Shown here in pieces: positions 1-64,000 of a stretch of 64,000 bases of DNA. The translations under genes and the position numbers were made by a program. Positions within the stretch are counted from its first letter, which is position 1, and every line of letters starts with the position of its first letter. The notes beneath the pieces are model-generated. The model searched no databases. It was given only the letters and a program-made list of their open reading frames with translations, and was not told where the DNA came from. The DNA comes from a virus. The stretch covers positions 1 to 64,000 of the IMG/VR virus record IMGVR_UViG_3300005095_000128; one strand, given 5' to 3'.

Positions 1-27
1 CATGTGGCACCCCCGCAAGGTTATTGG

Positions 28-426
28 CTATTTAGGCGGACACTCGCGGTGCGTATACATACACTCGCGGCCTGCTTCGTAGGCTTCTACTTCATATGGG
101 ACCTGCCTATACCCGCGTCGTAGCCAGTACCACGCATACTTGATGGGGAATAGCAACCCATCGCGTTGCATCTGCCTTACATGAGTGAGCTCGTGGCGTA
201 GCATGCATGGGTCGCTCAACGACTTGCGCACGATAAACACGTTGCGCCCGAGCGTCACTCCGCCGGCCCAGCGTGGAATGAGCTTCTCGGCCACGTACAC
301 GCGCACTGGGCCCGTGCTAGGGCAGCGTACCACGCGCGATGGCTTTGCTCGCACGATGAATCGATAAAAGAACGCAACAAGATCAGCCAGCCTCATAAAA
401 AGAAAAACGTTTAACCGATGAAGCAT
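28..426 (-). CDS. DUF4157-like HExxH zinc-metallopeptidase-fold protein
   Basis: Motifs GVTLGRNVF, HELTHVRQ and PYEVEAY are typical of DUF4157-like proteins. True start may be the downstream Met (MRLAD). Confidence 0.55.
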   Translation of the reverse strand: MLHRLNVFLFMRLADLVAFFYRFIVRAKPSRVVRCPSTGPVRVYVAEKLIPRWAGGVTLGRNVFIVRKSLSDPCMLRHELTHVRQMQRDGLLFPIKYAWYWLRRGYRQVPYEVEAYEAGRECMYTHRECPPK

Positions 427-444
427 AGCGCACCCCCAAACAAA

Positions 445-474
445 AAGTGCCGCGGCGGTGTAGCCGCGGCACTT
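445..474 (-). terminator. Intrinsic terminator
   Basis: 12-bp stem AAGTGCCGCGGC/GCCGCGGCACTT followed by a T-run on the minus strand. Confidence 0.75.
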
Positions 475-492
475 AATACGTGTTATTGCGAC

Positions 493-564
493 CTACTTGC
501 CGTTCACTAGCTTGTCTAAGACCCTAATCAACCACGGCGGATCTGCATAAATAATGTCGTACAT
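493..564 (-). pseudogene. Truncated remnant of an MT-A70-like N6-adenine methyltransferase
   Basis: Hand translation gives MYDIIYADPPWLIRVLDKLVNGK*. YDIIYADPPW is the MT-A70 catalytic motif, but the ORF stops after 23 aa. Confidence 0.6.
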
Positions 565-691
565 GGCTACGCTTTAGCACTGTCTAAAAGGCCCGATGGC
601 GATCACAACTTCGCCTTTCCCGTTGCGAGCAACCATAACCTTCGTTCAATAGCGAGGCTAACCTCTTCATCCTAGCGATCATCTTCTACCA

Positions 692-934
692 TTATTGCAA
701 TCCACGCCTCTCATGTATTGTAGCTCCCCAACTATTGCTTATTAGCACTCGGTACAGCATGGCGAGCTCATCATCGTCAACGCCGCTCTTAACAGCGCGT
801 TCGATTTCCCTCCAGGCGTGCCAGAACATACCTCCATGCCTTGAATCGCTCGGCGGAGGTGGGACTGGCGGATAGCCCTTCATCGCGTATTCGCGCACCC
901 TGTCCAAGTCCCACCCCTTTCTTAGTATGCCCAT
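692..934 (-). CDS. Hypothetical protein
   Basis: 80-aa ORF starting 5 nt after the nrdJ stop, with a GGG-type SD. Confidence 0.45.
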   Translation of the reverse strand: MGILRKGWDLDRVREYAMKGYPPVPPPPSDSRHGGMFWHAWREIERAVKSGVDDDELAMLYRVLISNSWGATIHERRGLQ

Positions 935-938
935 GCCC

Positions 939-3900
939 TTACCTTACCGGACAATGCCCCGAATCGCAATCCGACTCGATGTCGTCTACGGCCATAAACA
1001 ACCCGAAGCCGCCCTCGATCTGATCCAAGACCTTCCGGTCGAACCGTGGCATCTTAGCCTTGAGCTCCTTGTAGCGCCCCTCTGGAATCGCCTCGTAGGG
1101 CTGTTGCGGGTAAACCGACGTGTCCTTGCGCAAGAAGCTAATCCCCACAATGGAGTCCCAGTTCTCGTGTAGCCAATCCACAACCCGATCCACCTCGTCT
1201 TCCCCTACGGCTACGGTAATAGAGGTGTTGTGATCAGTCCAGTGCTGCATAGAGAGCTTGTAGCGCTCGAGCATCTCGATAGCCGACACCTCGTTCGCAC
1301 TACGTTTTGCCGGCGTCGCAACAGGAAACTCGAACACAAGTGTGTTCGGGGCAAAAAGGTCTTTCTCGTGCGGGAATCCAAGCTGTACGAGCGCTTGGGC
1401 AACGGCGTCATCCTCGCTAATGCGCACACGGCGGATGTAGTACGGAGCGTATGCATCATGGATGCCGGCGGATACACCTGGAAGCAGGCTCCACGTTCCC
1501 TCTGGTTTCACGGTGGTCATGAGCTTAGGTAAGGGAATTCCCATGTATCGGGCATAGCGCTTCGCCTCTTCGTGGACCACATCGCGCATGAACCGCCACA
1601 GCCTCGCCACCTTATCGTCATCGTAGCTAGCTAGTGTAATCGCGTCCATGAAGCCGGTGAATGAAACACCGATGAGGCGATCCTCGCTCTGCACCCTACC
1701 CCAATCAGCTAGCCGACCGCCAATGTCGACGTTTGTAATGCGCATGGCATGGCGGGTGGCTAGACGTAGGGCAGAAGCGAGGCCGTCGGTGTCAATGCCT
1801 TGCTGGGATGCGAAGGCACGGATGTTGGTAGTGGTAAGGTTGCAGAAGCCCTTGTTGCGCAGCAAAATCTCCGAGCAATTACCGCTATGGCACGTCGGCA
1901 AATCAAATGAGTTCGTTGTCGGCACGCCAAGGCAATAAACATCCTCTCGCTTACCAGTATCAACTACACGCACAACGCGAACCGGCTTCTCGCGCAAATC
2001 ATACGGGCCCCGCGTGGGCTCACCAAAACCGAACTCGGCAACAAACCGAGCCGCATTGGAAACGGTGAGGCGGTAAACGTCCTTAGTGTCGTATAGGGCT
2101 TTGCCGCCATGCCCATCGGGCATGCTACGCTTGCCACCGCGCCGCATCAACGCGATATGCGAGCGAATACCAAAGAGGCGCAACAGCGCTTGTACGTCCT
2201 GCAAAAGCGACTTGCGAATGGAAGACAGTTGAACAAGCCAGCCATTTTGGCCGTAAGCAATATGCCCGTCGCTCTCAAAGAGTCCGCGGATAAAAGCGGA
2301 AACAGTTTCCTTGTCGCCTTCAAGGACATATTTCGGAACGCGATCTTTGGGTACGCACTCGCGCTCACCCGTGAAATACATCACCATTCGCCCAGCAGAG
2401 TCGCGCGTAAACTGCTTGCCGGCCGCACGCTCAATGGCGCTAGCATACTTGAACTTTGGCGGATACAAGTATAGCTTTGCCCAGCGCTTGCCCTTGCCGT
2501 GCCACGTACCATCGCCGACAAGCCACCCATCAATGTAAGCATCGTTAGGACGATGCACGCTACCAAACCACTTGTCGCCGCCAAAGCGCGAAGGCATAAG
2601 CTCGTCCCCCAGCTCCAAGTGTTGCGCCTGCTTCTTGGTTCCATCCGCAAGGACAAACTCGTGCCACGGCGTCACCTCGTACTCGGAGCCATCGGAAAGT
2701 TCCACCCTTAGAATCGGTTCATTCTCGCCGGTCTTCTCCGCCTTCGCGTAAACAATGTTGCCGTCGCCGTCAAGAATCGGAACAAGCTGACCATCGAGCT
2801 CGGCAATGAACTTTAGGCCACCGCCAGCAACGGGAATGAGCGTATCGCCAACTAGGCACGGGTTTACGCCATCAAACTCCCCATTGCGTCTACGATTTGC
2901 CTCAGATGCGTTGATAAAACCTGGCTCTCCATACTCTAGAATCGACTCCATCAAGCTAGAAATACGCGCCTTGCTGGGTCGCTCCCAAAAGAGTAGCGAG
3001 TTGTTCGATTGCGCCCGCCATGGAGGAATCTTTCCGCGTGGAATGGCGCCTTGCGCAATCCACTCCCGCGCCTCATCGATGGTGGCCCACTCACCGGTCT
3101 TCGCACGAGCAAACTCATCGGAGTCACCAAGCCCAATCTGGGCACTGCGGCGCGTACCACCTGCCACAGTGGCGCGGGCGATGAGATTTGCCAAGTCAAG
3201 CGCCTTGGTATCCGTCCACTCGTGCGGCCTATTGGCGTCAAAGAGTACGAGGTTCGCGAACACAAAAAACTCGATGAGCGGTTCTGGTCCAGAGGCATAT
3301 CCGCCAAACCGCTTGAGGCGCTCACCTTTTGGGCGCACAGAGTTGGCATCAATGCGGATGATCGGTACGCCATCGGCGATAAGCTCGAGGAAGAGCTTGA
3401 TGGCGTCCGCCCACCCCTCACGAGAATCGCCAATGACTAGACGCGGAACACCATCCCCGTCAGCAACAAGCCGTGTATGCTCTGAGTATTTGGCGCTCTC
3501 GTACCCATAGAACTCATATGGTACGACTATGAGTGCAGGCTTGCGCTTGAGGGGAATCGTCTCGTTAAGGCGAGCAACCACGTCTTGCGTAACTCGGAAA
3601 CCAACGCCGGCGCCAGACATGAGCAAAAGCTGCATGTCGTGAAACGCCTTTGGGTCGTCAAGCATCTCAAAGGCGCAATTGAAATTTGCTTCCGGGTTGG
3701 AATACGAAAGTGGCGTATCACCAATCCATAGCGTGCGCCCAGCAGGCGCTCCTTTGAGCGAGTACCACAGGTCGAAAAGTGCCTCTTCCTCACCATCTTC
3801 TAGCGGCCCGAGCGACTTGGAGTAGTTGACAGCGCGACGCACGGTCTCATGCCAGTATTCGCGACGCCGTTTGTCGGGAAGGAACCTCGAGTAAGTGCGG

Positions 3901-3950
3901 AGGTAGATGATTTCGCCGATAGGACCCCACGGAACGTTAGCATCTTGCAT
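939..3950 (-). CDS. nrdJ: Class II (adenosylcobalamin-dependent) ribonucleotide reductase, intein-containing
   Basis: RTYSR, PAGRTLW, NFNC, DSREGW, GG(Y)ASGP, VAGGTRRSA, NPC|CSEI, TTVKPEGT, C-terminal PQQPYE and CDSGHCPVR. SD GGAGG. Confidence 0.93.
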   Translation of the reverse strand: MQDANVPWGPIGEIIYLRTYSRFLPDKRRREYWHETVRRAVNYSKSLGPLEDGEEEALFDLWYSLKGAPAGRTLWIGDTPLSYSNPEANFNCAFEMLDDPKAFHDMQLLLMSGAGVGFRVTQDVVARLNETIPLKRKPALIVVPYEFYGYESAKYSEHTRLVADGDGVPRLVIGDSREGWADAIKLFLELIADGVPIIRIDANSVRPKGERLKRFGGYASGPEPLIEFFVFANLVLFDANRPHEWTDTKALDLANLIARATVAGGTRRSAQIGLGDSDEFARAKTGEWATIDEAREWIAQGAIPRGKIPPWRAQSNNSLLFWERPSKARISSLMESILEYGEPGFINASEANRRRNGEFDGVNPCLVGDTLIPVAGGGLKFIAELDGQLVPILDGDGNIVYAKAEKTGENEPILRVELSDGSEYEVTPWHEFVLADGTKKQAQHLELGDELMPSRFGGDKWFGSVHRPNDAYIDGWLVGDGTWHGKGKRWAKLYLYPPKFKYASAIERAAGKQFTRDSAGRMVMYFTGERECVPKDRVPKYVLEGDKETVSAFIRGLFESDGHIAYGQNGWLVQLSSIRKSLLQDVQALLRLFGIRSHIALMRRGGKRSMPDGHGGKALYDTKDVYRLTVSNAARFVAEFGFGEPTRGPYDLREKPVRVVRVVDTGKREDVYCLGVPTTNSFDLPTCHSGNCSEILLRNKGFCNLTTTNIRAFASQQGIDTDGLASALRLATRHAMRITNVDIGGRLADWGRVQSEDRLIGVSFTGFMDAITLASYDDDKVARLWRFMRDVVHEEAKRYARYMGIPLPKLMTTVKPEGTWSLLPGVSAGIHDAYAPYYIRRVRISEDDAVAQALVQLGFPHEKDLFAPNTLVFEFPVATPAKRSANEVSAIEMLERYKLSMQHWTDHNTSITVAVGEDEVDRVVDWLHENWDSIVGISFLRKDTSVYPQQPYEAIPEGRYKELKAKMPRFDRKVLDQIEGGFGLFMAVDDIESDCDSGHCPVR
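1878..2858 (-). mobile_element. Intein (327 aa) with LAGLIDADG homing endonuclease in the RNR active-site NPC motif
   Basis: Starts CLVGDT after GVNP; block B VTPWHEF; endonuclease motifs DGWLVGDG and FIRGLFESDG; ends VYCLGV...HSGN followed by the Cys+1 of CSEIL. Confidence 0.92.
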
Positions 3951-3975
3951 ACAACACCTCCATAGACGAAAAATC

Positions 3976-3999
3976 GCGGGGTGCCACTAGGCACCCCGC
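3976..3999 (-). terminator. Probable intrinsic terminator upstream of nrdJ
   Basis: GCGGGGTGCC/GGCACCCCGC 10-bp stem followed by GATTTTT on the minus strand. Confidence 0.6.
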
Positions 4000-4012
4000 T
4001 TAGTATAACCCA

Positions 4013-4054
4013 CTACTTCTTCTTCCGCTTCTTCTTCTTGCTCTTGCAGGCCAT
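4013..4054 (-). CDS. Lysine-rich micropeptide MACKSKKKKRKKK
   Basis: ATG right after the phosphoesterase stop, preceded by GGGGGTG SD and followed by a terminator. Confidence 0.4.
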   Translation of the reverse strand: MACKSKKKKRKKK

Positions 4055-4055
4055 C

Positions 4056-5270
4056 CTAATCACCCCCTCTCTTCACGTTGTAAGAAACGGTGGCTACATA
4101 CCCATCTTCAGGGTGGTAAAGGATGGCCTCACTTGCACGAATCGAATGATACCCTTGCCTAGTATGCCAGGCATCGGCGGCGCTAAGCGATGGAAGCACG
4201 CGAATGCGAACGCCGCCGCTCTCTAGCGTGGGGAGAAAGACCACCTCGCGCTTGGCGTGAAAGTGCCCCAGCAACCACTCGTGCCACTCGGCAAGCCCCC
4301 ACTCGCGCCGCGCTTCCTTCGCCATAACCGATGGCAGGAGCTTTAGGTCAACGCGGTCTCCGTGCGTGATGCCAAGGAGCACTTTGCCGAAGAGGTAGTA
4401 GTTGCGCGGATGGGGTGTATTGATGATCTTGACGTGCGGCGCATTGGCGTAGCGCATCTCGAGCGCGATGCCAAGCGTTTGAGCCTTCTCGGTATCGTGA
4501 TTACCGGGTTGGATGACCACATCCACTGGCGCAAGTTGGGCCATGCGCTCAATGGACTCAATGACCGCCTCAAGCGCCGCCCGGTATGCCTTTTGCCAGC
4601 GCCCGTCGGAGTCTACCCGCGTACCGGCCGTGGTCGTCGAGTCAACGCCGCTATCAATGTGGAGCAAGTCGTTGCCGACGACGAAGAGTATCTTGCCGAT
4701 GTCGCCGAAGCGGGAGGCGCGATCAACAAGCGATAGCGCCGCCTCTACGTACAAACGCTTAGCAATGTGCACGTCATAGTTGTCGCCAGCTTCCGGGGCC
4801 CATGCGTACTTGCCAATGTGAGCGTCAGCCACACTTACCACGAGTAGGTGCTCACCGTGCGGCTCTACTGGCGCACAATCGCATGGTTCGATGGATAGTG
4901 AGCGTACAGCCTCTTCAATGGCGGCCGCGATCGACTGGCGTAAGCGTGCCTTAACCTGGAAGAACTGCTGTACGCCGCCATCCTTTGCCGGGCCCTCCCA
5001 CGAGTTAACGGTAAAGTGCTCGACAATCCACCGCTTGCGATCCACTTGAGCGGCGTCAAGCAGCTCGTCCAGTGTGCGTATGCGCCCTACCGACTCAACG
5101 CTAATGGCACGCTCGTCGCCAGAAACACGCACATTGTTGCTAGCGCCACGCAAGAGCTCGATGATGCGCTTTGCGCGGTTGTAGCCGATGCCAAAGTGCC
5201 GACGAAGACGCTTGATGGAAGGTTTGAGGCCGTCCCGAAGGACGACCTCGATGATTTCCCTATCGGTCAT
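4056..5270 (-). CDS. Calcineurin-like metallophosphoesterase with N-terminal FtsK-gamma-like winged helix
   Basis: DAHIGK, GNDLLH, GNHD, HGD and GHFH motifs. N-terminal SIKRLRRHFGIGYNRAKRIIELL. Confidence 0.8.
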   Translation of the reverse strand: MTDREIIEVVLRDGLKPSIKRLRRHFGIGYNRAKRIIELLRGASNNVRVSGDERAISVESVGRIRTLDELLDAAQVDRKRWIVEHFTVNSWEGPAKDGGVQQFFQVKARLRQSIAAAIEEAVRSLSIEPCDCAPVEPHGEHLLVVSVADAHIGKYAWAPEAGDNYDVHIAKRLYVEAALSLVDRASRFGDIGKILFVVGNDLLHIDSGVDSTTTAGTRVDSDGRWQKAYRAALEAVIESIERMAQLAPVDVVIQPGNHDTEKAQTLGIALEMRYANAPHVKIINTPHPRNYYLFGKVLLGITHGDRVDLKLLPSVMAKEARREWGLAEWHEWLLGHFHAKREVVFLPTLESGGVRIRVLPSLSAADAWHTRQGYHSIRASEAILYHPEDGYVATVSYNVKRGGD

Positions 5271-6433
5271 GGCCCAACAATGACACCGTTCGGCTCGTAA
5301 AATTTAATAAAGTCAGTCCCAGTACCATTATTGAGCAACCCATACGCACCAAAACGCCCGATTGGGCTTGGCTTTTTAGCGCCAGAGAGTAAGCACTCCG
5401 CACCCTCCGGCGCAAGGAATCCACACAAACCAAACTGCATTGTCTTTTGCACGCCGCCGTGAAGGTGTGGCACACCAATAATGCGGTCATCTTCTGGCGG
5501 CGAAAAACCGCTAATCGCGAAAGATAGCGCAAGGATCGAACGGAAAAAGAGGAAGCTATACCAAGAGATCGAAGATCCACTACCGCTATCCCAAAGCTGA
5601 AACACGGAAAAGTTGGTAAGATCGCTTGTCCATGCAATATACAAGTTGTTGGAAGAATCGTATCCAAAAATATATAGAACTCCATCATACACAGCAAGAT
5701 ACGCCACAGATGACATAGGTGACGGCAATGTTACCGATGTATTAGTCATCGTGGAGTCAAGTACGCTTAGCGTGTTGGAACGATATGCCACCACAAGCTT
5801 ATCGCTAAAAATTGCATAGTCAGCTAGCGGTCCGCCAGTGAGAATGTTGCCGTGGTGGGTAATGGTGGTCAGGTCATCCGTTGATGACAATACCCCAAAA
5901 CCATCGCTCACCAAGAGCGTCGGCGTGGCCCATCCACCCATATACGCAATCACTGCAAGTGGGCCATATCGTTGGTTTGCAGGATCAGAGTCATCGTACT
6001 TGGTAGTAAAGGTGGGGTAGTCGGTCGTTGTGGCAAGCTGTACCACAGAATACCCGGTTGACGGGTCCTGATACGAGAGAATGATCTTCGCAGAATAATA
6101 CCCAGCAACCAAAATGTTGCCTGGAGCAGTATACTCCGACGTGCTGTGCACATACCAAAGCTTGGCTGCGTTGTCGGTTAGGACCACCAAGCTCCCACCG
6201 TCAACGACGTGCGCTTTTCCACCGCCCTGGTCCGCATATGCCGTGTTAGCGATGGTCTTCTTACTCACTGGAGCAGCACTCAAAAGATGTAGCGCATCAA
6301 GCTGTAGCTGAATCGACGAGTCAAGCTCATCCAAAATATCAATATGCGTATTAGGATCAAAAGATGTAGCGCTCCGATCGTATGGATCTCCAACAGCTGG
6401 CCGCCTAATGCCAGCCCATCGAGTGTTTGCCAT
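5267..6433 (-). CDS. Putative tail fibre/receptor-binding protein
   Basis: Last gene of the tail module; S/T/Y-rich beta-type sequence; lower GC than its neighbours. Confidence 0.5.
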   Translation of the reverse strand: MANTRWAGIRRPAVGDPYDRSATSFDPNTHIDILDELDSSIQLQLDALHLLSAAPVSKKTIANTAYADQGGGKAHVVDGGSLVVLTDNAAKLWYVHSTSEYTAPGNILVAGYYSAKIILSYQDPSTGYSVVQLATTTDYPTFTTKYDDSDPANQRYGPLAVIAYMGGWATPTLLVSDGFGVLSSTDDLTTITHHGNILTGGPLADYAIFSDKLVVAYRSNTLSVLDSTMTNTSVTLPSPMSSVAYLAVYDGVLYIFGYDSSNNLYIAWTSDLTNFSVFQLWDSGSGSSISWYSFLFFRSILALSFAISGFSPPEDDRIIGVPHLHGGVQKTMQFGLCGFLAPEGAECLLSGAKKPSPIGRFGAYGLLNNGTGTDFIKFYEPNGVIVGP

Positions 6434-6454
6434 CTAGCTCACCCCTTTCATCCA

Positions 6455-8584
6455 CTATAGCGACTCGCACCACCAGTGCCAGTACGGATTAGCGCAAACC
6501 GTTCCGCGCCTACGTATGCGGTTTGCTAGTGGCTTGGCCTCGTCAAGCCAAATCGTGCGTGGCAAACGCGCATAGTATGCATACGATCCAGGATGCAAGC
6601 CGATTTTGTGCGCACTCTCGTAGTTCCTGAGCCATAACACCGTAATCTTATCGAAGCCAGGCGGGTATAGCTGCACCATGCCGACTACACGATCCGGCAT
6701 GTTCTGGCCGCTGGCCTGCCAATCGTAATATATCCGCGGTGGCTCCCCAATCACCACCCACACGTCGCCGGCTTCGCTTGGCATGGCTAACCACTCTTCA
6801 CCGCGGCGTGCGTTCTCGAATGTCGTCCCGGTATAGCTATCAAGCCAATGGTAAGTCGAATCGTTGCCGTAAAAGTACACATGCGTGCGCCACGGCTCGC
6901 CTTCTCCATACGACGTTCCAGGATATGCGCACGTCGGGCAGATGGGCACAACCAACCCCTTAACCGGCTCACCGGTAAAAAAACGCATGGTTTCACTAGT
7001 AGGAATCGCATCGTAAATGAACGAGTAATCGGTGCCGCTTACATCACCAGAGCTTTCTTCGAGCGCACGTCTTGCACCATCAACATCAAAGGCAACACCA
7101 ACAATGGGTGTATACAAAAACCCGGAAAACCAAAAATCTCCAGCGGGCGGGGCCCACGTCGCTGGGGCAACCCACATGATGTTCGCATCGAGTGAATCAA
7201 AATCCCGCATTCGTGGGTATTTGCGCGTAATGGCCCCACCAGCATGGTAATAAGTGCCAGGATATAGCGCCTCTGTAAAATCGATTGCAGTGCGCCCCCT
7301 CGGAAAACACGCATACACCTCATTGGACACACTTTTTGCTGTTACGCAATAACCGAACCGAGTATTCAAGATGTCAAACCCATCGCCACGCAAAAGCAAT
7401 TCGCCATCGGGATCATTCGCCGCCAAAACTATGTCGTCCCGCGCGGTGCAGGTTTCGCGGTACGTATCATCGCACGACGCTGGCGCACACGAATCTTGAT
7501 TTTCTGGAGTGCAGCACCGCATCTTCACGATGTTTCGCGTGCAATAATCTTCTATGTACGTGTAAATGCTTGATGATCCATACCGATCGACGTTGCCGGC
7601 GACGCGATATGCACGCTCTTCGTCATTAAAAGAGCGTAGCCAATTATTTGCCGCAACAATATGCTTGCTATCCGTAGTTGTAGTGCATGTTGCGCTATCT
7701 ATGGTAACAACTAGGCCAAACGATCGGTACTCTTCGACGGTGTGCGTTCCATTTGAATAGTCGATGCCAATCGCAAGGGCATAACCTTCCCTCTCGCGTG
7801 AATAGGATGAGCGCGTCTTATACTGATTGCCACCGCACGCAATGCACTCGCACGACGAGCGCTTTGGAGAACCAACCTCGTAGGCATCGGATAGAACAAG
7901 TCGACCTCGTATGCCGAATCCCTCACCAAGATCGTCTCCATACCGCAATAAGATAGTGCGCTCATGGCTTAAGCCAGTCGAATTGAGAATCGCATACTGC
8001 ACGTAATCATCCTCAAGAAAAAGTGCGGATCCATCAATGCGGCTCACGGCATCAGACGACGTGCGTAGATCCACTCCCCTATAGTAGAACGACGCACGCC
8101 CATCGAGCGCGGTGCCAAGGTGTATACCGACGGAGCTATCCATACCAACAATCGCTTCTGGCATGGCTTTTAGTGATGCAACCAATGTGTGCGTGTTTTT
8201 AAAGAGCTCATCAACAATAAGAAAGCTTACTGACAAAGTGAGATATGTATCATCTAGGGGATTATCATAGTCGATGTATTGCGAACGGCGCGAAGTATCA
8301 AAATACAACAAACCAACGGGCCCAAAAAGCTTTCTCTTGCGCCCCAATGGCTTGCGACCGACAACGGCACGCTTACGTGGCATCGCCTTACTACGCACCA
8401 CAGGTGTAGTGATAGCCACTAGTTGCTCACAATCGAAATGCACCCGCTCATCGAGTTGCGGGACGCGGTTCCCAGGCGCAACCCGAACGATGTGGACCTT
8501 TCCGTCGTCATCACGCACACGCAACGTGTGCCCACGGACGGAAATGACCACACCGCTCTTGATGTTGTCGCAGCACTCGCTCAT
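6455..8584 (-). CDS. Cys-rich tail-associated protein
   Basis: 709-aa ORF in the tail-tip region, coupled (ATGA overlap) to the upstream small ORF. Confidence 0.55.
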   Translation of the reverse strand: MSECCDNIKSGVVISVRGHTLRVRDDDGKVHIVRVAPGNRVPQLDERVHFDCEQLVAITTPVVRSKAMPRKRAVVGRKPLGRKRKLFGPVGLLYFDTSRRSQYIDYDNPLDDTYLTLSVSFLIVDELFKNTHTLVASLKAMPEAIVGMDSSVGIHLGTALDGRASFYYRGVDLRTSSDAVSRIDGSALFLEDDYVQYAILNSTGLSHERTILLRYGDDLGEGFGIRGRLVLSDAYEVGSPKRSSCECIACGGNQYKTRSSYSREREGYALAIGIDYSNGTHTVEEYRSFGLVVTIDSATCTTTTDSKHIVAANNWLRSFNDEERAYRVAGNVDRYGSSSIYTYIEDYCTRNIVKMRCCTPENQDSCAPASCDDTYRETCTARDDIVLAANDPDGELLLRGDGFDILNTRFGYCVTAKSVSNEVYACFPRGRTAIDFTEALYPGTYYHAGGAITRKYPRMRDFDSLDANIMWVAPATWAPPAGDFWFSGFLYTPIVGVAFDVDGARRALEESSGDVSGTDYSFIYDAIPTSETMRFFTGEPVKGLVVPICPTCAYPGTSYGEGEPWRTHVYFYGNDSTYHWLDSYTGTTFENARRGEEWLAMPSEAGDVWVVIGEPPRIYYDWQASGQNMPDRVVGMVQLYPPGFDKITVLWLRNYESAHKIGLHPGSYAYYARLPRTIWLDEAKPLANRIRRRGTVCANPYWHWWCESL

Positions 8585-8745
8585 ATGAGAACCGCCCTCC
8601 CGCGTTTGTCTATAGCCACGTGCACCTGTGAACCTACGCCACGATACCTCCTGCCATTGGCGCGAGCGGTGATCGTGCGGCCGTCGCTAAGCCGCACGAT
8701 CACCGTGTTCCCGCGCCATCCGATTACCTTACCCGAGGCCACCAT
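8581..8745 (-). CDS. Small OB-fold-like protein (54 aa, not in ORF track)
   Basis: MVASGKVIGWRGNTVIVRLSDGRTITARANGRRYRGVGSQVHVAIDKRGRAVLI* fills the gap between two tail genes. Confidence 0.6.
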   Translation of the reverse strand: MVASGKVIGWRGNTVIVRLSDGRTITARANGRRYRGVGSQVHVAIDKRGRAVLI

Positions 8746-8747
8746 GA

Positions 8748-11546
8748 CTAGCTCCTAAAGTACACGACGGTGTAGCTTGCAATCAAATCGCCATTGCGCA
8801 ACGAGAATGACGATTCGGTCACTAGGCCACCATTAAGGAAGTCGCCGGCAATCGGCACCGTACCGAGCTCCCCGCAATTCACACCCTCGTAGCGCAAGTA
8901 GCCGATCTGCTTGCGGGCATTAGCGGCATATTGCGCATACGGAGCACCGTCATCCATCGGTGGTACAGCAGGGATCGACGACGAACCGAAAGCGTAGTCT
9001 ATGACGTGTAGGTTATTGAGGCACCGCGATGCCTGCTCGTTGTCATCCGGGAACGGAGACACGATGGGGGTGTAGAGGTTGAGCCCAGGCACGGTAATCG
9101 ATTCGCTCCCAGCAGTGCCGCCAATCGGTACATCCTCCTCGTAGGTCGTAAGACCTTCACGCGGCGACGAGGTGGAACCGTAGCGACACTGCTCGCGCCC
9201 ACAATCCGTGCGCTGGGTGGCCGCGCAATCCGAGTGTTGCGGGCCATTGTCGGTGACCTCGCTAAACGTCTCTAGCTCGGTTAACGCAAGCCCCTGCAGC
9301 GACGAACCGATCTCGTTGAGCACGTCACGCGAATCGCTAGACACGTAGAATGGAACACCATTGGTACGGTATCCGGTGTGGAGCCATAGACCATTACCGA
9401 GCGGCAACCACTTCTCAACGACATCGTACTGGCCGACGTACTTGAACGTCAGGCCGCTAGCTGTGAAATGAATCGTGTCAACCTTGACGGTGCGCTTGGA
9501 GTGTCTTGCAACATACCCCTTCGGTGCCCACTCATAGGTTTCCACCTCGTATCGGTAGACGAACTCTTGATTGGAAAGTTGGTTGTAAATCGCCTCGTTA
9601 ATCGACGGATCCTCAGCAAGCGAAAGCACATTACGCCTAGTGATCGCCACACGTGTTGTGAGTGCATCAGGGCACGGCACGCCATCTCGCGCGATGTAAC
9701 TGTAAAAAATCTCCATGATTTCGACAGGAAACATACGCTTCTCGTACCCAACAATCGTAAATCCACCTGCCAAAATTGGCCGCCATACCTCGTATGCAGT
9801 TTCGTATGCCTCGTAAACCACCACACCACACTGCTTGCGAATAGTGTGCGTAACAATTTTGTGAGCAACGTCATAATCCTCGGGCAGAAGAAGATCGCCG
9901 GGAAGCGTCGCGAACCCAACATAGTGAATGCGCGTGCGCGTCACCTCGGTGAGCTCGTAGGTGTCAAGCTCACTCGGCTCCTTGCGATCAGAGGCGCATT
10001 CATCGGGCGGCTGCTCGGGCTCATTAGCCTCCGGCCACGGCCCGCCGGTAACGTGAACAGACCTCGGAAGGCGCACAAGCTGCTCGGCCCTCTCATTAGC
10101 CCGAGGATCCGTCGGAACGGCGGACTGGCGAGCATTGGTTGGCCACCCACCGATGATCCGCACACCCCACTCAGGGCTGACGAAAATAAATGGACGCGCC
10201 CATCCGATGAGGCGGTTGACGACCTCAGAGGCGGTCACCTCGTCGGCGCCGTGCCACATATCGAACGGCACGTAATCACCGAGGCCAGGAATCGTCGAGT
10301 CGATGTCGTAATCATCAACAACCTGCCCTAGCGCATCGCGAATCGACTCGAGCACTGTCGGACGCGATACGTGGCTACGCAAGCGGTTGAGGTCCTCGAG
10401 GCACACGTAGCCGGAGGTGTCAATGATCTTGCGCACCGGATCTTCCGCATAAAGCGGCGTCACCGGCTTGCCAAGGAGCTCAGCAACGGTGATAGACCCG
10501 TCAATGGTGTACAAGCACTTCTCAGTGTCGTAGACCTTCTGCTGTACGATGAACTTGAATCGCCGTCCCCACAAGAAGATGGAAACGGTATCACCAACAC
10601 TGGCACTTGCCCACGGGTGGTCGGGCACCACAACGGCCGAGAATCGAATCGCACCTTCGGACGAACTCACACGCAAATCGACAAGCCCGTTGACCTCATC
10701 CGGCACGAACCATCCAGGTGTGCTCGATGAGGCGAGTACCGTATAATCGATGCCTAACGCTGCTTCGCTAGTAGCCGGAACAACGGTATACTTCGTGGAA
10801 ATCGCCGAGTAATACGTATCAGGAACAACCTCGTATGCAGCACGCAAGCGGAAGGTTTCCTGCACATCGTAGTCGACGACGAGCGATCGCGCCCACGCCG
10901 GAACCTCGTAAGAAATATCTAGCGGCGCAACCTTCCAAACCTTGTAATCGACGACTAGAGGATCAGAAACAGCATACTCAATGTCAATCGGCCCCGTCAC
11001 GGGCACGGCGTAATCGACCGCTAGTGGCCACCCGTTGCCAACGTCGTACTCGATCGTGAGGTTGCCAGAAACGAAGTAGGTGATAAAAAGTGGCGAAGCA
11101 TAAAGAACGTCGTAGCTAACCGCTAGCGGCTTGGCAACCTTGTAAGCAACCGTTAGCGGCGGTGGCACATTGTACTCAATGCGCAGCGGAGATGCGTACA
11201 GAACCTGGTAATCAACGTCTAGAATCGATGGAACGGAGTACTGGATGTGCAGCGACGGCGGAACGTTGTACTCGACCGTGATACACCACGCACCGGCCCA
11301 GTCAGCCGTTGGGGCACCAGAAGGGCCAGTTCCCCAGCCTTCACCCCATCCGGTTCCCCAGCCTACCGGTGCACACGGATCGACCGCCTGAGACCACGAG
11401 TTGCCCCAATCGGAACCCCAGTTGCCACTCGGAGTCGTGCTACCGTCCGAGCTCCAGGCATTACCCCAATCGTTTCCCCATCCAGACGGAGTAGTCGCGT
11501 CACATGGGGAGGGGGGTGGATACGATGGTGGTGTACACGCCGGCAT
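8748..11546 (-). CDS. Tail tip/baseplate hub-like protein with N-terminal repeats
   Basis: 932 aa downstream of the tape measure. WGxxWG repeats, then many PLxVxYxV repeats, then a hub-like region. Confidence 0.6.
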   Translation of the reverse strand: MPACTPPSYPPPSPCDATTPSGWGNDWGNAWSSDGSTTPSGNWGSDWGNSWSQAVDPCAPVGWGTGWGEGWGTGPSGAPTADWAGAWCITVEYNVPPSLHIQYSVPSILDVDYQVLYASPLRIEYNVPPPLTVAYKVAKPLAVSYDVLYASPLFITYFVSGNLTIEYDVGNGWPLAVDYAVPVTGPIDIEYAVSDPLVVDYKVWKVAPLDISYEVPAWARSLVVDYDVQETFRLRAAYEVVPDTYYSAISTKYTVVPATSEAALGIDYTVLASSSTPGWFVPDEVNGLVDLRVSSSEGAIRFSAVVVPDHPWASASVGDTVSIFLWGRRFKFIVQQKVYDTEKCLYTIDGSITVAELLGKPVTPLYAEDPVRKIIDTSGYVCLEDLNRLRSHVSRPTVLESIRDALGQVVDDYDIDSTIPGLGDYVPFDMWHGADEVTASEVVNRLIGWARPFIFVSPEWGVRIIGGWPTNARQSAVPTDPRANERAEQLVRLPRSVHVTGGPWPEANEPEQPPDECASDRKEPSELDTYELTEVTRTRIHYVGFATLPGDLLLPEDYDVAHKIVTHTIRKQCGVVVYEAYETAYEVWRPILAGGFTIVGYEKRMFPVEIMEIFYSYIARDGVPCPDALTTRVAITRRNVLSLAEDPSINEAIYNQLSNQEFVYRYEVETYEWAPKGYVARHSKRTVKVDTIHFTASGLTFKYVGQYDVVEKWLPLGNGLWLHTGYRTNGVPFYVSSDSRDVLNEIGSSLQGLALTELETFSEVTDNGPQHSDCAATQRTDCGREQCRYGSTSSPREGLTTYEEDVPIGGTAGSESITVPGLNLYTPIVSPFPDDNEQASRCLNNLHVIDYAFGSSSIPAVPPMDDGAPYAQYAANARKQIGYLRYEGVNCGELGTVPIAGDFLNGGLVTESSFSLRNGDLIASYTVVYFRS

Positions 11547-11575
11547 TGACTAACATTCACCCCCCTTCCGCGCAT

Positions 11576-11986
11576 CTACTGTGGGAAAACTTCTATAGAC
11601 CCATTGATGACCACGCGCAAACGCTTTCCAGGACCCTCGTAGTCCATGTCGTAAGTGTATTCCACGCCACAATCTGGGCACCGACCATACATGCGGTACG
11701 GCACGAGCGTTGGATGGGGCGGCGTCACGTACACCTTGCGCGGCTTTCCGCAACTTTGGCAAACAAAATCCGCCTTGGCAAATTGCGGGATGAAGCCAAC
11801 GTTATAAGTCTTGCCACCAAGGTCTAAGCGTGGATAACCATCCTCAAACCATAGCCGCCCCACGTTGCGCTTGCCGCAATGCTCGCATCGGAACTTCGCC
11901 TCGGCCTCCTTGCCAGCCTCGGCGTAAAACGTAGCCCTAGTTCGCTTCCCGCAATGCTGACACGGTACGTAGGCACCAACCTGCAT
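11576..11986 (-). CDS. Multi-zinc-ribbon protein
   Basis: Four CxxCG motifs (CQHCG, CEHCG, CQSCG, CPDCG). Confidence 0.7.
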   Translation of the reverse strand: MQVGAYVPCQHCGKRTRATFYAEAGKEAEAKFRCEHCGKRNVGRLWFEDGYPRLDLGGKTYNVGFIPQFAKADFVCQSCGKPRKVYVTPPHPTLVPYRMYGRCPDCGVEYTYDMDYEGPGKRLRVVINGSIEVFPQ

Positions 11987-11988
11987 AC

Positions 11989-12387
11989 CTACACTGTACC
12001 AGCGGCGAGAAGCTGGAACTGGTGCGTGCCCACGCTACGCGCCGGATCAACGTTGATGTCAAGCCAGATCGGCGAAGACGCGCCAACGGCAAGAGCGCCA
12101 AGGTTTACGCCACCCTGGCCTGCCGTCTTTTGCGCCGCAGTATCTGGCGCCCCGCTACCGTTGTCGGGCGCGATAATCGCATCCTGATAACCATTGTCGG
12201 TCCCCACCTGGGCAATGTCCACGTTGACCGTGGTGAAATCGGTATCACCATCGTTGTAGACCCAAAACTTCTTCCAACTTCCAGTCACAACGGAATAGCG
12301 CTGCCCTTGCGGCAAAAGCGCATCCGCGGTCCAGGAAGTGATCACCGTTGCATTATCGGTGTCTCGCCAAGCAATGCTTGCAGGCAT
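11989..12387 (-). CDS. Minor tail protein (Ig-like)
   Basis: Position in the tail module; beta-sandwich-type sequence; GGGGGT SD. Confidence 0.55.
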   Translation of the reverse strand: MPASIAWRDTDNATVITSWTADALLPQGQRYSVVTGSWKKFWVYNDGDTDFTTVNVDIAQVGTDNGYQDAIIAPDNGSGAPDTAAQKTAGQGGVNLGALAVGASSPIWLDINVDPARSVGTHQFQLLAAGTV

Positions 12388-12401
12388 ATCTCATACCCCC
12401 T

Positions 12402-12830
12402 TTACACCGTCACGAGCGTCATGTCGTAGCGCCAGTAGCGCGTATCCACTCCGGCACGAACTAGCGATAGCGGATTCCCGCCACCCTCGTAATAGAATCG
12501 AAAGTTCTGGTTCGAGAACTGAGGAATCGTGATGTTCGTCGTGATCTGAAACGTGCTACCATTCTCAAACCACTCCCACAGTTTCTGGGCCGTAGTCGCG
12601 TCCACCCACCCGGCATTGCGCCCAGATGCAAAGCGAACGATGTAAATGTCAGGTAGAGTAGACGGATCACTCGTCGGGCACACCCCATCGGTGCCAAACC
12701 AAAGCTGGCCGTTCGGTGATTTGTAGATACGGTGCAACTTACGCACATCCGCCGTGGGCGGCGGGGGCAGGTCGAGCGGGCTCGTCAACCCTGGCCCATT
12801 GATGATGAAAGTGTTCGGAATCGCGCTCAC
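12402..12830 (-). CDS. Putative distal tail protein
   Basis: Immediately follows the tape measure; size and position typical of Dit. Confidence 0.5.
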   Translation of the reverse strand: MSAIPNTFIINGPGLTSPLDLPPPPTADVRKLHRIYKSPNGQLWFGTDGVCPTSDPSTLPDIYIVRFASGRNAGWVDATTAQKLWEWFENGSTFQITTNITIPQFSNQNFRFYYEGGGNPLSLVRAGVDTRYWRYDMTLVTV

Positions 12831-12843
12831 TCAACCCACCCCC

Positions 12844-15800
12844 TTAGCACGCTGCCCCAGCGGCTTGGATTTGCCCGAGAGCCTCGCGCCGCTTGAGCTC
12901 GTTGCGAATCGCATCCATGACTTGCGGCATCACCGCTTGTGCGATCGCGTCTAGCTCAGGCGACTCGCAGATCTGACCGTTGAAGTTCACAATGGGCTCC
13001 ACTTTGATAGCGCTAATCGCCGCCGCAATCTGAGCACCGACTGCATCGGCGATGGCCTGAGCGTTGGTGACCTCGATTTTGGCCACAGACTCACGCGCAG
13101 CTTGCGTAGCCTCCGGCTGTACCTGCACCTCGGGTGCCTTGATCTGCACCGATTCGAGTCGCGCAATGGCTTGTAGAATCCGCGCTACGCTCTCTTCGAC
13201 GGCGGCTGCAAAGTTGGCAAATGCGCTCGCGACGCTAGCAACCGATTCCGCCAAGGCACTACTCGCACGTTCCGGGAACAACGTTCTGATTGCACTTGTC
13301 GCACGCTCGGCAGCATCAATGAGCGGCCCAATCGCATCGCCGATGCGAGCCATGTTGGCAGCAAATTGGTCGATCTGCTCACTCGATAGCCTGGATACCT
13401 GAGCAATCGCTCCGAAGAGTGTAGATAGCGTAGCGATAGCAACCCGCACCCGCTCGACGGACGTGCCGCTCTCGCGCAAGCGCTTGTCAAATTCGGCAAA
13501 TGCATTCACCACCACCGCAAGAGAAGCACGTAGCGCGTCGCCAAAACCAGAAATACCGCTACGCCCTATCTCGGAGAATTGGCGCACGCCATTGGCGAAC
13601 TCGGAGAGCTTGCCGAGCGCAGCCACTACGTCGGCGGCCATGCGCAATGCGCCACTACCAACATCGCGTGCGACATCGGATACGGCGCCGACAAGCCCGC
13701 GCAATGCGGTGCGGAAGCTCGCAACGAAGTCGTCAATTTGTCGCGTACTTAGCTTCATTACACTACGCACGCCGCCGGCAAATGCATTGAACGCATCGAG
13801 CATGCGGGTCATGTCCTGCACGATGCTAGCCGCGCCATCACCGAGTGCCTGCTTGGCGTCGCGCATCGCCTGAACCGCTTGCGTGAACACGCTACCAATC
13901 TTCTCGCCAAGCTCGCGCAAGCCACGCGCGTCAACGTTGCCAAGTTGCCGGATTGCTTGCGCGGCATTTGCAATCGCCGAAAGCGGGTCGGCGAGCGACT
14001 TGAGCACATCGAAGACCGCGCTCCCATACCGGCGCTGCAAGCGTGCAGCATACTCAGCAATGTAATCCATAGCACTTTCTGCAATCGATGCAAATTTCTT
14101 AGCTTCGTAATCGAGCTTGTCACCCTGCTCGTCTAGGGCATTCGCAAGCTGGTCAAGCAAATCTACGTCGAGGTACTGCCGGCCAAATAGGTCTTCGAGC
14201 TCGCGCCCAGCACGCACATAAGTGTCAATGGCGCGTTGCGCCTCCTCCGGGTCGATGAGGCTGCCAGCGCGAGCACGCTCGATCAAATCGCGGATGCGCT
14301 GGCTTGCACGTGCAAACTCACGCTCCGTGAGCGCAAGGACGCGGCGCACCTGATCGTACTCACGTTCGGTAATACCTAGCGCTGCACCAAATAGCGGCAT
14401 GCGACCGTACTGCTCGATGTAGGCGCGGAGCTTATCGAATGCGCCACGGCTATCGAGGATCGAGCGAATGGCTTCGCGAGCACGCGACGCGGCATCGCGC
14501 GACGCGGAGGCCATCTCCTGGAAACGCTCGGCAGCCTGCAACGCTTGATCGGCAAGCCTACGAGTGACGCCAAGGGCGTACTCAAGCGCCGGGCCAAGCT
14601 TGCGCTCGGCATCCTGAGCAGCGATGCGCAACTGATTCGCAAACTCACTTGCACCTTCGCCCATCTGCTCGAGCGCTTTGAGCGCACCCCTGGCCACGGA
14701 ACGCATGGCGTCAAGGCTCTGCACACGCTGAGCAGCGCTCGCAAGAGCGTAATTGAGATTCTCAACAGCCGATTGCGCTTCCTCTAGGCCGCGCGTAGTT
14801 GCGTCGAACGGACGACCGGCAACTCGAGCAAGGCGCTCGTGCATCGCAAGTAGATCGCCCATCGAACTTAACCACTCGTCGATTGCGCCGAGCGCCTGGT
14901 CGGCGAAGCCGCTCATGTCGGGAATCGCATCGGCAAGCTTGTTGAACAAGTCAACGATCGTGCCAAGCCCACGACCGGCAAATGCGGACATCGAAGCGTA
15001 ATCACGTGCAAGCCCGGTGATGCGCTCGGAAATTGTATCGAGCAGGCGCTTCTGCTCGTCGAGCAAGGAGCGCAACTGCTCCATGTCGCCAGTATCGACC
15101 GCAATGCGAATGCGACTACCAAGCGTGGCCAAGCGAGCCACAGCGTCGGCAACTTCCGCATTAAGGCCGCGTGCACGCAACGCAATGGCGGAAATTGCCT
15201 CGGCCTGGTTGAGTTGGAGTTCCTCGAGGCGGCGATTCAGGTCGTAGCGCTCACGCTCAAGGCGCACGAGCTCACGCTCGTCGCCAAGCTGGCGGGCTAT
15301 GTTCATGCGCTCGTCAATGGTGGCCAGCCGCGAAACCACATCGGCGAGGTCGCCGTAAACGCCACGACGGCGCATGTCCAGCGCTAGTTGCGCTTCGTAG
15401 ACATCGAGCTCCTCACGCGCCTGCCGCAGCGCACGACGCCGCGCCTCGTCGAGCCTGAGTTCAAGCTCGAGGCGGCGTTGCACGACCTCGTTTTGCGCCT
15501 TTGCGATGAGCTCCTCGCGCTTACGCGCATCGGCGATCTGGTCAGCGTAGCGCAAGATGACCTGCAAGTTGCGCTCAGCGGCGCGAAGCCTGGCGCGAGC
15601 AAGGTCAACGTCGACATTGAGCGTGATGTTGCCAATACGACGCCGCGTAGCTTCGGTCTCGGCCCGCAAACGCTCGAGGTCGATCTTCGCCTTCTCGGCG
15701 TTGATCGCGTACTCAGCGGCAACCGACCGCACCGCTCGCTCAGCTTCGGATACCGTCGTCGCAACGTAATCCTGATACTTGGCAAGCGCATCGGCAATGG

Positions 15801-18800
15801 CAGCGTCGATCTCCTTGATCTGACGACGCACCTCGTCAGCGACATTTGCCGGCAAATCACCGGTAGCAATGAGATTGGCGAGCACGACGCGCTGCTCCTT
15901 GAGCGCATCAAGCTCGGAGCGCATGTTGCGTAGCGCGTCGATCATCGGAGCAACGGCGCGGTAGGCGTTGCCGCGAATCTCCTCGGGGAGGTTCGCAATC
16001 TCGCCGAGGAGTCCAGGAAGCTCGCCAAGCCGCGCACCGAAGTCGCTTACGAGTTGCGACACGTCGCGCAACGCGCGTGCGGTATCGTCGAGGCCAAAGT
16101 CGAGCGTCAGGTTGCCAAGCTTCTCGATGGACTGCTTGGCGGCTTCAATGCTTTGCGACGCAATGTCAATGAGCTTTTGCTCGAGCTTGTCGAGCTCCTC
16201 GCGCAGGCGCTTCATCGCGCTAGCAGCTTCATCACCCGCCCCCATCAAGTCGACGAGTTGCACCGACAGGTAATCGATTGCCCGCGCAATGTCGCGCACG
16301 TCGCCGGATTCAGCCATCCGCCTAGCGACACCGGCGATGGCCTCGGCCATGCGGTTGTAAGTGGCAATGCGCTGTTCGATGCGGCGCTGCTCGACCTCGC
16401 GTTCCTTTTGCGCTAGCTCGTCGCGCAACTGGATCTCGCGAGTCGCGAGCTCCTCCTGAAGGTTGTAAAGCTCATACGCCGACTTCTTGCGCTCTTCGGC
16501 AATGAGCCTGTCGTAGTAGCGGTTAGTCTCGGCAATAAGGCGGTTGCGCCGCCGCTCGTCCGCCACCGAGCGCTCGATCTCGGCAAGCTCGCGCTCGCGT
16601 TGCAGGTTGAGGCGCTTAATGGTGAGATCGAGTTGCGCCTTATTCGACTCCTCGGCAACGCGAAGCCGCGTGCGCTGGAACTCAAGTTCCGCCTCGATAC
16701 GCTTCTTCGCGGCATCACGCTCGGCCTGGGCAAGCCGGAGGGCCTCCTCTTCGGGGGTGATTTGCCCGAGCGTGCGCTGGCGCCTGAGCAGGTCGCGCTG
16801 CTCGTTGAGTTGCGCCTCAAGCACCGCATTCATGCGGTCGAGGTGCTTGCGATAAAGGTCGAGCGCAAGTTGCCAGTTCTCGTCGATGAGGCGACGAATC
16901 TCGGAGTAGTGATCGAGGAAAAGCTGACGCTCCTTGCGCAAGCGATCCTCGATGAGTTGCTGCTCACGCTTGGCGTAGAGCGCCTGCAAGGCAGCGATCT
17001 CGGCCTGCTTTTGCTCCTCGAGCTTGATCGCCTCAGCGGTGCCAATGCCGTACCGCTTGATCTGCTCGTCGTAGCGCCGTTCGGTCTCGCGAATGGCGTT
17101 GTCGCGCTCGTAGCGGAGCTTTTCTAGCTCATCCTCGATACCACGCGCGATGATGTCATTAATCCGAGCCCAGTTGTCTTCGTAGAGCTTCTGGAACTCT
17201 TCCTGGAACCTGCGCTCGATGAGCAGGCGCTTCTTGGCAGCGTATTCGTGGATCGCCGCCAGCGCCTCGATGAGATCGCCACCCTTGAACTGATCGCGAG
17301 CCTGCTCCTCAAGCTTGGCGATCTCAGCCTCAAGCTCGGCAAACGGACGCCTAGTCTCAGGAAAGTTGAGCTCTATCTCGATGCTCGCCTGAGAATCGCG
17401 AATCTTCTGAATGAACTTGTCGAGCTCTTCAGCAGTGTCGCGAAGCGCCTCCTTGGTCTTCTTGAGACGGTTGATGAAGTTCTCAAGCTGGGCGCGATCC
17501 TCGGTGCGCGTACCCGCCTCCTCCATGCGCTTGATGAGGTCTTCGAGGTAGGCAATGTACCCGTCAACAACGGAAATCAACTGCTTGGAGGAAAGTAGCC
17601 CGCGCCGAGTTTGGTCGCTCACCGCTTGGCGAATGCTATCGATCTGGTCGAGAAGGGTGAGCATGCCCTTGACCTGGGCAAGTTGCGTGGCGTCGAGGTC
17701 GGGGAAGATCTCCATCATCGAGAGGCCCTGGCGCATCTTGGCAAGAGCCTGCTCGATGTCGATCCCCATTCCATCAAGAATCTTGACTACTTTGCCACGA
17801 ATCGCCTCGACCTGCTCGACAAATGCCTCATCGACCTTCGCGCCGGTAGCAGCATCCTCTAGCTTCTTGGCAAACTCGCCAAAGGTATCGACCACCGCAT
17901 TGAACTCGTCTTCGAGCGCCTTACTCCATTGCGGCCCGAAGAGGTCGATAATCTTCTGACGGTAGCGCTTTGCGTTCGCCTCGGCCTCGCCGCGGATCTT
18001 CTTGAGTTGCTCGTCGATCTGCTTGAGCTCGGCCTCAAGTTGCTTCCGTCCAACGATGGCAAAGCGTAGCTTGACCGAGATGAGGCTCCGCCGCGCGAGA
18101 AGCGCCCACTCACGAATCTTGTTGCTGGCAATGCGGATGCCGTAAGCGAGCGTCTCGAGCGCGAAAGCAATACCGGCGATCACCGAGCGGAAGAGCTTGA
18201 ATGCGCCAGTAGCCTCACCGACGGTGACCACGAGGCTAGCCAGAGCGCCAACGATATCGGTACCAGCTTTAATGATGGCGATGACAACACCAATGATCGA
18301 CTTGCCAAGCGAGCCAATGGCGGTGCGCGTCTTTTCGCTAACAAGTGCAAGGGCTAGCAACCAGCCAACGATGGGCACCTGCCGCACGATGATAAGCAGA
18401 CCACGAAGCAGGAACCCGATCACGTCGGAGAGGTATAGGATACCGTGCGCACCGAGCTTGGCAACCCGACCAAGCAGCGAGAGATTGCCATAGCTTGCGT
18501 AGGTAAGTTTGTTGAGCCGCTGCAAAGCACGACCAAGCAGCGTCGCACTATCTGCAAGGCGTAGAGCGGCCTCAGCGGCGTCATCAGCGCCACGGGTGAG
18601 GAAGCGATACGGCGACTGCTTGCCAAAGAACTGGAAGATGCGCATGCGGCGCATGAAGCGTGGAAGCATGGCGTCGAGCACTTGCAACCCGCTAAAGAAT
18701 GCGTAGGCGAGCGCCGTACCAGACTCGGTGCCGAGGCGCTTGACGCGGGCAATCATCGCCTCGCCGGCCCTATCGAGTACCTTGGTGACAGACGCCGGCG

Positions 18801-20907
18801 TCATGAGGACGATGAAGTCCTGAATCGCCGCCGCGGCACCGTAGAGGCGGAGCCGCTCGAAGAGGTTGATGATGGTCTGCACAGTCGTGCGCGTAATGGC
18901 CGCCATGTTTGCCATCGCGAGCTCATAGCTCGCAATGGTCTTGTGGGTGATCTGGGTAATACCGGCCATTGCACGCCGCAAATCCTGGCCGGTGAGCTCA
19001 ACCACATCGGCGAAGTTGCGAGCCTTGACGGTGGCCTCATCGAGGTCTTTCGGCCAAGCACGGATGGCCACCAAGCCGGCGAGAAGCTCGTCAACGTTGA
19101 GAATCTGGCCAGATGCAATGCGCCGCTTGAACGACTCGCTAAACTGAATCGACGCCTTCAAACCAGCCTTATCGAAGGCATTGATGATCGCGTTCTCGAA
19201 CTCGGCAAAATCCATCGTGGGCTTAAGCTCAAGCCCACGGAGACGATGCGTGGCAATGAGAGCAGCGAGCATCTGCTCTTGGGTAAGCGCGATCTTTTTA
19301 GAAAGCTCCTCAAAAGCCCGCGCCTCACGCTTGCCGAGGATGCGAGCGAGGTCATCCGATGCAAGCGCGAATGCACCGCTCGCCGCAAGAGTCTCGTCGA
19401 TGGCACGCTTGAGTGCGCTAAGTTGCCGCTCCGTAAGCTCGATCTCGCCGTTGATGGCCCGCGTAGCGGTCATCCACAAATCAGCAAGCGTAGCAGCACC
19501 AATGCCTAGCTCGGCAAGTTGACGCTCGATGTCCGGCGGAACTTTGAAGATAACCTCCGGCGCAATCTTCGCACCAAGTTTCTTCGAGAATAGCTTGGCT
19601 GTCTTGACCTCGAAACGCCGGAGGTCGAAGAGAATGCTATCGAGCGAGCTACGGAACTTATTCAGGACCTCACGGTCCTTGTCGAAGGCGGAGAAAAGCG
19701 CAACGCGCTTGAACTCGCGGAGCCTCGCGAGTTGCGTCATGAGCACGCCAACGGCCTCCTCGGCGGCATTGGCGTTGGTCGCAATCAAAACGAGGTTGTT
19801 GGCAAAGGTGGCAAGACCGGGCGCGTTGGCGGCAGCGTGCGCCATGAGCAGGCTACGCGCCATCGCATCAAGCATCTTCCCGGTTTGGTAGCTCGCGAGG
19901 CCGAGCTCGGTGATGATCATGTTGGCCTCGCGGAACGCCCGCACACCGAGCGCAATGGCGCGGATGGTATCGGCCATCGTGCGCTTGACGGTGGTGACAA
20001 AGCGCAAGATGTTCGATACGGTGAGGAAGATCACGCCGCCAAGCAGGGTAGCGATGCTCGCCCAGGTAGCGAACATACCGAGAATCGTCCTAATGGGTCG
20101 CGGCAACGCATTGAGCACGTCGAGCGTCACGCGGATGCTCGTGATGAACGGCGCGAGGCCAGCGGCAACGCCCTTACCAAAATCCTGAATAAAACGACGC
20201 CAGGAGCGGGTGAGCTTCTGAATCTCGCCGCGGAAGCCAGAGAGATATTCCCGCGCGAGACCCACACGGTTCGCCGTGGACTGGATGACCAGGTTGTACA
20301 TTGCCTGGCGCTTCTCGGCCTCGGTGAGCGCGGAAACGCTCTTGTTGAGCGCGTCGGCGTATTGCGCAAAGGCGGTGGATATGTTCTCGGCGATACCAAC
20401 CGAGTTGAGCAGGATCGACCGCTCCTGCAAGAGCGCCGAGGCGCCGGCCTCCATACCGTCGGCAATGTCCTGACCAACGTTCACGGCGGCGTCGGCGAAC
20501 CGCTCAAGAAGTACGGTAGCCTCTTCGATGGCATACCCCTTACGAAGCAAGAGGCCCATCGCGTTGGCCACCTGGTCGGGCAAAATGTCGAACTGATCGG
20601 AGAGACGCTGCACGGCGGCCGTCGCCACGTCCATCGACTCGCCGGAAGTGCGCACCGCCTGCTCGAAGGAGGCGAGCTTCAAGCGAATCACATCGGCCTG
20701 GGTAGCAATGTCGTAGAGGTTTTCCACCCAGTTCCGCCCGGCAACGGACATCTGGAAGCCGAGAACGGTAGCATTCCACAATGCACCCTGGGTCTGCTCG
20801 ATGGCAGCGGTGAACACAGACCACGCATGCTCGAGCGAGCGCATCGACTGCATGAACTGTTGCGCTTCGAGTGCTAGCGCAACGCGAAATACCCGTTGCT
20901 CTGCCAT
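12844..20907 (-). CDS. Tail tape measure protein (2687 aa)
   Basis: Very long Ala/Leu/Arg/Glu helical protein with hydrophobic stretches and the TMP-type motif LLNSVGI...ALTEAEKRQA. Confidence 0.92.
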   Translation of the reverse strand: MAEQRVFRVALALEAQQFMQSMRSLEHAWSVFTAAIEQTQGALWNATVLGFQMSVAGRNWVENLYDIATQADVIRLKLASFEQAVRTSGESMDVATAAVQRLSDQFDILPDQVANAMGLLLRKGYAIEEATVLLERFADAAVNVGQDIADGMEAGASALLQERSILLNSVGIAENISTAFAQYADALNKSVSALTEAEKRQAMYNLVIQSTANRVGLAREYLSGFRGEIQKLTRSWRRFIQDFGKGVAAGLAPFITSIRVTLDVLNALPRPIRTILGMFATWASIATLLGGVIFLTVSNILRFVTTVKRTMADTIRAIALGVRAFREANMIITELGLASYQTGKMLDAMARSLLMAHAAANAPGLATFANNLVLIATNANAAEEAVGVLMTQLARLREFKRVALFSAFDKDREVLNKFRSSLDSILFDLRRFEVKTAKLFSKKLGAKIAPEVIFKVPPDIERQLAELGIGAATLADLWMTATRAINGEIELTERQLSALKRAIDETLAASGAFALASDDLARILGKREARAFEELSKKIALTQEQMLAALIATHRLRGLELKPTMDFAEFENAIINAFDKAGLKASIQFSESFKRRIASGQILNVDELLAGLVAIRAWPKDLDEATVKARNFADVVELTGQDLRRAMAGITQITHKTIASYELAMANMAAITRTTVQTIINLFERLRLYGAAAAIQDFIVLMTPASVTKVLDRAGEAMIARVKRLGTESGTALAYAFFSGLQVLDAMLPRFMRRMRIFQFFGKQSPYRFLTRGADDAAEAALRLADSATLLGRALQRLNKLTYASYGNLSLLGRVAKLGAHGILYLSDVIGFLLRGLLIIVRQVPIVGWLLALALVSEKTRTAIGSLGKSIIGVVIAIIKAGTDIVGALASLVVTVGEATGAFKLFRSVIAGIAFALETLAYGIRIASNKIREWALLARRSLISVKLRFAIVGRKQLEAELKQIDEQLKKIRGEAEANAKRYRQKIIDLFGPQWSKALEDEFNAVVDTFGEFAKKLEDAATGAKVDEAFVEQVEAIRGKVVKILDGMGIDIEQALAKMRQGLSMMEIFPDLDATQLAQVKGMLTLLDQIDSIRQAVSDQTRRGLLSSKQLISVVDGYIAYLEDLIKRMEEAGTRTEDRAQLENFINRLKKTKEALRDTAEELDKFIQKIRDSQASIEIELNFPETRRPFAELEAEIAKLEEQARDQFKGGDLIEALAAIHEYAAKKRLLIERRFQEEFQKLYEDNWARINDIIARGIEDELEKLRYERDNAIRETERRYDEQIKRYGIGTAEAIKLEEQKQAEIAALQALYAKREQQLIEDRLRKERQLFLDHYSEIRRLIDENWQLALDLYRKHLDRMNAVLEAQLNEQRDLLRRQRTLGQITPEEEALRLAQAERDAAKKRIEAELEFQRTRLRVAEESNKAQLDLTIKRLNLQRERELAEIERSVADERRRNRLIAETNRYYDRLIAEERKKSAYELYNLQEELATREIQLRDELAQKEREVEQRRIEQRIATYNRMAEAIAGVARRMAESGDVRDIARAIDYLSVQLVDLMGAGDEAASAMKRLREELDKLEQKLIDIASQSIEAAKQSIEKLGNLTLDFGLDDTARALRDVSQLVSDFGARLGELPGLLGEIANLPEEIRGNAYRAVAPMIDALRNMRSELDALKEQRVVLANLIATGDLPANVADEVRRQIKEIDAAIADALAKYQDYVATTVSEAERAVRSVAAEYAINAEKAKIDLERLRAETEATRRRIGNITLNVDVDLARARLRAAERNLQVILRYADQIADARKREELIAKAQNEVVQRRLELELRLDEARRRALRQAREELDVYEAQLALDMRRRGVYGDLADVVSRLATIDERMNIARQLGDERELVRLERERYDLNRRLEELQLNQAEAISAIALRARGLNAEVADAVARLATLGSRIRIAVDTGDMEQLRSLLDEQKRLLDTISERITGLARDYASMSAFAGRGLGTIVDLFNKLADAIPDMSGFADQALGAIDEWLSSMGDLLAMHERLARVAGRPFDATTRGLEEAQSAVENLNYALASAAQRVQSLDAMRSVARGALKALEQMGEGASEFANQLRIAAQDAERKLGPALEYALGVTRRLADQALQAAERFQEMASASRDAASRAREAIRSILDSRGAFDKLRAYIEQYGRMPLFGAALGITEREYDQVRRVLALTEREFARASQRIRDLIERARAGSLIDPEEAQRAIDTYVRAGRELEDLFGRQYLDVDLLDQLANALDEQGDKLDYEAKKFASIAESAMDYIAEYAARLQRRYGSAVFDVLKSLADPLSAIANAAQAIRQLGNVDARGLRELGEKIGSVFTQAVQAMRDAKQALGDGAASIVQDMTRMLDAFNAFAGGVRSVMKLSTRQIDDFVASFRTALRGLVGAVSDVARDVGSGALRMAADVVAALGKLSEFANGVRQFSEIGRSGISGFGDALRASLAVVVNAFAEFDKRLRESGTSVERVRVAIATLSTLFGAIAQVSRLSSEQIDQFAANMARIGDAIGPLIDAAERATSAIRTLFPERASSALAESVASVASAFANFAAAVEESVARILQAIARLESVQIKAPEVQVQPEATQAARESVAKIEVTNAQAIADAVGAQIAAAISAIKVEPIVNFNGQICESPELDAIAQAVMPQVMDAIRNELKRREALGQIQAAGAAC

Positions 20908-20923
20908 AACTCACCCCCTTCCT

Positions 20924-21511
20924 TTAACGGCGTAAGACAATCCGGCGAGTCTCAGGTTTGTCGTACCGTCTTGCCCACGCATCGAGCACACGGCCGAGGC
21001 GGTTGTAGTAGAGGTAGTTCCCCGTTGCAATGATCGCCGGAATCATGTGCGGCCGTGGCGGCATCTCGTGCCAGCCGTACTTACCAAAGAAGCGCACGAA
21101 GACGCCAGTTTGCGACTTACCCATCGCTTTTGCCACGACCGACGTGATGTCGTCGATGTCCCGGGCATACTGCCCCTGACCAAGCTCAACAACCGATGGA
21201 TACGGGAAGAAAAGCTGACCCATCGTCGGGTCGCGGTTGACCGCCGTATTGTAGAGACCTACGTCGAGGTTCAAGGCTCCACGATATACGCCGTAGGCGT
21301 TGATGCCTTCCATCAACTGGTAAGTGCGGTCGTATACCTTTGGCTGATATACGTCGTAGACCTCGAAGACGAGCCGCGACGCCTCACGCAATGCGTAGTA
21401 ACGCAACTCGGCGGCTAGGTTGCGACCGTACTGGCGGAAGAAGGGGAGTGCCCGCTTAAGCCAGTTGGTCACGTTGTCGCGCACGGTGAGGCCAATCTGG
21501 AAACTCGGCAT
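20924..21511 (-). CDS. Virion morphogenesis protein (HK97 gp10-like)
   Basis: True start MPSFQIG with SD AGGAGGGGG. Motifs YDRTYQL, YPSVVELG and MPPRPHM. Confidence 0.6.
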   Translation of the reverse strand: MPSFQIGLTVRDNVTNWLKRALPFFRQYGRNLAAELRYYALREASRLVFEVYDVYQPKVYDRTYQLMEGINAYGVYRGALNLDVGLYNTAVNRDPTMGQLFFPYPSVVELGQGQYARDIDDITSVVAKAMGKSQTGVFVRFFGKYGWHEMPPRPHMIPAIIATGNYLYYNRLGRVLDAWARRYDKPETRRIVLRR

Positions 21512-21528
21512 GCCCCCTCCTTCCTTAT

Positions 21529-21603
21529 TGGCTGGCCGGGCAGGACTCGAACCTGCACCGCCGGGTCCAAAGCCCGATGTGCTGCCGATTACACCACCGG
21601 CCA
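21529..21603 (-). tRNA. tRNA-Gln(TTG)
   Basis: Cloverleaf with acceptor TGGCCGG/CCGGCCA, anticodon loop CT-TTG-GA, GGTTCGAGTCC and encoded CCA. Confidence 0.95.
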
Positions 21604-21606
21604 ATG

Positions 21607-21681
21607 TGGCTGGCCGGGTAGGAGTCGAACCTACGACCAGGCGGTTAACAGCCGCCCGCTCTACCACTGAGCTACCGGCCA
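21607..21681 (-). tRNA. tRNA-Asn(GTT)
   Basis: Cloverleaf with D-arm TAGCTCAGTGGTAGAGC, anticodon loop CT-GTT-AA, GGTTCGACTCC and encoded CCA. Confidence 0.96.
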
Positions 21682-21687
21682 GCGAAT

Positions 21688-22092
21688 CTAGCTCCCCCCG
21701 CCCATGAGGGCGGAAAGGAAGAACTTCTCCATCTCCTTCGCGAGCTCTTCGCCACTCTTCTTTTGCGGCGTCGAACGCTCGGCCTCATCGACATTCACGC
21801 CAAGCACGCGATAGAGGCGCTTGACGTGCTCCTTGAACCCAACCGGGTCGCTCTTACCGCCGCCACGAATCAGGCGGCCGTGTTCGTCGTAATGTTTGAT
21901 CTCAGCCGAAATCTCGTTGGAGGCCACCCGATCGTTGATCCAGTCGAGCCGGCGGCGAACGTCGTTGCGCACGGCGGCGTACCACAAAGCGGCAGCATCA
22001 GGGATGGGCCAGTTTGCCACCTCGAACGGAGATACGCCATACCGATGCGCCAGGAAATCCACCATGTCCCATGTGGGAATGGGACGAATCAC
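21688..22092 (-). CDS. Tail assembly chaperone, frameshifted C-terminal part (T)
   Basis: Frame is open upstream past the slippery site at 22260-22266. LAHRYGVSPFEVANWP is typical of chaperone T segments. Confidence 0.75.
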   Translation of the reverse strand: MIRPIPTWDMVDFLAHRYGVSPFEVANWPIPDAAALWYAAVRNDVRRRLDWINDRVASNEISAEIKHYDEHGRLIRGGGKSDPVGFKEHVKRLYRVLGVNVDEAERSTPQKKSGEELAKEMEKFFLSALMGGGS

Positions 22093-22136
22093 CTGAAGGA
22101 AGATCTCTAGGGCGCGGCGAATGAATCCGATGAGAT

Positions 22137-22565
22137 CTAGCTCTTCGCCTCCGCCATCCTGGTGATTTGCGGCGCCTCCTGCTCCGGCTCCACCTGCTGC
22201 ACCATCTCGGTTAGCGCCCGAGCCACGTTCGCCACCATCGGCTCGAGGCGCTTCAACAAGTTTGGGACGCCGTTCACCTCATAAACGGCAATGAGCACTT
22301 CCACCAAATCGTCGATGCCGGTGATCTTCTCGGCCTCCTCTTCGCTAGGAACCGACGCCTCGACGATCTGCACCACGGCATCCCACTTGCTCTCAACGAA
22401 GAGCGCGAGCGAGCTTGCCAGCTTGTCGGGTGTGGTTGCAAGCTCCCCAAAGAGCTTCACCAAGTCGGTGACGACGCCGATGAGCAGCTTCTGATCCTTG
22501 AGCTTGAGCGCATTGATGGTAACCGAGTTGCCGGAAGGAAGCTGAACCGCCTTGGAACGAGCCAC
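22137..22565 (-). CDS. Tail assembly chaperone (G)
   Basis: Directly follows the major tail gene and contains the slippery heptamer. Confidence 0.8.
   Translation of the reverse strand: MARSKAVQLPSGNSVTINALKLKDQKLLIGVVTDLVKLFGELATTPDKLASSLALFVESKWDAVVQIVEASVPSEEEAEKITGIDDLVEVLIAVYEVNGVPNLLKRLEPMVANVARALTEMVQQVEPEQEAPQITRMAEAKS
22260..22266 (-). other. -1 programmed ribosomal frameshift site C CCA AAC
   Basis: X XXY YYZ in the G frame (GTC CCA AAC). The -1 frame is open from here to the stop at 21688. Confidence 0.8.
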
Positions 22566-22611
22566 TATCTCACCTCTCCTTTGCTATACATGCATGCACA
22601 AACAACAAAAG

Positions 22612-22643
22612 GCGGGGGTATGGAATCAAATCCATACCCCCGC
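22612..22643 (-). terminator. Intrinsic terminator after major tail gene
   Basis: 13-bp stem GCGGGGGTATGGA/TCCATACCCCCGC followed by CTTTTG. Confidence 0.8.
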
Positions 22644-22673
22644 AATGAAGATAAAGACTAAGCGCCTAGGCTA

Positions 22674-23510
22674 CTAGAGCGTGATGTCGTAGCGGATGTA
22701 GCCGAACGGCGCGGGCCGCGGAGTACCGCCCACGTTGACGGTCGCGTTCTTGTCGTAGAGCGCCTCGAAGTTGAACTCGAACTGGGACACCTCGGTGACG
22801 TTGAAGTTCGCGGTGCCGGTGGGCTTGAGCGACCCGATGGTGTGGAAGTACTGCCAGTTCTTGCCGACGGGGCCAGCCCGGAAGGTGACCCGCACGCGAC
22901 CCTCGATCGCATCCGCAGTGAGCGGAGTGATCACGGTCGAGTCACCCTCGGTGTAGGAGTAGTCCACGAGAACGGTCGCACCCGCCGGGATCGCGCCGTC
23001 GGGGTCGCGGAACAGGTAGGGCTTACCATCCGGCCCGATGACGATCTCGTAGTCGGTACCAGCGGTGTAGGTGGTGGTACCAGTGCTGTCGGTTACCACC
23101 GGCGCCGGGGTGGCAAGCGGAACGTTCTGCAGCGGAGCAAGGTTGTTGGTCCCGAAGGTAGTGCTCTCGTCAACCACGCTCTGGGTGGTCCCGCTCTCAT
23201 GGTAGCCGGAGCCCATGAAGAGCACCGACATGTTGAAAGGATGAGCCTCATCCACCGTAAAAGTAAAGCTAAGCGCCTTGGAAATCACCACGCTCAGGTC
23301 CTTCACCTGAGTTCCGGGGCGCGGGTCGTAGTGGTCGTAGGTCTCGAGGTTCACGTTGGGCGTGAACCCGGTGATCGGACCCAGGTTCACCCACACCCCC
23401 GAGTACGACCCACCAATCTTGGGGTCGATCTCGAAGGTGATACCACCCATCGCATAGTACTCGACCCCGTTCTTCCCAAGGTCAACAGTAGGGAAGGTGT
23501 AGTCTGCCAT
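22674..23510 (-). CDS. Major tail (tube) protein
   Basis: WVNLG...F, YTAGTDY and VLVDYSY motifs; position upstream of the chaperones. Confidence 0.85.
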   Translation of the reverse strand: MADYTFPTVDLGKNGVEYYAMGGITFEIDPKIGGSYSGVWVNLGPITGFTPNVNLETYDHYDPRPGTQVKDLSVVISKALSFTFTVDEAHPFNMSVLFMGSGYHESGTTQSVVDESTTFGTNNLAPLQNVPLATPAPVVTDSTGTTTYTAGTDYEIVIGPDGKPYLFRDPDGAIPAGATVLVDYSYTEGDSTVITPLTADAIEGRVRVTFRAGPVGKNWQYFHTIGSLKPTGTANFNVTEVSQFEFNFEALYDKNATVNVGGTPRPAPFGYIRYDITL

Positions 23511-23522
23511 CTCTTACCTCCT

Positions 23523-23954
23523 TCAAACTTCGGTCACTACCGTCTCTAGGTAGACCTGCCAGATGTAAACGCCATCGCCAACGACCAGGCCGCCACCAAG
23601 CTCGGCCGCAATCACCGGTTCCCCCGGCCGCACGCGCTCGACAGCATTGATCACCGCCGACATGAGCCGCTCGGAGTACTCGTAAGCATCCACCGGCTCA
23701 CCGTCGATCGCGTACTCGTCGCCGAACGGAACGACTACCTCGGCGACGAGCCGCACGCGCCACCGCTTGAAGCCATCCTTCACGTGGCTTTGCGGGTAAT
23801 AGAAGATATGCGGCCCAAGGGACGTGCGATCCTGGAACGAATAAAGCCGGTTGATGGGGATGACGCCGCCAGTCGCGAGCGCCTGCACGGTGACATCGCT
23901 AGAAATGAGCTCGTAAACGCGACGCCTAGCCTCGCGTAAAGTCCACCCGCTCAC
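23523..23954 (-). CDS. Tail terminator/completion protein
   Basis: Position and size. Confidence 0.6.
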   Translation of the reverse strand: MSGWTLREARRRVYELISSDVTVQALATGGVIPINRLYSFQDRTSLGPHIFYYPQSHVKDGFKRWRVRLVAEVVVPFGDEYAIDGEPVDAYEYSERLMSAVINAVERVRPGEPVIAAELGGGLVVGDGVYIWQVYLETVVTEV

Positions 23955-24316
23955 GTTTCCACCACCAGGAGCTCCTCGTGCGACGGGTAGCGTAGCACAT
24001 TGCGCACGGCATACCGCTTGCCATCAGCATCGACAAAGAGCTCATCGACGCCAAAGCCAACCGGGTCCGTCGCCACAATGTGTACGCGCCCACCATTTTG
24101 ACGCACGAAATCCTCGAAGCCGGCAACCGCCGAATCACGATACAGACTCGGCTGCCACATGATGTAGCGGATCGTCTGCTCGATCTCGCGTCCCGGGCGT
24201 GGGGATCCCGTCTCCGGGTCAACCGTGGCCACGGTGCGGTACACCCGCTTACCGATCAAACCACGGTTCGCGAGGAGGGAGCGGATCCCCGCCCCTAACC
24301 CCAGCAACGGCATCAC
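23951..24316 (-). CDS. Head closure/stopper protein
   Basis: Position; DPETG and DGKRYAV motifs. Confidence 0.6.
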   Translation of the reverse strand: MMPLLGLGAGIRSLLANRGLIGKRVYRTVATVDPETGSPRPGREIEQTIRYIMWQPSLYRDSAVAGFEDFVRQNGGRVHIVATDPVGFGVDELFVDADGKRYAVRNVLRYPSHEELLVVET

Positions 24317-24713
24317 CCCCTAGCCAGTCGAAGCCGGCCTGAGATAGATAGCGGATCGCATTGCTCAAGTAGCGATTCGCGGTTGCAGCAGCCGCTTGCG
24401 GATCACGCGCAATCTCGAGCGAGCCGGCACGCTCCCGCACGGCATCGCTTGCCCGCTTGGCCATCTCGAGGTCGTAGCGCACGAGCCAGTACTCGGCCCA
24501 CCGTAAGTTGCGCTGGTCCTCGGTGGCTGTATCGGTAGCGAGCGCACTCACCGCGTCACGGTACGTCGACTCTGGTACCGACTTGCGAAGCGTGAGGTAG
24601 GCTCGCTCAATAGCATCGCGAATGGCGTCACGTAGACCGTTCTCGTCCTTAGCGCCGAACTGGTCTGGCGTATACAGGCCGATGTAGTCGTCGACGCTCG
24701 TGAGGTATTGCAT
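24249..24713 (-). CDS. Head-tail adaptor protein
   Basis: Position; helical sequence with ERAGSLEI. Confidence 0.6.
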   Translation of the reverse strand: MQYLTSVDDYIGLYTPDQFGAKDENGLRDAIRDAIERAYLTLRKSVPESTYRDAVSALATDTATEDQRNLRWAEYWLVRYDLEMAKRASDAVRERAGSLEIARDPQAAAATANRYLSNAIRYLSQAGFDWLGGDAVAGVRGGDPLPPREPWFDR

Positions 24714-24715
24714 CG

Positions 24716-25078
24716 CTACTCCTCGTCAGAGGAAGCAAACGCCTCGCGAATCTGCTTTAACTTGGCGGGGCCAATCCCCTCCAGCGCGAGAAGCTCGTCG
24801 TCATCGGCGGCCTTCACCTCTTCCGGGGTGTAGCCGAACTTGACGAGCGTCTCCACGATGTCGGCCCGGAGATCTTTGGGCCACTTGGCACTCTTGCGCT
24901 TCTCTACGGCCTTCTCTTCTACCTCAACGATCTGCCCGGTAGACAGCCAACGCATGACGTACTGGGTGAGCTCCACCTCGACCGGCTCGGTGCCAATCAT
25001 GACGCCAGACGCCGGATCGGTGAAGGCTCCACCGTACCTAGCAATCTTGTCGTTGACGCGCACCTTGATCTTGGGCAC
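24716..25078 (-). CDS. Small virion-associated protein with C-terminal helix-hairpin-helix
   Basis: ADDDELLALEGIGPAKLKQIR is an HhH motif. Confidence 0.65.
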   Translation of the reverse strand: MPKIKVRVNDKIARYGGAFTDPASGVMIGTEPVEVELTQYVMRWLSTGQIVEVEEKAVEKRKSAKWPKDLRADIVETLVKFGYTPEEVKAADDDELLALEGIGPAKLKQIREAFASSDEE

Positions 25079-25132
25079 GCTATCCCCTCCTATAAGGGAT
25101 GGGGCCGGGCAAATGCCCGGCCCCAGGCTTCA

Positions 25133-26203
25133 TTACACCAGAGTGATGGTGCGCGAAGCGCCGGTGAAGAGTTTGGCGTAGCCAACCACCTCGGAGAAAG
25201 CGATGACGTTGAACTGCTGGGTAATGAGCCGCTCGGTCTCGACGAGCTCGGAGCCCTCCTCGTAGACCTCCTCAAGGGCGTACCGCTTGTCGACGGCGAG
25301 CACCTTGTTCGCGATCTCCGGGGTGGACTCGACGAACCGGAGCTCCTTGCCGAGGGGCATCGGCCACTGGCCAGTATCCCGGAAGTTCGCACCGGTGGCG
25401 GTGGAGTCCTTGGCGGTGAAGATGTCGAGCTTGAGGATATCGCGCACGACGGTGCCCTTGTCGCCCACGAGCACGTTGGGCTCGAAGCCCTGAGTGAAGT
25501 CAACCACGAGGTCGACGAGGTGCTCGAAGGCAAGCGGGGCAGTCACGTTCCGGTTGGGCGCCGGGTTCGCGTTGCCGTCACCGTTAATGAGGGTGGCAAC
25601 CGCCCGACGCACCTTGGCCCGGCGGGTATCAAGCGCAATCTTCCGCACGAAGGTGGCCAGGTGGTCGAGCCGCGACCGGCGCACCGCCTCGTAGCTCATC
25701 TTAAGCTGAGCGCCGTACTTGTAGAGGCTGATCGCCTGCTCGTGCCGCTGCACGATCACCGCGGGGAGCTCGGCGCCCTCGGAAACCTCGAGGAGCTCCA
25801 CCGACTGGTCCTCGTCGATGTACTCACCCCGGTAGGCGCCGGAATTGATCCCCACGCGGGAAGCGATGATGTCCTGGATCTTGAGCTCGTTCGCCCCCTC
25901 CTGCTCGGCGAACCGGAACTCACGCACCAGGAACTCGGGGAAGAGCACCCGCGCGTTGGGGTCGTAGAAGAAGGCATCACCGGTGGACGCCTTCTCACCC
26001 CGCACCCGGATGCCGAACTGCATCAGCGCCTGCTCGAAGGCATCGAGCTCCTTGAGCTCGGGGTTGTACCACTCAAAGAGGTGCCCTTCGCCCTTGGAGG
26101 CGGTCTTCGCCTTCCAATCGAGCCACTCGCTGAAGGTCATCCCGGCCTTGGCGGCCTCCTGATACATGCCAATTTCAAACTTGGGCTTGACGTTCTTGCT
26201 CAT
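25133..26203 (-). CDS. Major capsid protein (HK97 fold)
   Basis: LFPEFL, VSEGAELP, KYGAQLKMSYEA and ETERLITQQ motifs; strongly biased codons; followed by a hairpin at 25100-25125. Confidence 0.9.
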   Translation of the reverse strand: MSKNVKPKFEIGMYQEAAKAGMTFSEWLDWKAKTASKGEGHLFEWYNPELKELDAFEQALMQFGIRVRGEKASTGDAFFYDPNARVLFPEFLVREFRFAEQEGANELKIQDIIASRVGINSGAYRGEYIDEDQSVELLEVSEGAELPAVIVQRHEQAISLYKYGAQLKMSYEAVRRSRLDHLATFVRKIALDTRRAKVRRAVATLINGDGNANPAPNRNVTAPLAFEHLVDLVVDFTQGFEPNVLVGDKGTVVRDILKLDIFTAKDSTATGANFRDTGQWPMPLGKELRFVESTPEIANKVLAVDKRYALEEVYEEGSELVETERLITQQFNVIAFSEVVGYAKLFTGASRTITLV

Positions 26204-26231
26204 GTTGTACCTCCAATCACATTCGCGCTAG

Positions 26232-26585
26232 CTAGCTAAGGTAAACAGCGATCTCGCCGGTGGTGTCGTCCTCCTCGATCACCAGCACCTTGTGCGCACC
26301 AGCGGAAACCTTGATCCGCCCATCGCCAGTCACGGCAACGGTCGCGTACCCGGGCGGGTTGATGCTACCGTCTTGCTTGACAACCATCATCCCGCCAACC
26401 TGCACGGTGGCCATCCCGCGGTCGTCGATTGCGATCACCTTACCCACAAAAGGGACGTCGGGCTCGCCGCGACCAACTACACCCTGTTCGACGAAAGTCA
26501 CCGCATCACCAACCTGGACCGTTCCGTCGTGCTTGAAGGTCCAGGTATCCGCCATTCCAAGCCGATACTTATCCAGCTTAGCCAT
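26232..26585 (-). CDS. Capsid decoration/cement protein, paralog 3
   Basis: TFKHDGTVQVGDAV...PFVGKV...ATVQ; immediately upstream of MCP. Confidence 0.65.
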   Translation of the reverse strand: MAKLDKYRLGMADTWTFKHDGTVQVGDAVTFVEQGVVGRGEPDVPFVGKVIAIDDRGMATVQVGGMMVVKQDGSINPPGYATVAVTGDGRIKVSAGAHKVLVIEEDDTTGEIAVYLS

Positions 26586-26596
26586 AAGCTACCTCC

Positions 26597-26941
26597 CTAC
26601 GCGCCCGGCAGTAGCGCAATCTCCCCGGGGGAGATCCGCAACACCAAGCACCGCCTTCCGTTCGTATCGTCGATGCGGGCAACGCCGTCCTCAACGGAAA
26701 ACCCGCGAATGGTGCCAGCCATCGGAGCAAGGCCGGTGAATGGAACGACGAGCACGCCGTCAAACTGCACGGTCGCCTTGTCGCCGCTCACCTGCAAGAC
26801 CTTGCCAAAGAGCGGGCCTGTGTTCTGCACAACATCGCCCGCTCCATTCACCGATACGGCTTTGCCCACTTCCACGAGAGGATCGGCAATGTCAAGCGAG
26901 ACCGTCCTCCCGATAAACCGGAGATCCTTGAACATGTGCAC
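26597..26941 (-). CDS. Capsid decoration/cement protein, paralog 2
   Basis: VGKAV...PLFGKV...ATVQFDG, similar to its neighbours. Confidence 0.6.
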   Translation of the reverse strand: MHMFKDLRFIGRTVSLDIADPLVEVGKAVSVNGAGDVVQNTGPLFGKVLQVSGDKATVQFDGVLVVPFTGLAPMAGTIRGFSVEDGVARIDDTNGRRCLVLRISPGEIALLPGA

Positions 26942-26944
26942 CCC

Positions 26945-27322
26945 CTACCGCAAGCGCACAACCACGCGCTGGTTCGCCTCGTCCACTTCGATCACGTCCA
27001 CGTTCGTCACCTGATCAAGTGGCAACGACGTGTCGAAGCTCACGCCACCAGCACCGTCGAGCGTCATCTGCACTCCAACGCCAATGAGCGGCGTCGGCCC
27101 CGAATACCTAGCAGTCACAAGCCCGGCGTAAACGATGGTGGCCTTCTCGGCACCCACGCGAATGGCCTTACCGAACGGGCGAACTCCAGGACCAGCACGT
27201 CCCACGAGCGCCGGCCCGACCAGGCCAACCATGTCGCCTTCCTGGATCGTGCCGTCGTGGGCGAACGTGTAGGTATTCGGGTTGAGTAGCTCGTACTGCT
27301 TGTACCGCCGCTCAAGGTCCAT
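26945..27322 (-). CDS. Capsid decoration/cement protein, paralog 1
   Basis: TFAHDGTIQEGDMV...PFGK...ATIV, similar to its neighbours. Confidence 0.6.
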   Translation of the reverse strand: MDLERRYKQYELLNPNTYTFAHDGTIQEGDMVGLVGPALVGRAGPGVRPFGKAIRVGAEKATIVYAGLVTARYSGPTPLIGVGVQMTLDGAGGVSFDTSLPLDQVTNVDVIEVDEANQRVVVRLR

Positions 27323-27335
27323 GACGCCCTCCTAG

Positions 27336-29090
27336 CTAGCGCTGGCGGAAGGCGTCAAGCTTGGGCGGAATGTCGTTGATCGGCCCCTCTTCCACGTCTT
27401 GCGAGAGGCGCTCGTTCGGGAGCTCTTCGAGCTTCTTCTGCAAGCGCTCCCGCTCGGCTTTGAGCGCGTCGATCTCGCCACGCTCGGCCATCGCCTCGAC
27501 CATCTTGGCGTAGCCTTCCGCATTCTCGACGCCTTCGCTAGCAACGAAGAGCCGCTTGACCTCCTCAACGAGATCCTTCACGTACTGCTCACCGAGCTTC
27601 GCCTTCGGCTCCAGGTCGGCAAGCTTCGCCTCGAGTTCCGCAAGCTTCGCCTCAAGCTCGTCGACCTTGGCCGCCTTGTCCGCCTGCTCATTCAGCTTGG
27701 CCTGCATGGCCTCGACGAGCTCGGCGAACGCCTTGTTTAGCTCGGCCTCGAGCTTCTCACGATCACCCTCTACGGTGATCACGTCCTCGCCAAGTTTGAC
27801 GGTAAGCTCCATAACCTCAACCTCCTTCTCTTCTTCGTCGTCGGCAAAGAGCCGCTTTACAAGCGCAGACGCCTCATCGAGGAGCTCGCTCTCCACGTAC
27901 CCGCTGGCGAGAAGCCGCGCAACCTCCACGTAGCGCTCCCAGGAAGCGGCATCGCGCTCCCAAGGCGCCTTGCGCCCAAACTCGTGATAGTGCTCAGCAA
28001 GGTGGCGCTGGATCGCGGGAACCTCGTCCTCCGGCACATCAGCGGTAGGAAGCCGCTGAGCCGCCGCCCGCACACCACCCCACTTGACCACCGAGTTCGG
28101 ATATCGCTCGGTGGGAATGTGGTGAGGAAGCTTCAAGTCGGAGAAGGTGTATTCCTCGGTATTGCGCGACGGGGCCCAGGCAAAGTGACTCGCAACCCAG
28201 CGCCGCTGGGCAGCAGAAAGGTCCTCCCACCGCGTGTCGCGCGGAAGGTCCATCGCATCGAGGAACTGCTCGAAGGTCGGCCGCGTCCAGTCGCTCCTGT
28301 TGTCCAGGCCATACCCGGGCGGGTTCGGGGGAACGTAAGCCTTCTCCATCCGCCCCTTCTTCATCTCATCAACCTCCTCAATGGTCTTGGCGCCATGCTC
28401 GGCAGCAGCGGCAGCAAGCAGACCACCAACCTTGGTATCGGGGTGCGCACCCTTGTAAACGATCGAAGCCTCGACGAACTTGAGGTTGCCAGTGGTACGG
28501 ATGTAGCAAACCTCTCCGTCGTACTCGAACCCGCGCATGTGCGGGCAGTACTCGCCATCCTCGTTCGGCTCCAAGCCGAAGTAGTCGCCACCACAAATCG
28601 AGCAGATCGCCTTGTCGTAGAACCAGGTAATCGAGGCTTCGTTATAAATGCCCTTGTCGATCTTCTCGACGAGCTTGCGCCCCTCCTCGTCGTTGAGGAC
28701 GTAGAACCACCCGTCGATCCAGTGCTCACCGCCATCCTCGACGACCTTGGCGGCAAAGAACGTGCCAATGGGCGCCATCTCGTAGTTGTGCCCGATGAGC
28801 AGCGCCTTCCCGGGCACCTGCCCAACCATCTTCTCCAGGTCCTCCTTCTCGAACTTGGTGAAGATGGAGGTCACCTTGGTGCCCACCATCCGCATGGGGC
28901 GGATGAGCACATCATCAGCGGTAAGCTCGGGCTTACCGCGCTGCCGCTGCAACTCGTTGATCTTGGCCAGATGCTTCTGGATCTCTGCCTGGGAAGGGGC
29001 GGCGCCGAGCGAGCCCTTTGCCGCAGAAGCAACGATCATGTTCTCGGTAAACTTCTCATGCTTCACTTTGCACCCCCTTCCCAGTTGCAC
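27336..29090 (-). CDS. Prohead protease-scaffold fusion
   Basis: LIGHN...PIG, CSICG...CPH and EASIVYKGA protease motifs; central KLPHH domain; C-terminal coiled coil. Probable start is GTG at 29066. Confidence 0.85.
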   Translation of the reverse strand: MQLGRGCKVKHEKFTENMIVASAAKGSLGAAPSQAEIQKHLAKINELQRQRGKPELTADDVLIRPMRMVGTKVTSIFTKFEKEDLEKMVGQVPGKALLIGHNYEMAPIGTFFAAKVVEDGGEHWIDGWFYVLNDEEGRKLVEKIDKGIYNEASITWFYDKAICSICGGDYFGLEPNEDGEYCPHMRGFEYDGEVCYIRTTGNLKFVEASIVYKGAHPDTKVGGLLAAAAAEHGAKTIEEVDEMKKGRMEKAYVPPNPPGYGLDNRSDWTRPTFEQFLDAMDLPRDTRWEDLSAAQRRWVASHFAWAPSRNTEEYTFSDLKLPHHIPTERYPNSVVKWGGVRAAAQRLPTADVPEDEVPAIQRHLAEHYHEFGRKAPWERDAASWERYVEVARLLASGYVESELLDEASALVKRLFADDEEEKEVEVMELTVKLGEDVITVEGDREKLEAELNKAFAELVEAMQAKLNEQADKAAKVDELEAKLAELEAKLADLEPKAKLGEQYVKDLVEEVKRLFVASEGVENAEGYAKMVEAMAERGEIDALKAERERLQKKLEELPNERLSQDVEEGPINDIPPKLDAFRQR

Positions 29091-29443
29091 GTTAGTTCAT
29101 ATGGCGACCAACCATCATCCACTAGCCACGTATGCCCGGCGTTGCGGATCGAGAGCATAATCTCATTGATTTGGGCAACAGTAGTAGCAGCTTTCACCTT
29201 CGCATACGTATCCTTAAAAAGGAGCTTGCCGGCATCGAGCACAGCTTGCAACTGAGCCAGCGTGCGACCTTCTGGATCCGGTGATGGCACGCCAAGCTCC
29301 TCAGCGGTGGCCACGGCCGCCATTCGATCCTTGAGCTCCTGGAACGCGTAGTATGCATTGAAGTAAAGGTGCTCAAGCGCAAGCTGCTTGATGTACGCCA
29401 CCCAATCAGGTGGGCACGGGACTTTCTCGATAGCGGGTGCCAT
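29063..29443 (-). CDS. Hypothetical protein
   Basis: In-operon ORF with GGAGG SD. Confidence 0.6.
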   Translation of the reverse strand: MAPAIEKVPCPPDWVAYIKQLALEHLYFNAYYAFQELKDRMAAVATAEELGVPSPDPEGRTLAQLQAVLDAGKLLFKDTYAKVKAATTVAQINEIMLSIRNAGHTWLVDDGWSPYELTCNWEGGAK

Positions 29444-29444
29444 G

Positions 29445-29966
29445 CTAACCTCCGATCATGAGCCTTGGGTCAGGCGGCAAGATGTAAATTGTCATCCTCC
29501 GCACCCAAGTACTTGCATTGCGCAACGTCAGCGGCTTGTCCGGCCACGCTCGCTCGATCCACATGCGGAAGTAGCCGCCACCCGGATCGCGGTAATCGTT
29601 AATGCGCCAACCGCCAGTAAACGAATGCCCGCGTAGATACGATGTTGGGCCAGTCCCACGCGCAAACCACCCAACAAAACCACCCGGGTAAATATTATCG
29701 TCGTTGTCTGGCGACACAGCGATCACACCAGTGCGCGGCAAACCGTCAGCGTCGCTAAAGCGCACGATGTTGCCAGGCGCAAGCGTAATCGTTGCAAGCT
29801 GCATCGCCCGCGTACCGCTCATGCCGGCATAATTCCAGCCGTTTCCGTCATGCACATACATATCTGGTGTGCCACGGATAACGGCCACATCACCGGCAGC
29901 GTAGCTCTCAGCGGGCGGGAGCGCATCGACGCCGATCACCCGCACATACGCACTCGGTTCAGGCAT
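29445..29966 (-). CDS. Hypothetical virion-associated protein
   Basis: In-operon ORF; LP...GD...Y.W motif resembling fibre/decoration repeats. Confidence 0.55.
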   Translation of the reverse strand: MPEPSAYVRVIGVDALPPAESYAAGDVAVIRGTPDMYVHDGNGWNYAGMSGTRAMQLATITLAPGNIVRFSDADGLPRTGVIAVSPDNDDNIYPGGFVGWFARGTGPTSYLRGHSFTGGWRINDYRDPGGGYFRMWIERAWPDKPLTLRNASTWVRRMTIYILPPDPRLMIGG

Positions 29967-29968
29967 GC

Positions 29969-30298
29969 CTACCTCCTATCGTTATCCATCGGAATCTCAA
30001 AACCAGTGAGGCGCTTCAAGACGGCCACCGTCACCGTGAGCACGCCGCGGTGCCCAAAGTGGCCGATGACGGCGCTAATGGAAGCCAGCGCGGGTGCATC
30101 GAGGTTCGTGTAATACGCCAGGAGCCAGCCGGTCAGGCCGCCCCAGAATCCAACCGAGAAAACCTCGCCTACCCAAACCACCCAGGGCTTGCTCTCACCC
30201 GCGTGCATGGATCGAAGGATTTCGCCCAACATGGCAAACAACCCCGTGAATAGGAACCAGAAAAGGTCAAACTTGTCGGGCGGCTGAGGGTACGGCAT
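29969..30298 (-). CDS. Putative holin
   Basis: Three hydrophobic segments; near the endolysin; start MPYPQ with SD GGAGGAG. Confidence 0.65.
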   Translation of the reverse strand: MPYPQPPDKFDLFWFLFTGLFAMLGEILRSMHAGESKPWVVWVGEVFSVGFWGGLTGWLLAYYTNLDAPALASISAVIGHFGHRGVLTVTVAVLKRLTGFEIPMDNDRR

Positions 30299-30300
30299 AC

Positions 30301-30654
30301 TCAATCTCCTCCTGTATAGACAACGGTGAGTGCAAACCTCCACCTCGGCGTAAAGTCGTCGATCTCAGCGCCGGCGGCCACTTCAAAATCAAGCACCAAA
30401 CCATCGCCAAGCAGAAGCCGCAAAGCGGTGTACGGGGTAACAAACGTCTCGCCGCCGAAGCGGTGCATCACGTCAACCCCGTACCACACCTCAGCAGGCC
30501 CGAGGCTTGCGCCTGGACGCTCGGCGTAGCAATCCACGTAGCCGCCGTCGTCGGCAAAAGCCACCCGACATGCCGAGGTGAAACTAGCGGCGTAGCTTGG
30601 CTTTGGAAAGAGTAATGTTAGCGCCAGCAGGGGTGGCAACAGAAGCTTTTTCAT
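30301..30654 (-). CDS. Secreted/outer-membrane-like protein of lysis cassette
   Basis: Signal peptide MKKLLLPPLLALTLLFPKPSYA followed by beta-rich sequence. Confidence 0.55.
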   Translation of the reverse strand: MKKLLLPPLLALTLLFPKPSYAASFTSACRVAFADDGGYVDCYAERPGASLGPAEVWYGVDVMHRFGGETFVTPYTALRLLLGDGLVLDFEVAAGAEIDDFTPRWRFALTVVYTGGD

Positions 30655-30871
30655 CGTCCTCCTCCATTTCAGCTTTGAGGCCATCTGCCACCCCCTTCAT
30701 AAACTCGAGCAACCACTTCTCGAGCGCATCACCGGGCACCTTCTTGGCGATCATCCGGCCGATGGACCGCCCATTCTTGAGTGCCCAATCTAGCATCGCC
30801 CGCGACGCAAAGGCGCCGAGCACGATGCCGATAAGGATCGTTAGCGTTGGATTATTGAACAGATCTCCCAT
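30584..30871 (-). CDS. Membrane protein of lysis cassette (holin/spanin-like)
   Basis: N-terminal TM helix; overlaps the endolysin end. Confidence 0.5.
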   Translation of the reverse strand: MGDLFNNPTLTILIGIVLGAFASRAMLDWALKNGRSIGRMIAKKVPGDALEKWLLEFMKGVADGLKAEMEEDDEKASVATPAGANITLSKAKLRR

Positions 30872-31385
30872 TCCAGCACCCCCTCACCTCATCCGACGCA
30901 TCGAACTTCTTGAAGAGGTGCATCGGATCGAGGTAGTTCCTCTTGATGAAGTCCCTGTCTACACCGGGCCAGTAATCGGGTGGCAGATCGGCAAGCCGCA
31001 CCTCGAAGTGCAAGTGCGCCACGAACGGACGCATCGGATCGCCGCGGCCAATGGAGCCGATGTCCTCGCCCTCGCAAACGCGCATCCCCTCCTCGACGCT
31101 CATGTGCCGAAGGTGCGCGTATTGCGTCCACACGTTGAGCCCGGGATGCCAGATGACCACGATGTTGCCCCATACGCGGTGGCGCCCAGCGTGCGTGACA
31201 ACGCCGCGATAGATAGCCCGGACCGGATAGCCGTCATCCCAGTTGCCTGGCGCACCCACGTTGATGTCGATACCCGGGTGCTCAGCGGCGGGAAGCCCGG
31301 CACGCACGCGCCAGTTGCGATACTCTGGGTCGAGGAAACCGGCGCTAACGCGGGCCCTGCTCCACGGCTTTACCGGATACACCAT
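30852..31385 (-). CDS. M23-family peptidase (endolysin)
   Basis: HPGIDI, YAHL and HLHFEVR motifs. Confidence 0.9.
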   Translation of the reverse strand: MVYPVKPWSRARVSAGFLDPEYRNWRVRAGLPAAEHPGIDINVGAPGNWDDGYPVRAIYRGVVTHAGRHRVWGNIVVIWHPGLNVWTQYAHLRHMSVEEGMRVCEGEDIGSIGRGDPMRPFVAHLHFEVRLADLPPDYWPGVDRDFIKRNYLDPMHLFKKFDASDEVRGCWNGRSVQ

Positions 31386-32679
31386 CTTGGTCCTCCACCG
31401 GCTCAGGGGGCAACCCGTGCTTCTCGCGTAGGCGCTTCATGAGGTCGGGGTCGGCGCCGAAGATGTCGAGAAGCATCTTGTCAGCCTCGATATCGGTGCG
31501 GCGCGCCCTAGCATTGGACTCGGTGAACGGCGATTGCGGCTCCTTAAACTCGATCTCGACCGTCGCTGCAATGCCCTGCAGGCGAAGGTGAAGATTCAAG
31601 CCAAACTCGAGCTGCCGCTTGACCACCGCCTGGATATTCTTTGCCTCGGCAAGGATGATCGGGAAGGCAACCTTCGCCCAGGTCTCCGAGAGGCTCTCGG
31701 AGCGGCCGCGCATGAACGGCAGGGTGCGCACACCCGACCAGATCCGGTGCTCGTTGTCCTGCCACGCCGGAAACGCGCCGGAGATGTCACGCGCCGGCGA
31801 AGTCACCTTCATCTCGGTTCCGGCCGGTGTGACAAACACCCCCTGCCGCTCTCCTTCAGTGAGTAGATCGGCGACCTTCCTGAGCTTACGGGTCACCATG
31901 TCGATGTAGGCCGGATCTAGCTCGGACTCAAACCCAGCCTCTTGCGGCGGAGGAATCTGCACGGAGACGTGTACGATGCCGGCGATACCGAGAATCTCGA
32001 TCAGGCGGTCGATGTTCTCGATCATCCGCCCCTTGCGCTGCAATGCCGAGAGGGCGGCGATGATGAGCGGGATACCATATGGCGAATCGCCGACGGTTTG
32101 AAGTGGCGCGTACAGGAATGTCGCCGGGTTGAGGCGCACTTCCTGGCCAGCGACCTCTTGCCAGAACTCGAGCGTTCCGTCGCGCCGGCGAACCAGCTTT
32201 ATCGTTTCCGCCGGAACCGGATACGCCTGTTTGATAGCGGTTCTTCCACGGTTTGGGACCCATTCGACAGCCGACGCGCCAGCAACGACCACCTCGACGA
32301 TTTGATTGTTGACAAACGCATGAAGCGAGCCGGTCTCAAAAAGCGAATCAATACTGGCCAGGGCTTCTCTGGCACGCTTTTCGTGCCTCCCACCTTTCGC
32401 CTTGATATTGAACTCGAAACCCGGGTTCGCGAGCACCACGAGATCGCGAACCGCGCCGTAAACGTCCTCGTCGGCAAGCGCAAGGTAGCGCAAATACCGG
32501 ATGATGCTCGGGGTAATCTGCACCCCGTCGGCCACCACACGGTCGAGCTCACCGACCTCGTATCCCGACCGGCGGTTGTACCCACCGATCACCACCATAT
32601 CGGGCGTAATCGTGCGGCTACCTTGCGGCTGGGGCCCAGTGCGACGAAAGCGCGATGCCAGCCAGTCTAAAAGCCCCAT
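31345..32679 (-). CDS. Portal protein
   Basis: Follows TerL; PVPAETI and SPYGIP motifs; size typical. Confidence 0.85.
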   Translation of the reverse strand: MGLLDWLASRFRRTGPQPQGSRTITPDMVVIGGYNRRSGYEVGELDRVVADGVQITPSIIRYLRYLALADEDVYGAVRDLVVLANPGFEFNIKAKGGRHEKRAREALASIDSLFETGSLHAFVNNQIVEVVVAGASAVEWVPNRGRTAIKQAYPVPAETIKLVRRRDGTLEFWQEVAGQEVRLNPATFLYAPLQTVGDSPYGIPLIIAALSALQRKGRMIENIDRLIEILGIAGIVHVSVQIPPPQEAGFESELDPAYIDMVTRKLRKVADLLTEGERQGVFVTPAGTEMKVTSPARDISGAFPAWQDNEHRIWSGVRTLPFMRGRSESLSETWAKVAFPIILAEAKNIQAVVKRQLEFGLNLHLRLQGIAATVEIEFKEPQSPFTESNARARRTDIEADKMLLDIFGADPDLMKRLREKHGLPPEPVEDQDGVSGKAVEQGPR

Positions 32680-32690
32680 CTGCCACCTCC

Positions 32691-34292
32691 CTAGTCATTC
32701 GGTCTATAAATGCGCCCAATCATCGCTAGCAATGCGTCAAGGCCGGGCGCCCACCCATCGCTTCCGGTTTCACCCTGAAAGACCGCGAGCACGAAAGCGT
32801 CAGCCCGGTCAGGGCTACGCCCGAGCCGGCGCTTGATCGCCTCCTTGCTCTCGATCTGGATCCGCCCCGTGTTATCGATGCGGTAGCGATGCTCGAGGAG
32901 CTCGCGGTCCAACCGATCGTCCCGCGGCACACCCACGTCCTTGAGCGCGTCGCGGAGGTAGTAGTACATCTCGGCCCGCTTGTTGGCGTAGCGCACCCCG
33001 TTGGAAGGCGCACCGCCAAACTGAATCGGCACGAGCTCGAACCATGGCGCGTTTTCTTTGCGCAAGATCACGTCGCGAATCTGGTCGACGACGCCACCGC
33101 CAACGCCACCCTCGTCGATGAGCAGACGCACGCGGGCGTTTTTGACACCGCGCTGACGCGCCTTTGTGCGTGCGGCAGTAGCGATTTTCCAGATACGGTT
33201 CGCCGTCTCAACGGTCGACGCCTCGCCCCACACATGGGCCGGCATGACCATCCCGCCCCAGTTCTCGTAAACCACGTTTTCGTCGGCACCAAAACGAGCG
33301 ATGTCAGCGCCAAGTTGGATGGTGAAGGTGTCCTTGTTCGGCAGGCGAACGTCGTCGCTCCACCGACGGTGGGCGGCCTCGAGAAGATCGAGGCTGATGA
33401 TCTGGTCCTCGGCCTGGGGCGGCGGAAGGCCGAGGATCTTGCTCATGGCGATCGCGCTCGCCCGCCAGAACTTACCATCCCACCAGAAGTAGCCCTTTTC
33501 GGCTAGCGCAAGCTGCTCGCGCTCGTCCTCCGGCGGGACGACTTCCTCGCACCACTCGCGCACGTGCTCGTCGACCCAATCCCAGGTCACCGCACCGGGG
33601 ATGACGGTCTTACGCTGCACGACGTTTGGGTGCTCAAGCGAGCTAATGCGCATGGCATAGGCGCCGCGCTTCGTCTTGAGCATCTCGTGCGGGTCGTTCG
33701 GCGAGATCGGGTTGCCAAGCGATAGCACCTTGTTGTTCTCGCCGACGCGGATACCCTCGATGGCGGCGAAAATCTTCGGATCAACGCCAGGGCCCTCGTC
33801 GATCACCACCAGGATGTTCGGCGAGTGGTGCCCCTGGAAGCGCGTCTCATCGTCGGTGGACAAGCCGATGGCAAACCGGTCGTCGCTAATGACGATCTCG
33901 GTTTGTTTGATGCGCCCGGGCAATCCCTTCCCGCGGCGCATGGTGCGGATCTCCTTCCAAAGGAGCGTGCGCACCTGGTTCCACGTGGGCGCCGTGGTGA
34001 GCACGAGCGCCGGATCGTGAACGTCGAGAAACCAGTTGACGATGGCGGCAGCGCCAGAGGTCTTACCGACGCCGTGACCGGCGTTTACCCGCACGACCTT
34101 GTGCGTGGCCACGGCGCGGGCCATCTCCTCCTGCTTGGCCCAGAAGTTGAACTTGAGAATCTCGCGAGCGTACCCGACCGGATCATCCTTGTACGCGAAC
34201 AAATCGAGGTACTTGCCGGCCTGGTTGGTATCAGGCTCTACCTTGCGAAGCACCTCACGCAAAATGTCTTCCGGTCGGAACCTCGGCATCAT
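32691..34292 (-). CDS. terL: Terminase large subunit
   Basis: Walker A GHGVGKT, Walker B VVIDEG, LGNP, GADIARFGAD, and SPDRADA nuclease motifs. Confidence 0.95.
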   Translation of the reverse strand: MMPRFRPEDILREVLRKVEPDTNQAGKYLDLFAYKDDPVGYAREILKFNFWAKQEEMARAVATHKVVRVNAGHGVGKTSGAAAIVNWFLDVHDPALVLTTAPTWNQVRTLLWKEIRTMRRGKGLPGRIKQTEIVISDDRFAIGLSTDDETRFQGHHSPNILVVIDEGPGVDPKIFAAIEGIRVGENNKVLSLGNPISPNDPHEMLKTKRGAYAMRISSLEHPNVVQRKTVIPGAVTWDWVDEHVREWCEEVVPPEDEREQLALAEKGYFWWDGKFWRASAIAMSKILGLPPPQAEDQIISLDLLEAAHRRWSDDVRLPNKDTFTIQLGADIARFGADENVVYENWGGMVMPAHVWGEASTVETANRIWKIATAARTKARQRGVKNARVRLLIDEGGVGGGVVDQIRDVILRKENAPWFELVPIQFGGAPSNGVRYANKRAEMYYYLRDALKDVGVPRDDRLDRELLEHRYRIDNTGRIQIESKEAIKRRLGRSPDRADAFVLAVFQGETGSDGWAPGLDALLAMIGRIYRPND

Positions 34293-34831
34293 CTCACCTC
34301 TAACGACTCGAACTCAGCGGCTAGATCAACGAGCTTGTCGCGAAGCATCATCTCTTCGGTTGGATCGATGAGGAGCGTGATCTTCACCTTGCGCGGCTCA
34401 TCGTCGATGGGTTCGACGGTCACGGAGCTAGCAAGTTCCTTGAGCTCGCTCACGTAATCCTCGTTGAAACCCGTACCGAGCAAGCCGCCCTCGATCTCGG
34501 CAAGCTCGCGGAGAATCCGGGTGAGCTCCTCATCGTCATAGGTGGCAAGGTCGGCGGTGCGGTTGTCGGCAAGAACGATCTTTAACTCGTCCTGCTCGTC
34601 CACGTCGACCCAGGCAACCTGGATCTTCTCCCATCCAAGCTGCCTTGCGGCCTCGTAGGTGTGGTTTCCGGCAAGGATGTGGCCGGTGCGCAGGTTAGCA
34701 ACGATCGGGCGGTACTGGCCGTGTACGGCAAGCGATTCCTTGATCGCGTCAAGGTTGCCGCGCCGCGGGTTGCGTGGGTGTTTGGTGAGGCGATCGAGCT
34801 TGACCTTCTCGACCTTCTTGACCGAGATCAT
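34289..34831 (-). CDS. ParB/Srx-domain protein
   Basis: HPRNPR, SL..HGQYRPIV, ILAGNHT and LADNRT motifs. Confidence 0.85.
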   Translation of the reverse strand: MISVKKVEKVKLDRLTKHPRNPRRGNLDAIKESLAVHGQYRPIVANLRTGHILAGNHTYEAARQLGWEKIQVAWVDVDEQDELKIVLADNRTADLATYDDEELTRILRELAEIEGGLLGTGFNEDYVSELKELASSVTVEPIDDEPRKVKITLLIDPTEEMMLRDKLVDLAAEFESLEVR

Positions 34832-35208
34832 CAGTAAACCACCACCACGCTAGGCTTGGCGATTGCCGTCGCACCTTCACCGCACACCTGGATCTCGTAC
34901 ACATACCTCGGCCAGTCGTTCACGCCGGCCCGCTCGGCAAGCCTACCAAAGCACTCGATGCACACGAAATCGCGCTTTACCTGCTCAGGTACAACGGAGC
35001 CCCACAGGTTCTCGTCGACCACGTAGTCGATATTCGAGTTGCGACCGCAAATCGAGCACGACAAGAGCAGGCCATCGCTTACGCGCTCAGGCCAGTAGTC
35101 CTCGCCGCCGACCTCAACCTCAAAGACGCCATCCTCACGAAGTCTCGTCCTCACGGTCTCTCCCAGATGCCGAGGAAGTAGCACACCTCCTCGACCGCCA
35201 CCTCGCAC
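34831..35208 (-). CDS. Hypothetical Zn-binding protein
   Basis: CSICG...Y.V...W...CIEC pattern. Confidence 0.5.
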   Translation of the reverse strand: MRGGGRGGVLLPRHLGETVRTRLREDGVFEVEVGGEDYWPERVSDGLLLSCSICGRNSNIDYVVDENLWGSVVPEQVKRDFVCIECFGRLAERAGVNDWPRYVYEIQVCGEGATAIAKPSVVVVY

Positions 35209-35351
35209 CCGATGTCCACCGCCATGTCCATGATTCGATAACCGTTTTCGAGCGGATGCTCGAGGGCGCGAATCAAGTCCTCGTCGCTATAGTGCGCAAG
35301 CTCTGGCGGTGAGTTCGGGCAATCGCGAATCATGTCGACGAGCCGCGTCAT
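35151..35351 (-). CDS. Hypothetical protein
   Basis: 66-aa ORF with SD, directly after TerS. Confidence 0.5.
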   Translation of the reverse strand: MTRLVDMIRDCPNSPPELAHYSDEDLIRALEHPLENGYRIMDMAVDIGCEVAVEEVCYFLGIWERP

Positions 35352-35353
35352 GG

Positions 35354-35869
35354 CTACGCCTCCGCAACCGCGCCGCCCTCGGCCTCGAGTTCGCGCTTAA
35401 GCGCGGCCCGCGCCTCCTCTGGCATTTGGCGAACGATCTCCTCGATCGCCTTGGAGTTATCGCCGAAGATGCGGTAGTACTCCTTGACGACGTTGAGGTA
35501 AGCCTGGAAGAGCGCGTCAGCGCTACGCCACTTGAGCTTGAGCTCGCCCTCGGCGTACTGCTGTACTTCCTTCGAGAGGATCTGGAACATCGAGCGTAGC
35601 GCGATCCAGGTATGCTCGCGCACCTCGGCCGCTTCCTCGGCGAGACGCTTCGCCTGGCTCTCGTACAGGTGTGCCTGGTAACGAGCAAGGAACTCCTGCC
35701 AGCTAACGGGCACGCCACGCTCGTACCAGCCTTTCACGGTATTGGCAGCCACCTTCACGCCAAAGCGGTCATTGATCCGCCGGGCAAGCTCAGACCACCC
35801 AATGGCGCCGTTGGCCTGAGCCCACATGCGCATGGCCGCCTCGATGATCTCTGGCGAGTAAGACGGCAT
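35354..35869 (-). CDS. Terminase small subunit (putative)
   Basis: N-terminal HTH (WSELARR...TVKGW), helical body, upstream of TerL. Confidence 0.65.
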   Translation of the reverse strand: MPSYSPEIIEAAMRMWAQANGAIGWSELARRINDRFGVKVAANTVKGWYERGVPVSWQEFLARYQAHLYESQAKRLAEEAAEVREHTWIALRSMFQILSKEVQQYAEGELKLKWRSADALFQAYLNVVKEYYRIFGDNSKAIEEIVRQMPEEARAALKRELEAEGGAVAEA

Positions 35870-35870
35870 G

Positions 35871-36152
35871 CTACTCCCCCCTCTCGTACACCCGGAGGGT
35901 TGCCGCCGTCGAAGTGAGCTCTGAGGATGCGTCTGAGCTCACGATGTAGAAGGTATACACGCCAACCTGGTCAAGCAGGCCGGCAGGGACGGTGAGCGTC
36001 ACGAGCGAGCCGGATACGCTCGTCGGTGCAAGCGTACCGGTCGTGCCATCTGGCTTCACGTAGTGGATCGTCATCAAGCCAGGCGGTAGTGCGCCATCGA
36101 TATAGAACTCGATGGTGAAGCCGTAATCGCCCTTGTAAACACGCTCACTCAT
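35871..36152 (-). CDS. BppU-like Ig-fold protein
   Basis: KGDYG, YVKPDGT and LDQVGVY motifs. Confidence 0.55.
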   Translation of the reverse strand: MSERVYKGDYGFTIEFYIDGALPPGLMTIHYVKPDGTTGTLAPTSVSGSLVTLTVPAGLLDQVGVYTFYIVSSDASSELTSTAATLRVYERGE

Positions 36153-36315
36153 CGAAGCTCACCACCAAACGTACACGGGGGCGAAAGGTAACCGTCGCGG
36201 CAACCCTCGTCGCAAACCGCACGTACAAGCGCAAAAGTGTCATGTTCACCCCCGGAAAGGACTAAATAACCGGCGCCCGCTTTCTGGAGCGCCGGGAGTT
36301 CATAGATAACGAAGC

Positions 36316-36561
36316 TCAGTCGGAGAGGCGATTTGCCAAACGGCGCTCGCTTTCAGAAAGGAAGGCGTAAAGCGCTTCCCAGGTTAGAATCGCCTGCCCA
36401 CCCTCGAGCGAAAGCCCGTCGAGAAACAACTCGATGCGAACGCCGTTTTTGAGCTCAACGATGAGATTCGGCTCCTGCTGATAAATCGCCACCACATCGA
36501 AGTCGCCGATTTCCTCCTCGTGCACGATCGGCATAAGCCACAACCCCCTAGCTATAGACAT
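36316..36561 (-). CDS. Hypothetical protein
   Basis: In-operon ORF followed by a terminator-like hairpin at ~36270-36295. Confidence 0.5.
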   Translation of the reverse strand: MSIARGLWLMPIVHEEEIGDFDVVAIYQQEPNLIVELKNGVRIELFLDGLSLEGGQAILTWEALYAFLSESERRLANRLSD

Positions 36562-37060
36562 CTCCCCAGTATCCGTAAATCAGGCCGCGGACCACATCAT
36601 CGTCGAGCTCGCTAAGCATTCTGATGACGGTATCGAGGAACCTCGCTTGCGAGAGCTCCATCCCGGTGAGCTCGTGGTAGATGTCGGCAAAGCGCTTGTA
36701 CTGCTGCATGTAGAGCTCGTAGAGGCCCTCGTCAACCGTCGGCAAACGCTTACGACGACTTTGCGACTTGAGCAGGGCGCGAAGCGTTTGTGAGTCCTTC
36801 GATCGCATCAACTCGCGAGCGACCTTGTACCCGCGCTCGTCGGCAAGCCTCGCGCCGTAGTAGAGGCGATCGAGCGACAGGCTGGCTAGCTCGTCGTCGT
36901 CTAGGCGGTCGCGCCACGCCGACATCGCCACCCGCGCCTTGTGCACGAACGTCGGATGCACGCCGTACTCATCGGCAACGTCGATCGCGTTGCGCGGATC
37001 GTCAGCAACGGCCTTGATGAGCTCAAGCCTGGCTCGCTTGTAGTTGTCTACGGCCCCCAT
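36548..37060 (-). CDS. Hypothetical HTH-containing protein
   Basis: IDVADEYGVHPTFVHKAR is HTH-like. Confidence 0.5.
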   Translation of the reverse strand: MGAVDNYKRARLELIKAVADDPRNAIDVADEYGVHPTFVHKARVAMSAWRDRLDDDELASLSLDRLYYGARLADERGYKVARELMRSKDSQTLRALLKSQSRRKRLPTVDEGLYELYMQQYKRFADIYHELTGMELSQARFLDTVIRMLSELDDDVVRGLIYGYWGDVYS

Positions 37061-37440
37061 GCCACCTGCACCACGAGGATGTCGGTCGGTAGATCCGCAA
37101 GCTGGTCGCGGAAGCCCCACAAGCCATACACCTGCTTTTCGTCGTAGAGGACGCCGGCGTTGATGAGGCCATCCACAACCGCCTGCAACACGCGGGGAAA
37201 CGGAATCATCTCGTCCCCCGGGCGCGGCGCCTTGATCTCGTAGGTGATCGCGCGAACGTAAACAACGCGCACGGGGATCGGCTCGATGAGCGGGTAGATG
37301 CTACTCGCTCGTTCCCGCACGGCGTCCTTGAACTGGTCGTAGGAAAACCCCTTCTCGATGGGAACGATGAACGGCCCGAACGTGCGAGCTACCTGAAAGT
37401 AGTTCTCTAGATCTTGCTGACCGTCGATAAGAGATGCCAT
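37048..37440 (-). CDS. RusA-like Holliday junction resolvase (divergent)
   Basis: AVVDGLINAGVLYDEKQV resembles the RusA C-terminal motif; the first catalytic Asp motif is not evident. Confidence 0.45.
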   Translation of the reverse strand: MASLIDGQQDLENYFQVARTFGPFIVPIEKGFSYDQFKDAVRERASSIYPLIEPIPVRVVYVRAITYEIKAPRPGDEMIPFPRVLQAVVDGLINAGVLYDEKQVYGLWGFRDQLADLPTDILVVQVAWGP

Positions 37441-37736
37441 ACCTTCACCAGCGCCGCCACGTACTCCTTACCGTGATACCGCTCTGGCGACTTGAGGATG
37501 TTCTTGGTGCTTCGATCCAGCATGAGCCACACCCGCGCCACCTCGTTGCGCCCAATCAAACCAATCAGATCAGGGCGCGTTGGTGCGCGGTAGTCAGGAT
37601 CCAACCCAGGCGATGCATAGCGCTTGATGAGCACCCAAATATCCCGCGGGTACGACCCGCCGAGAAAGCGGGCCATCAAGCGAGCTACTTGAACTAGTTG
37701 CTCTGGGCTAACCTCCACGGAGTGTGAGTTGCTCAT
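37407..37736 (-). CDS. Hypothetical protein
   Basis: In-operon ORF overlapping both neighbours. Confidence 0.5.
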   Translation of the reverse strand: MSNSHSVEVSPEQLVQVARLMARFLGGSYPRDIWVLIKRYASPGLDPDYRAPTRPDLIGLIGRNEVARVWLMLDRSTKNILKSPERYHGKEYVAALVKVWHLLSTVSKI

Positions 37737-38103
37737 GCCAGGTATAGGTCCTCCCGCACGTTGGGCACGAGTGCACGAGCTCGCGGCACAGAATCTCGGG
37801 TTTGTCCTCGGCGAAAAACCAGAGTCGCGAGTGCTGGCGCACCCGCGACTTCCTCAACGAGTCTGTGCAGCACGGTCGTTCACCGACCGGGCGTTGCTCA
37901 AGTGAGTAGAAGTTCGCGCCGCACTTCGTGCACTGGAAACGGTATTGCGTCGCGATGATGTCCGGGTTCATCGTGTCCTTGCGCGTGCCAGACCGCGCCT
38001 GGCGGAGCTTGCCGCCACAGTACGGACACGAAGCCAATCTCGCTATGATTCTCGCATCATCGCGCATGATACTTTCGCATAAAGTGTCAGTCAATACCTC
38101 CAT
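37708..38103 (-). CDS. Zinc-ribbon protein
   Basis: CPYCG, CTKCG and CPTCG motifs. Confidence 0.6.
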   Translation of the reverse strand: MEVLTDTLCESIMRDDARIIARLASCPYCGGKLRQARSGTRKDTMNPDIIATQYRFQCTKCGANFYSLEQRPVGERPCCTDSLRKSRVRQHSRLWFFAEDKPEILCRELVHSCPTCGRTYTWHEQLTLRGG

Positions 38104-38125
38104 GCGTCATCCTCCGATAGTAGCG

Positions 38126-38905
38126 TCAACTAGAAACAGCGTCATCATCGAGTTTGAGCTTCGCCACAAGCCGCTCGCGCTCACCCTCCGTGAGATGATA
38201 TGCATCATCACGCAACTTTATGTCAAGCGCCTCAAGCTCTCTCCTGGTGAGATAAACACGGTCCAGCACCTCAGAATCGATGAGGTCAACGAGCTCGGCG
38301 AACCCACTACTGATACCCCGCACGAGCATCTTGGTCGCCTCGGCGAACTCACGGGTCTCAGGCTGGGCGTGCTCGCTAATGCGAAGCTGCCAGAAGTGCA
38401 TCAGCGCCCGCAAGTTCGCGGTGAAGTAGATTTGGGTCATCGTCGCTAACGGAAGTACGGCCCTTGCCACTTCACGCGGTACACCGAACTCGTCGACGAG
38501 CTCCTGGTAAGTGCCAACCGCAAAATCGATGGCCTCCCACAAACGATCGAGCGCGTAGACGCTTTCACCTACGCGCTCCTCACTCGGAAGCCAGTAATCA
38601 CCATCGAGGCGCTTGTACCTACCACTCAACTCGTTCCAGCTAAAGCCAATGCGGTGGCGCATCACCTGACGCGCTACGAAGATGGGAACCTCGGCCTCAA
38701 AGGTAAACACAACGTGCTCGAACGGCGTTCCGTGGTCGTTCTGCAATAGGAAGCGGATGAGGTTGAGGTCCTTCTCGCGCCCTTTGAGTCCCTTGCCAAA
38801 GCTCGTGCGTGCTGCCTCGGCAGGGACAAGCTCGTGCCCCATGTGGCGCACGAGCTTGACGTAGCCACGGCCATCGTAGAGTTTTACAGTACGCTCACGG
38901 TCCAT
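38126..38905 (-). CDS. thyX: FAD-dependent thymidylate synthase
   Basis: HGTPFEH, RQVMRHRIGFSWNELSGRY, REVARAVLP, NLRAL and HAQPETR motifs. Confidence 0.95.
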   Translation of the reverse strand: MDRERTVKLYDGRGYVKLVRHMGHELVPAEAARTSFGKGLKGREKDLNLIRFLLQNDHGTPFEHVVFTFEAEVPIFVARQVMRHRIGFSWNELSGRYKRLDGDYWLPSEERVGESVYALDRLWEAIDFAVGTYQELVDEFGVPREVARAVLPLATMTQIYFTANLRALMHFWQLRISEHAQPETREFAEATKMLVRGISSGFAELVDLIDSEVLDRVYLTRRELEALDIKLRDDAYHLTEGERERLVAKLKLDDDAVSS

Positions 38906-39168
38906 TTGGGTAGATCACCCCGCCAGGTGAACGGATGCTTCCAGAACTTCCGATAGCGTTCCCACTCGTCGCAGGTCACTTCCCAATCGTAGGGTGCCAA
39001 CGGATGTGGTGGTTGAACCGGATAAGGAACTGGAACAAAAACGGGGCCAACGCCATGCCCCCGCCTAAGCTCCTCAACCTCGCGCCGAAGCTCTTCTACT
39101 TCCCTTGATAAGCGCTCGATCTCACGTGCTAGCTCTCTGCCGATGTCCCTAGCCACGCAACTCACCAA
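38884..39168 (-). CDS. Hypothetical coiled-coil/Pro-rich protein
   Basis: REVEEL repeats and PVPYP. Confidence 0.5.
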   Translation of the reverse strand: MVSCVARDIGRELAREIERLSREVEELRREVEELRRGHGVGPVFVPVPYPVQPPHPLAPYDWEVTCDEWERYRKFWKHPFTWRGDLPKWTVSVL

Positions 39169-39200
39169 CCCTTCTTCGCAATGATAACACGATGCATCGA

Positions 39201-40547
39201 CTACGCAACCGCTCCTCGCGCAACGTGGAAGGCCATCCGCTCCGTACCCGGTCGCGGCTTGCTAGCAGAAACCTGGAAACCGAACAGGAACCTCCATCGT
39301 CGCTTCTTCGCTAGCCAGCCGTGCGGATAGAACAGGTTGGCAAGTTCGTCGAGGTAGTGCCTCATGTAGGACGGCATGCGCTCAAGATCGCGCTTCATTC
39401 GCTCGAGGAAGGTCAACCAAACCCATGCACCATACTGGGAGCCGTAGCGGTAGACCCAGCGCCAGTTCTCGATCCACGCAAGCAGCGTGGAGTGGGACAC
39501 GCCAACCGCCCTGGCCGCCGCCCGCACACTCGCACCAGCGTTGATGAGCATGAACGCGAACGCATGACGCGGCGACCACTCAGCCTTCGAGGCGCCAAAA
39601 ACGTTGTAGGCAACGTGAATCTTGGGCTCCTGGTGGGTGGTCGGTTTTTCGGGTGTAATCATGGAAGCATCCCCTTTGTTGTGAGGTTGCAAGCCATTAT
39701 TAATCTCCTTAAAGCCGAGGAAAGAAAGTGAGGCGTTCAATTCATGCCCGGCGTCATAGAACGGTATTTTGACCACCGGAGCAATTTGCTTAAAGCTCTC
39801 CTTACTAAGCGTTCCTAAGTAAGGAGAGCTTTCTTTCCTAACATCCACTTGACGTAAGGTGCTGTAGAATTCGACGAAGAAATCCTTAGCAATCCTATCA
39901 AGGTAGAGTAAGATACTAAGACCTCCAAGGTTACTAGTGATGCTAACGTAGCCGTACTCCTCGAGTCTTAGTAGATACTTTCTAAGTACATCGAGATTCA
40001 TAGGAGCTACGCGGAGCAATTCCGCACGCCGGACCATCAGCCTTGGTGTTCCAAATTTCTGTCGCTCGATTTTTTTCGCGGTGCTACGCAACGGACGCGG
40101 GCGGGCGAGCGCGGCGAGCAGCGAGTGCAGTACGCGTGATGCGTTCGTATCTGGCAGCTTCCACGCCGCCCATGCGCCACTCTCGAGGCCGCGCACCATG
40201 CCGCTGGCCACGTCGCGCACGGTCAGCGGCTTAGCAAACTCCTCGCTTTCGAGAAGAATCTCACGAGCCCCATCGTAGCCGTAGGCGTCGATGAGGTCGC
40301 GCACTGTGGCCTGCCCCACGGCGTCCATGTCGAGGACGCGTGGGTATGCTCGCTTGTAGATGGCCAAGCGCTTGGCTACGCCCTTTGCCTTCCTGTGCTG
40401 GCTCCTTGGGAAGACGATGAGCACTTCCTCGCCATCGCGCACCTCGCTCTCGCGCCAGGTGGCTCTCGTTCCTAGCGCGAGCTCGAGCATCTTGGCGTCG
40501 CCTGGCGAGTAAGCCAGCACAACCATATCGGCGTGAGTATACATCAC
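39201..40547 (-). CDS. Putative replication initiator (winged-helix plus C-terminal HTH)
   Basis: LRKYLLRLEEYGYV wHTH, ASVRAAARAVGVSHSTLLAW HTH, and an internal AT-rich palindromic DNA block. Confidence 0.5.
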   Translation of the reverse strand: MMYTHADMVVLAYSPGDAKMLELALGTRATWRESEVRDGEEVLIVFPRSQHRKAKGVAKRLAIYKRAYPRVLDMDAVGQATVRDLIDAYGYDGAREILLESEEFAKPLTVRDVASGMVRGLESGAWAAWKLPDTNASRVLHSLLAALARPRPLRSTAKKIERQKFGTPRLMVRRAELLRVAPMNLDVLRKYLLRLEEYGYVSITSNLGGLSILLYLDRIAKDFFVEFYSTLRQVDVRKESSPYLGTLSKESFKQIAPVVKIPFYDAGHELNASLSFLGFKEINNGLQPHNKGDASMITPEKPTTHQEPKIHVAYNVFGASKAEWSPRHAFAFMLINAGASVRAAARAVGVSHSTLLAWIENWRWVYRYGSQYGAWVWLTFLERMKRDLERMPSYMRHYLDELANLFYPHGWLAKKRRWRFLFGFQVSASKPRPGTERMAFHVARGAVA

Positions 40548-40623
40548 TCGTAAAAACTATGCAAGACCCATCATCGTTGACGCTGGGGTGGATGATATGC
40601 TAACCTTTGCCCAGGAGGTGTGT

Positions 40624-43547
40624 ATGCCTGACATCGAAAGAATGGCGAAGCGTATCGCGAGGGAGTGGAAAGATGATGAAATCTTCGAGCTCATCAAGCA
40701 TATTGACCTCATCGTTGGCGATTGCCAATTTACCAAAACGATGCACGACTACTTCGACCGGGCAGTGACCTACGATTGCTCTGAAGTGGAGGAGGGTTGA
40801 TGCGCAGACTCATCGACTTTTTCATGTTCGACCTCGTTGCGTGGATCAAAGCACGTAGCTATGGCGTTATCTCCGTGCACGAGGAGAAGCTCGGCAACTT
40901 CTCTATCAAGGTTTACAAGGTCAAGCGTGACGTCTTTTTCATCTCCGGGCGCCACGTGTTCGTCGGCCCGAGCTTTCAGCAGTTCTGGGAAGGCAAGCTC
41001 AAGGTCGTGGCCTTCGTGACAGCGTGCATCCTAACCAAGGCTCCGATTCGTGCCTGGCTTTGCAAGGAGTGCCAGCGTAGGGCGATCAAGCTTCTGAGCA
41101 ACATGTACCAGAAGTCAACCGACCCACCTTTTGTCGATGGCTCGTGGGTGAACATCTGCTTGCGGGAGGTGTCCAAGCGTGGTGCTGCTTCTTGATATTG
41201 CAACGGCTATTGCTCTTGGTGCCATCGCCATCCCGATCGTCAACGCCTTCTACTTCGCGTTTGCCGACTTTAGGGAAACCGGGCAGCGCGGGTTCATCTA
41301 CCCGATGCTGCTTAGTGCGTTCATCGCAATCGACATCATGCTGTGGTTAGCCGTGCACGAGCTCAAGATCGCGCTTGGCGGCTTCATGACTGGCATCGTC
41401 ATCGGCGCTTTTCAAATCGCGCTCGAGGAGGCATAGGCAGTGCGGTTTCTGGCTGGAGTATGCAAGCTACTTGATGCGATTGGCACGATCCTTGGTGGCA
41501 TCATCTACGGCATTATGTTTGGTATTGCGTTCGTGCTCGTCGTGATTGCCACCACGATAGACTACGTGCTCGATGCCATTCGCGAGTTCGTGAGTTGCAA
41601 GAAGGATAGCGGCTTCGATGAAGTGCATGGGGAGGCATGATGAGTCGGTGCGTGGCTAGAGTGACGGTGTTTATCAAGGGCTTTTCCATCTATGAAGAGA
41701 TAGTGCCAGTTGAGAAGCTTCCGCAAGACCTAGATGCCGCTTTCGATGTTGGCACGGCACTTCTTGCATCAACCGGAACGCTTCTCGAGGTCGAAATCGA
41801 GGAAGGCGTGCGGTTTGCGCACTCCAAGGAGCTAGAAGCGTACATCCTGCATAAATTCCTCGAGAAGTACGGGCGCGATCTATTACGCGTGCTCGAGCCA
41901 GAATGGATCAAGTTAGATTACGAGATCGTGAACATTGCCGCCGAGTACCGTGGTGAATGATTTGCGTGATGCGTTCTTGCATGCGGTCAAACGCTCGAGG
42001 TGCCTGGCGTGCGGGCGCGTAGGCGTTGACATGGCTCACGTGCCCTACTGGTCAACGAAGCTGGGCCGCTTCGTTCGCCCCTCGCACAAGGGTGTGGGGT
42101 GGTTTTTCGCCATTCCGCTATGCCGGCAATGCCACCTCGAGCAACACCGCCTCGGATACGAACGCTTTGCGGAGCGTAAGCTTGGTGGGCTGCTAGCTCA
42201 GTATCGCTGGATTGCGCATACCATTGCATCGCTACTTGACATGCATGCACCTAAGTGTGATACGGTTGACACATGCGGGAGGTGGATACGTGAGGCAATT
42301 GAGTCGGAAGCCGCCTGCGCCGGGGCAGGACGCAATTGAGCACTACCGCATGCTGCTCGAAAACGTCGGCATTACGTACTACACCAAGGAGATCGCGCGT
42401 TTGCACCGCGATGGAAAGGTGCCGGATGAGGCGATGCTTCTTGCGCTCAACATCGCGCTCGAGGCTGAGCAGAAGCTAATGACGATCTACCGCGACTACG
42501 ACGATGATCCGACTATGGAGAACCTGAAGGAGCTTATCGACTAGGGGGTTAGTATGGGAATCGCGCTATTGTTCGCCGTAATGGCCGCAACCTTCTTCCT
42601 CGTCGGAATGCCGGCGTGGGGGTGGTTCATCACAGCCATCGCCGCCGTGCTCGGTGCATTTGAGCTCTACCTGCACGTGAAGTACCGGCAAACGCTCTCC
42701 TCGCGTTTCTACCACACGTGGAAGACGCGGCCGAGAGCCATCATCATCGTCGGCATCGTATTCTTCATCGTGCTCGGCCTGCTCATCTACCACCTGCTTG
42801 GATACTGGGATGGTAGCCTTGATCTTACGCGGCCGATGAGGGGGATGGTGTGGGCAAGTTGCGCGTGCGCGTAAATCTTGAACGCGACGATGGGGTTGTA
42901 GCTCGTTTCGAGAAGGTCGTTGAGGCAGACGACAAGAGCGCATACGAGCTCTACGACTTCATCGTCGCACACGTGAACCAGTTAGAGCAACGTGAGCGAA
43001 TCACAAAGGCACCACCGGTTAGAGAGTCGACGTAAGAAGGCATGGGTATACCAGACCTCGCTCTCCCCGCTCGGGCAGTTGATCTTGATGCTCCTCAACC
43101 TGGGCGGGGGAGCGTTCCACATCAACGAGGTGATCCTCGCCATGTACCGGAACGGCTTTTCGAGGAGGGCGGTGATAGCGACGATAGACAAGCTTGGAGA
43201 CCTCGGGCTCATCAAGTCGGTTGGCGCCGGTCACTGTATCACGCTCACCGAGAAGGGGAGGTGGAACCTTGCTTCGGGCAATAGCGCTGGCGTGCACGAT
43301 GGCGAGGCTGGCTAAGCAGGTTGTGGCCGCGACGGCGTGCACCCACGTCGATCGCTGCACTTCGCCCGTAGAAGTATTCGAGCAGTGCGTCGACGGGGCG
43401 ATGTTTGCCCGCTTCGCCGTCGATGAGTTGAAGCGTCCGCGCATTACCGGCGTTGTGTGCTTCTTCGTCGGTTTGTTATCATGGTTGCGGCATGGCACGA
43501 AGCACATCGAATCCGTCGCGCAAAAGTTCATCGAATCCGCCGGATAG
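40624..43547 (+). other. Operon of small hypothetical/membrane genes (40624-40800, 40797-41195, 41179-41436, 41440-41640, 41637-41960, ~42290-42544, 42554-42874, 42850-43035, 42992-43315 wHTH, ~43299-43547)
   Basis: Tightly coupled plus-strand ORFs with SDs, downstream of extended -10 TGCTAACCT at ~40598-40606. Confidence 0.6.
41935..42339 (+). CDS. DUF968-like HNH/zinc protein
   Basis: CLACG...AHV...AIPLCRQCHLEQH. Likely start is GTG at 41953. Confidence 0.7.
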   Translation: MPPSTVVNDLRDAFLHAVKRSRCLACGRVGVDMAHVPYWSTKLGRFVRPSHKGVGWFFAIPLCRQCHLEQHRLGYERFAERKLGGLLAQYRWIAHTIASLLDMHAPKCDTVDTCGRWIREAIESEAACAGAGRN

Positions 43548-44241
43548 CTACTACTCCGTGCCAGAGCTTGCGGAGATCCTCGGAGTATCGCGCACAACGA
43601 TCTACCGGCGTATCGAGAAGCTACGCTTGCGACGTTTCCGCGACAAGAACGGGCACATCTACCTAACACCCAATAGCGCCGAGCGGCTCATGCAGTCCTT
43701 TCCTGGCGAGGTGACGCATGAGTGGATTCCAGGGTGGATCACAACGGGCGAAGCAGTAGAGCGCTACGGATTCACGAAGGCGACTTTCAAGTGGTGGATT
43801 ATCACCGGTAAGGTACGTGGCAAGCGCTACCGTCACCTGTGGATCATGGACCCGCGCTCGGTGGAGGAGTACATCGCTAAGCGCAACACGGCTCCGCAAG
43901 GATGGGTTCCGGTTCGCGAAGTAGCCAAGCGCACCGGACGCACCACGAAGTCGGTTATTCGCCTTGCGCGGGCAAACGGGTGGCCGTTACGCAAGTACCG
44001 CCACGACGGGTATCTTGTCTTCCACATTCGGAAGAGCGATGCACGGATTCTCGAATCCGTCGATGAGCTAGTTCCCGTCTCGAAGTATCTTCGCGAACGC
44101 TACGGGCTTAGCGATAGGGCGATCGAGCGCGTCGTAAAGCGGCTCGACGGGCGCATCGTTCGCCTTGCGTACCGCGAGCGGTTTGCCAAGCAAGAAGACA
44201 TCGAGGAGGCTTATCATGCGACTTTCGGTAAAGCTTCTTAA
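43492..44241 (+). CDS. Tandem excisionase/MerR-like HTH protein
   Basis: YYSVPELAEILGVSRTTIYR, WITTGEAVERYG, WVPVREVAKRTG, plus a fourth degenerate unit. Confidence 0.75.
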   Translation: MARSTSNPSRKSSSNPPDSYYSVPELAEILGVSRTTIYRRIEKLRLRRFRDKNGHIYLTPNSAERLMQSFPGEVTHEWIPGWITTGEAVERYGFTKATFKWWIITGKVRGKRYRHLWIMDPRSVEEYIAKRNTAPQGWVPVREVAKRTGRTTKSVIRLARANGWPLRKYRHDGYLVFHIRKSDARILESVDELVPVSKYLRERYGLSDRAIERVVKRLDGRIVRLAYRERFAKQEDIEEAYHATFGKAS

Positions 44242-44557
44242 CGAGGTGGCTGAGCGTCTCGAGCGCAAGAACCGCGCGTATGCCGGCGGCCAGCACAAAC
44301 ACATCAACTTCATTATTGGCAAGGACGTACTCAACTACGACGAGGCGTGGCAGGCGGCGCTGGCCTACGCGACAAAGCATATCGCGACCCTACTCACGTG
44401 GTTTAGAGAAGGCAAACTCCCGGAGGACAGCGAGAGGGTGGCCGAGGTGCTCGGCGACATCATCGCGTACATGGCACTCATCTACGAGATTCACGAGGAG
44501 GCAAAGCGTGCCGAGGAAGAAGGCGATCACTGGGTCTCGTCGACAACTTACCCGTGA
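44216..44557 (+). CDS. Nmad1/DUF1599-like (MazG-superfamily) nucleotide-modification-associated protein
   Basis: KNRAYA...NF...KH...LGDIIAY pattern. Confidence 0.55.
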   Translation: MRLSVKLLNEVAERLERKNRAYAGGQHKHINFIIGKDVLNYDEAWQAALAYATKHIATLLTWFREGKLPEDSERVAEVLGDIIAYMALIYEIHEEAKRAEEEGDHWVSSTTYP

Positions 44558-44878
44558 GCAACTTGCCGAGTTTGCACCAAAGCTCAAGGAGGCCAAGCGC
44601 ATCGCGAACAAGAACCCCGTGCTAGGGTACTTCAAGATTCGCGCGATCATCGAAGAGTTAGAGCGACGCTACGGCGTCAAAGATGGGCGTGAGTACCTGG
44701 CAGAGATCGAGGCCATCGGGAAGGAAGATGATACAGGGTAGGATCGTTTACCGCGTCGCAAGGGGCGGGCCGCTTGATGGCTTCCGGCTCGCCACGCTCG
44801 AGGACGACAGAGAAATCATCGTTAGGCTGGATGACGGCAAGTACGTTTACGAGGTGCACGAAAACGAGTTGAGATACG

Positions 44879-45337
44879 TTGGGGTGCTCTATGAAGATGG
44901 AGGAGAGGCCGAAGATCGTTGAGCTCACGAACGTGCTTTGGGAGCTCGCGAAGCTATCGGCCGAAGCCGTATGCGAGCAAAACGGCTCACGAGCCGGTGT
45001 GACGGCACACGCGGCCGAGTTCTGCTACCTAGTTGAGAGCCTACAATATGACAACATCGCAACGCTAAACACCTTCGGCGAGGTTGACGAAGAGGCTTAT
45101 AGCTCGGTTGTGTACGTTGCCGAGCGCTCGTCTACCATCGATGGGAACGACACGTTCGAGGTGCACGATGACTACCGCGTGGTTTATCACCAGCCGACCG
45201 GTAGGGTATTCGCCGTGCGCAATGACGTGACGGAAGGAACCTACGACCTTGGCGGCAACGTAGTGCTCGTCGTGCACGCTATGAACGACCTCGAGGCACT
45301 CTTTGCCAAGGAGCTCGATCAACCAAAAGCCTTTTAA
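44879..45337 (+). CDS. Hypothetical acidic protein (last gene of the plus operon)
   Basis: ORF followed by a terminator; preceded by small ORFs ending at 44741 and 44922. Confidence 0.55.
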   Translation: MGCSMKMEERPKIVELTNVLWELAKLSAEAVCEQNGSRAGVTAHAAEFCYLVESLQYDNIATLNTFGEVDEEAYSSVVYVAERSSTIDGNDTFEVHDDYRVVYHQPTGRVFAVRNDVTEGTYDLGGNVVLVVHAMNDLEALFAKELDQPKAF

Positions 45338-45342
45338 GCGAG

Positions 45343-45618
45343 CAAAGTAAACCGGCGCCGGTTGTTCCGGCGCCGGATGTTTTACCTAGAAGGGGCGCTT
45401 TGAACCGACCCGACCTGACCCGCCTAGTCTATCCGGTAAGGAGGCTCCTATGAGGAACGAACCTGGGAGGGTGCTCAGCTCTGGCACTTGCCGCGCCCAC
45501 GGCCTTGGAAAGGAGGTGCGATGATCCGGTTAAAACCCCCGCGCTGATGGACCCGAGGAGGTGATAGCCTTGCACCGCCCCTTCTAGGTTTTGGCCAGGA
45601 GGGCTTTCCTCCTTGGCT
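45343..45618 (-). ncRNA. Candidate ~270-nt sRNA with multiple anti-Shine-Dalgarno segments
   Basis: Own promoter and terminator; 14-bp closing stem (45384-45397/45576-45589); contains ATCACCTCCTC, CATCGCACCTCCTTT, CCCTCCC and CATAGGAGCCTCCTTA. Confidence 0.65.
45352..45376. terminator. Bidirectional intrinsic terminator
   Basis: CCGGCGCCGG-TTGTT-CCGGCGCCGG with T-rich tails on both strands. Confidence 0.8.
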
Positions 45619-45624
45619 ACCTAG

Positions 45625-45654
45625 ATCATACTAACCGCACGCGGCGTGTGTCAA
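45625..45654 (-). promoter_or_regulatory. Sigma70-type promoter
   Basis: TTGACA-18 nt-TATGAT. Confidence 0.75.
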
Positions 45655-46151
45655 CCCTTCTTCTTGCGCCGGCGCTTTGGCCTAGCGGACTCCCAGCGCT
45701 CCTCGTTGACGTTGGCCTTCTCGAAGTAGGTCTTGAGCACGTCGTCGCGCTCGATGCCGAACTCCTCACCAAGGCGTAGTAGGAGGTACGGAACACGCCT
45801 CGAAAAGCGCACGCTACCGGCCGCCGCAAGGATGTGCCTGATCGTATCCGGCATGTCCTTTGGTGTCACGTCTTCGTAGAGTAATTGCGTGCCGTCAGCA
45901 CGACCATCCTTTAACACGAGTGCAAGTGCGAAGTGCAGCACGTCGGCGAGTTCTTCGGTGGCACGCTCCTTGTCGGTGACGAAAGCGTCGCCGTGGCGCT
46001 TCCACCACGCCCACTTGCCTTTGACCGCGTTCAAAAACTCTCCGAGCTCGGCGACGAGCGCAACCACAAGCTCGCCACGGGTCGGCTTGTACTCGAGCTT
46101 GTCCTGTAGCTCGCGTTGTCGTTCTAGGGTATCGGCTAGGCTATACATCAT
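45651..46151 (-). CDS. dut: Dimeric (all-alpha) dUTPase
   Basis: ALVAELGEFLN, WAWWK, EELADVLHF and KANVNEER motifs. Confidence 0.88.
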   Translation of the reverse strand: MMYSLADTLERQRELQDKLEYKPTRGELVVALVAELGEFLNAVKGKWAWWKRHGDAFVTDKERATEELADVLHFALALVLKDGRADGTQLLYEDVTPKDMPDTIRHILAAAGSVRFSRRVPYLLLRLGEEFGIERDDVLKTYFEKANVNEERWESARPKRRRKKKG

Positions 46152-46438
46152 CCCTCCTCGATGGCCTTCTTCTGTTGCAACCGAGGTGCCGGGTTGAGCT
46201 TCACCATGCGCCGGCGCACGCGCATACCGCGAATGTCGCCGCCGAAGTTCACACTAAACAGCCGTTCGTGCGGAACGAACTTGCCGCACTTTGCAAACAT
46301 GACATGGTTGCCCTTCACGAGCACCTCGTCCTTGATGAGATCACAGTACGCACGCAAGACGGCTTCAACGTCTTGCTGGCGCACCCCGGTGCGCTTGGCG
46401 ATTTCGCGCTTAATGTCGAGCATCTTCCACGTCTTCAT
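46148..46438 (-). CDS. HU/IHF-like DNA-binding protein
   Basis: IAKRTGVRQQDVEAVL...GKF...R...VKLNP; start MKTWK with SD GGGGG. Confidence 0.8.
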   Translation of the reverse strand: MKTWKMLDIKREIAKRTGVRQQDVEAVLRAYCDLIKDEVLVKGNHVMFAKCGKFVPHERLFSVNFGGDIRGMRVRRRMVKLNPAPRLQQKKAIEEG

Positions 46439-46575
46439 GTTCCAACCCCCTAACACACATAGCGGAATGTGCGCGGATTTCTTTATCCGCGCACACCCAG
46501 AGTGAGGCAAGGAAGGCGTGCCCCGTTCGGCCTCGCCCTTTTGGTTTTGTCACGGGCTACCGCCCGTGCAATAGA

Positions 46576-46636
46576 AGCATAGCGCATTAGGTGCCCCTTG
46601 TCAAGGGTTGCATATATGTCGCACACGTGCTATGTT
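46576..46636. promoter_or_regulatory. Back-to-back sigma70 promoters
   Basis: Minus: TTGACA-17-TATGCT (46604-46576). Plus: TTGCAT-17-TATGTT (46608-46636), 6 nt before ATG 46643. Confidence 0.7.
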
Positions 46637-46642
46637 GCTCGT

Positions 46643-47005
46643 ATGAACGGTGCGTGGCGTAGCAAAGAGGTCACGGTTGGCTACCTTTGCCGCATTGGCG
46701 AGGTGATTTTTGTTTATGAGGCTGGCCACGCACCGCCAAGTATCACCATCCCCATCCCAGTTACGTTGCCACGTGTCGTGGAAGGCAAGGAACTCCAGTC
46801 TATTCTTCTAGCAAAACCAGAGATCGTCGATCAATGGATGAAGTTCCCGCTCAACATCGGAGATCGAGTCGTGCACCTTGTCGTCTACGGAAGTGGCCAC
46901 GAGTGTAGCCGACACTTTAGGTGCGAGTTCGGTGACGACTTTTTCCACAAGATGGCGCACGTGCTCAACGCGATCAACCGCGCGTTGCGCGGAGGTGGTA
47001 AGTGA
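46643..47005 (+). CDS. Hypothetical protein (leaderless)
   Basis: ATG 6 nt after the -10 box, no SD. Confidence 0.55.
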   Translation: MNGAWRSKEVTVGYLCRIGEVIFVYEAGHAPPSITIPIPVTLPRVVEGKELQSILLAKPEIVDQWMKFPLNIGDRVVHLVVYGSGHECSRHFRCEFGDDFFHKMAHVLNAINRALRGGGK

Positions 47006-47493
47006 TGGAAAGCAAATGTGAACTGGTTAAGGTTAGCATAGCTGAGGCTGCCGATGGCATTGCATGGTTGTTGCTAAACCGACACGAGCATATGTGGCTT
47101 GCGGCAAAGTTCGCCGCGATTTTGACAGAGCGTTTCGCGCGTATGGATGATGTAAGCGACGACGAACTCGTCGACACAATCCTGGCGTGGGGAGTGCGCT
47201 ATTTGTACAACCATACCAATGGTTCCGTACACTTTCCGCACCACTCACTCTTTGCGTTCATTGCAGTAGCATCTCGACGGTATGTGCTCACTTTAGATGG
47301 GCTCGGGCGCGTCTTGAGTGACACGTGGAGCTTGCGCTTTTCACTTACACAACGTGCACTAGGCGCGGATAGCGAACTCATTGTTCGCGTAGGTGGAGCG
47401 ATTTCGGAAGCGCTTGATCAGATCGGAATGCACGAGCTTGCATCCGATGTGTCGCTATCCACGGAAAGCATGCTAGTGCTCGAGGCTAGTTAG
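47002..47493 (+). CDS. Hypothetical protein
   Basis: Coupled ORF with GGAGG SD. Confidence 0.55.
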   Translation: MMESKCELVKVSIAEAADGIAWLLLNRHEHMWLAAKFAAILTERFARMDDVSDDELVDTILAWGVRYLYNHTNGSVHFPHHSLFAFIAVASRRYVLTLDGLGRVLSDTWSLRFSLTQRALGADSELIVRVGGAISEALDQIGMHELASDVSLSTESMLVLEAS

Positions 47494-47936
47494 AGCTCGA
47501 GTTCAAAAGCAGCAAGCTGTGCGGGTGCGCAACCGAGCGACGGGTCGATGATACTCACGGATACGCCGATGCTACCGTACTGCATGCAACCAGAGCGCAA
47601 CATGACCATGATCGACCCGAAGTAATGGCCATCTAAGTTGAACATCAACGACGTGCCATTGCTAACGTGCGTAACCCGCACGCGCTTGCTAGCGGCAACC
47701 TCCTTCACCTTGCCGCTCTCGTCTAGAATTACGTTGGCCGCATCTTTTGCTCCGTTGCGCACGATGAGCATGCGTGTCTCGCCATCGATGGCTACGCTGA
47801 TTTGGTCTTTGCCGTAGTGCGCGTCGTCGAGTTCAATGCGGAACCCGTCGTCAAAGACGATCACCTTCGCATTTGGTTTAATACGCCTAACCCTCATCTC
47901 GCCGACATTATAGCGGCGTTGTGGTGAGGTTGCCAA
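47490..47936 (-). CDS. Hypothetical beta-rich protein
   Basis: Likely start MRVRR (~47897) just after TATAAT. Confidence 0.5.
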   Translation of the reverse strand: MATSPQRRYNVGEMRVRRIKPNAKVIVFDDGFRIELDDAHYGKDQISVAIDGETRMLIVRNGAKDAANVILDESGKVKEVAASKRVRVTHVSNGTSLMFNLDGHYFGSIMVMLRSGCMQYGSIGVSVSIIDPSLGCAPAQLAAFELEL

Positions 47937-47937
47937 T

Positions 47938-48246
47938 ATGCTAACATCTGAGGTGATGGAAGTCGGGCTCTACACGATCGACAAAAGTAAGCCGGTGGAT
48001 AGCATTGCTCGCGTGATCCGCCGCACACGAGAGCGTCGCGGGATTCCACAGCGCGAACTTGCCGCGAGGACCGGCAAGACGCGCACGACGCTAAGTAGGA
48101 TGGAGTCTGGCAAGCACGACTTGCGCATTAGCACGATCGTCGAGTTGCTCGACGAGCTCGGCATGGAGCTCATTGCCGTTGACCGTGATACGGCGGCAAT
48201 GCTACGCGACATGTTCGAGCTTGACAAAGAGAGAGACGCGGGTTAA
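47938..48246 (+). CDS. XRE-family HTH regulator
   Basis: IRRTRERRGIPQRELAARTGKTRTTLSRMESG...ISTIVELLDELG. Confidence 0.88.
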   Translation: MLTSEVMEVGLYTIDKSKPVDSIARVIRRTRERRGIPQRELAARTGKTRTTLSRMESGKHDLRISTIVELLDELGMELIAVDRDTAAMLRDMFELDKERDAG

Positions 48247-48249
48247 GCT
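48221..48249 (+). promoter_or_regulatory. Sigma70 promoter for the Y-RNA-like cluster
   Basis: TTGACA-17-TAAGCT, followed by ~290 nt with no credible ORF. Confidence 0.75.
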
Positions 48250-48289
48250 ATTGGCGATGTCCGATACGGGCACCCGACAACGAGCAAGC

Positions 48290-48397
48290 GCGAGCGGTAT
48301 GCCGTGGCGGGTTATTGGGCGAATAGCTAGAGGTTCGACTCCTCACCATAGCGCGGTCAAACCGCGCGTGACTCCCGCCACGAGTTCGACCGCTCGC
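48290..48397 (+). ncRNA. Y RNA-like RNA 1 (with T-arm)
   Basis: Stems GCGAGCGGT/ACCGCTCGC and CGTGGCGGG/CCCGCCACG separated by an ATGC/AGTTCG internal loop; GAGG-TTCGACT-CCTC T-arm; adjacent to Ro60. Confidence 0.75.
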
Positions 48398-48414
48398 TTC
48401 TAATACGAGAATCT

Positions 48415-48498
48415 CCCCGGTATGCTGCAAGGGGTTACCGAATGTGGATCGGGACACCCTGCTAAGGTGTACAAACCCCCTTGCGAACTTGACCGGGG
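48415..48498 (+). ncRNA. Y RNA-like RNA 2 (with D-like and anticodon-like arms)
   Basis: CCCCGGT/ACCGGGG and GCAAGGGG/CCCCTTGC stems; same GGTATGC 5' motif; 3' CTTGACC; ends in TTGATTTTT. Confidence 0.7.
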
Positions 48499-48545
48499 TT
48501 GATTTTTATCTCTAGGGGTGATAAGCTTGCTACCGGGAGGATGAG

Positions 48546-50048
48546 ATGCAGGTTAACCGTGTAAAGGGTATGTATAATAGTGCTCGTTCAAAGCTTCCTG
48601 GCCGCGAACATGAGATGACCTATAACGACGCCGGTGGCGCCGTCTTCATCGACGATGCGAAGCGACTCGAGCGGTTCATCATTCTCGGCATCGACGAGGG
48701 GACGATCTACGCTACGCCGGAAGAAATCCATGAGCGTACCATCGAGCTTATTCGCGAGCTTCCCTATGAGACCTTCAAGCGCGTCATGATCGAGGCGGCA
48801 CCGAAAGCGTGGCGCAAGCGGAACCCGATTGCGGCCATTGCGATCCGCGCCGCCCTTACCGACGATCGCGCTCTCATTTTCAACGATTTGCTACCGAACC
48901 TTCCTGGCTTGTTCAAGACGCCCTCCGACCTGCTTTACTTCGCCTCCATGTACCGTGGCGCGTTCAGGAAGCCGTTTAGCCGCTCGGTGCGCCGGTTCGT
49001 CCAGCGCAAGCTCCACGACTTCGACGACTACCAGCTTGCCAAGTACCGCAAGCGCTATGGCATTTCCACGAGCGATCTCCTAAAGCTCGCGCACCCGCAC
49101 CCTGGCGATCGCAACGCTGTCTTCCACTACCTCCTGGATGGTGAATACACCGACGAACTTGCCGGCACCATCTTCGAGGGCCTCAAGCTGGCCAACATCG
49201 CCGGTACGGTCGACGAGGTGCTCAAGGTCGCCGAGCGCTTCAACCTCTCGTGGGAGATGCTCCCCTCGTGGGCGCTCAAGGATGCGGACACCTGGGTTGG
49301 CCTCTACCGCATGGGCAAGATTCCGGCAATGGCGCTCCTGCGCAACGCATGGCGCTTTGACCGGGATGGCGTACCAGGCGATGTTTTCGATAGCGTTGTG
49401 GAAGATCTCTCCAAGATCCACCGCCGTGGCGTGCACCCCGGGTACATCCTGACGGCCGCCATCGAGTTAAAGCGCCGCAACGCAAGCTACGATTTGGTCG
49501 ATGCGCTCTTCAAGGCGTTCGACGCCGCATCGAGTAGCAACGCTGCGCACGACATGCGCATCGGGCTTGCCATCGACAATAGCGGCTCCATGTGGTGGGG
49601 CATGATCGGTGGGATGTTGCGCCTCGAGGCCGCACTCGCGCTTGGTAGCGTGATCGACTCTGCCTTCCGGCGCGTATCGGTGACCTACTTTAGCAATAGA
49701 GCGTACAACCTCAACATCCGCCCGCGTTCCGCGCTCGATAGCTTCGAGGATACGTTGCGCGAGTATAGCGGAGGCACTAGCGTGGCTAGCGCTCTAAGCC
49801 ACCTTGCCGATCGCCGTGGCGACGGATACGACGCGACCGTAGTGATCACCGACGAGCAGAACTGGGCTGGCGAGAGCGTGCAGATGACCTACCAGCGGCA
49901 CAAGAAGACGCTTGGCAAGCTCATCATCGTGACCGTTGACGCTAGCGCGAAGGGCTCGCTCACCGACCCCAAGGATCCTGACCAGGTGACGGTCGTCGGC
50001 TTGGTGCCCGAGATCGACAAGGTGATCGCTGAGTTCGTGCGCGGGTAA
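48546..50048 (+). CDS. Ro60/Rsr (TROVE plus vWA) RNA-binding protein
   Basis: NDAGG...RLERFIILG..GTIY, KYRKR...DLLKLAHP, WE.LPS, MALLRN, HP, DNSGSM MIDAS, GGT and ITDEQNW. Own promoter TTGATT-17-TAAGCT at 48499-48527. Confidence 0.92.
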   Translation: MQVNRVKGMYNSARSKLPGREHEMTYNDAGGAVFIDDAKRLERFIILGIDEGTIYATPEEIHERTIELIRELPYETFKRVMIEAAPKAWRKRNPIAAIAIRAALTDDRALIFNDLLPNLPGLFKTPSDLLYFASMYRGAFRKPFSRSVRRFVQRKLHDFDDYQLAKYRKRYGISTSDLLKLAHPHPGDRNAVFHYLLDGEYTDELAGTIFEGLKLANIAGTVDEVLKVAERFNLSWEMLPSWALKDADTWVGLYRMGKIPAMALLRNAWRFDRDGVPGDVFDSVVEDLSKIHRRGVHPGYILTAAIELKRRNASYDLVDALFKAFDAASSSNAAHDMRIGLAIDNSGSMWWGMIGGMLRLEAALALGSVIDSAFRRVSVTYFSNRAYNLNIRPRSALDSFEDTLREYSGGTSVASALSHLADRRGDGYDATVVITDEQNWAGESVQMTYQRHKKTLGKLIIVTVDASAKGSLTDPKDPDQVTVVGLVPEIDKVIAEFVRG

Positions 50049-50050
50049 AC

Positions 50051-50440
50051 ATGGGCGTCGTGCACGTCTATAGCCCGAACTACGGCTACTCCGGCAAGCT
50101 CCACCCGTGTCCGGTGTGCGGCTACGAATACGACCGCGGCGAGCACTACCTACAACGCCCGTGTCCCGTATGTGGCGCCGCCGAGCTCGAGGTCGAGAGC
50201 TTGCCGGAGCTTGTGCACGGCGCCGTCTCGACGTTCGTGCATAGGTATGGTATCCCGCGGCGTGAAATCGCCCAAGTTATTGGTATCTCGCCACACACGC
50301 TCAAGTCGTGGGAATACCGCAAGTGTACATATGAGCAGTTTGAGCGCTTTAGCGAGGCGATTCGCTTGATCGCCGCAGAGCGCAAGTTGTACGACGTGGC
50401 ACGGCGTGAAGAGGCAGAGCACGAGAACGGAGGTGCATGA
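50051..50440 (+). CDS. Zinc-ribbon plus HTH protein (MqsA-like architecture)
   Basis: CPVCG x2, then YGIPRREIAQVIGISPHTLKSWE. Confidence 0.65.
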   Translation: MGVVHVYSPNYGYSGKLHPCPVCGYEYDRGEHYLQRPCPVCGAAELEVESLPELVHGAVSTFVHRYGIPRREIAQVIGISPHTLKSWEYRKCTYEQFERFSEAIRLIAAERKLYDVARREEAEHENGGA

Positions 50441-50862
50441 TGGAATGGCTTGTCATTTGGTTCTACCTCATAGATGTCATCGACACTCTCAATATTCTTT
50501 CTGGTCTACTCGCACTTGCGGCTGCTGTCTTTGCTGGCATGGCATGGCTAGTGTCCATCATGACGCGATCGGAGCTAAGGAGCTATAGCGTACGCGACAA
50601 TGAATCGGCACAGCGCATACTACTGGAGCAGTTTCGCATTGAGCGCAAGATCGCGATTGTACTCACCGTTGCATCCGTCTTGCTCACGACTATTAACGTG
50701 CTCGCACCATCCCGCACGACAATGGAAAGGATGCTAGCCGCAAAAGCGCTCGTTGAAGTTGTCAACACCGATGCAGCCAAGCGCATCATCCCGAAGAGCG
50801 TTGAGCTAATTGAACGCTACCTGGACAAAGCACTACGCGACGACGAAGACAACGGGAGGTAG
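50437..50862 (+). CDS. Membrane protein
   Basis: Two TM segments; APSRTT...PK motif common in phage membrane proteins. Confidence 0.6.
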   Translation: MMEWLVIWFYLIDVIDTLNILSGLLALAAAVFAGMAWLVSIMTRSELRSYSVRDNESAQRILLEQFRIERKIAIVLTVASVLLTTINVLAPSRTTMERMLAAKALVEVVNTDAAKRIIPKSVELIERYLDKALRDDEDNGR

Positions 50863-50865
50863 AGC

Positions 50866-51621
50866 ATGGTGATCGCCGAGAATGATGTCTTCGATCTAGA
50901 CGACATTGATGGCCTAACGGAGGAGCAGAAGGCCCAGGTCGTTAGTTTGGTTGCTAGAAAGCTCTGGGAGCTTGAAGAGGGCACTACGGGGCGGCTCGAC
51001 TTTGCCGGCAAGAGCTATGACCCGGCAACGATCGTTAAACTCGATGGCGCATACCGTGTGCACTCCTACGTTTATTCCCCACAGGGACGTAGCTTCGTCG
51101 CACCCACGCTCAACGATGCGCTCAACCACTTTCTTGCGGCTGTGCTAATGAACCTTACGAAGCTACCGTGGTGCGCTGCTAAGGCGATGGCACTTACGCT
51201 TTTCCCTACGCCCACTCTCTTTACCGACGACGAGATCGCGCTAGCCAAAAAGAGCGGCATGTGGACAGGCGAAAAGTACGACGCGCTTGCCAAGCAGCTA
51301 TGCGCCGGCAAACGGGAGCAGCCGTTTGCCACCTACAAAGTTGATGGTGCGATCGACATTACCAACCTACTCATGGAGATTGCCGAGTACTACACGGTCG
51401 ACGAGATTGGCCGCGCGTTCGTGTACGTGCGCATGGCAAACGAGCTCGCGCAAGATGGTCGCGCTCTGGTCGACAAAAGCGGTAAAGAGCCCTGGCTTTC
51501 CGTGCCGACCAACCCGCTTTACTTCAAGAACGGCTACCTGGTGGTTCCGCGCGGATACAAAGCGCGTATCGTCGAGGATGAGCGGCACTACGGCCGCGTA
51601 GTATTGGAGCGTGCGAAATGA
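50866..51621 (+). CDS. Hypothetical protein
   Basis: 251-aa ORF with GGAGG SD. Confidence 0.6.
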   Translation: MVIAENDVFDLDDIDGLTEEQKAQVVSLVARKLWELEEGTTGRLDFAGKSYDPATIVKLDGAYRVHSYVYSPQGRSFVAPTLNDALNHFLAAVLMNLTKLPWCAAKAMALTLFPTPTLFTDDEIALAKKSGMWTGEKYDALAKQLCAGKREQPFATYKVDGAIDITNLLMEIAEYYTVDEIGRAFVYVRMANELAQDGRALVDKSGKEPWLSVPTNPLYFKNGYLVVPRGYKARIVEDERHYGRVVLERAK

Positions 51622-52025
51622 CCTTCGAGGAGTGGTTCGAGTCGCTCGAGAGATCTGAAACGGAGAAGCTCGCCTATAGCCTCGTGATGGCGCTAAACGC
51701 CGAGCGGTCGTCGATCTGGCTCGCACCGACGGCGCGAGCACTTGTCGGCACGTTGATAAGCGCCGTTGCGTCCATTGCCCTATCTCAGTGGTACATTATC
51801 GGCTTGCTCATCGGCCTTATCTTGCTCGAGGCAACGGCGAGCAAGGTCTACGTGCTTGGCGAACTCGACGAGGGTTTAGAGGAAAGCTTCATTACACAGC
51901 TATACGCGATGGCCTATTGGGTAGAACGGCACAACGTCGACAAGATGCGCTTCTTGCGCTACGCCACGATGGCGTACATGTGGGTAGTGGCGGTAGTGCT
52001 CGGCATACACCTCATCGCATTCTAG
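51618..52025 (+). CDS. Membrane protein
   Basis: Hydrophobic segments; ATGA coupling. Confidence 0.55.
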   Translation: MTFEEWFESLERSETEKLAYSLVMALNAERSSIWLAPTARALVGTLISAVASIALSQWYIIGLLIGLILLEATASKVYVLGELDEGLEESFITQLYAMAYWVERHNVDKMRFLRYATMAYMWVVAVVLGIHLIAF

Positions 52026-52039
52026 GCGTCTACAAAAGT

Positions 52040-52062
52040 GCGGCGCGGCATAGCCGCGCCGC
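52040..52062. terminator. Bidirectional terminator
   Basis: GCGGCGCGGC-ATA-GCCGCGCCGC flanked by AAAA and TTT, between convergent genes. Confidence 0.75.
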
Positions 52063-52063
52063 T

Positions 52064-52519
52064 TTATGCATGCGCACCGATATATAGCGTGCCATACGTT
52101 GACGAGGCAACCATCACGTTCGACGGAGCAAACCATGTCACCGTGTCGAACGCGATGTAGTGATCGGTCTCGAGCTTCGCCGGGACGAATGCGATCCAGT
52201 CCTCGTCGCCGTAGAGCGTGGATAGCTTCTGTAGCTCGCGAGGCGCTTCGCCAAACCGCATCACGATGGCTAGGTTGCGTTCGACTGCATAGCGGATTGG
52301 TTCGATCTTCAATAGCATCTCGTCGAACTCGCGTTGTACGTCAAACCAGTATTGCGGCGTGGTCTTTAGATAGCGCGACAACGCATTGGCGATGTCTTCG
52401 TTCACGACAAGCCATCCATCCAAGAATAGGGAGAGCACGTCGTCGTTTTCCATCTCAATGGCCAGTACGTCGTTGTTGCCGATGAGTTCGTCCGCTACTA
52501 CATGTGGTGGCTTTGCCAT
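52064..52519 (-). CDS. HigA-antitoxin-like HTH protein (orphan, leaderless)
   Basis: PPH...VNEDIANALSRYLKTTPQYWFDVQREFD matches the HigA/VapI pattern. Confidence 0.65.
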   Translation of the reverse strand: MAKPPHVVADELIGNNDVLAIEMENDDVLSLFLDGWLVVNEDIANALSRYLKTTPQYWFDVQREFDEMLLKIEPIRYAVERNLAIVMRFGEAPRELQKLSTLYGDEDWIAFVPAKLETDHYIAFDTVTWFAPSNVMVASSTYGTLYIGAHA

Positions 52520-52564
52520 GTGCGTAGTATAGCACACTAGCTAGCCATCAGCTATACTAAACGC

Positions 52565-53026
52565 ATGAAGCTCGTGCACAGAGATTTGTTTGACTCGGTA
52601 CATACTATATCGCATGACACACTTGTCCTCGTCGTGACAACAAACCGCATGCAGGATAGCCGTGGGTGCCTTGTCATGGGCGCCGGAGCCGCCAAGCAGA
52701 TGGCCGAGCTATACCCGCTAGCACCGTGCAAACTCGGACGCATCGTGGATGCAAAGGGCAAGGGCGATTACTACCTCGTGGTTTGGGAGGAGCACAGGCC
52801 ACGCCTCGGTGCCCTACAGGCCAAGCGACACTGGCGAGACCCATCGCCGATTGGTCTCGTGCTATCGAGCATTGAGGCGCTACGCCGCTATGCGCTTGAG
52901 AACCAAGATCTAGAGATCCACGTCAACTTTCCAGGTATCGGCCTCGGCGGATTAAAGGAACAGGAGCCCATTATCCTCAAGGCGCTAGAGCAGTTGCCGA
53001 GCAATGTCTTCGTGCACAAATTATAG
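52565..53026 (+). CDS. Macrodomain (ADP-ribosylhydrolase-like) protein, leaderless
   Basis: DLF, TTN, MGAGAAKQ, KRHWRDPS and PGIGLGGL motifs. Confidence 0.85.
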   Translation: MKLVHRDLFDSVHTISHDTLVLVVTTNRMQDSRGCLVMGAGAAKQMAELYPLAPCKLGRIVDAKGKGDYYLVVWEEHRPRLGALQAKRHWRDPSPIGLVLSSIEALRRYALENQDLEIHVNFPGIGLGGLKEQEPIILKALEQLPSNVFVHKL

Positions 53027-53067
53027 CCGCCAGCTGTTCTAGCTAGCGGCAATGCGTAGCCGATTGC

Positions 53068-54877
53068 TCACCAATGAAGCGGTATGTGTAGCATCTCCGG
53101 GCTTAGCACGCGCTCAACTACAACCAGGTTCTGTGAGGTTGTGAGGGCGAAGTCGTACACGTGAACGACATCTTTGCTCACATCTACTACGCCAAGCGAG
53201 AACTCGACACCATTGATGGACGGTTTGAAGGCATAAGCTAGGAGTAGCTGTGTTGACGCTACCTTGAGGATTTCAACGGACGGAGGCGCATTCTCGTACT
53301 CCGATTTCGTGATGCCAATCTCAATGGGCGTGCTATATGCACGTGCGAGGATGGTCGTGCTAGGATTATCACCAAACAGGCTCATGTGTGGTACAATAGT
53401 GATGACATATGCGTGATTGCTCTTTTTGCTGACATAGAGAACGAGTAAGTCGTTAAACTCGTATGTACTTCCGCTAGAATTACGCTCGTGCATTATACCA
53501 CCCCCTCTACAATGACGCGAACAAGCACCTCGTCCACTCGCTCGTCATCAAATGCGAGCGACACATCGGCAACAAGATTGCGGTCTTCGATACGCCAATC
53601 AACGTATGCAGAATACAAGTGTTGCGTATTGCCGTTGAGATAGCTTACGTGTGCACTATACGCTTGTGCAACAAGCTCTACGTAGCACTTACACGCGTCA
53701 ACGCGCGACACTAGGACTTGCGTTAGTGCCGGTCCTTCGAACAAAGGGAATGGAACAATGAATTCCGTTGTCGGTACACCATCGCCAGCGCCCTCAATGA
53801 GCACCTCGAGTGCATCATCGGGGTCGTCCCTCAAGAGGAAGCGCATGGTAGCGAAGTACGTGTTGTCGCGTCTAATGACGATGGCGTCCTTATTTAGCCC
53901 GCTCTCGGCAACGACGGAACCGCTATCTGTCTTAGCGCTAATATAGGCGATACGCGTCTCATGTGCCAACTAGAACACCCCCTAATCGCACTCGATCTTT
54001 ACTTCATCCAACTTGAAACTAGCACGCAAGCCGGCGTTAGCATTCTCGGCAGCAACGTCTAGCTCTGGTAGCTTACGGCGAACCTCCTCCACGATTGCAT
54101 CGTGAATTTCATGCCGGCTAAACCAGCTACCATCGAGGCGGATTGCGACAAACGCGCTATCCGACTCGTTGAACTCTTGCACCACACGCTCGAGAGCGGC
54201 AACCGCTTCGTCGCTAGCACCTCCCCCCGGATAAGCCTCGAGTTCTATAACGAACACGTCCATGTAAATGCTCGGCATGCTTAACCTCCAATGACGAACA
54301 AGATGCTATGCCCGCGAACCGCCACACGCACTACATCGCCTTCGATGGTAATCTCAAAACGATAGCCTGGGCTGAAACGCACGCTAAAGGTATCGCTATA
54401 AACGCGCTCTATGGCTAAGCCAGCTTCTGATAACACCCTATCGACCACGAGTGCGCCATTGCTTACGTCAAACGACACCGAGTTATCGTATTCGCTGTGG
54501 CTTGGACCGTAGATGACCGTCAAGTATTGCCCGTCAAAATACGCGTGATGCTCGTGGTCGAATGAGTACGCCTCACCAACGACGCGGGCAAGCGCTACGC
54601 TCAATGGCTCGTCATTCTCGACTTTGAGCGGATGGCCGTATTGGAGCACGTCGGCTAGGCTCGTGTTCGCGGAAAGTTGCAGGAACACGAGCTCACCGCC
54701 TCGCTCCGATACACCGAAGGCGCCCCTCGCAGTGTTGCTAGCGATCACGCTCGAGTTGCGCACCAACCGCGCAAAGTCGTCAATGGAATGGACGACAATC
54801 ACCTTCAGGTCTTCGACGTCTTGCCTTCTCATCATCTCACCCGCCCATAGCTTAACCCACAGGTGCATTATGTGCAA
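53068..54877 (-). other. Operon of four hypothetical genes (53068-53493, 53493-53969, 53982-54278, 54281-~54835)
   Basis: Coupled minus-strand ORFs with GGGGG/GGAGG SDs; beta-rich; no recognisable motifs. Confidence 0.55.
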
Positions 54878-54978
54878 CCGGTTGACGTAGCAACGAAAGT
54901 AGTGTACTATGCCTACTGGCGGACACTGCAGGGGCCTATGGCGAACCCCCTAGCCAACGAAGGCTAGGGGGCCTCGCC

Positions 54979-55503
54979 TTATGGCATTGCGAACGCGAGC
55001 TTTCCATGAAGTGTGCCTAGTACGATCCCCCGCGTGCCGGGTAGTTGAATCGCCTCTTGCGCCTGCTCGGCGTTGCGCGGAATGAAGGCCACCATCGTGT
55101 ATTCTTTCTCAGCGCTATTGTCCTCGAAGAGCGTCTTGATGTTGTAATGGCTAGCGAAGCGCGAGTCCGAGTTTCCGACCAATACCACACCCCACTGCAC
55201 GGCTGTTTGGATGATCGGCGCTTGAATGATGTAGGTGTCAATGAGCGCTTGCCGCTTCAACCATTCATCTGCCGGAACTCCGGTGACGTGCTCAAGGCCG
55301 CTAGCGATCTGCTCGTCGATCACGATGTCGCCAAGTAGCAACTTTGCGAGTTGCGCGTGTGAAAGGCCGCCTTTGTTGAGCAGTGCTTCGATCGCATCGG
55401 CAGCGCCCGACACATCATCCTCGGTTGGCATGCCAGCAAGCATGTCGGCAAAGATAAGCGCCGGGTGCATGTAAGTTGGGTATCCTGACAAGTCCTTACC
55501 CAT
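54979..55503 (-). CDS. Second HigA-like HTH protein
   Basis: MHPA...LAKLLLGDIVIDEQIASGLEHVTGVPADEWLKRQ; C-terminal part resembles 52064-52519. Confidence 0.6.
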   Translation of the reverse strand: MGKDLSGYPTYMHPALIFADMLAGMPTEDDVSGAADAIEALLNKGGLSHAQLAKLLLGDIVIDEQIASGLEHVTGVPADEWLKRQALIDTYIIQAPIIQTAVQWGVVLVGNSDSRFASHYNIKTLFEDNSAEKEYTMVAFIPRNAEQAQEAIQLPGTRGIVLGTLHGKLAFAMP

Positions 55504-55871
55504 CAGAACTGCACCTCCTCGTATAGGTCGACCATCGAGTAGCACAATTCCACTATGGCAATGCCCCCGTTCTGCTCACCGTATGGCGCATAGGAGCATT
55601 TGTGCGTGACGTTGATGATGTACAACGTACTACCTGATTGGTAATGCCACTCTTTTGTCTTTATGTCCTGATACCATCCAAACTCCTCGAGTACGGCTCC
55701 AATATGATGGAGTACGCGTGATAGGACATCTAGCTCTACGCCTAGCACAACGCTAATCCTGCACCCCACATCAAGCGAGTCATCACGTATCTTGCGCACT
55801 CCATCTAACTGGAGCGCATTGGCGGCGGCGAGGTCGAATACGGCCGCGGGTGATTCACACTTCGTATCCAT
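55503..55871 (-). CDS. Hypothetical protein
   Basis: Downstream of promoter TTGCAT-17-TACAAT (55909-55881). Confidence 0.5.
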   Translation of the reverse strand: MDTKCESPAAVFDLAAANALQLDGVRKIRDDSLDVGCRISVVLGVELDVLSRVLHHIGAVLEEFGWYQDIKTKEWHYQSGSTLYIINVTHKCSYAPYGEQNGGIAIVELCYSMVDLYEEVQF

Positions 55872-56024
55872 AGCAACCCCATTGTACCCGGGTGGTGCAA
55901 TATATGCAACCCCGCCTATATAGGCTCCATGCCGCGCACAAAAATCGCACTACCCCTCCCATCGGAAAATGGTGGGGGTGCGGTTAGGGTTGACACCATC
56001 GATACCGTGGGCTAGACTGATAGT

Positions 56025-56090
56025 GCCAGCTACGAGAACCCTTGTGGGAGTTGGGCCGGGCTCCGGGAAACCGGAGCCCGGAAGCTTTTT
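56025..56090 (+). ncRNA. Candidate ~65-nt sRNA
   Basis: Promoter TTGACA-17-TAGACT (55990-56018), a 5' hairpin, then terminator CCGGGCTCCGG-GAAA-CCGGAGCCCGG..TTTTT. Confidence 0.6.
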
Positions 56091-56108
56091 GTGTGTTATA
56101 GTGTGGGC

Positions 56109-56510
56109 ATGGCTGGCTATGTTGAAGCAGCGCAAACGAAGCTAGCACACCTCAACCACGCACATAAAGATAGTCTATCTCATGAAGTTTACGTTGAAGG
56201 CAAGTTAGTAGCGCTTATCCGGTCACATGGACCATCGCGCACCGTATTTATCGAAGCTTTCAAGGATGGTGAACAATGCCTTCACGTAAGCGTGCAACTC
56301 AGCAATGAGGGGGATATATACGACATCAAGGTGTACAAGCTTGGCGGCGGGTTGCAGTTGGTTGGGAACGAAATAACTATCCTTGATAGTTGTAGCGTTG
56401 AGTATATACGCATCGTTAGTGGTGGCCCGCCACCGGTGATGACGGTCAACATCAGGAAGGTTGCGCGACAGCAAGAAGTTGCCTCTGTGCTCATCTCCTA
56501 CCTAAGCTAG
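56109..56510 (+). CDS. Hypothetical protein (leaderless)
   Basis: TGT-TATAGT, 6 nt, then ATG. Confidence 0.55.
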   Translation: MAGYVEAAQTKLAHLNHAHKDSLSHEVYVEGKLVALIRSHGPSRTVFIEAFKDGEQCLHVSVQLSNEGDIYDIKVYKLGGGLQLVGNEITILDSCSVEYIRIVSGGPPPVMTVNIRKVARQQEVASVLISYLS

Positions 56511-56525
56511 TGGTGGTGATGTGCA

Positions 56526-57272
56526 ATGTGCCAGCTACAAGGTTTTAGACTCCTCCATAGCCAGGACGGCGGAGTTGTTCGCCTCAGCGCCCATATGGGC
56601 CAGGACGGCGTACTATTCCGCGAGGAGGGCCCTAATGGCGAGCTCGACATCACTATCGATGGCAAGCTCATCCTCATCCAGGAACACGGTGAGGGCGAAT
56701 ACGCAAGCATAGACATCAATGATGACGGAAGCGTCGATGTCGTTGACCAAAGCAACAACGTAATCGCTCGAGCCAATGGCGCTATCGTCATCAACGGCAC
56801 AACGACATACGTTCTCGTCGTGCGCCCATCCGGTCACACTATCACCGTGGATCGCGACGGCATCTACCGGGTGTCGGCAAGCTTCGGCGACGGTAGCCCG
56901 GTAAGCACGAAAGCTATCTACGGCGACGACTCCATCTTCATGTCACGTGACAAGGTGGCTTACACGTTGGATCGTGAGCACCTCTTCGTATCGGTTCGCC
57001 TATGCGACCAGAGCGGGATAGCGCTTATCACGTTGCAAAGCACTCTTACCGGCGAAGATGCGACCCTACTAGCTACCCAAAATGGTGGGTTCATTCCAGC
57101 CGATGGCTCGGCTCAAATCGAGCTTGGCTTGGGCGACGTGAATGTGTACGTCAACGGTAGCAGGTTAACGGTGAGTAGGTCTAGCGCTAGCAGCGGCTCG
57201 TGTGGCGACATTAACATGCGATACGATGGGGAGTCGCTCCTGCATGTTATCCTCGACGAGCAACAACCCTAA
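56526..57272 (+). CDS. Hypothetical beta-rich protein
   Basis: 248-aa ORF of repetitive beta-hairpin character. Confidence 0.55.
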   Translation: MCQLQGFRLLHSQDGGVVRLSAHMGQDGVLFREEGPNGELDITIDGKLILIQEHGEGEYASIDINDDGSVDVVDQSNNVIARANGAIVINGTTTYVLVVRPSGHTITVDRDGIYRVSASFGDGSPVSTKAIYGDDSIFMSRDKVAYTLDREHLFVSVRLCDQSGIALITLQSTLTGEDATLLATQNGGFIPADGSAQIELGLGDVNVYVNGSRLTVSRSSASSGSCGDINMRYDGESLLHVILDEQQP

Positions 57273-57832
57273 CCCGACCTGTCGAAGGGCGTTAGCCCTT
57301 CGCAGCGGCAACGTGCGCACCATGCTCACCAATAGCAAAGACAAGGCAAAGATCACCGTAGCTGACCACGAGCTCACCATCTATGCGATCGTTGGTAAAC
57401 GCACCAACGGAAAAAGCGCCCTACTTATTGTCATAGGCGATGATAATGAACAAGACCAGCAGCTAGGTATACGCTTGGATTTTTGACGCTCGACAGTTGT
57501 CTGTTGGTTGGTTTGTCTTGGGGTTTTGTCGGCGCTTGTGTGGCTAGCAGAGGGGTGGCCTAGCCTTCGTTTGCTTTTGGGGTTGTGAGTTTTGGCTTTT
57601 TGCGCTTGGTGCTTGGCTGGGTATCGGGGTGCTTTATTGGGGGATTCTACGCTCGAGAAAAAAGAGAGTACCCCCTCCCTCTTCAGTTGCTTCCTCGATG
57701 GAAAGTGTTCTCTCCCTCACAATCCATAATCATTCTAACAACACTTCCCACATTCCTTGAGTCCCTCACGCTCAGGCTTGCTGAGCTTGGCCGCCCATAG
57801 GGTATAAACTTTGACTGAGTTCAAAAACGCTA

Positions 57833-57939
57833 GAAAATGCGATAAGCATGGGCTTTATGCGCTACGCAGCATAAATGCGATAAGCATGCATACTTTACAT
57901 ATGCATAGCGGAAAAATGCGATAAGCATGGGTTTTATGC
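57833..57939 (+). repeat. Three direct repeats of AAATGCGATAAGCATG
   Basis: Copies at ~57835, 57873 and 57914; copies 1 and 3 extend GG(C/T)TTTATGC. Confidence 0.85.
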
Positions 57940-58147
57940 AAGCCGTCTGAGCTTGCCTACAGCATACCCCCCTGGGGGCGCTGAGGGGGATAGGCTTAGG
58001 GTGGGCTTGCGATAGATACGCAAAGCTTTACTTTTGTATAGCGTCTTGGAGGGATTCTAGGAAATGCGCATAGAAAGTGCGTAGATATGCGTGATATGAG
58101 GGATAGAATGCATAAGTTGGAATGTGTGTTCTGGTGCACATATGGGC

Positions 58148-58179
58148 TTGACACTAGGGTAGCATATATGCTACCCTAG
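58148..58179 (+). promoter_or_regulatory. Promoter overlapped by a 26-bp perfect palindrome (operator)
   Basis: TTGACA-18-TACCCT with CTAGGGTAGCATATATGCTACCCTAG at 58154-58179. Confidence 0.7.
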
Positions 58180-58196
58180 GGGCGTAGGGGGATGTT

Positions 58197-58385
58197 ATGA
58201 GCAAGCGCTACCGGCAAATCTACCTTGAGCAAGCCCAGGCGTATGTTGTTACGGCCTGGAAAGATGGCAAGCGGGCCGAGCGTCATGTGTTTACCCGCTA
58301 CACTGATGCATCCGCATGCGCCGATGAACTGCTAAAACGATATGACGACGTACGCATGGTGTGCCCTGGTACTCCTGAGCCATAA
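58197..58385 (+). CDS. Small early hypothetical protein
   Basis: GGGGGA SD, downstream of the promoter. Confidence 0.55.
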   Translation: MSKRYRQIYLEQAQAYVVTAWKDGKRAERHVFTRYTDASACADELLKRYDDVRMVCPGTPEP

Positions 58386-58626
58386 GCGGGATAGGGGCCT
58401 TTGGCCCCTATCCTACCCCCCCTATCCTACCCCCTCATGGCCGGCCGCCTTGACGCGGCGAGGGGGCTCCCCCGAGAGGGGGTCTAAGTGCCGGCCGGGG
58501 ACCTTGAAAGCCTAGCCCATGCGCCGCCCCGCCCATGCGCGTATGCCCCCGCGTATGGGCATAGGGGTAGGCTAGGGGCGCGTTAGGCCCATACGCGCGT
58601 AAGCGCGTATGGGCTAGGGGGTAAAA

Positions 58627-59058
58627 ATGACCTGGAGCGAATACTCACGCGAATACGAAAAACTAACTAAGGCTATCCAGGACGCACTTGCGGCGCACCT
58701 TGGCAAGGGCGCCGCCAAGCGCTTGGTGTCCGCCGGCGAATCGGCGGCGCTGAACACCCTAAAGGCCTTAGACCCGGCCAAGGGCCGGGAACTGGCCAAG
58801 GCGCTTGACGCCTTGGCCGCCCAAGCGCGTAACGTGGCCTTAGATACGGCCACGGAATACGCAAGGCAAGCGCTTCAGGCGCGTGAGCGATACGAAAAAA
58901 CGCTCAGCAAGCTCAACGCGCGTTTTTCGAGCAAAGGCGATAAGGTAAGTATTGCCCTAATGGGTAATACTTACACTTTTGTAATCAAGGCCGGGGGGCG
59001 CTTGGAGCTCATCCCCAAGACCCCACGGGGGGCCAAGGGCCCCCGCCGGCGCAAGTAA
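58627..59058 (+). CDS. Basic helical hypothetical protein
   Basis: GGGGGT SD; Ala/Lys/Arg-rich. Confidence 0.6.
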   Translation: MTWSEYSREYEKLTKAIQDALAAHLGKGAAKRLVSAGESAALNTLKALDPAKGRELAKALDALAAQARNVALDTATEYARQALQARERYEKTLSKLNARFSSKGDKVSIALMGNTYTFVIKAGGRLELIPKTPRGAKGPRRRK

Positions 59059-59491
59059 GGCATAGGCGCATGGGCTAGGCTCAGGGGGCGGATTATCCCG
59101 CCCCCTAAAATAAACCCGGCAAGCCATAATCATCATAAACATTTTTCCAGGCTTGCCGGGCGGCGCGAAGGCCGGAGTGAGTCCAAGCTCCGGCCGGGGC
59201 CGCGGTTGCGCTTGCATCCCGGCCCTAAATACGCGGCCTAGTATTCGGCCGCGTATCGCGCCGGAATTTTTGAACAAATAAAGCGGGACTCCCTACGCGC
59301 TTGCCGCCGGCGCGTAGGGGTTTAGCGAAACGGCGGTGTGCCCCGGTAGGGGGTGCAAAAGTAGGCCACGGGCTTAGGGTCCTTGCGCTAGCCCGGGCAT
59401 ATGCGTGTACATGCTGCCATACGTTTAGTATCACGCCGCGCAACATATGCTTACGCAAGCTCGCCCGGCTACCTGGCTCCGGGTAGCCGTA

Positions 59492-59813
59492 GCCCGTGCT
59501 AGCGCGTAGAGAGGACGTGGCAACCCCGCCTATGGGCGGGCGGGGTTATGGCCGTGGCCGGGGCGCGTAGCGATATGCGCTAACGCAAGGCATTGCGCCG
59601 GAAAAGACTTCGTGCGCCCTAGGTGGACCACTGCACCACCCGATTGGTATTTGAACCGGCTAGCGGGTGGTGTGCAAGTGGTCTACCGACTCGGGTGGTG
59701 AATGCAGCCCGAGGTATCCCCCGCGAATCCGCCCCGCCTTGACGTGGCGCGGGGGCTCGGCGCGTAGGCGCCGCGAAGAGGGCGGAAGCCCGTAAGTCCT
59801 GACCCGCATGGGC
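59492..59813 (+). ncRNA. Candidate large multibranch structured RNA
   Basis: Nested closing helices and at least six internal hairpins; no credible ORF. Strand is inferred from G-U pairs and GNRA loop. Confidence 0.5.
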
Positions 59814-59835
59814 AGGCTGGGCAAGGGGGTATACA

Positions 59836-60279
59836 ATGCTCAAGGGCATGCAAGTGCAGCGCAAGGCGGAAGTGCGTGGGAACAACGTCAAGCTTCGTTA
59901 TATCATCGAAAAAGATGGTGCATCGCATGGGATCTTCAACCAGGGCGGAACAAACAACGGCAAAACTGGCGTACTAAACCACCTTTTGGCATACGAGCTC
60001 GCAAAAGATGTGTTTCCAAGCCTAACCGAGAGGGAAGTGGTCGAAGCGTTTGGCGAGTTCTACTTCCCAGATGGAACTTGGCTCGATTCTGGCGGCTACT
60101 ACTATTCTATTGTGGCCACATACAAGGACAAAAACGTGATCACACAGGTGCACCGTGCAATCTTTGATTGGCTCCGTCGCGGCATAGAAGCAGCCGCGGC
60201 GCTTGAAGAGCGCCGCGGGCTCGAGCGGTGGCTCTGGGAAGAAGCCACCTTTAGCTTGGATGGACGGAGGGTTGGCTAA
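59836..60279 (+). CDS. Hypothetical protein
   Basis: GGGGGT SD; 147 aa. Confidence 0.6.
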   Translation: MLKGMQVQRKAEVRGNNVKLRYIIEKDGASHGIFNQGGTNNGKTGVLNHLLAYELAKDVFPSLTEREVVEAFGEFYFPDGTWLDSGGYYYSIVATYKDKNVITQVHRAIFDWLRRGIEAAAALEERRGLERWLWEEATFSLDGRRVG

Positions 60280-60485
60280 TGCGATACAGAATCGTTTACC
60301 GCGCCCCGGGGGTTCTTCCCCGGGGTACCAGGCGGGAGGAGTATTCCTCCCGCGACAAGGCAATGGCCCGTGCGGTGGAGCTAAGCCGCGCGGGGTACAT
60401 GGTCGAGGTCTACCCCGTTTACCCGCGTCCAAACGGGCGCGAGTGGCGGGGTACGCCCCTACGCCTGGAGCCTAGGCCGGCGTAG
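60279..60485 (+). CDS. Small hypothetical protein
   Basis: TAATG coupling; GGAGG SD. Confidence 0.5.
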   Translation: MRYRIVYRAPGVLPRGTRREEYSSRDKAMARAVELSRAGYMVEVYPVYPRPNGREWRGTPLRLEPRPA

Positions 60486-60638
60486 GGGTGATAGGGCATG
60501 GCCAAGGTACGCCGCTACCCCGCCCCGCCCAGCAAGGGGCGGGGCTACTATCCCACATGGCTCGAGCGAGACGCCGGGCCACTGGGCAAGTTTTCGTGGC
60601 GGAGGAAGTAAAGTACCCTCCGCCACGCAAGTAAGCTC

Positions 60639-60680
60639 GAGCCCTGGGACTTTGGCCCCAGGGCTTTTATTTTTTTGTTT
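60639..60680 (+). terminator. Intrinsic terminator
   Basis: GAGCCCTGGG...CCCAGGGCTT followed by a long T-run. Confidence 0.8.
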
Positions 60681-60806
60681 TTATTTTTGAGCACACAAAC
60701 CTAGTTTCCCGGTCTATATTTCCGCGCGGTGTAGGCCGGGGTTTTGCAGTTTACGCGCGGGCATGTGACTGCGAAGGGCAAAGCCCTTCGCAGAAAGGAG
60801 GATGAA

Positions 60807-61073
60807 ATGCCAAAGTATATGGTCACCTACAACCAGCCCGGCTACCTCCCCGAGTCGGAACCCATCTACGCCGACTCGGTGGAGGAAGCCATCGAGGCAT
60901 ATCGGCATGTAGTTGAAGACATCCTCGAGGCTGGCCCACTCGACACGGCCGGCCTCAAGGAAACCATCCTTCGCTTTGGCGGGGTGGCTGGCACATTCGC
61001 CACCCCCGAAGGTATCTGGTACGCGGTCGACATTGACCTTGTACCGGAAGGCAACGGAGGGGGTGAGATTTAG
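60807..61073 (+). CDS. Acidic hypothetical protein
   Basis: AAAGGAGG SD; YNQPGYLPESEP motif. Confidence 0.6.
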   Translation: MPKYMVTYNQPGYLPESEPIYADSVEEAIEAYRHVVEDILEAGPLDTAGLKETILRFGGVAGTFATPEGIWYAVDIDLVPEGNGGGEI

Positions 61074-61440
61074 GTAAAAATCTTAGTCGGCTCGGGGTGT
61101 TGCCTGCACCCCACTAGGCGGAGCCCTGGGGTTTGGGTCATATTTGGGAATCATTTTAGCGCCAACCCTAGGGCTCAGGAGCTTTTTGTGCCTTGCTTAT
61201 CGCATTTGAACTCGGTACAAAAATCCATTTTTACCAAAGAATCGCTCCAAATAACTCATTCGCACGCGATTTTCCGCGTGCGCATCGGCATTCCCGCGCT
61301 CCGGTCGGGCGCGGATACGAGCTCGTGAAACACTGGAAACTTTTTAGGGCTTGTATCCGCCCTAGGAGCGATTGGCATTTTTCGCGATAGGCAAGGCAAG
61401 TGAAGAAAGAGCACAAGCGTGAAACATATGGGGGTTCGAG

Positions 61441-62364
61441 ATGCAGGCTAAGGTAGTCGTCAAGCGGCTTGAGGACCAAGAGGTCCTAGAGGTACAGCAC
61501 GCGCCGAGCGTGCGCACGCTCCTGCACTACGCCCTCGCGCGGGGCGTGGATGTGGGGTTCCCCGTCGCATCCGGCGGGGAATACACGTTCGAGCTCCTAG
61601 GCGATCGCCTTGCGCATGTGGTGCAGGGCGATGCTGAGTTCATGCGGCAGCTTGCGGACCTGACTGCCTTGCTGGTTTTCCGGCTTGAGGACTGCATGCC
61701 CGAGTCGGTACGCAAGCGGGCACGAAAAGCGTTCGCTACTGAAGACGTCGCTCAAGCGGTCTGGAACGCCTTCCGGGCGCTGCTGGACGCGGGGTTCCAT
61801 GCCCGCAAGTGGTGCCCGGAGAAGGTCGTGGAAATCCTGAAGGAGGGATAGCGTGCGGGTGAATGTTCATGTACATGACATGCCCGAATACGGGCTAATC
61901 TCGGTGGATTGGAAAGACGCAAAGATGGAAAACAACATGCGGCAGTTGCGTCTCAAAAGACGGCGGATTTGGTTCGTCCCAAGCAAGCGCACCACCGAAC
62001 GTCTCCTCGACGCCATCCGCCAGCTCCTCGACGCTGACCCCGAAGTAGACCAAGCCGCCAAAAACGCCGTCCTGGACGCAATCAAATCGGCAAAGGGCTG
62101 GTGGCTCGACCTGGACAACAACACCATTGAGCTTGAAGTGAGTGGGAGGTGATTTTTGCGATGCCCAAGGCAAATCTCGAAGTCAAGGAAGCCTTGCGGT
62201 TGATCCGCAAGCTCGAGCGTAGGGTCAAGAAATCCCTTGCCCATCGGGATTCTGCCCTCGCCGAGCTCGCCGAGGCTCGGCGGGCGATCCAAGAAGGCCG
62301 ATGGGAATGGGCAGAATTGTTCATCCGCGATGTGAAGGAGGCGCTCCAATGGGCCAACCGATAG
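61441..62364 (+). other. Three coupled hypothetical genes (61441-61851, 61853-62152, 62149-62364)
   Basis: SD-led, tightly spaced plus-strand ORFs. Confidence 0.55.
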
Positions 62365-62685
62365 CTAATCTGGCACGAAACACAAAGGTCAACCGAAGGG
62401 GTAGCATATATGTTGCCGTGGCAAAAGCCCCAGGCTACCCCGCGTTGGGTTATCCCAAATGGTGGGATGACCAAGATGTAATACGCGCTTACATTGTTGA
62501 CTTGGTGCAAATAGGTTTGGTGCATCTAGTGAAGGGGGGTGAAAGTGGTGAAGCGTTATATCTAGGTGGGGAGTAGTGGTGATTAGTGGTAGTAGGTCTA
62601 AAGGCGTTTTGGGGTGTGGTGAAGTCCCGTTCCGCTGCGAAGGGCTAACGCCCTTCGACAGCAATAGCTAGTGGGAGGTGAGAAA

Positions 62686-63174
62686 ATGACGAAAGATCTG
62701 GTGCTCGTGAATTTGTACGACCGCGGCCTTCGGCAGTTCGACAACTTCCTCTTCGCTATCTTCAAGCGCGAGGAGCTAATCAAGACGGCTAAATGGCTTC
62801 TGCAGGCGCACAAGCGCTTGCAGGGCGTTGACGAAGTGGACCCGCTCACCGGCGTGATCTTACGTACAGAGAATCCGCTCGTCATGTTCGAGTACGCGCC
62901 GGCGTTGAGTGAGGTAGTTCCCGCTCCCGAGAAACTTCGCGAAAGCATGATCGGCGTCTCAGAAGAGACTAAGAACCGCATCCTCGAGCTCGTGGAGCAG
63001 CACAGGCTTGCGTTGCCTGTCGCGCTAACGCATATGACGTACTATCCAGAGTTCAGCACGAATGGCATCATCGGCATTGAGGCAGAAAGTGAGTACAACA
63101 ACCTTGCAACGATCTACGTTGACAAGGACTACTTCATGCGGTGGATTGGGGGTGATGCGAATGAAAATCAATAG
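62686..63174 (+). CDS. Hypothetical protein
   Basis: GGGAGGTG SD before MTKDL. Confidence 0.6.
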   Translation: MTKDLVLVNLYDRGLRQFDNFLFAIFKREELIKTAKWLLQAHKRLQGVDEVDPLTGVILRTENPLVMFEYAPALSEVVPAPEKLRESMIGVSEETKNRILELVEQHRLALPVALTHMTYYPEFSTNGIIGIEAESEYNNLATIYVDKDYFMRWIGGDANENQ

Positions 63175-63760
63175 GTACGATAACGGCGAACTCGTTGTGG
63201 AGATCGAATCACCACAACTACTACGAATCTCGTCTGAGACAGCGGACGAGGTTCTTCCGGTTCTGGTCGTCGATAGCAACACCATCGCGATCGATCGCAT
63301 GAAAGTCACTTTGCGCGACGGCGACGCGCGGTCGATTGCGATGGAAATCAAACGCGCCGACGAAGCCGCATACCGCGACCTTGCCGTTCAAGCGCGTATG
63401 CCACTCATCGCCTACGTGGCGTATTGGTGGAGGCCGCAAACTACCGAATACGAAATCATCGAGCGCTTTCGCCATTTTTGGCCAAACCTCCCCGACGAAT
63501 ACACTCTTGCATTTTTCGATTTTGAGCCAAATGAAGACGGGTATGTGATCGCGTACCCGGATAAATACCGCATTGTCTTTGACGAGGACCGCGATGCGTA
63601 CATTGGTATCGAAGATGGCGGGGGCTACATCGCTTCGATCTGGCTCCCGCCGCGGTTAGTGAGCGCTTACGTGTTCGAGGGTTCACAGCTTCTACCGGCG
63701 GGCTTAGCTATTGGCATGCCAGAGGGTAAGAAAAACCGGCTTGGGCAAATCATCACTTAG
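63161..63760 (+). CDS. Hypothetical protein
   Basis: GGGGGTG SD before MKINRY. Confidence 0.6.
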   Translation: MKINRYDNGELVVEIESPQLLRISSETADEVLPVLVVDSNTIAIDRMKVTLRDGDARSIAMEIKRADEAAYRDLAVQARMPLIAYVAYWWRPQTTEYEIIERFRHFWPNLPDEYTLAFFDFEPNEDGYVIAYPDKYRIVFDEDRDAYIGIEDGGGYIASIWLPPRLVSAYVFEGSQLLPAGLAIGMPEGKKNRLGQIIT

Positions 63761-63773
63761 GGGGGTGAATCCT

Positions 63774-64000
63774 ATGGGCAAGGCGAAGTTGTACCTGGTC
63801 GAATTCCACAACGACAAAGGCGAAAAGCTTGGTAAGTACCGCTACGCAACTTACGAAGACAACCCGCTCAACCACCACTTCTACGACAACATGCGCGAGT
63901 ACGCTGAATACATCATTGGCAATTACGGCTCACGCGCCGAAGTGCAAGATCTCGGAGCAACGGAGACGCACGTGCACCCGTCCATGCTCAATCCATATGC
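63774..64000 (+). CDS. Hypothetical protein, truncated by window end
   Basis: GGGGGGTG SD; MGKAKLYLVEFH... open to the end of the window. Confidence 0.55.
   Translation, partial: MGKAKLYLVEFHNDKGEKLGKYRYATYEDNPLNHHFYDNMREYAEYIIGNYGSRAEVQDLGATETHVHPSMLNPY

Follow-up and report, generated by a model that had tools for sequence, protein, structure and literature searches.

A constrained orphan candidate for a small RNA gene, carrying several anti-Shine-Dalgarno-like stretches, between convergent genes of an uncultured phage

Layout of the locus

We analyzed a 64,000-nt stretch of DNA (here called the window) from an uncultured phage whose full record is 83,581 nt long; the four runs holding the element are DNA contigs from a single study. 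The element, which is present in one copy in the record, lies in a gene-free gap of 313 nt between convergent genes. The sequence-only reading had described here a minus-strand promoter (TTGACA-18-TATGAT), a 5′ hairpin, a domain closed by a perfect 14-bp stem, a terminator, and four segments that are the complement of Shine-Dalgarno (SD) words and start codons, and every one of these was recovered where it had been placed. The features are as follows.

45651-45653, minus strand: TGA stop codon of the upstream dUTPase_2-type gene, overlapped by the −35 hexamer
45649..45654, minus strand: −35 hexamer TTGACA (promoter scan)
45625..45630, minus strand: −10 hexamer TATGAT after an 18-nt spacer (promoter scan)
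~45618, minus strand: inferred RNA start, an A, predicted from the usual 7-nt distance to the −10 hexamer
45594..45617, minus strand: 5′-terminal hairpin, GCCAAGGAGG / CCUCCUGGC with loop AAAGC, 9 pairs and one bulged A
~45384-45589: body of 206 nt, clamp arms included
45576..45589, minus strand: 5′ arm of the clamp helix, perfect over 14 bp
45556..45565, minus strand: anti-SD stretch A, AUCACCUCCU, with an anti-TTG 4 nt to its 5′ side
45509..45518, minus strand: anti-SD stretch B, CACCUCCUUU, with an anti-ATG (CAU) before it
45465..45471, minus strand: anti-SD stretch C, CCCUCCC, without a start-codon complement at usable distance
45437..45444, minus strand: anti-SD stretch D, CCUCCUUA, with an anti-ATG (CAU) before it
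45384..45397, minus strand: 3′ arm of the clamp helix, perfect over 14 bp
45344..45376, minus strand: intrinsic terminator (hairpin 45352-45376), 10 G-C pairs, loop AACAA, tail UUUACUUU
44891-45337, plus strand: convergent gene, ending at the same terminator hairpin
45437-45452, plus-strand reading: SD/start-like segment TAAGGAGGctcctATG, read from sequence
45465-45471, plus-strand reading: SD-like segment GGGAGGG, read from sequence
45507-45523, plus-strand reading: SD/start-like segment GGAAAGGAGGTGcgATG, read from sequence
45555-45572, plus-strand reading: SD/start-like segment GAGGAGGTGATagccTTG, read from sequence

Signals for a minus-strand transcript

The promoter matches the consensus at 11/12 positions, a score reached by two sites on both strands of the whole record (eight sites reach 10/12). 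A scan of positions 44500 to 46500 returned two promoter-like sites, both on the minus strand, and no plus-strand site. No terminator-like site was found on the minus strand between the dUTPase stop codon and 45376, where the terminator hairpin begins; this hairpin was flagged on both strands, and its tail reads TTTACTTT in the minus-strand orientation and ATGTTTTA in the plus-strand one. In the stem of the 5′ hairpin, an SD-like word is base-paired to an anti-SD-like one. The clamp arms lie 178 nt apart, all of their pairs are Watson-Crick, and together they make up the longest perfect inverted repeat in the record among those with arms more than 16 nt apart. In addition, TACCTAGA occurs as a direct repeat at 45383 and 45618.

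The only minus-strand open reading frame of note encodes 48 amino acids. As a protein gene it was rejected: its single match (E = 1.4e-4, among 1.84 billion representatives) is to a 122-amino-acid protein of three 27-amino-acid repeats that is known from one read-assembled record, and it was judged not credible. A separately promoted, terminator-ended, noncoding minus-strand unit is supported as the best reading of these signals, and we consider that the locus probably holds a real minus-strand RNA gene.

The HU/dUTPase operon upstream has its own promoter-like site, at 46604, and read-through from it would cross the element, so that minus-strand RNA over the body is expected with or without a dedicated promoter.

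Constraint in strain variants

Three variant contigs span the site, and each contains the element. In one of them (X2), the gap carries 4 changes and the body 1, where the synonymous rate of the flanks (0.133) would predict 41.7 and 27.5 and their all-site rate 10.5 and 6.9, respectively; constraint is on par with that of the flanks' nonsynonymous sites. Both promoter hexamers, the spacer, and the minus-strand U-tail are free of changes in X2, and two of its changes (45377 and 45380) affect only the U-tract of the plus strand, which they weaken. The sole change in the body, at 45476, breaks a predicted minus-strand G-C pair and would leave a G-U pair on the plus strand. That the stretch is under constraint is supported by these comparisons of related sequences. 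The stretch may in part owe its low diversity to a recombination tract, since the changes listed for another variant (X1) include none between 45146 and 45671, a span that takes in coding sequence.

Near-uniform constraint over 206 nt exceeds what seed-pairing small RNAs usually show, which tells against such a reading of the element.

These data bear on the possibility that the stretch has no function in trans and is only a long, structured 3′ untranslated region belonging to the HU/dUTPase operon combined with an insulator that separates two convergent operons, its promoter-like site and SD-like words being incidental. Convergent genes flank the stretch and have its terminator in common, the operon's transcripts must traverse it, and promoter-like matches of at least 9/12 between 44 and 64 kb occur at about the frequency seen in shuffled sequence (15, compared with 11.0 ± 3.3). 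Such an origin would not, however, account for a promoter that is one of two at 11/12 in the record, a clustering of GGAGG that is unique in the record, constraint equal to that of the flanks' nonsynonymous sites, or a hairpin placed exactly at the predicted 5′ end. We regard it as quite unlikely.

Searches for homologues and known RNA families

At the gathering score, Rfam found only two tRNAs in the whole window and no family at the element; ARAGORN likewise returned two tRNAs only, both at 21.5 kb. Relaxing the Rfam search to E values up to 10 added five noise matches (IRES, sroD, and snoRNA) in 45250-45750 and two in 40000-54000. RsaE, CsrB/RsmZ-type, 6S, and 6C RNAs had no Rfam match at the element. 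6S RNA was also rejected on structure, as the predicted interior is multibranched and ill defined rather than a rod with a central bubble. The conclusion that known RNA families do not explain the stretch is supported, as far as comparison of sequences can tell.

A blastn search with 401 nt against 50,697 phage records gave no match, and searches of viral_contigs with the flanking proteins, the terminase, and a dUTPase alignment (A1) gave no relatives. In a metagenome scan, the same alignment found one locus (L002, 37% identity), where the gene is followed by a terminator only, with no look-alike RNA. The upstream neighbor is an orphan whose sole match (1/1) is itself; the dUTPase has one 60% relative (P0002, on a 2.6-kb ENA contig), and a protein-atlas search with ThyX, made with the host in view, gave viral clusters only. 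When viral_contigs was scanned with patterns for look-alike anti-SD arrays or for the 5′ hairpin, the first scan gave 0 matches. All 12 matches of a second scan lay within open frames of at least 348 nt that code for Pro/Gly repeats, all 33 of a further scan lay within open frames of at least 294 nt, and both sets were rejected.

For comparison with bacteria, we searched 5 genomes, 301 genomes of the phylum of a Caldilineaceae genome, and 401 genomes of the phylum of an Actinomycetospora genome. With per-genome E values of up to 1 or 0.01, matches appeared in 4/5, 7/301, and 9/401 genomes; all of them spanned 17 to 43 nt, lay scattered across the element, and were judged to be due to chance. 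One of the candidates (L113) matches at 23/25 positions (AGGAGGCT.CTATGAGGAACG.ACC) at a real-looking start region with a per-genome E value of 0.003, at which about one such match is expected over 401 genomes. Among 81 loci (80 Ro60 loci and L002; 546 kb), the best blastn-short E value was 0.46, and nhmmer found nothing.

We also considered a DNA-level element with no RNA role, which might be a small insertion of the foldback or MITE-like type or else what is left of plus-strand gene junctions after a deletion. Perfect inverted ends of 14 bp with Watson-Crick pairs throughout and the direct repeat of TACCTAGA are consistent with such an element, as are SD and ATGA words resembling the phage's own gene junctions. 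It is nevertheless hard to reconcile with a single copy in the record and none in the phage database, the 5 + 301 + 401 bacterial genomes, or the 81 loci, nor is there an empty site among the three covering variant contigs. Constraint this strong is unexpected for selfish or relic DNA, and we hold this explanation to be very improbable.

Proximity to Ro60 and Y-like RNAs

A Ro60 gene (TROVE + vWA_Ro60) lies 2.9 kb from the element. It has one 46% relative (P0005, on a 79-kb JGI contig), and its alignment identified 80 loci in genome_contigs at 27 to 33% identity, mostly from Actinomycetota and some from Chloroflexota, a distance too great for naming a host; the phage protein is nearest to the actinobacterial ones. 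Two Y-like modules with a T-arm lie directly 5′ of Ro60; the phage's Y-like RNAs lie at 48.25-48.5 kb, and this locus has the same layout as the element, TTGACA again being embedded in the last part of the preceding gene.

Bacterial Y RNAs are placed within 4 kb of Ro60 in PMC4201824, with the best matches on the same strand. The element resembles YrlA as described there in lying less than 4 kb from Ro60 and in pairing its 5′ with its 3′ end, as Y RNAs do, so a third, noncanonical Y RNA bound by the phage Ro60 could be envisaged. It differs in having no tRNA-like module, in being encoded on the other strand from Ro60, provided that the minus-strand reading holds, and in having no GNCGAAN0-1G word on either strand of 45338-45655. 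Neither ARAGORN nor Rfam finds a T- or D-arm, similarity to the 81 bacterial Ro60 neighborhoods is absent, and two Y-like T-arm modules already sit directly upstream of Ro60. Taken with these points, a Y RNA seems extremely improbable.

Anti-SD stretches and predicted fold

GGAGG occurs five times in the element, the sole place in the record, on either strand, with at least four per 200 nt; the maximum elsewhere on the minus strand is three per 200 nt. The stretch AUCACCUCCU is what we take to be the 3′ tail of 16S rRNA, and two of the stretches presumably copy 10 nt of that tail. Likeness of these two beyond the core 10 nt requires indels and was discounted.

The minus strand folds better than its shuffled counterparts (z = −3.46; 0/200 shuffles as good), as does the plus strand to a lesser degree (z = −2.44; 3/200), and the ensemble diversity of the body is lower on the minus strand (37.7 versus 59.2), which makes its predicted fold the tighter one. 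The interior of the body is multibranched and ill defined in this single-sequence prediction, which gives the CCUCC stretches unpaired probabilities of 0.0 to 0.43. Opening them would cost 4.2 to 6.2 kcal/mol, compared with a median of 5.8 over all 8-mers. The sequence-only reading had envisaged a displayed array of guides; the stretches are not predicted as displayed or in loops, and this part of it is not supported. Nor need they be locked in stable structure, because the interior fold is ill defined. The CCUCC words themselves are unchanged in the variant contigs.

Two stretches that resemble the 16S tail, and constraint that is uniform across the body, as for a protein-bound RNA, would also suit a decoy or scaffold that titrates a binder of the 16S tail or of GGA, such as an rRNA-cleaving toxin, a maturation nuclease, or a CsrA-type regulator. 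GGA occurs eight times on the plus strand and six times on the minus strand of the stretch, and an island of antitoxin-like genes and Ro60 is near the element. Against this, the GGA words are predicted to lie outside hairpin loops, CsrB/RsmZ-type and other Rfam families gave no match, and a search of the record for a bS21 gene found none. We consider a decoy improbable.

A chain of micro-ORFs on the plus strand

Read on the plus strand, the body holds five micro-ORFs.

45400-45453, plus strand: SD-led micro-ORF of 17 codons
45450-45524, plus strand: SD-led micro-ORF of 24 codons
45521-45547, plus strand: SD-led micro-ORF of 8 codons
45547-45564, plus strand: micro-ORF of 5 codons without an SD
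45570-45587, plus strand: SD-led micro-ORF of 5 codons

The plus strand might accordingly be the active one, as a short message with a chain of strong-SD, translationally coupled, AGG-rich micro-ORFs. Such minigenes could load or stall ribosomes, tie up tRNA, or yield tiny basic peptides, with the minus-strand RNA perhaps serving as a fully complementary antisense regulator. The lambda bar minigenes are a precedent for toxic minigenes. Minigenes of 3 to 8 codons, and early AGA/AGG codons, reportedly inhibit protein synthesis via tRNA sequestration (PMC2490762). The element shares with these systems very short SD-led phage open reading frames, some with AGG, a likeness that concerns the plus-strand reading only; it differs in that the frames form an overlapping chain of 5 to 24 codons behind a terminator, with no signal for plus-strand transcription.

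ATGA overlaps link the first three micro-ORFs to one another, TGATG connects the fourth, and the SD-to-start spacings (5, 4, and 8 nt) are inside the range of the phage's own genes. Over 6,670 windows of the record, 3 loci have chains of at least three, the only chain of four being this one, and such a chain of four arose in 1/2,000 shuffles of the region, a statistic that is post hoc and comes from shuffles in which the SD and ATG words were not preserved. The sole change in the body (45476) is synonymous in the 24-codon frame. On these grounds the chain, which the sequence-only reading had offered as an alternative, has gained ground as a statistically unusual feature. Against it, the chain sits directly behind a plus-strand terminator of 10 G-C pairs, with 0 plus-strand promoter-like sites scored in 44500-46500 (only a bare TAGTCT, at 45425-45430, was noticed on visual inspection) and no plus-strand gene after it. 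Furthermore, the 66 nt before the first ATG (45384-45449) are also unchanged in the variant, which micro-ORFs from 45450 leave unexplained. The peptides are not hydrophobic and are therefore unlike a type I toxin. Overall, we consider it unlikely that the micro-ORF chain is the working part.

Complementarity to phage start regions

The body shows no excess of complementarity to the phage genome (11 shared 11-mers, compared with 15.1 in shuffles). The best phage match is the 12-mer GGAGGTGATAGC at the start region of gene 72295, beyond the 64-kb window, so the initial statement that the window holds no exact targets stands for matches of at least 13 nt but has to be read beside this shorter match outside it. 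RNAduplex pairing of the body with 130 start regions gave −31.3 for the GGAGG class (−28.8 for shuffled RNA) and −29.4 for the SD-less class (−29.4 for shuffled RNA), values that are uninformative because huge internal loops were permitted.

Among 131 crude gene calls, 46 start regions have GGAGG, 20 have GGGGG, and 38 have no SD-like word; in roughly 10, the start codon is immediately preceded by a −10-like hexamer. The suggestion that many phage genes are leaderless or use GGGGG was thus overstated, and the idea that they might escape the RNA does not hold for the largest class, GGAGG, which would not escape. A general SD sponge would also strike the phage itself, 46/131 of whose genes use GGAGG, and such unselective action would be harmful to it. 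We find it improbable, to a similar degree as the decoy, that the element is a bulk early RNA from a host-type promoter acting as a multisite mimic of the 16S 3′ tail that soaks up SDs or a tail-recognizing factor. If it were, translation would tilt to leaderless early phage messages until the strong-SD late genes take over.

Discussion

The element is a well-delimited, constrained, orphan candidate. We tentatively read it as an independent small RNA of ~275 nt that would be transcribed from the minus strand and act at ribosome-binding sites, similarly to the C-rich small RNAs of Gram-positive bacteria. The noncoding RNA gene would extend through the gap from ~45618 to ~45345. Host RNA polymerase would initiate at the near-consensus sigma-70-type promoter inside the last codons of the dUTPase-like gene, a tight 5′ hairpin would protect the RNA end, and transcription would end at the strong terminator that is common to the convergent gene. 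Closed at its base by the 14-bp helix, the loosely folded 206-nt body would carry four 16S-tail-like CCUCC stretches, three of them with a start-codon complement at SD-to-start distance. These stretches may pair with the SD and start regions of mRNAs and so block 30S binding; either host or phage mRNAs could be the targets. Function through anti-SD pairing is possible, at or slightly below the confidence that we attach to the reading as a whole. The proposal of a multiguide silencer is supported in part: the separate noncoding unit, the constraint, and the absence of a known family have found support, display of the CCUCC words is not predicted, and the body's complementarity to phage sequence does not exceed that of shuffles.

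The closest parallels to this small RNA are found in Gram-positive bacteria. Rsa small RNAs combine a 5′ hairpin and a terminator with several C-rich words (PMC2790875), and the element has a predicted 5′ hairpin and terminator and several SD-complementary C-rich words, like the Staphylococcus aureus RsaE and other Rsa RNAs, Bacillus subtilis RoxS, and the RNAIII loops. The proposed action is also alike, in that formation of the initiation complex is blocked at ribosome-binding sites, but the element has longer copies of the 16S tail (CCUCC plus flanks) where that class, as described there, has UCCC (PMC2790875). In contrast to RsaE and RoxS, the words in the phage element are not predicted to be unpaired, they lie in a body of 206 nt that is closed by the 14-bp clamp helix, and the candidate RNA is phage borne and has roughly double the length.

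The 6C RNA (B11/6C in Mycobacterium tuberculosis) is a C-rich small RNA that acts on mRNAs in bacteria lacking Hfq; it is less than 100 nt long and has its C-runs in two hairpin loops. Both RNAs are C rich, but the phage element lacks the two-loop display of C-runs as well as an Rfam match to the actinobacterial 6C.

Among phages, cluster A mycobacteriophages (L5, D29, and StarStuff) make abundant, stable early noncoding RNAs from a strong early promoter; these lie at the genome end, have no conserved open reading frame of more than ~30 codons, and were seen by RNA sequencing and Northern blots (PMC5712189). They are phage encoded like the present element, with which they have no sequence match. 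The c4 antisense RNA of phages P1 and P7 pairs around a ribosome-binding site and blocks translation, with one defined phage target, ant (PMC12197685); no target stands out here in the phage genome.

Of the small RNAs that phages encode, few have an assigned role, and hardly any are from phages of nonmodel hosts. If the RNA blocks ribosome-binding sites by means of several copies of the ribosomal docking sequence, the phage would be reusing the logic of Gram-positive C-rich small RNAs in a multisite, clamped format, which would provide a way into how translation is directed in a phage whose genes include both leaderless and strong-SD ones. If it is instead a mimic of the 16S tail, it would represent a global, RNA-based takeover of start site selection rather than gene-by-gene regulation. 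Should the chain of plus-strand micro-ORFs be what functions, it would amount to a natural minigene array, likewise a rarity. With a Ro60 gene and Y-like RNAs in the same genome, this phage may be unusually rich in RNA-based functions.

Locus and sequence signals

The IMG/VR record comprises 83,581 nt (~61% complete according to CheckV), the first 64 kb of which form the window. In the gene-free gap studied here, a sequence-only reading had placed a phage small RNA (sRNA) displaying guides against Shine-Dalgarno (SD) sequences and start codons. The elements from which that reading was built are all present: a minus-strand promoter, a 5′ hairpin, a long perfect stem (the clamp), a terminator, and, on the plus strand, four SD-like words with start codons.

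Features of the gap and its flanks
44891-45337, plus strand, orphan gene, upstream flank of the gap
45338-45650, gap of 313 nt between two convergent genes
45352-45376, hairpin with 10 G-C pairs, scored as a terminator on both strands
45384-45397 and 45576-45589, perfect 14-bp inverted repeat (clamp) closing a 206-nt body
45594-45617, 5′ hairpin
45654-45625, minus strand, promoter TTGACA-18-TATGAT, matching at 11 of 12 positions
45651-46148, minus strand, dUTPase_2/MazG-like family gene, coming after an HU-like gene

Across both strands of the whole record, only eight sites match the promoter at 10 or more of 12 positions, and only two match at 11. One of the remaining sites, at 46604 on the minus strand, lies directly upstream of the HU/dUTPase operon, which argues that such sites mark real starts in this phage. 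The plus strand has 111 copies of GGAGG and the minus strand 103, and the stretch is the only one in the record with at least four per 200 nt (it has five; the minus-strand maximum is three). Among the 14 perfect inverted repeats of at least 12 bp, the clamp is the longest with arms more than 16 nt apart. That the stretch acts as a DNA element, our fourth-ranked rival, seems highly improbable. The sequence TACCTAGA forms a direct repeat: one copy (45383-45390) is at the outer margin of the 3′ arm of the clamp, and the other (45618-45625) lies between the inferred start and the −10 hexamer. Were transcription to start a few bases earlier, a leader containing TACCTAGA could compete with the clamp.

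Strand of the candidate transcript

The sequence signals favor the minus strand. Both promoter-like sites detected by scanning 44500-46500 lie on the minus strand, the plus strand having none. The stop codon of the dUTPase-like gene shares bases with the −35 hexamer, and a start at the A at ~45618 would place the hairpin at the extreme 5′ end. As a terminator tail, the minus-strand UUUACUUU is superior to the plus-strand AUGUUUUA. In the plus-strand direction the body sits right behind the terminator, and no plus-strand gene follows. No terminator-like site was found on the minus strand between the dUTPase stop codon and 45376, which means that transcripts of the operon have to run through the stretch as well. 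That it is a mere 3′ untranslated region or insulator, the second-ranked rival, we consider quite unlikely. The runs containing the stretch are DNA contigs of one study only.

Other elements of the record

The minus-strand layout also recurs in the phage's other RNA locus, which precedes the Ro60 gene (TROVE plus vWA_Ro60; 48546-50048, feature region 48221-50048) and is a further pointer to that reading. There, the end of gene 47938-48246 harbors a TTGACA-17-TAAGCT promoter, after which come ~250 nt of noncoding sequence with two Y-like modules, one carrying the T-arm GAGGTTCGACTCCTC; both lack the GNCGAAN0-1G word of YrlA. By the Y RNA criteria given in PMC4201824 (this word, a tRNA-like module, and the strand of Ro60), the stretch itself was rejected as a Y RNA: it has neither word nor module and, if read on the minus strand, runs opposite to Ro60. 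We rank this identity last, as scarcely credible.

Another short promoter-to-terminator unit, at 55990-56090 on the plus strand, has a TTGACA-17-TAGACT promoter (10/12) and, ~40 nt after it, an 11-pair G+C-rich hairpin with a T-run, immediately preceding gene 56091 and its GTG start; the unit could specify a tiny RNA or work as an attenuator. At 52480-52570, the divergent genes 52519 (minus) and 52565 (plus) each have TATACT 6 nt ahead of the ATG, and their promoter regions nearly mirror each other. The arrangement resembles a palindromic control region that gives rise to two leaderless messages. At 47897-47936 (minus), TTGGCA-18-TATAAT (11/12) ends 9 nt ahead of an ATG at 47897; the message is probably leaderless, and the long open reading frame (ORF) called from 47936 probably extends too far. 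Adjacent phage tRNA genes for Gln(TTG) and Asn(GTT) at 21529-21681 (minus) have an acceptor-stem sequence in common.

Predicted structure

The fold energy of 45340-45622 beats that of shuffled sequences on both strands, with z = −3.46 for the minus strand, a value matched by 0 of 200 shuffles, and z = −2.44 for the plus strand, matched by 3 of 200. The minimum free energies are −84.9 kcal/mol (minus) and −80.2 kcal/mol (plus), and the ensemble diversity is 37.7 on the minus strand versus 59.2 on the plus strand. Apart from the clamp, 5′ hairpin and terminator, the predicted fold is poorly defined, with an interior of many helices of 2 to 5 bp. Mean unpaired probabilities are 0.19 to 0.43 for the four CCUCC words of the body and 0.0 for the word that lies in the 5′ hairpin, and opening the anti-SD stretches costs 4.2 to 6.2 kcal/mol (median over all 8-mers, 5.8). 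The words are thus predicted to be neither displayed, as had been proposed, nor buried in stable structure. The most open segments are the neighbors of the CCUCC words, complementary to the spacer and start codon.

Constraint and the plus-strand ORFs

Strain variants were taken from contigs of three runs (X1, X2 and X3), which are consensus sequences and mutually related. Over 44800-45740, all 25 differences in X2 are listed: 15 in upstream coding sequence (13 within gene 44891-45337, 12 of these synonymous), 6 in the last 50 nt of the dUTPase gene and 4 in the 313-nt gap.

Changes in the gap in X2
45377 and 45380, linker between clamp and terminator
45476, body
45619, just ahead of the inferred start

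The single change in the 206-nt body compares with 27.5 expected under neutrality at the flank synonymous rate (0.133) and with 6.9 at the flank all-site rate (P = 0.008). X1 has no gap change among the 14 of 16 differences listed; X3 has one, the same 45476, among 12 of 17. Since the change-free tract of X1 (45146-45671) extends into coding sequence, recombination may contribute to the low diversity. In the C-terminal part of the dUTPase-like gene (45672-45699), immediately 5′ of the promoter, which is itself unchanged, X1 and X2 share six differences within 28 nt, two of them nonsynonymous.

The plus strand carries a series of micro-ORFs.

Plus-strand ORFs
45400-45453, 45450-45524, 45521-45547 and 45570-45587, plus strand, SD-led ORFs
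45547-45564, plus strand, ORF without an SD

These are linked by ATGA, ATGA and TGATG overlaps. Chains of at least three such ORFs occur at 3 loci in 6,670 windows of the record, the sole chain of four being here, and the chain recurs in 1 of 2,000 shuffles of the region. This rarity speaks for the alternative of coupled plus-strand micro-ORFs or minigenes, possibly with the minus-strand RNA as an antisense partner. The chain also exceeds what an anti-start-region reading predicts, because in-frame overlaps mean nothing on the other strand. Furthermore, the change at 45476, which breaks a predicted G-C pair on the minus strand, would leave a G-U pair in the plus-strand RNA and is silent in ORF 45450-45524, one data point for the plus strand. 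However, this alternative lacks a promoter-like site, a terminator stands in front of the chain, the statistic is post hoc, and the 66 nt upstream of the first ATG are also unchanged. We rank it first among the rivals but consider it rather unlikely.

Possible targets

The sequence-only reading had centered on specific host mRNAs as putative targets. Complementarity between the stretch and the phage's own genome shows no excess over 30 shuffles: there are no shared words of 13 nt or longer, 2 of 12 nt and 11 of 11 nt (15.1 in shuffles). The best match, GGAGGTGATAGC, coincides with the start region of gene 72295, a match that any strong SD would give. Decoying of a protein, the third-ranked rival, strikes us as very unlikely. 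Many of the phage's genes, it had been suggested, might escape an SD sponge. Among 131 crude gene calls, 20 have GGGGG and 38 have no SD-like word, as this would require, but 46 have GGAGG, and an unselective sponge would also strike most phage genes. About 10 genes have a −10-like hexamer 5 to 10 nt before the start, mostly in the 40- to 58-kb early region. In an Actinomycetota genome (G652), the start region of locus L113 (AGGAGG, 5 nt, ATGAGGAACG) agrees with 45439-45463 at 23 of 25 positions, but chance alone should yield roughly one match of this quality across the 401 genomes searched.

Relation to known RNAs

Judged by its proteins, the phage stands alone in sequence space. The terminase shares no more than 33% identity with any of 394 matching phage records; for Ro60, identity does not exceed ~30% with phage copies and is 27 to 33% with 80 bacterial loci (mostly Actinomycetota, some Chloroflexota). 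Two relatives exist, with a 60% identical dUTPase in one and a 46% identical Ro60 in the other. Searches with the region itself, both flanking proteins, alignments and three RNA-derived patterns returned no look-alikes, and no Rfam family matched.

Three other identities were rejected. The stretch, with its loose predicted interior, does not look like 6S RNA. As a repeat element, it has one copy in the record and none in the bacterial genomes searched. As minus-strand coding sequence, it offers a 48-codon ORF without a credible relative; the sole match, P0007, comes from a read-assembled soil record and consists, over its 122 amino acids (aa), of three 27-aa repeats. It may be a translated tandem DNA repeat of 81 nt that bears some likeness to 45450-45520.

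Sequence signals, uniqueness within the record, constraint and absence from known families were computed directly; the transcript and its ends, the pairing mechanism and the targets are inferences. Our leading interpretation, held tentatively and at somewhat less than an even chance, is that the stretch encodes a separate minus-strand sRNA of ~275 nt that would act on ribosome-binding sites through C-rich words resembling the 16S rRNA 3′ tail. According to PMC2790875, RNAs of the Rsa/RoxS class block initiation-complex formation with unpaired UCCC; a 5′ hairpin, several C-rich words and a terminator are features that the candidate, as predicted, would share with them. The c4 RNA of P1/P7 blocks a ribosome-binding site (PMC12197685), and no phage RNA with an array of 16S-tail copies was found in the literature searched, including that review. 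The stretch is an orphan outside any family and, by kind, a variant of the C-rich SD-targeting sRNAs, among which the candidate is unusual in being phage-borne, multisite and clamped.

What the first reader, a model, noticed from the sequence alone, without database searches (positions are those of the whole stretch)
48330..48484. tRNA parts split across the two Y-like RNAs, including a perfect Ser(GCU) anticodon arm
Seen: RNA2 has tRNA 5'-half geometry: stem, TA, 4-bp D-like arm CCGA-ATGTGGA-TCGG (48438-48452), one nt, then 5-bp ACACC-CTGCTAA-GGTGT (48454-48470) with a canonical CU-GCU-AA loop, and no T-arm. RNA1 has the T-arm (48330-48344) but no anticodon arm. Known: described YrlA RNAs mimic the D/T elbow and lack an anticodon arm. 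Inference: a Ro60-presented decoy for anticodon nucleases or tRNA-targeting toxins, or two RNAs assembling a tRNA mimic in trans.
Basis: partly seen in the sequence, partly recalled or inferred. Interest (0 to 1): 0.85.

Follow-up and report, generated by a model that had tools for sequence, protein, structure and literature searches.

The report
Anticodon-arm look-alike on phage Y RNA
Just upstream of its Ro60 gene, an uncultured phage encodes two small partner RNAs, one of which carries an exact copy of a serine tRNA anticodon hairpin; related Ro60 loci show the same habit, which suggests these RNAs bait proteins that read or cut tRNA anticodons.

Summary
All hairpins sit at the stated coordinates and the minimum-energy folds reproduce them. 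RNA1 (48290-48397) has a T arm and a closed acceptor-like hairpin but no D arm. RNA2 (48415-48498) has two hairpins with 7-nt loops and no T arm. Both lie upstream of a true Ro60 gene.

The 17-nt Ser(GCU) hairpin is letter-for-letter the anticodon arm of real tRNA-Ser(GCU) genes: 84 of 114 bacterial matches and 34 of 35 viral matches.

No close relative of the locus could be fetched. In 115 distant Ro60 loci, 56 of 97 hairpins at the matching position have anticodon-type loops, against 10.6% in controls. The triplet varies, and position 37 follows the tRNA rule. In 42 of those 56 a T loop follows in the same RNA, and 76 of 205 units lack a T arm. Trans assembly is therefore unnecessary and has no support.

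The "D-like arm" fits better as the family's handle or first-hairpin element. Function as a bait is inferred, not shown.

I found no paper describing anticodon display by Y RNAs. This scan has noted it before on other phage DNA. I rate it a new variant of a known kind.

The parts
48221..48249 (+). Possible promoter: TTGACA, 17 nt, TAAGCT. It overlaps the stop codon of the upstream HTH gene.
   Evidence: Read from the sequence. The tool's sigma-70 scan did not list it, because the second hexamer matches only 3 of 6. Inferred.
48290..48397 (+). RNA1, a Y-type RNA. It has an outer stem (48290-48297 / 48390-48397), a shared internal loop, an inner stem (48304-48311 / 48374-48381), UUAU, a weak short hairpin, a T arm and a closed acceptor-like hairpin. 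It has no D arm.
   Evidence: MFE and centroid fold, z -5.07. Blocks shared with RNA2 in alignment A3.
48330..48344 (+). T arm of RNA1: a 4-bp stem with a 7-nt loop UUCGACU.
   Evidence: It is the only + strand match to GGTTCGANTCC in the 83.6-kb genome.
48347..48370 (+). Closed acceptor-like (AS) hairpin of RNA1: 10 bp with one bulged A and a 3-nt loop.
   Evidence: Its position after the T arm matches the YrlA layout in Chen 2014.
48415..48498 (+). RNA2, a short Y-type RNA. It has an outer stem (48415-48421 / 48492-48498), the same internal loop as RNA1, an inner stem (48427-48434 / 48477-48484), UUA, two hairpins and a 6-nt joining strand.
   Evidence: MFE and centroid fold, z -2.55. Alignment A3.
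48438..48452 (+). It matches the canonical handle-core pattern and lies directly after GG-UUA, where relatives carry their first hairpin. The loop fits N-U-GUG-G-A, which is His-like.
48454..48470 (+). Hairpin h2: a 5-bp stem with loop CUGCUAA. It is identical to the anticodon arm of natural tRNA-Ser(GCU) genes.
   Evidence: 84 of 114 genome segments and 34 of 35 viral segments that hold this 17-mer are tRNA-Ser(GCU) genes by ARAGORN.
48499..48507 (+). U-rich run straight after RNA2's closing stem. It may be the transcript end.
   Evidence: Sequence. The terminator scan did not list it, because the closing stem is not a simple hairpin. Inferred.
48546..50048 (+). Ro60 (Rsr) orthologue, 500 aa, with TROVE and Ro60-type vWA domains.
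   Evidence: Pfam PF05731 at 2.5e-16 and PF25045 at 9e-15. phrog_850. PDB 2NVO Rsr at E 4.3e-30 and 1YVP Ro60 at 2.5e-10.

Best explanation
The stretch encodes two self-contained Y-type partner RNAs of the phage's own Ro60. Both share a two-stem scaffold with one conserved internal loop and the junction GG-UUA.

RNA1 carries a T arm and a closed acceptor-like hairpin. It resembles YrlA but has no D arm. RNA2 is a short, T-arm-less Y RNA whose apical module is two hairpins with 7-nt loops. The first (loop AUGUGGA) coincides with the family's handle or first-hairpin element. The second is an exact copy of a tRNA-Ser(GCU) anticodon arm.

This is the local form of a habit seen across Ro60 loci. 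The hairpin that the literature calls the variable (V) arm is often an anticodon-arm look-alike. Its triplet changes from RNA to RNA, and its position 37 follows the tRNA rule.

Inferred mechanism: Ro60 holds the scaffold and presents the anticodon-type hairpins to proteins that read anticodon loops. These would most likely be host anticodon nucleases or tRNA-directed toxins, or else tRNA-modifying enzymes. Presentation would either soak them up or tether them to Ro60 and its nuclease partners.

Shown: the sequences, the folds, identity to real tRNA arms, and recurrence in relatives. Inferred: transcription, Ro60 binding and the bait function.
For: - Ro60 identity.
- The folds contain the described hairpins.
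- RNA1 and RNA2 share CGGUAUGC, GGGUUA and CGA..U.GACCG around stems of different sequence that stay paired. The two motif pairs occur nowhere else together in the 83.6-kb genome.
- The h2 17-mer equals real tRNA-Ser(GCU) anticodon arms: 84 of 114 genome segments and 34 of 35 viral segments.
- Family data come from 115 Ro60 loci holding 205 distinct handle units. 97 have a hairpin with a stem of 3 bp or more and a 7-nt loop starting within 3 nt of UUA.
- 56 of those 97 have U33 and R37 and are not T loops. 50 of the 56 also have Y32.
- In 91,948 control hairpins from the same loci, 10.6% have U33 and R37 and 5.5% also have Y32. CUNNNRA loops make up 35 of 97, against 0.7% in controls.
- G36 goes with G37 in 15 of 15 units, and non-G36 with A37 in 38 of 41. 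Real tRNAs of the same loci show 9 of 11 and 41 of 45.
- There are 33 distinct loops. CUGCUAA itself occurs in L006, L010, L114 and L190.
- Anticodon-type hairpins occur in 69 of 115 loci and in 26 of 41 sequence clusters.
- ARAGORN such Y units tRNAs, using the handle as the D arm and this hairpin as the anticodon arm. Rfam's tRNA model reaches its gathering score on three of them: L010 1083-1152, L019 905-974 and L003 918-1006.
- Short units that carry only such a hairpin exist. One example is L190 1323-1408, with the same loop.
- Cultured phages show the A32 form: ScoobyDoobyDoo has AUGCGGA, Sparky AUUGCAA and Karp AUUGGAA.
Against: - No orthologous locus could be examined. The family evidence therefore comes from Ro60 relatives of at most 32% identity, whose handle sequence differs from this one.
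- Neither RNA matches Rfam YrlA RF02553. There is no match at E<=10 in 48150-48650, and the best genome-wide hit is 16.5 bits elsewhere against a 69-bit cut-off.
- My sequence model of the canonical handle plus hairpin (R1) finds neither RNA at E<=10.
- Only 56 of 205 canonical units show the anticodon-type hairpin by my criteria. Some loops are not natural anticodons (AUU triplet; CUAUUUA with U37).
- In RNA2 the Ser-type hairpin is the second hairpin. It sits where relatives have a T arm, not at the first position.
- The D-plus-anticodon geometry alone is at chance frequency.
- RNA2's fold is only modestly better than shuffles (z -2.55).
- No transcript, binding, modification or cleavage data exist. 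No host is known.
- The window holds no RNA-repair or nuclease gene that I recognised next to Ro60.
Confidence: 0.5

Rival explanations
1. Vestige of ancestry. Y RNAs arose from tRNA genes, under the dimeric pre-tRNA model quoted in Wang et al. 2018. On this view the D-like and anticodon-like hairpins are leftovers of the first tRNA with no present role. Only the Ro60 scaffold, and in RNA1 the T arm, would matter.
For: - Wang 2018 states the dimeric-tRNA origin model.
- The order handle(D-like) - anticodon-like - T arm in relatives is the tRNA order, and tRNA finders call such units tRNAs.
- Ro60 genes often sit in phage tRNA arrays.
- h2 is identical to phage and bacterial tRNA-Ser(GCU) arms, as expected after recent capture from a tRNA gene.
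Against: - In relatives the stems are cut down to a few near-constant forms (CCA/UGG, UCA/UGA, CCU/AGG). The 7-nt format, U33, R37 and the G36-G37 coupling are kept while the triplet changes. That pattern fits selection on the loop rather than decay.
- The feature persists across 26 of 41 clusters of loci.
Confidence: 0.2
2. RNA1 (T arm) and RNA2 (D and anticodon arms) dock in trans, with the GG of h1 contacting the T loop, to build one tRNA-shaped particle on Ro60.
For: - The two RNAs hold complementary sets of arms.
- RNA1's T loop has no D-loop partner in cis.
- The h1 loop contains GG.
- The phiLo phage Ro60 forms higher-order and dimeric RNPs with its Y-like RNAs, according to the abstract and passages of the NAR 2025 paper.
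Against: - Co-folding gives no gain over the separate folds: 0.0 kcal/mol, against a shuffled mean of -0.03.
- Relatives have the anticodon-type hairpin and T arm in cis in 42 of 56 cases, and 76 of 205 units lack a T arm.
- h1 matches the handle-core pattern and the first-hairpin position. It does not match the canonical tRNA-type D-arm motif, which a loose pattern finds in 59 of 129 long units.
- Covariation cannot be tested without orthologues.
Confidence: 0.05
3. h1 is the real Ro60 docking element rather than a displayed arm. It carries a near match to the published CGAA-type Rsr motif. The conserved internal loop shared by RNA1 and RNA2 would then bind another factor or only shape the scaffold, leaving h2 as the sole displayed hairpin.
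For: - h1 fits the canonical handle-core pattern at every conserved position. About 0.012 such matches are expected per 200 nt (8 hits per 64 kb on both strands, against 7.7 expected).
- RNA1 has a near match to GNCGAAN0-1G at the equivalent place after GGG-UUA.
- Chen 2014 links this motif to Rsr binding.
Against: - The motif lies in the apical module, not in the 5' strand of the terminal stem as in described Y RNAs.
- Model R1 does not find it.
- The longest blocks shared by RNA1 and RNA2 are in the internal loop.
Confidence: 0.15
4. No functional RNA: a structured 5' leader of the Ro60 mRNA, or chance hairpins.
For: - No Rfam or ARAGORN call falls here.
- The promoter and terminator scans list nothing that fits.
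- The geometry occurs at chance frequency.
Against: - RNA1's fold has z -5.07 and a perfect T loop.
- The two paralogous scaffolds keep their stems paired with different sequences around an identical loop.
- The position and strand match those of Y RNAs in 109 of 115 Ro60 loci.
Confidence: 0.05

Closest known systems
YrlA and YrlB of Salmonella Typhimurium and Mycobacterium smegmatis, and mycobacteriophage YrlA-like RNAs (Chen et al. 2014, PMC4201824, Results read; Rfam RF02553)
   Same: - They are encoded just upstream of Ro60 on the same strand, as two RNAs in tandem.
- The 5' and 3' ends pair into a long stem with an internal loop.
- One RNA (RNA1 here) has a T arm followed by a closed acceptor-like hairpin.
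- UUAY begins the apical module.
- A second, shorter RNA lies beside it.
   Different: - Neither RNA matches RF02553.
- The internal-loop sequence is different.
- RNA1 has no D arm.
- RNA2 has no T arm, whereas M. smegmatis YrlB is said to have a possible one. RNA2 instead carries an exact tRNA anticodon arm.
- Published YrlA is described as lacking the anticodon loop.
Deinococcus radiodurans Yrn1 (Chen et al. 2014)
   Same: - It has a T arm but no full D arm, like RNA1.
- It was modelled with a 5-bp 'anticodon arm', like RNA2's h2.
   Different: - Yrn1's loop has 6 nt, not 7.
- It has both elements in one RNA. Here they are on two RNAs, and the loop is a perfect 7-nt Ser(GCU) loop.
Thermus phage phiLo Ro60 with Yrl1 and Yrl2 (NAR 2025, PMC12135203; abstract and passages seen)
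   Same: A phage Ro60 with two Y-like RNAs upstream. Binding and higher-order RNPs were shown there, as was PNPase recruitment in vitro.
   Different: The word 'anticodon' does not occur in that paper. Those RNAs were picked by a CGAA motif. I did not compare the sequences.
Canonical Ro60-linked Y units of uncultured phages and bacteria (115 loci fetched here), and the anticodon-displaying Ro60-partner RNAs noted earlier by this scan on other genomes (e1-6002997, e1-5990841, e1-5780405, e1-5790181)
   Same: - The layout is stem, internal loop, stem, GG-UUA-YC, then a hairpin with a 7-nt anticodon-type loop.
- The loop CUGCUAA recurs in L006, L010, L114 and L190.
- Short units without a T arm exist.
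   Different: - The handle sequence here is unique. A motif scan of viral contigs gave 76 chance hits, none with Ro60.
- RNA2 has two hairpins, and the Ser-type one has a full 5-bp stem in second position.
- Most earlier scan notes concern another handle (ACAGCAA) and Ro60-like DUF2828 proteins.
tRNA-Ser(GCU)
   Same: The 17-nt anticodon arm is identical. U33, A37 and A38 are present.
   Different: There is no acceptor end, T arm or long variable arm. Neither ARAGORN nor the Rfam tRNA model calls it.

Membership tests
Y RNA (Ro60 partner RNA, general) | Encoded next to a Ro60/Rsr gene, on the same strand | tested here: met
   Ro60 lies at 48546-50048 on the + strand. The RNAs lie 48-256 nt upstream on the + strand.
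Y RNA (Ro60 partner RNA, general) | 5' and 3' ends pair into a long stem interrupted by a conserved internal loop or bulge | tested here: met
   Folds. The internal loop is identical in RNA1 and RNA2, between stems of different sequence.
Y RNA (Ro60 partner RNA, general) | Bound by Ro60 in vivo | not testable with these tools
   No RNA run holds the stretch. No binding data exist.
YrlA (Rfam RF02553) | Scores at or above the family's covariance-model cut-off (69 bits) | tested here: not met
   No match at E<=10 in 48150-48650. The best hit in the whole genome is 16.5 bits, at 25630-25741.
YrlA (Chen et al. 2014 description) | GNCGAAN0-1G motif near the 5' end | tested here: not met
   The 5' strands read CGGUAUGC instead. 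Only near matches occur, and they lie in the apical modules: one extra nucleotide in RNA1, and A for the first G in RNA2.
YrlA (Chen et al. 2014 description) | T arm, closed acceptor-like stem-loop and D arm, in that order | tested here: not met
   RNA1 has the T arm and the AS hairpin but no D arm. RNA2 has neither a T arm nor an AS hairpin.
Canonical phage/bacterial Y handle (my model R1 from 50 units) | Sequence match to handle core + GGUUAYC + first hairpin | tested here: not met
   cmsearch with filters off over the window gave 16 matches at E<=10, none in 48284-48500. The pattern match of h1 to the core alone is met.
Anticodon-type hairpin of Ro60-linked Y RNAs (class defined here and in earlier scan notes) | 7-nt loop with U at position 2 and a purine at position 6, not a T loop | tested here: met
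   h1 has AUGUGGA and h2 has CUGCUAA. Family frequency is 56 of 97, against 10.6% in controls.
Anticodon-type hairpin of Ro60-linked Y RNAs (class defined here and in earlier scan notes) | Position 37 follows position 36 as in tRNAs (G after G, otherwise A) | tested here: met
   h1 reads GUG then G, and h2 reads GCU then A. The family shows 15 of 15 and 38 of 41. Real tRNAs show 9 of 11 and 41 of 45.
Anticodon-type hairpin of Ro60-linked Y RNAs (class defined here and in earlier scan notes) | Hairpin starts at the YC that follows GG-UUA | tested here: inconclusive
   This is met by h1 (48435-48452). The Ser-type h2 comes second, where relatives nearly always have the T arm.
tRNA | Cloverleaf recognised by ARAGORN or the Rfam tRNA model | tested here: not met
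   The only tRNAs are at 21529-21681. Nothing is found in 48150-48650 at E<=10.
tRNA-Ser(GCU) anticodon arm | Sequence identity of the 5-bp stem plus 7-nt loop with annotated or predicted tRNA-Ser(GCU) genes | tested here: met
   84 of 114 genome segments and 34 of 35 viral segments that hold the 17-mer are tRNA-Ser(gct) by ARAGORN.

The most novel reading that the evidence does not exclude
Ro60 particles of phages, and of many bacteria, are programmable anticodon displays. The hairpin so far called the variable arm of Y RNAs would be a swappable copy of a host tRNA anticodon arm. Here the copies would be Ser(GCU), with perhaps a His(GUG)-like loop. The phage would use it to trap, sense or redirect anticodon nucleases and other tRNA-directed defence proteins. 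On this reading the Ro60/Y-RNA system is a counter-defence device in the fight over tRNA.
Probability: 0.2. Interest if true: 0.85.

Novelty: new variant of a known kind. Interest (0 to 1): 0.6.

Why it matters
Y RNAs are known to tether Ro60 to effectors, but the effector of the tRNA-like bacterial and phage Y RNAs is unknown. Printed descriptions say these RNAs lack an anticodon loop.

If the hairpin next to the handle is a true anticodon-arm mimic with a changeable triplet, it names the likely class of partner: proteins that read anticodon loops. That turns an open question into direct tests of cleavage, modification or pull-down with defined hairpins.

This locus is a clean test case. It is a divergent Ro60 with only two RNAs. 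One of them is reduced to the scaffold plus an exact tRNA-Ser(GCU) arm, with no T arm to confuse the result.

Tried and rejected
- **Close relatives.** The Ro60 protein alone found no locus in viral or genome contigs. Loop conservation in orthologues therefore stays untested.
- **Motif scan for this locus's own handle.** A scan of viral contigs gave 76 loci, and 0 of 76 hold a Ro60 relative by tblastn. These are chance matches.
- **megablast of the locus against phage records.** No match.
- **Host.** The capsid and terminase searches gave only distant, mixed hits. The 17-mer's tRNA hits are mostly Mycoplasmatota and Patescibacteria MAGs. I do not take these as hosts of a 57% G+C phage.
- **Sequencing runs.** No RNA holder is listed. 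Three DNA runs of one study hold the stretch.
- **Laid contigs.** Between 48261 and 48545 no difference is listed for any run. The only listed change near the RNAs is 48260 T>C. 63 differences were not shown, and the positions of X3's variants are unknown. This gives no evidence on covariation.
- **Co-folding of RNA1 and RNA2.** No gain. Tertiary docking is not addressed by this test.
- **Model R1.** RNAalifold gave no consensus pair for A2, so the model was sequence-only and weak.
- **Rfam YrlA on relatives.** It reached gathering on none of the 35 IMG/VR Ro60 loci. A miss on this locus therefore says little about kinship.
- **Papers not held.** Sim et al. 2020 and Sim and Wolin 2018. I did not find Burroughs and Aravind 2016 in the library and know its content only from recall.
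- **Supplements.** Supplementary files of Chen 2014 (alignments and tables of 276 YrlA loci) were not opened. They may already show these hairpins.
- **Rejected readings.** A split or T-armless functional tRNA is rejected: there is no acceptor end, and tRNA finders make no call. The minus strand is rejected: the T loop, UUAYC, U-run and Ro60 orientation all favour the plus strand.
Full report
**What is there.** The window is part of an 83.6-kb IMG/VR phage contig. It carries terminase, portal and major head genes. At 48546-50048 (+) lies a 500-aa Ro60 orthologue. Its evidence is Pfam TROVE at 2.5e-16 and Ro60 vWA at 9e-15, phrog_850, and D. radiodurans Rsr 2NVO at E 4.3e-30.

The 300 nt before it hold no credible gene. 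They fold into two long-stem RNAs. RNA1 (48290-48397) reaches -60.6 kcal/mol with z -5.07. RNA2 (48415-48498) reaches -35.1 kcal/mol with z -2.55.

Every coordinate and letter in the finding is right. The T arm is at 48330-48344. A 4-bp hairpin with 7-nt loop is at 48438-48452, followed by one G. A 5-bp hairpin with loop CUGCUAA is at 48454-48470. After the T arm, RNA1 also has a closed 10-bp acceptor-like hairpin (48347-48370), and it has no D arm.

The two RNAs share CGGUAUGC, GGGUUA and CGA..U.GACCG. Their stems differ in sequence but stay paired. No other copy of this scaffold exists in the genome. The phage encodes only tRNA-Gln and tRNA-Asn.

**Is it more than chance?** The geometry alone is not. 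A 4-bp hairpin followed after 1-2 nt by a 5-bp hairpin with a Y-U-NNN-R loop occurs 11 times in the window, against 10.5 expected.

Content and context are what count. The 17 nt of the second hairpin were scanned against two collections:
- In one genome per prokaryote species there were 112 loci and 114 segments. 84 segments lie inside tRNA-Ser(GCU) genes by ARAGORN. About 17 lie at the ends of one insertion-sequence-like repeat. The rest are scattered.
- In viral contigs, 34 of 35 segments are phage tRNA-Ser(GCU) genes, and none lies near a Ro60.

So "perfect Ser(GCU) anticodon arm" is literally true.

**Relatives.** The Ro60 is isolated. In a 5.8-billion-protein search only one protein reaches 46% identity and one 31%. 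All 365 phage records with a relative are below 60%, and the listed ones are near 30%. The 46% relative's contig could not be fetched.

I collected 115 distant Ro60 loci instead: 35 from IMG/VR and 80 from metagenomes, all at most 32% identical. Almost all carry Y-type units upstream on the same strand, 109 of 115, often in arrays. These units have a canonical handle ending in GG-UUA-YC.

Our RNAs have the same architecture: outer stem, internal loop, inner stem, GG-UUA. Their internal-loop sequence is different. A scan for it in viral contigs gave only 76 chance hits without Ro60.

**The key result.** In those relatives, the hairpin that starts at the YC after UUA is very often an anticodon-loop look-alike. 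This is the element Chen et al. 2014 call the V arm.

- Of 205 distinct units, 97 have a hairpin there with a stem of 3 bp or more and a 7-nt loop.
- 5 of the 97 are T loops.
- 56 have U at loop position 2 and a purine at position 6. 50 of these 56 also have C or U at position 1.
- Among 91,948 control hairpins found by the same routine everywhere in the same loci, the two figures are 10.6% and 5.5%. Loops of the form CUNNNRA are 35 of 97, against 0.7%.
- The central triplet varies, giving 33 distinct loops. The next base tracks it: G follows a triplet ending in G in 15 of 15 units, and A follows other triplets in 38 of 41.
- The 56 distinct real tRNAs predicted in the same loci show 9 of 11 and 41 of 45.
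- The loop CUGCUAA itself recurs in four unrelated loci.
- Anticodon-type hairpins occur in 69 of 115 loci and in 26 of 41 clusters of loci.
- tRNA finders agree independently. ARAGORN Y units tRNAs, for example a "tRNA-Ser(GCT)" at L114 1265-1337. It uses the handle as the D arm and this hairpin as the anticodon arm. Rfam's tRNA model reaches gathering on three such units.
- Cultured Mycobacterium and Streptomyces phages show the same, including A at the first loop position as in our first hairpin.

**Consequences for this locus.**

First, the anticodon-type hairpin on a Ro60 partner RNA is a family trait, not an accident of this phage.

Second, the two-RNA trans-assembly idea is not needed. 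In relatives the anticodon-type hairpin is followed by a T loop in the same RNA in 42 of 56 cases, and 76 of 205 units have no T arm at all. L190 1323-1408 is a short unit with the same CUGCUAA loop. Co-folding RNA1 with RNA2 gives no gain. Tertiary loop-loop docking cannot be excluded with these tools.

Third, the "D-like arm" has better explanations than a D arm:
- It matches the family's handle-core pattern at every conserved position. Such matches number 8 per 64 kb on both strands against 7.7 expected, or about 0.012 per 200 nt.
- It begins directly after GG-UUA, where relatives have their first hairpin. L010 at 1235 has the same 4-bp stem with a CUCCAAA loop.
- Its own loop fits the family form, N-U-GUG-G-A.
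- The handle looks D-like in the relatives too. That is why tRNA finders are fooled, and it fits the dimeric-tRNA origin model quoted by Wang et al. 2018.

I cannot decide between "first displayed hairpin" and "handle relic or Ro60 site".

**Against my reading.**
- Neither RNA matches Rfam YrlA. That model also misses all 35 IMG/VR loci at gathering.
- My own sequence-only model of the canonical handle plus hairpin finds neither RNA.
- Only about a quarter of canonical units, 56 of 205, meet my criteria. Some loops are not natural anticodons.
- The Ser-type hairpin is the second hairpin here, at the place of the relatives' T arm.
- There is no expression, binding or cleavage evidence. No RNA run is listed, and laid contigs were uninformative.
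- The neighbours are HTH and unknown proteins, not RNA-repair enzymes.

**Mechanism.** What is shown is a Ro60 gene with two scaffold-sharing structured RNAs. One bears an exact tRNA-Ser(GCU) anticodon arm. Distant Ro60 loci recurrently show anticodon-type loops that obey a tRNA rule.

The rest is inferred. Ro60 would bind the shared scaffold. The apical hairpins would be presented to proteins that read anticodon loops. The most likely outcome would be baiting or soaking up anticodon nucleases or tRNA-directed toxins, or else engaging modification enzymes.

From my own knowledge, not from any call: U36-A37 loops are substrates for t6A formation, G36-G37 loops for m1G37, and a UGU in a 7-nt loop is the recognition element of tRNA-guanine transglycosylase. 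I put about 0.2 on a true bait or counter-defence role, and 0.2 on the hairpins being functionless leftovers of a tRNA ancestor.

**What is known.**
- Chen et al. 2014 (Results read) describe the V, T, AS and D arms, two Y RNAs per locus processed from one precursor, and a 6-nt-loop "anticodon arm" modelled in D. radiodurans Yrn1.
- Wang et al. [quoted passage not shown] - Four full-text searches found no paper describing anticodon display by Y RNAs.
- Two reviews were not held, and supplements were not opened.
- This scan has reported anticodon-arm mimics on phage Ro60-partner RNAs on other genomes, mostly with another handle. One follow-up judged a canonical-type unit not to be a dedicated tRNA mimic (e1-6085520). 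Two first-reader notes on this same locus describe the shared internal loop.

**Verdict.** I rate it a new variant of a known kind, with interest 0.6.

Noticed in passing
L219, L222, L232, L235, L244, L251, L252, L273, L301 and others (about 17 of 114 segments): The same 17-nt tRNA-Ser(GCU) anticodon-arm sequence sits inside a conserved terminal region of a repeat. It is often at contig ends in Pseudomonadota and Bdellovibrionota MAGs and is followed by an ORF start. It looks like the end of an insertion sequence.
   Followed up: no
L003 775-852, L012 661-734, L114 1265-1337, L188 1151-1229 and 7 more: ARAGORN Ro60-linked Y RNA units tRNAs, out of 73 calls in the Ro60 loci. tRNA annotations beside phage Ro60 genes can therefore be Y RNAs. 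Rfam YrlA RF02553 reached gathering on none of 35 IMG/VR Ro60 loci.
   Followed up: partly
window 48221-48249 and 48499-48527: Both candidate promoters, one before RNA1 and one before Ro60, have a 17-nt spacer and the same unusual second hexamer TAAGCT. The second is preceded by TGA. The tool's consensus scan lists neither.
   Followed up: no
window 49244-49900: Contigs of the runs that hold this phage differ from the window at many sites in the 3' half of Ro60. X2 shows 26 differences in 692 nt. X1 and X2 show almost none from 48261 to 49243. This looks like a strain mosaic.
   Followed up: no
window 47938-48246 (+) and 50051-50440 (+): Ro60 and its RNAs are flanked by small HTH proteins, Xre-type upstream and a weak Xre-like/Lar-like match downstream. 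Most other neighbours have no Pfam family. Earlier first-reader notes call this an antitoxin-like island.
   Followed up: no
L144, L145, L149, L153 (units near 1155, 439, 1154, 1151): Closely related loci carry the same 4-bp hairpin with loops UUCUGGU, UUGUGGU and UUUUGGU. They differ only at the first triplet position. This looks like triplet switching on a fixed frame.
   Followed up: no

What the first reader, a model, noticed from the sequence alone, without database searches (positions are those of the whole stretch)
59466..59813. Large multibranch RNA candidate of no recognisable class
Seen: nested closing helices GCCCGTGC/GCATGGGC (59492/59806) and AGGAC/GTCCT (59512/59796). They enclose hairpins at 59522-59547, 59622-59687 (long, bulged), 59690-59713, 59718-59755, 59758-59773 and GGGC-GGAA-GCCC (59780-59791). 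It lies in ~750 nt without a credible ORF. Inference: a novel ~320-nt ncRNA or ribozyme-like element in the early region.
Basis: partly seen in the sequence, partly recalled or inferred. Interest (0 to 1): 0.7.

Follow-up and report, generated by a model that had tools for sequence, protein, structure and literature searches.

The report
Structured untranslated RNA in phage operon
A 777-base gene-free stretch in the early region of a probably heat-loving phage folds into a chain of very stable RNA hairpins that related phages keep by paired mutations, but it is not the single closed 320-base RNA first proposed and its function is still unknown.

Summary
The stretch folds far better than shuffles: z -4.7 for 59466-59813, and z -8.3 for the whole 777-nt gene-free gap 59059-59835.

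Their pairing probability is 0.99 there and 0.00 in every larger context. Their 3' strands lie in a separate 5'-UTR and gene cassette that a related phage has swapped.

No Rfam family matches. No ORF in the gap survives the single-base indels seen in relatives.

Contigs of related phages in four sequencing runs keep the non-coding block. One hairpin shows three fully compensatory pair changes under a conserved loop. Two other hairpins are replaced outright.

A 40-nt two-stem motif ("R1") occurs at 58430 and 59718, near the ends of the 1.36-kb block that relatives conserve. It recurs in two unrelated bacterial MAG contigs, each within 300 nt of a sub-threshold match to a self-cleaving ribozyme (hammerhead, twister).

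Best reading (0.45): a modular, cis-acting structured spacer of a + strand early polycistronic mRNA, serving processing, stability or translation control. Rivals are stand-alone ncRNA(s), a new ribozyme-type processing signal, and a DNA-level element.

Other first-stage readers had already noted this same stretch. No note concerns other DNA.

The parts
58430..58469 (+). R1 motif, copy A. Outer 6-bp stem, 10-nt 5' bulge, inner 4-bp stem with a 7-nt loop UUGACGY. It starts 4 nt inside the left edge (58426) of the block conserved in relatives.
   Evidence: Covariance model R1, built only from two foreign loci, scores it 39.7 bits, E 4e-7, with all pairs standard. The left edge of likeness in runs X1 and X2 is 58426.
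58509..58525 (+). 5' arm of a perfect 17-bp long-range helix that encloses the 143-aa ORF.
   Evidence: Inverted repeat I7, 100% complementary. Pairing probability 0.99 in a 1.9-kb fold.
58627..59058 (+). 143-aa ORF with a basic C-terminal tail. It is a real gene, conserved together with the structured block.
   Evidence: 17 of the 25 X1 differences listed inside it fall on codon position 3 (table 3; only 40 of 215 differences are printed). Full-length relatives P0003 (63% identity), P0005 and P0009. No Pfam, PDB or Atlas match.
59065..59081 (+). 3' arm of the 17-bp long-range helix. It marks the start of the structured gap.
59083..59160 (+). Two hairpins: a 9-bp stem (59083-59106), and an 11-bp stem closing a 24-nt A/U-rich loop (59115-59160).
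   Evidence: p 0.98-1.00. Neither is followed by a U-tract.
59161..59263 (+). Four-way junction domain. A 7-bp closing stem carries three arms (59170-59195, 59196-59226, 59230-59255). It is followed by UUUUU, the only U-run in the gap.
   Evidence: For the nearly identical span 59160-59270, z -6.66 (+) and -6.20 (-) at 37 C; for 59161-59263, z -6.67 at 65 C. Tail. ARAGORN calls no tRNA here.
59291..59319 (+). Hairpin with a 10-bp perfect stem.
59364..59559 (+). Rod-like domain of four stacked helices (8+5+8+5 bp). It encloses hairpin 59466-59489 and carries hairpin 59522-59547.
   Evidence: each helix p 0.98-0.99. z -3.3 (+) at 65 C. It lies inside the stretch that X1 covers (59330-59566); X3 and X4 cover 59479-59563 with 7 of 85 and (over 59479-59676) 18 of 198 other letters. 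No covariation data for it.
59622..59687 (+). Long bulged hairpin of 11+10 bp with two G-U pairs. It is a variable module.
   Evidence: p 0.96-0.99. In X1 and X2 the stretch 59567-59686 is replaced by 90 and 88 other letters inside one contig (table 5). X4 keeps it up to 59676.
59690..59713 (+). Hairpin with a conserved 10-12-nt loop and a covarying stem.
   Evidence: The X3 loose end (table 7) keeps all 6 pairs. Three of them changed on both sides (U-A to C-G, C-G to G-C, G-C to U-A). The loop differs at 2 positions.
59718..59758 (+).
   Evidence: 36.6 bits, E 2.5e-6. The sixth pair of the outer stem is G-C here, U-A in copy A and L039, and A-U in L040.
59758..59773 (+). 6-bp hairpin with a 4-nt loop.
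   Evidence: In X3 a different 7-bp hairpin stands at the same place, followed by the same word GCGAAGAGGG (table 7).
59780..59791 (+). Small hairpin GGGC/GCCC. It spans the 59786/59787 boundary of the swapped cassette.
Evidence: One X2 contig end carries 2 extra letters in its loop (table 7).
59788..59824 (+). 5'-UTR hairpin module of the downstream gene.
   Evidence: Local hairpin p 0.99-1.00 in all larger folds. An X1 contig of 5,429 nt carries this module (5 other letters) between an A/T-rich stretch and an AGGAGG-type ribosome-binding site plus ATG of another gene (tables 7, 8).
59836..60279 (+). 147-aa orphan ORF, part of the cassette swapped in a relative.
   Evidence: Only itself was found among 5.8 billion clustered proteins. 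X1 has 623 other letters in place of 59787-60308 (table 5).

Best explanation
The finding is the 3' two-fifths of a 777-nt untranslated, highly structured spacer (59059-59835). The spacer sits inside a + strand early operon of small orphan genes, in a phage whose protein composition suggests a thermophilic host. It is not one closed RNA. It is a chain of autonomous modules: hairpins, a four-way junction, a rod-like domain, a long duplex and a two-stem motif (R1). The modules act in cis on the RNA. A 17-bp stalk encloses the upstream ORF, and a 21-bp hairpin offers double-stranded substrates for an RNase III-type nuclease. R1 stands near both ends of the 1.36-kb unit (58426-59786) that relatives inherit as a block. 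The next cistron starts with a hairpin that elsewhere sits at the promoter-proximal end of an mRNA. Cutting the polycistronic RNA near 59787 would therefore give the downstream mRNA the same protective 5' end. Shown by computation: the structure, its non-coding nature, its partial conservation by compensatory change, its modularity and the recurrence of R1. Inferred: transcription as one + strand RNA, processing, and any effect on stability or translation.
For: The region is the genome's outlier for stable structure.
It is non-coding. It has no Pfam hit for 7 ORFs of 42-105 aa. Single-base deletions at 59432, 59457 and 59717 in relatives break every ORF there. The listed indels avoid the flanking real gene, whose listed differences are 17 of 25 at codon position 3.
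Eight of the nine perfect hairpins in the gap lack a U-tract; the ninth has only 3 T in the next 10 bases. A canonical terminator with a long U-run closes the operon at 60639-60666. The hairpins are therefore likely read through and remain part of the transcript.
Structure is kept while sequence changes. Hairpin 59690-59713 has 3 of 6 pairs changed on both sides under a conserved loop. A different hairpin stands at 59758-59773 and another sequence replaces 59567-59686. A C-to-U change at 58511 in the 17-bp stalk would still give a G-U pair if its partner is unchanged.
G-U pairs favour the + strand: 27 against 11 in the minimum-energy folds of the gap, and a U-G pair in R1 of L040. All four R1 copies are in sense with their neighbouring genes.
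A model built from foreign loci alone finds exactly two R1 copies in 83.6 kb, near the two ends of the conserved block.
Module 59788-59824 recurs right before another gene's ribosome-binding site, after an A/T-rich stretch.
In larger folds CCCCC 59718-59722 can pair with the Shine-Dalgarno G-run 59825-59829 (p 0.87).
Against: There are no transcript data at all. The + and - strands fold about equally well by z-score, so the choice of strand rests on G-U counts and gene orientation. G-U counts are confounded by base composition.
Covariation comes from a handful of short, low-depth contigs of one run (X3, depth 2) and from four R1 copies. For R1, 44 of 500 shuffles reach the observed covariation.
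The non-coding block is no better conserved than the neighbouring gene: about 88-92% alike in both. Conservation alone therefore shows no selection.
The sub-stretches 59271-59465 and 59466-59620 do not beat shuffles on their own (z -1.3 and -1.8).
777 nt is very long for a mere spacer in a phage.
No nuclease site, promoter or processing signal was demonstrated.
Confidence: 0.45

Rival explanations
1. The gap encodes one or more stand-alone non-coding RNAs of a new class. They would act in trans, or as a scaffold with a protein such as the basic-tailed 143-aa neighbour or the phage's Ro60. Candidates are the four-way-junction RNA 59161-59263, which ends in a U-run, and the domain 59364-59559.
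For: GC is 63.7% in the gap against 57.2% genome-wide, which in a probable thermophile is typical of structured RNA genes. The junction domain has z -6.7 and is followed by UUUUU. A conserved loop over a covarying stem suggests specific recognition. The 143-aa gene and the structured block are inherited together in X1 and X2. The phage carries an RNA-handling protein, Ro60.
Against: No promoter-like site lies inside the gap; the one hit at 59809-59837 abuts the start codon. There is no terminator apart from the weak U5. Better Y-RNA-like candidates lie directly upstream of the Ro60 gene, 9.4 kb away. Modules are swapped or replaced independently in relatives, which fits loose cis elements better than one folded machine.
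Confidence: 0.25
2. R1, and perhaps other modules, are self-processing or nuclease-guiding signals of a new kind. They would be functional analogues of the self-cleaving ribozymes that punctuate transcripts of mobile elements, and would release the 1.3-kb unit 58430-59758 as a defined RNA.
For: Besides the phage's two copies, the only R1 copies found in 185,579 species genomes lie about 190 nt from a hammerhead type III match (L039, E 3.5e-5, canonical core) and about 280 nt from a twister-P1 match (L040, E 6.3e-9). Both sit in long non-coding stretches, and one is next to a serine recombinase. R1 copies lie near both ends of the block conserved in relatives. Another first-stage reader independently called this a ribozyme-bracketed unit.
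Against: Both ribozyme matches are below Rfam's gathering scores. There are only two foreign loci, so the association could be chance. No known ribozyme scores anywhere in the window, and no hammerhead core word occurs on either strand of 58380-61100. R1 is a simple two-stem hairpin with no sign of a catalytic core. It was not found in the 150 and 69 other genomes searched in the two MAGs' orders.
Confidence: 0.08
3. The element works as DNA. The dense palindromes and repeated words would be recombination hot spots or cassette boundaries, or a replication, packaging or protein-binding region. This would resemble the promoter/stem-loop (PeSL) cassettes that shuffle genes in T4-type phages.
For: Most stems are perfect Watson-Crick palindromes, and both strands fold equally well. 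Relatives show gene-sized swaps exactly between conserved non-coding blocks, at 58426, 59786/59787, 60308/60309, 60490/60513 and 60608/60703. Words such as GCCCATGCGC and its complement recur. PeSL precedent: PMC2839356 and PMC4122927 (search listing and abstract starts only).
Against: G-U and U-G pairs would be mismatches in DNA. Compensatory changes with a conserved loop are not needed for homologous recombination. No iterons or A/T-rich unwinding element occur in the gap. No promoter consensus lies in R1, as read from the sequence.
Confidence: 0.1
4. The stretch has no function. It would be GC-rich debris of decayed genes or hairpin-forming selfish repeats, tolerated in a variable early region.
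For: The flanking genes are orphans. The region is mosaic. Two sub-stretches are not significantly structured.
Against: The gap has z -8.3 and a hairpin density about 8 times the genome background. Compensatory changes are seen. R1 is shared with unrelated bacterial contigs.
Confidence: 0.07

Closest known systems
RNase III-processed intercistronic hairpins and stalks (phage T7 early mRNA, phage lambda leaders, rRNA operon stalks). Recalled textbook knowledge; for RNase III only the search listing was seen.
   Same: Long perfect or near-perfect duplexes lie between small early cistrons of one transcript: a 17-bp stalk around an ORF and a 21-bp hairpin. They are not followed by U-tracts.
   Different: Cleavage is untested and the host and its nucleases are unknown. 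The spacer is about ten times longer than a T7 site and contains junction domains.
PeSL promoter/stem-loop cassettes of T4-type phages (PMC2839356, PMC4122927; listing and abstract starts)
   Same: Conserved non-coding stem-loop blocks flank small orphan genes that are inserted, deleted or replaced between close relatives.
   Different: No early-promoter consensus was found in the blocks. The blocks here are up to 777 nt, and their stems show compensatory change.
Large ornate bacterial and phage ncRNAs (GOLLD, ROOL, OLE; PMC12286853 listing and abstract start; PMC5737381 passages)
   Same: Several hundred nucleotides of multi-helix structure in a phage, with no obvious coding or cis-regulatory logic.
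   Different: No Rfam match even at E<=10. The modules are exchangeable rather than forming one conserved architecture. It is not next to tRNAs; the phage's two tRNAs are 38 kb away.
Y RNAs / YrlA, the partners of Ro60 (PMC4201824 and PMC12135203, passages read)
   Same: The phage encodes Ro60.
   Different: It lies 9.4 kb from the Ro60 gene. The terminal stem is not robust. The motif GNCGAAN0-1G is absent and there is no tRNA-like arm. Two better candidates lie directly upstream of Ro60.
Self-cleaving ribozymes of mobile elements (hammerhead, twister)
   Same: The R1 motif shares long non-coding neighbourhoods with sub-threshold ribozyme matches in two bacterial contigs.
   Different: No ribozyme model or core word matches in the window.

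Membership tests
Any Rfam 15 family (4,227 models) | Covariance-model score at or near the family's gathering score | tested here: not met
   Whole window at gathering: two tRNAs only. E<=10 on 57200-60000: best hits 12-23 bits against gathering scores of 40-100, all implausible families. E<=0.5 on the whole window: nothing new.
Hammerhead ribozyme | Core words CUGANGA and GAAA around three stems (recalled), or a score with RF00008, RF00163 or related models | tested here: not met
   No CUGANGA on either strand of 58380-61100. No model hit.
Twister, pistol, hatchet and HDV-like ribozymes | Rfam model score | tested here: not met
   No hit at E<=10 in 57200-60000. The same search does detect twister-P1 and Hammerhead_3 in L040 and L039, so the method works on such loci.
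Group I or group II intron | Interrupts a gene whose exons join into one frame; intron core (P3-P9, or domain V) recognised by a model | tested here: not met
   The upstream ORF ends with its own stop at 59058, and the downstream ORF has its own ribosome-binding site and ATG. There is no Intron_gpI or Intron_gpII hit.
Y RNA / YrlA | Encoded next to the Ro60 gene | tested here: not met
   Ro60 is at 48546-50048 and the finding at 59466-59813.
Y RNA / YrlA | Motif GNCGAAN0-1G and a tRNA-like domain (PMC4201824) | tested here: not met
   The motif is absent from 59059-59835. ARAGORN finds nothing there.
Y RNA / YrlA | Stable stem formed by the 5' and 3' ends | tested here: not met
RNase III processing sites | Double-stranded RNA of about two helical turns in a transcript (recalled) | tested here: met
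   17-bp perfect stalk 58509-58525/59065-59081, and an 11+10-bp hairpin 59622-59687. This shows structure only.
RNase III processing sites | Cleavage by the host enzyme | not testable with these tools
   The host is unknown and there are no RNA data.
Intrinsic terminators | GC-rich hairpin followed by a U-tract | tested here: not met
   None of the nine perfect hairpins has more than 3 T in the next 10 bases. The scan finds no terminator in the gap, but a canonical one at 60639-60666.
PeSL-type shuffling cassettes | Conserved non-coding blocks flanking swapped ORFs in close relatives | tested here: met
   Joints inside single contigs at 59786/60309, 60490/60513 and 60608/60703 (table 5).
PeSL-type shuffling cassettes | The block contains an early promoter plus a terminator stem-loop | tested here: inconclusive
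   No sigma-70-like site in the blocks apart from chance-level hits: 4 found against 2.4 expected. The host's promoter type is unknown.

The most novel reading that the evidence does not exclude
The 1.36-kb unit 58426-59786 is a new kind of phage RNA module. It would be a defined RNA released from the early transcript at the R1 signals near its two ends. It carries a small basic protein gene plus about 700 nt of ornate, thermostable RNA domains that work together, for example as an RNP or as a decoy against host RNA-targeting defence or decay. R1 would be a previously undescribed processing motif, belonging to the same functional neighbourhood as hammerhead and twister ribozymes in mobile elements.
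Probability: 0.15. Interest if true: 0.85.

Novelty: new variant of a known kind. Interest (0 to 1): 0.55.

Why it matters
Phage genomes are tightly packed, so 777 nt of conserved, GC-enriched, gene-free structure in an early operon is costly and unlikely to be idle. If it is a processing or stability spacer, it would be an unusually elaborate case of RNA-level control in a probable thermophile's phage. It would also provide thermostable RNA modules. If the R1 motif proves to be a processing signal linked to ribozyme neighbourhoods, it would bear on the open question of what clustered self-cleaving ribozymes do in mobile elements. The same phage also carries Ro60 with two likely Y-RNA-like genes, which makes it a compact system for studying viral manipulation of structured-RNA turnover.

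Tried and rejected
Known RNA families: rejected.

Coding: rejected. There is no Pfam hit for 7 ORFs, and indels in relatives break the ORFs. Alternative genetic codes were not tried, because long ORFs elsewhere read normally under table 11.

Intron: rejected.

Y RNA: rejected for this locus.

Hammerhead core words: none.

A local word (AAUGCAGCC) is shared with the twister of L040. I judged it coincidence, because the rest of the twister consensus does not fit and cmscan is silent.

Collecting homologues mostly failed:
- The flanking ORFs have no relatives in viral contigs.
- A 776-nt DNA search of the phage's own record found only itself plus the 25-nt repeat.
- blastn and tblastn against GenBank phages: no match.
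- Four DNA patterns in viral contigs: 0 hits.
- One gapped pattern in metagenome contigs: 21 hits, all unrelated coding sequence with no blastn likeness.
- A profile of the 143-aa protein in viral contigs and genome contigs: none.
- Major head protein relatives are at most 34% identical, too far for RNA comparison.
- The 147-aa and 143-aa ORFs have no close relatives among the 5.8 billion clusters.
- A full HMMER scan found three relatives of the 143-aa ORF, but their DNA could not be fetched.

R1 was not found in 150 and 69 other genomes of the two MAGs' orders.

The look-up of sequencing runs: no RNA holder listed, so nothing can be said on expression. Parts of the stretch without contig cover (for example 59847-60119) are not interpreted.

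The non-coding regions around R1 in L040 and L039 fold with z -2.8 and -0.85. They are not clearly alike in structure to the window's gap.

The supplements of PMC5737381 and PMC10690425, which hold catalogues of candidate RNA motifs including phage motifs, are closed. R1 or parts of this region could be listed there, so I cannot say they are not in print.
Full report
**Context.** The window is the first 64 kb of an 83,581-nt IMG/VR virus record, estimated 61% complete. It is a tailed phage. It has a terminase, portal and major head protein, a 2,687-aa ORF in the structural block, and primase, DnaB, a SNF2 helicase and a Rad52-like protein further on. It also has two tRNAs. Its head protein is at most 34% identical to anything in IMG/VR or GenBank phages, so the phage is isolated.

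The amino-acid composition of its long ORFs (IVYWREL fraction 0.428) corresponds to roughly 65 C by the Zeldovich 2007 relation, which I recall from memory. One of the four runs holding related contigs is labelled a hydrothermal vent metagenome. The host is probably a thermophile.

**Observation.** The gene-free gap is 59059-59835, 777 nt, between a 143-aa ORF and a 147-aa ORF, both on the + strand.

The - strand gives z -3.99.
- The whole gap gives z -8.3 (+) and -7.9 (-) at 37 C, and -7.4 and -8.5 at 65 C.
- In the whole record, 30 of 124 perfect hairpins with stems of at least 8 bp fall in 58-61 kb. That is about 10 per kb against about 1.2 per kb elsewhere. Nine of them are in the gap.
- The same region heads a genome-wide scan of folding energy corrected for GC.
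- The gap has 63.7% GC against 57.2% for the genome.

The structure is therefore well beyond chance.

**What does not hold.** The proposed closed ~320-nt architecture fails.
- The outer closing helix has pairing probability 0.99 when the sequence is cut at 59466-59813, but 0.00 in each of four larger contexts.
- In a 1.9-kb fold the two 5' strands pair with upstream partners (p 0.98-0.99). Together with two further helices they build a rod-like domain, 59364-59559.
- The 3' strands form a local hairpin just upstream of the ribosome-binding site.
- The comparative data agree. In run X1 the similarity stops at 59786, and 623 other letters replace 59787-60308 within one contig. The piece 59788-59824 occurs in a different 5.4-kb X1 contig, between an A/T-rich stretch and the ribosome-binding site and ATG of another gene. 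That piece is a 5'-UTR module of the downstream cassette, not the closing strand of an upstream RNA.

**Anatomy**. In order along the + strand:
1. A perfect 17-bp long-range helix (58509-58525 with 59065-59081, p 0.99) encloses the 143-aa ORF.
2. Two hairpins at 59083-59160.
3. A four-way junction at 59161-59263, followed by the only U-run in the gap.
4. A hairpin at 59291-59319.
5. The rod domain at 59364-59559, carrying hairpins 59466-59489 and 59522-59547.
6. A weaker stretch.
7. A long 11+10-bp hairpin at 59622-59687.
8. Hairpin 59690-59713.
9. A two-stem motif at 59718-59758.
10. Hairpins 59758-59773 and 59780-59791.
11. The 5'-UTR hairpin.

None of the nine perfect hairpins is followed by a U-tract. 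A textbook terminator with a long U-run stands at 60639-60666. The likely unit is one + strand early transcript from around 58.1 kb to 60.7 kb, with the structured gap inside it. This is inferred.

**Not coding, not a known RNA.**
- Rfam gives only the two tRNAs at gathering thresholds. It gives nothing credible at E<=10 locally or E<=0.5 window-wide.
- Seven ORFs of 42-105 aa in the gap have no Pfam match.
- Relatives carry single-base deletions at 59432, 59457 and 59717 that break all of them.
- By contrast, 17 of the 25 listed X1 differences inside the 143-aa ORF are at codon position 3 (only 40 of 215 differences are printed). That ORF also has three full-length relatives sharing its basic tail. 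It is a real gene.

**Comparative evidence** (contigs only, 4 runs from 2 studies). X1 and X2 cover 58426-59566 and 59687-59786 at about 88-92% likeness, the same level as the neighbouring gene. Conservation alone therefore proves nothing. The informative points are these:
- Hairpin 59690-59713 in X3 keeps all six pairs. Three changed on both sides, while the loop changed at only two positions.
- At 59758-59773, X3 has a different 7-bp hairpin, followed by the same 10-nt word.
- The long hairpin region 59567-59686 is replaced by 88-90 other letters in X1 and X2, but kept in X4.
- X1 has C to U at 58511 in the 17-bp stalk, which would still pair with G.
- Gene-sized swaps or insertions lie between the conserved non-coding blocks.

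This is the pattern of structure-constrained modules in a mosaic region. It rests on few, short, low-depth contigs.

**The R1 motif.** A 25-nt word occurs twice, at 58445 and 59734, with 0 matches in shuffles. A 23-nt core scanned over one genome of each of 185,579 species gave two hits: L039 (Syntrophaceae MAG) and L040 (Paludibacteraceae MAG). Both extend to the same two-stem shape.

A covariance model built from these two alone finds the two window copies at 39.7 and 36.6 bits (E 4e-7 and 2.5e-6) and nothing else in the 83.6-kb record. All 40 pair cells are standard. One pair takes three forms (U-A twice, A-U, G-C) and another is U-G in L040. With four sequences, however, 44 of 500 shuffles do as well.

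In the window the two copies sit 4 nt inside the left edge, and 28 nt inside the right edge, of the block conserved in relatives.

In L039 a hammerhead type III match with a canonical core lies about 190 nt upstream (37.8 bits, E 3.5e-5). In L040 a twister-P1 match lies about 280 nt downstream (50.5 bits, E 6.3e-9), along with weaker hatchet and HDV-like matches. All are below gathering scores. L039 has a serine recombinase next door. R1 was not found in 150 and 69 other genomes of those orders. It looks sporadic, as expected for a mobile or phage-borne element.

**Interpretation.** I read the gap as a modular, cis-acting structured spacer of an early polycistronic mRNA (confidence 0.45).
- The stalk and the long hairpin are plausible double-strand nuclease substrates.
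- R1 marks the ends of the inherited unit.
- The next cistron begins with a hairpin that elsewhere appears to sit at an mRNA's promoter-proximal end. Processing near 59787 would recreate that protective 5' end.
- A C-run in R1-B can alternatively pair with the Shine-Dalgarno G-run.

All functional steps are inferred.

Rivals:
- Stand-alone ncRNA(s), perhaps working with the basic 143-aa protein or Ro60 (0.25).
- A DNA-level recombination or binding element, like the PeSL cassettes (0.10).
- R1 and its neighbours as a new self-processing signal (0.08).
- No function (0.07).

Strand assignment is weak. The z-scores are alike on both strands. The + strand is favoured by G-U pairs (27 against 11), by the U-G pair in L040, and by gene orientation.

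**Comparison and novelty.** The element works most like RNase III-punctuated early phage transcripts and like PeSL-type regulatory cassettes. It fails the membership tests for every named RNA family tried: ribozymes, introns, Y RNA and large ornate RNAs. The sequence family and the R1 motif match nothing in Rfam 15. The catalogues in closed supplements could not be checked. I class it as a new variant of a known kind. There is a 0.15 chance that the 1.36-kb unit is something genuinely new: a released RNA module combining a small basic protein gene with ornate thermostable RNA.

**Limits.** There are no RNA data. The host is unknown.

Noticed in passing
window 48247-48545 (+), upstream of the Ro60 gene 48546-50048: The phage encodes a Ro60/TROVE protein (Pfam TROVE 2.5e-16, vWA_Ro60 9e-15; phrog_850). 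The 300 nt just upstream fold into two stem-closed modules (z -5.24). The first carries a tRNA T-arm look-alike (GAGGTTCGACTCCTC). Three CGAA words are present, and the second module ends in a U-run. This is the arrangement reported for Yrl1 and Yrl2 upstream of Ro60 in Thermus phage phiLo (PMC12135203). Rfam and ARAGORN see nothing there, and the strict GNCGAAN0-1G motif is absent.
   Followed up: partly
L040:5354-5408 (-), L040:2806-2925 (-), L040:4979-5065 (-); L039:4897-4954 (+): Sub-threshold but convincing self-cleaving ribozyme matches lie in the two bacterial MAG contigs that carry the R1 motif: twister-P1 (E 6.3e-9) and hammerhead III (E 3.5e-5, canonical core). L040 also has weaker hatchet and HDV-like matches. 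The L040 cluster sits in a GC-rich non-coding island within an A/T-rich contig.
   Followed up: partly
window 60279-60745: The next 450 nt (GC up to 0.71) are as strongly structured as the target. They hold 8 perfect hairpins and rank second in the genome-wide scan, although they contain 68-aa and 37-aa ORFs. In X1 a 538-nt insertion sits between 60490 and 60513, and 60609-60702 is replaced by 88 letters.
   Followed up: no
window 58386-58626: The leader of the 143-aa ORF is also densely structured. It holds repeated GCCCATGCGC / GCGTATGGGC words that can pair with each other, with 59059-59081, and more weakly with 59802-31. This allows alternative long-range pairings.
   Followed up: partly
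window 57834-57939 and 61191-61207: There are three direct copies of a 27-nt unit about 40 nt apart, plus an inverted copy 3.3 kb downstream. There is also a perfect 30-bp inverted repeat at 57279-57308 / 62632-62661. These look like operator or boundary elements around the early region.
   Followed up: no
G000:C1:72600-72900 (L024 about 9000-9300): This is the third strongest outlier in the genome-wide folding scan (-3.6 sd). It lies at the junction of a 150-aa ORF and the SNF2-type helicase gene.
   Followed up: no
window 21529-21681 (-): The two phage tRNAs (Gln-UUG, Asn-GUU) share the same acceptor-stem letters and both encode their CCA ends. Their GC is 0.65-0.68.
   Followed up: no
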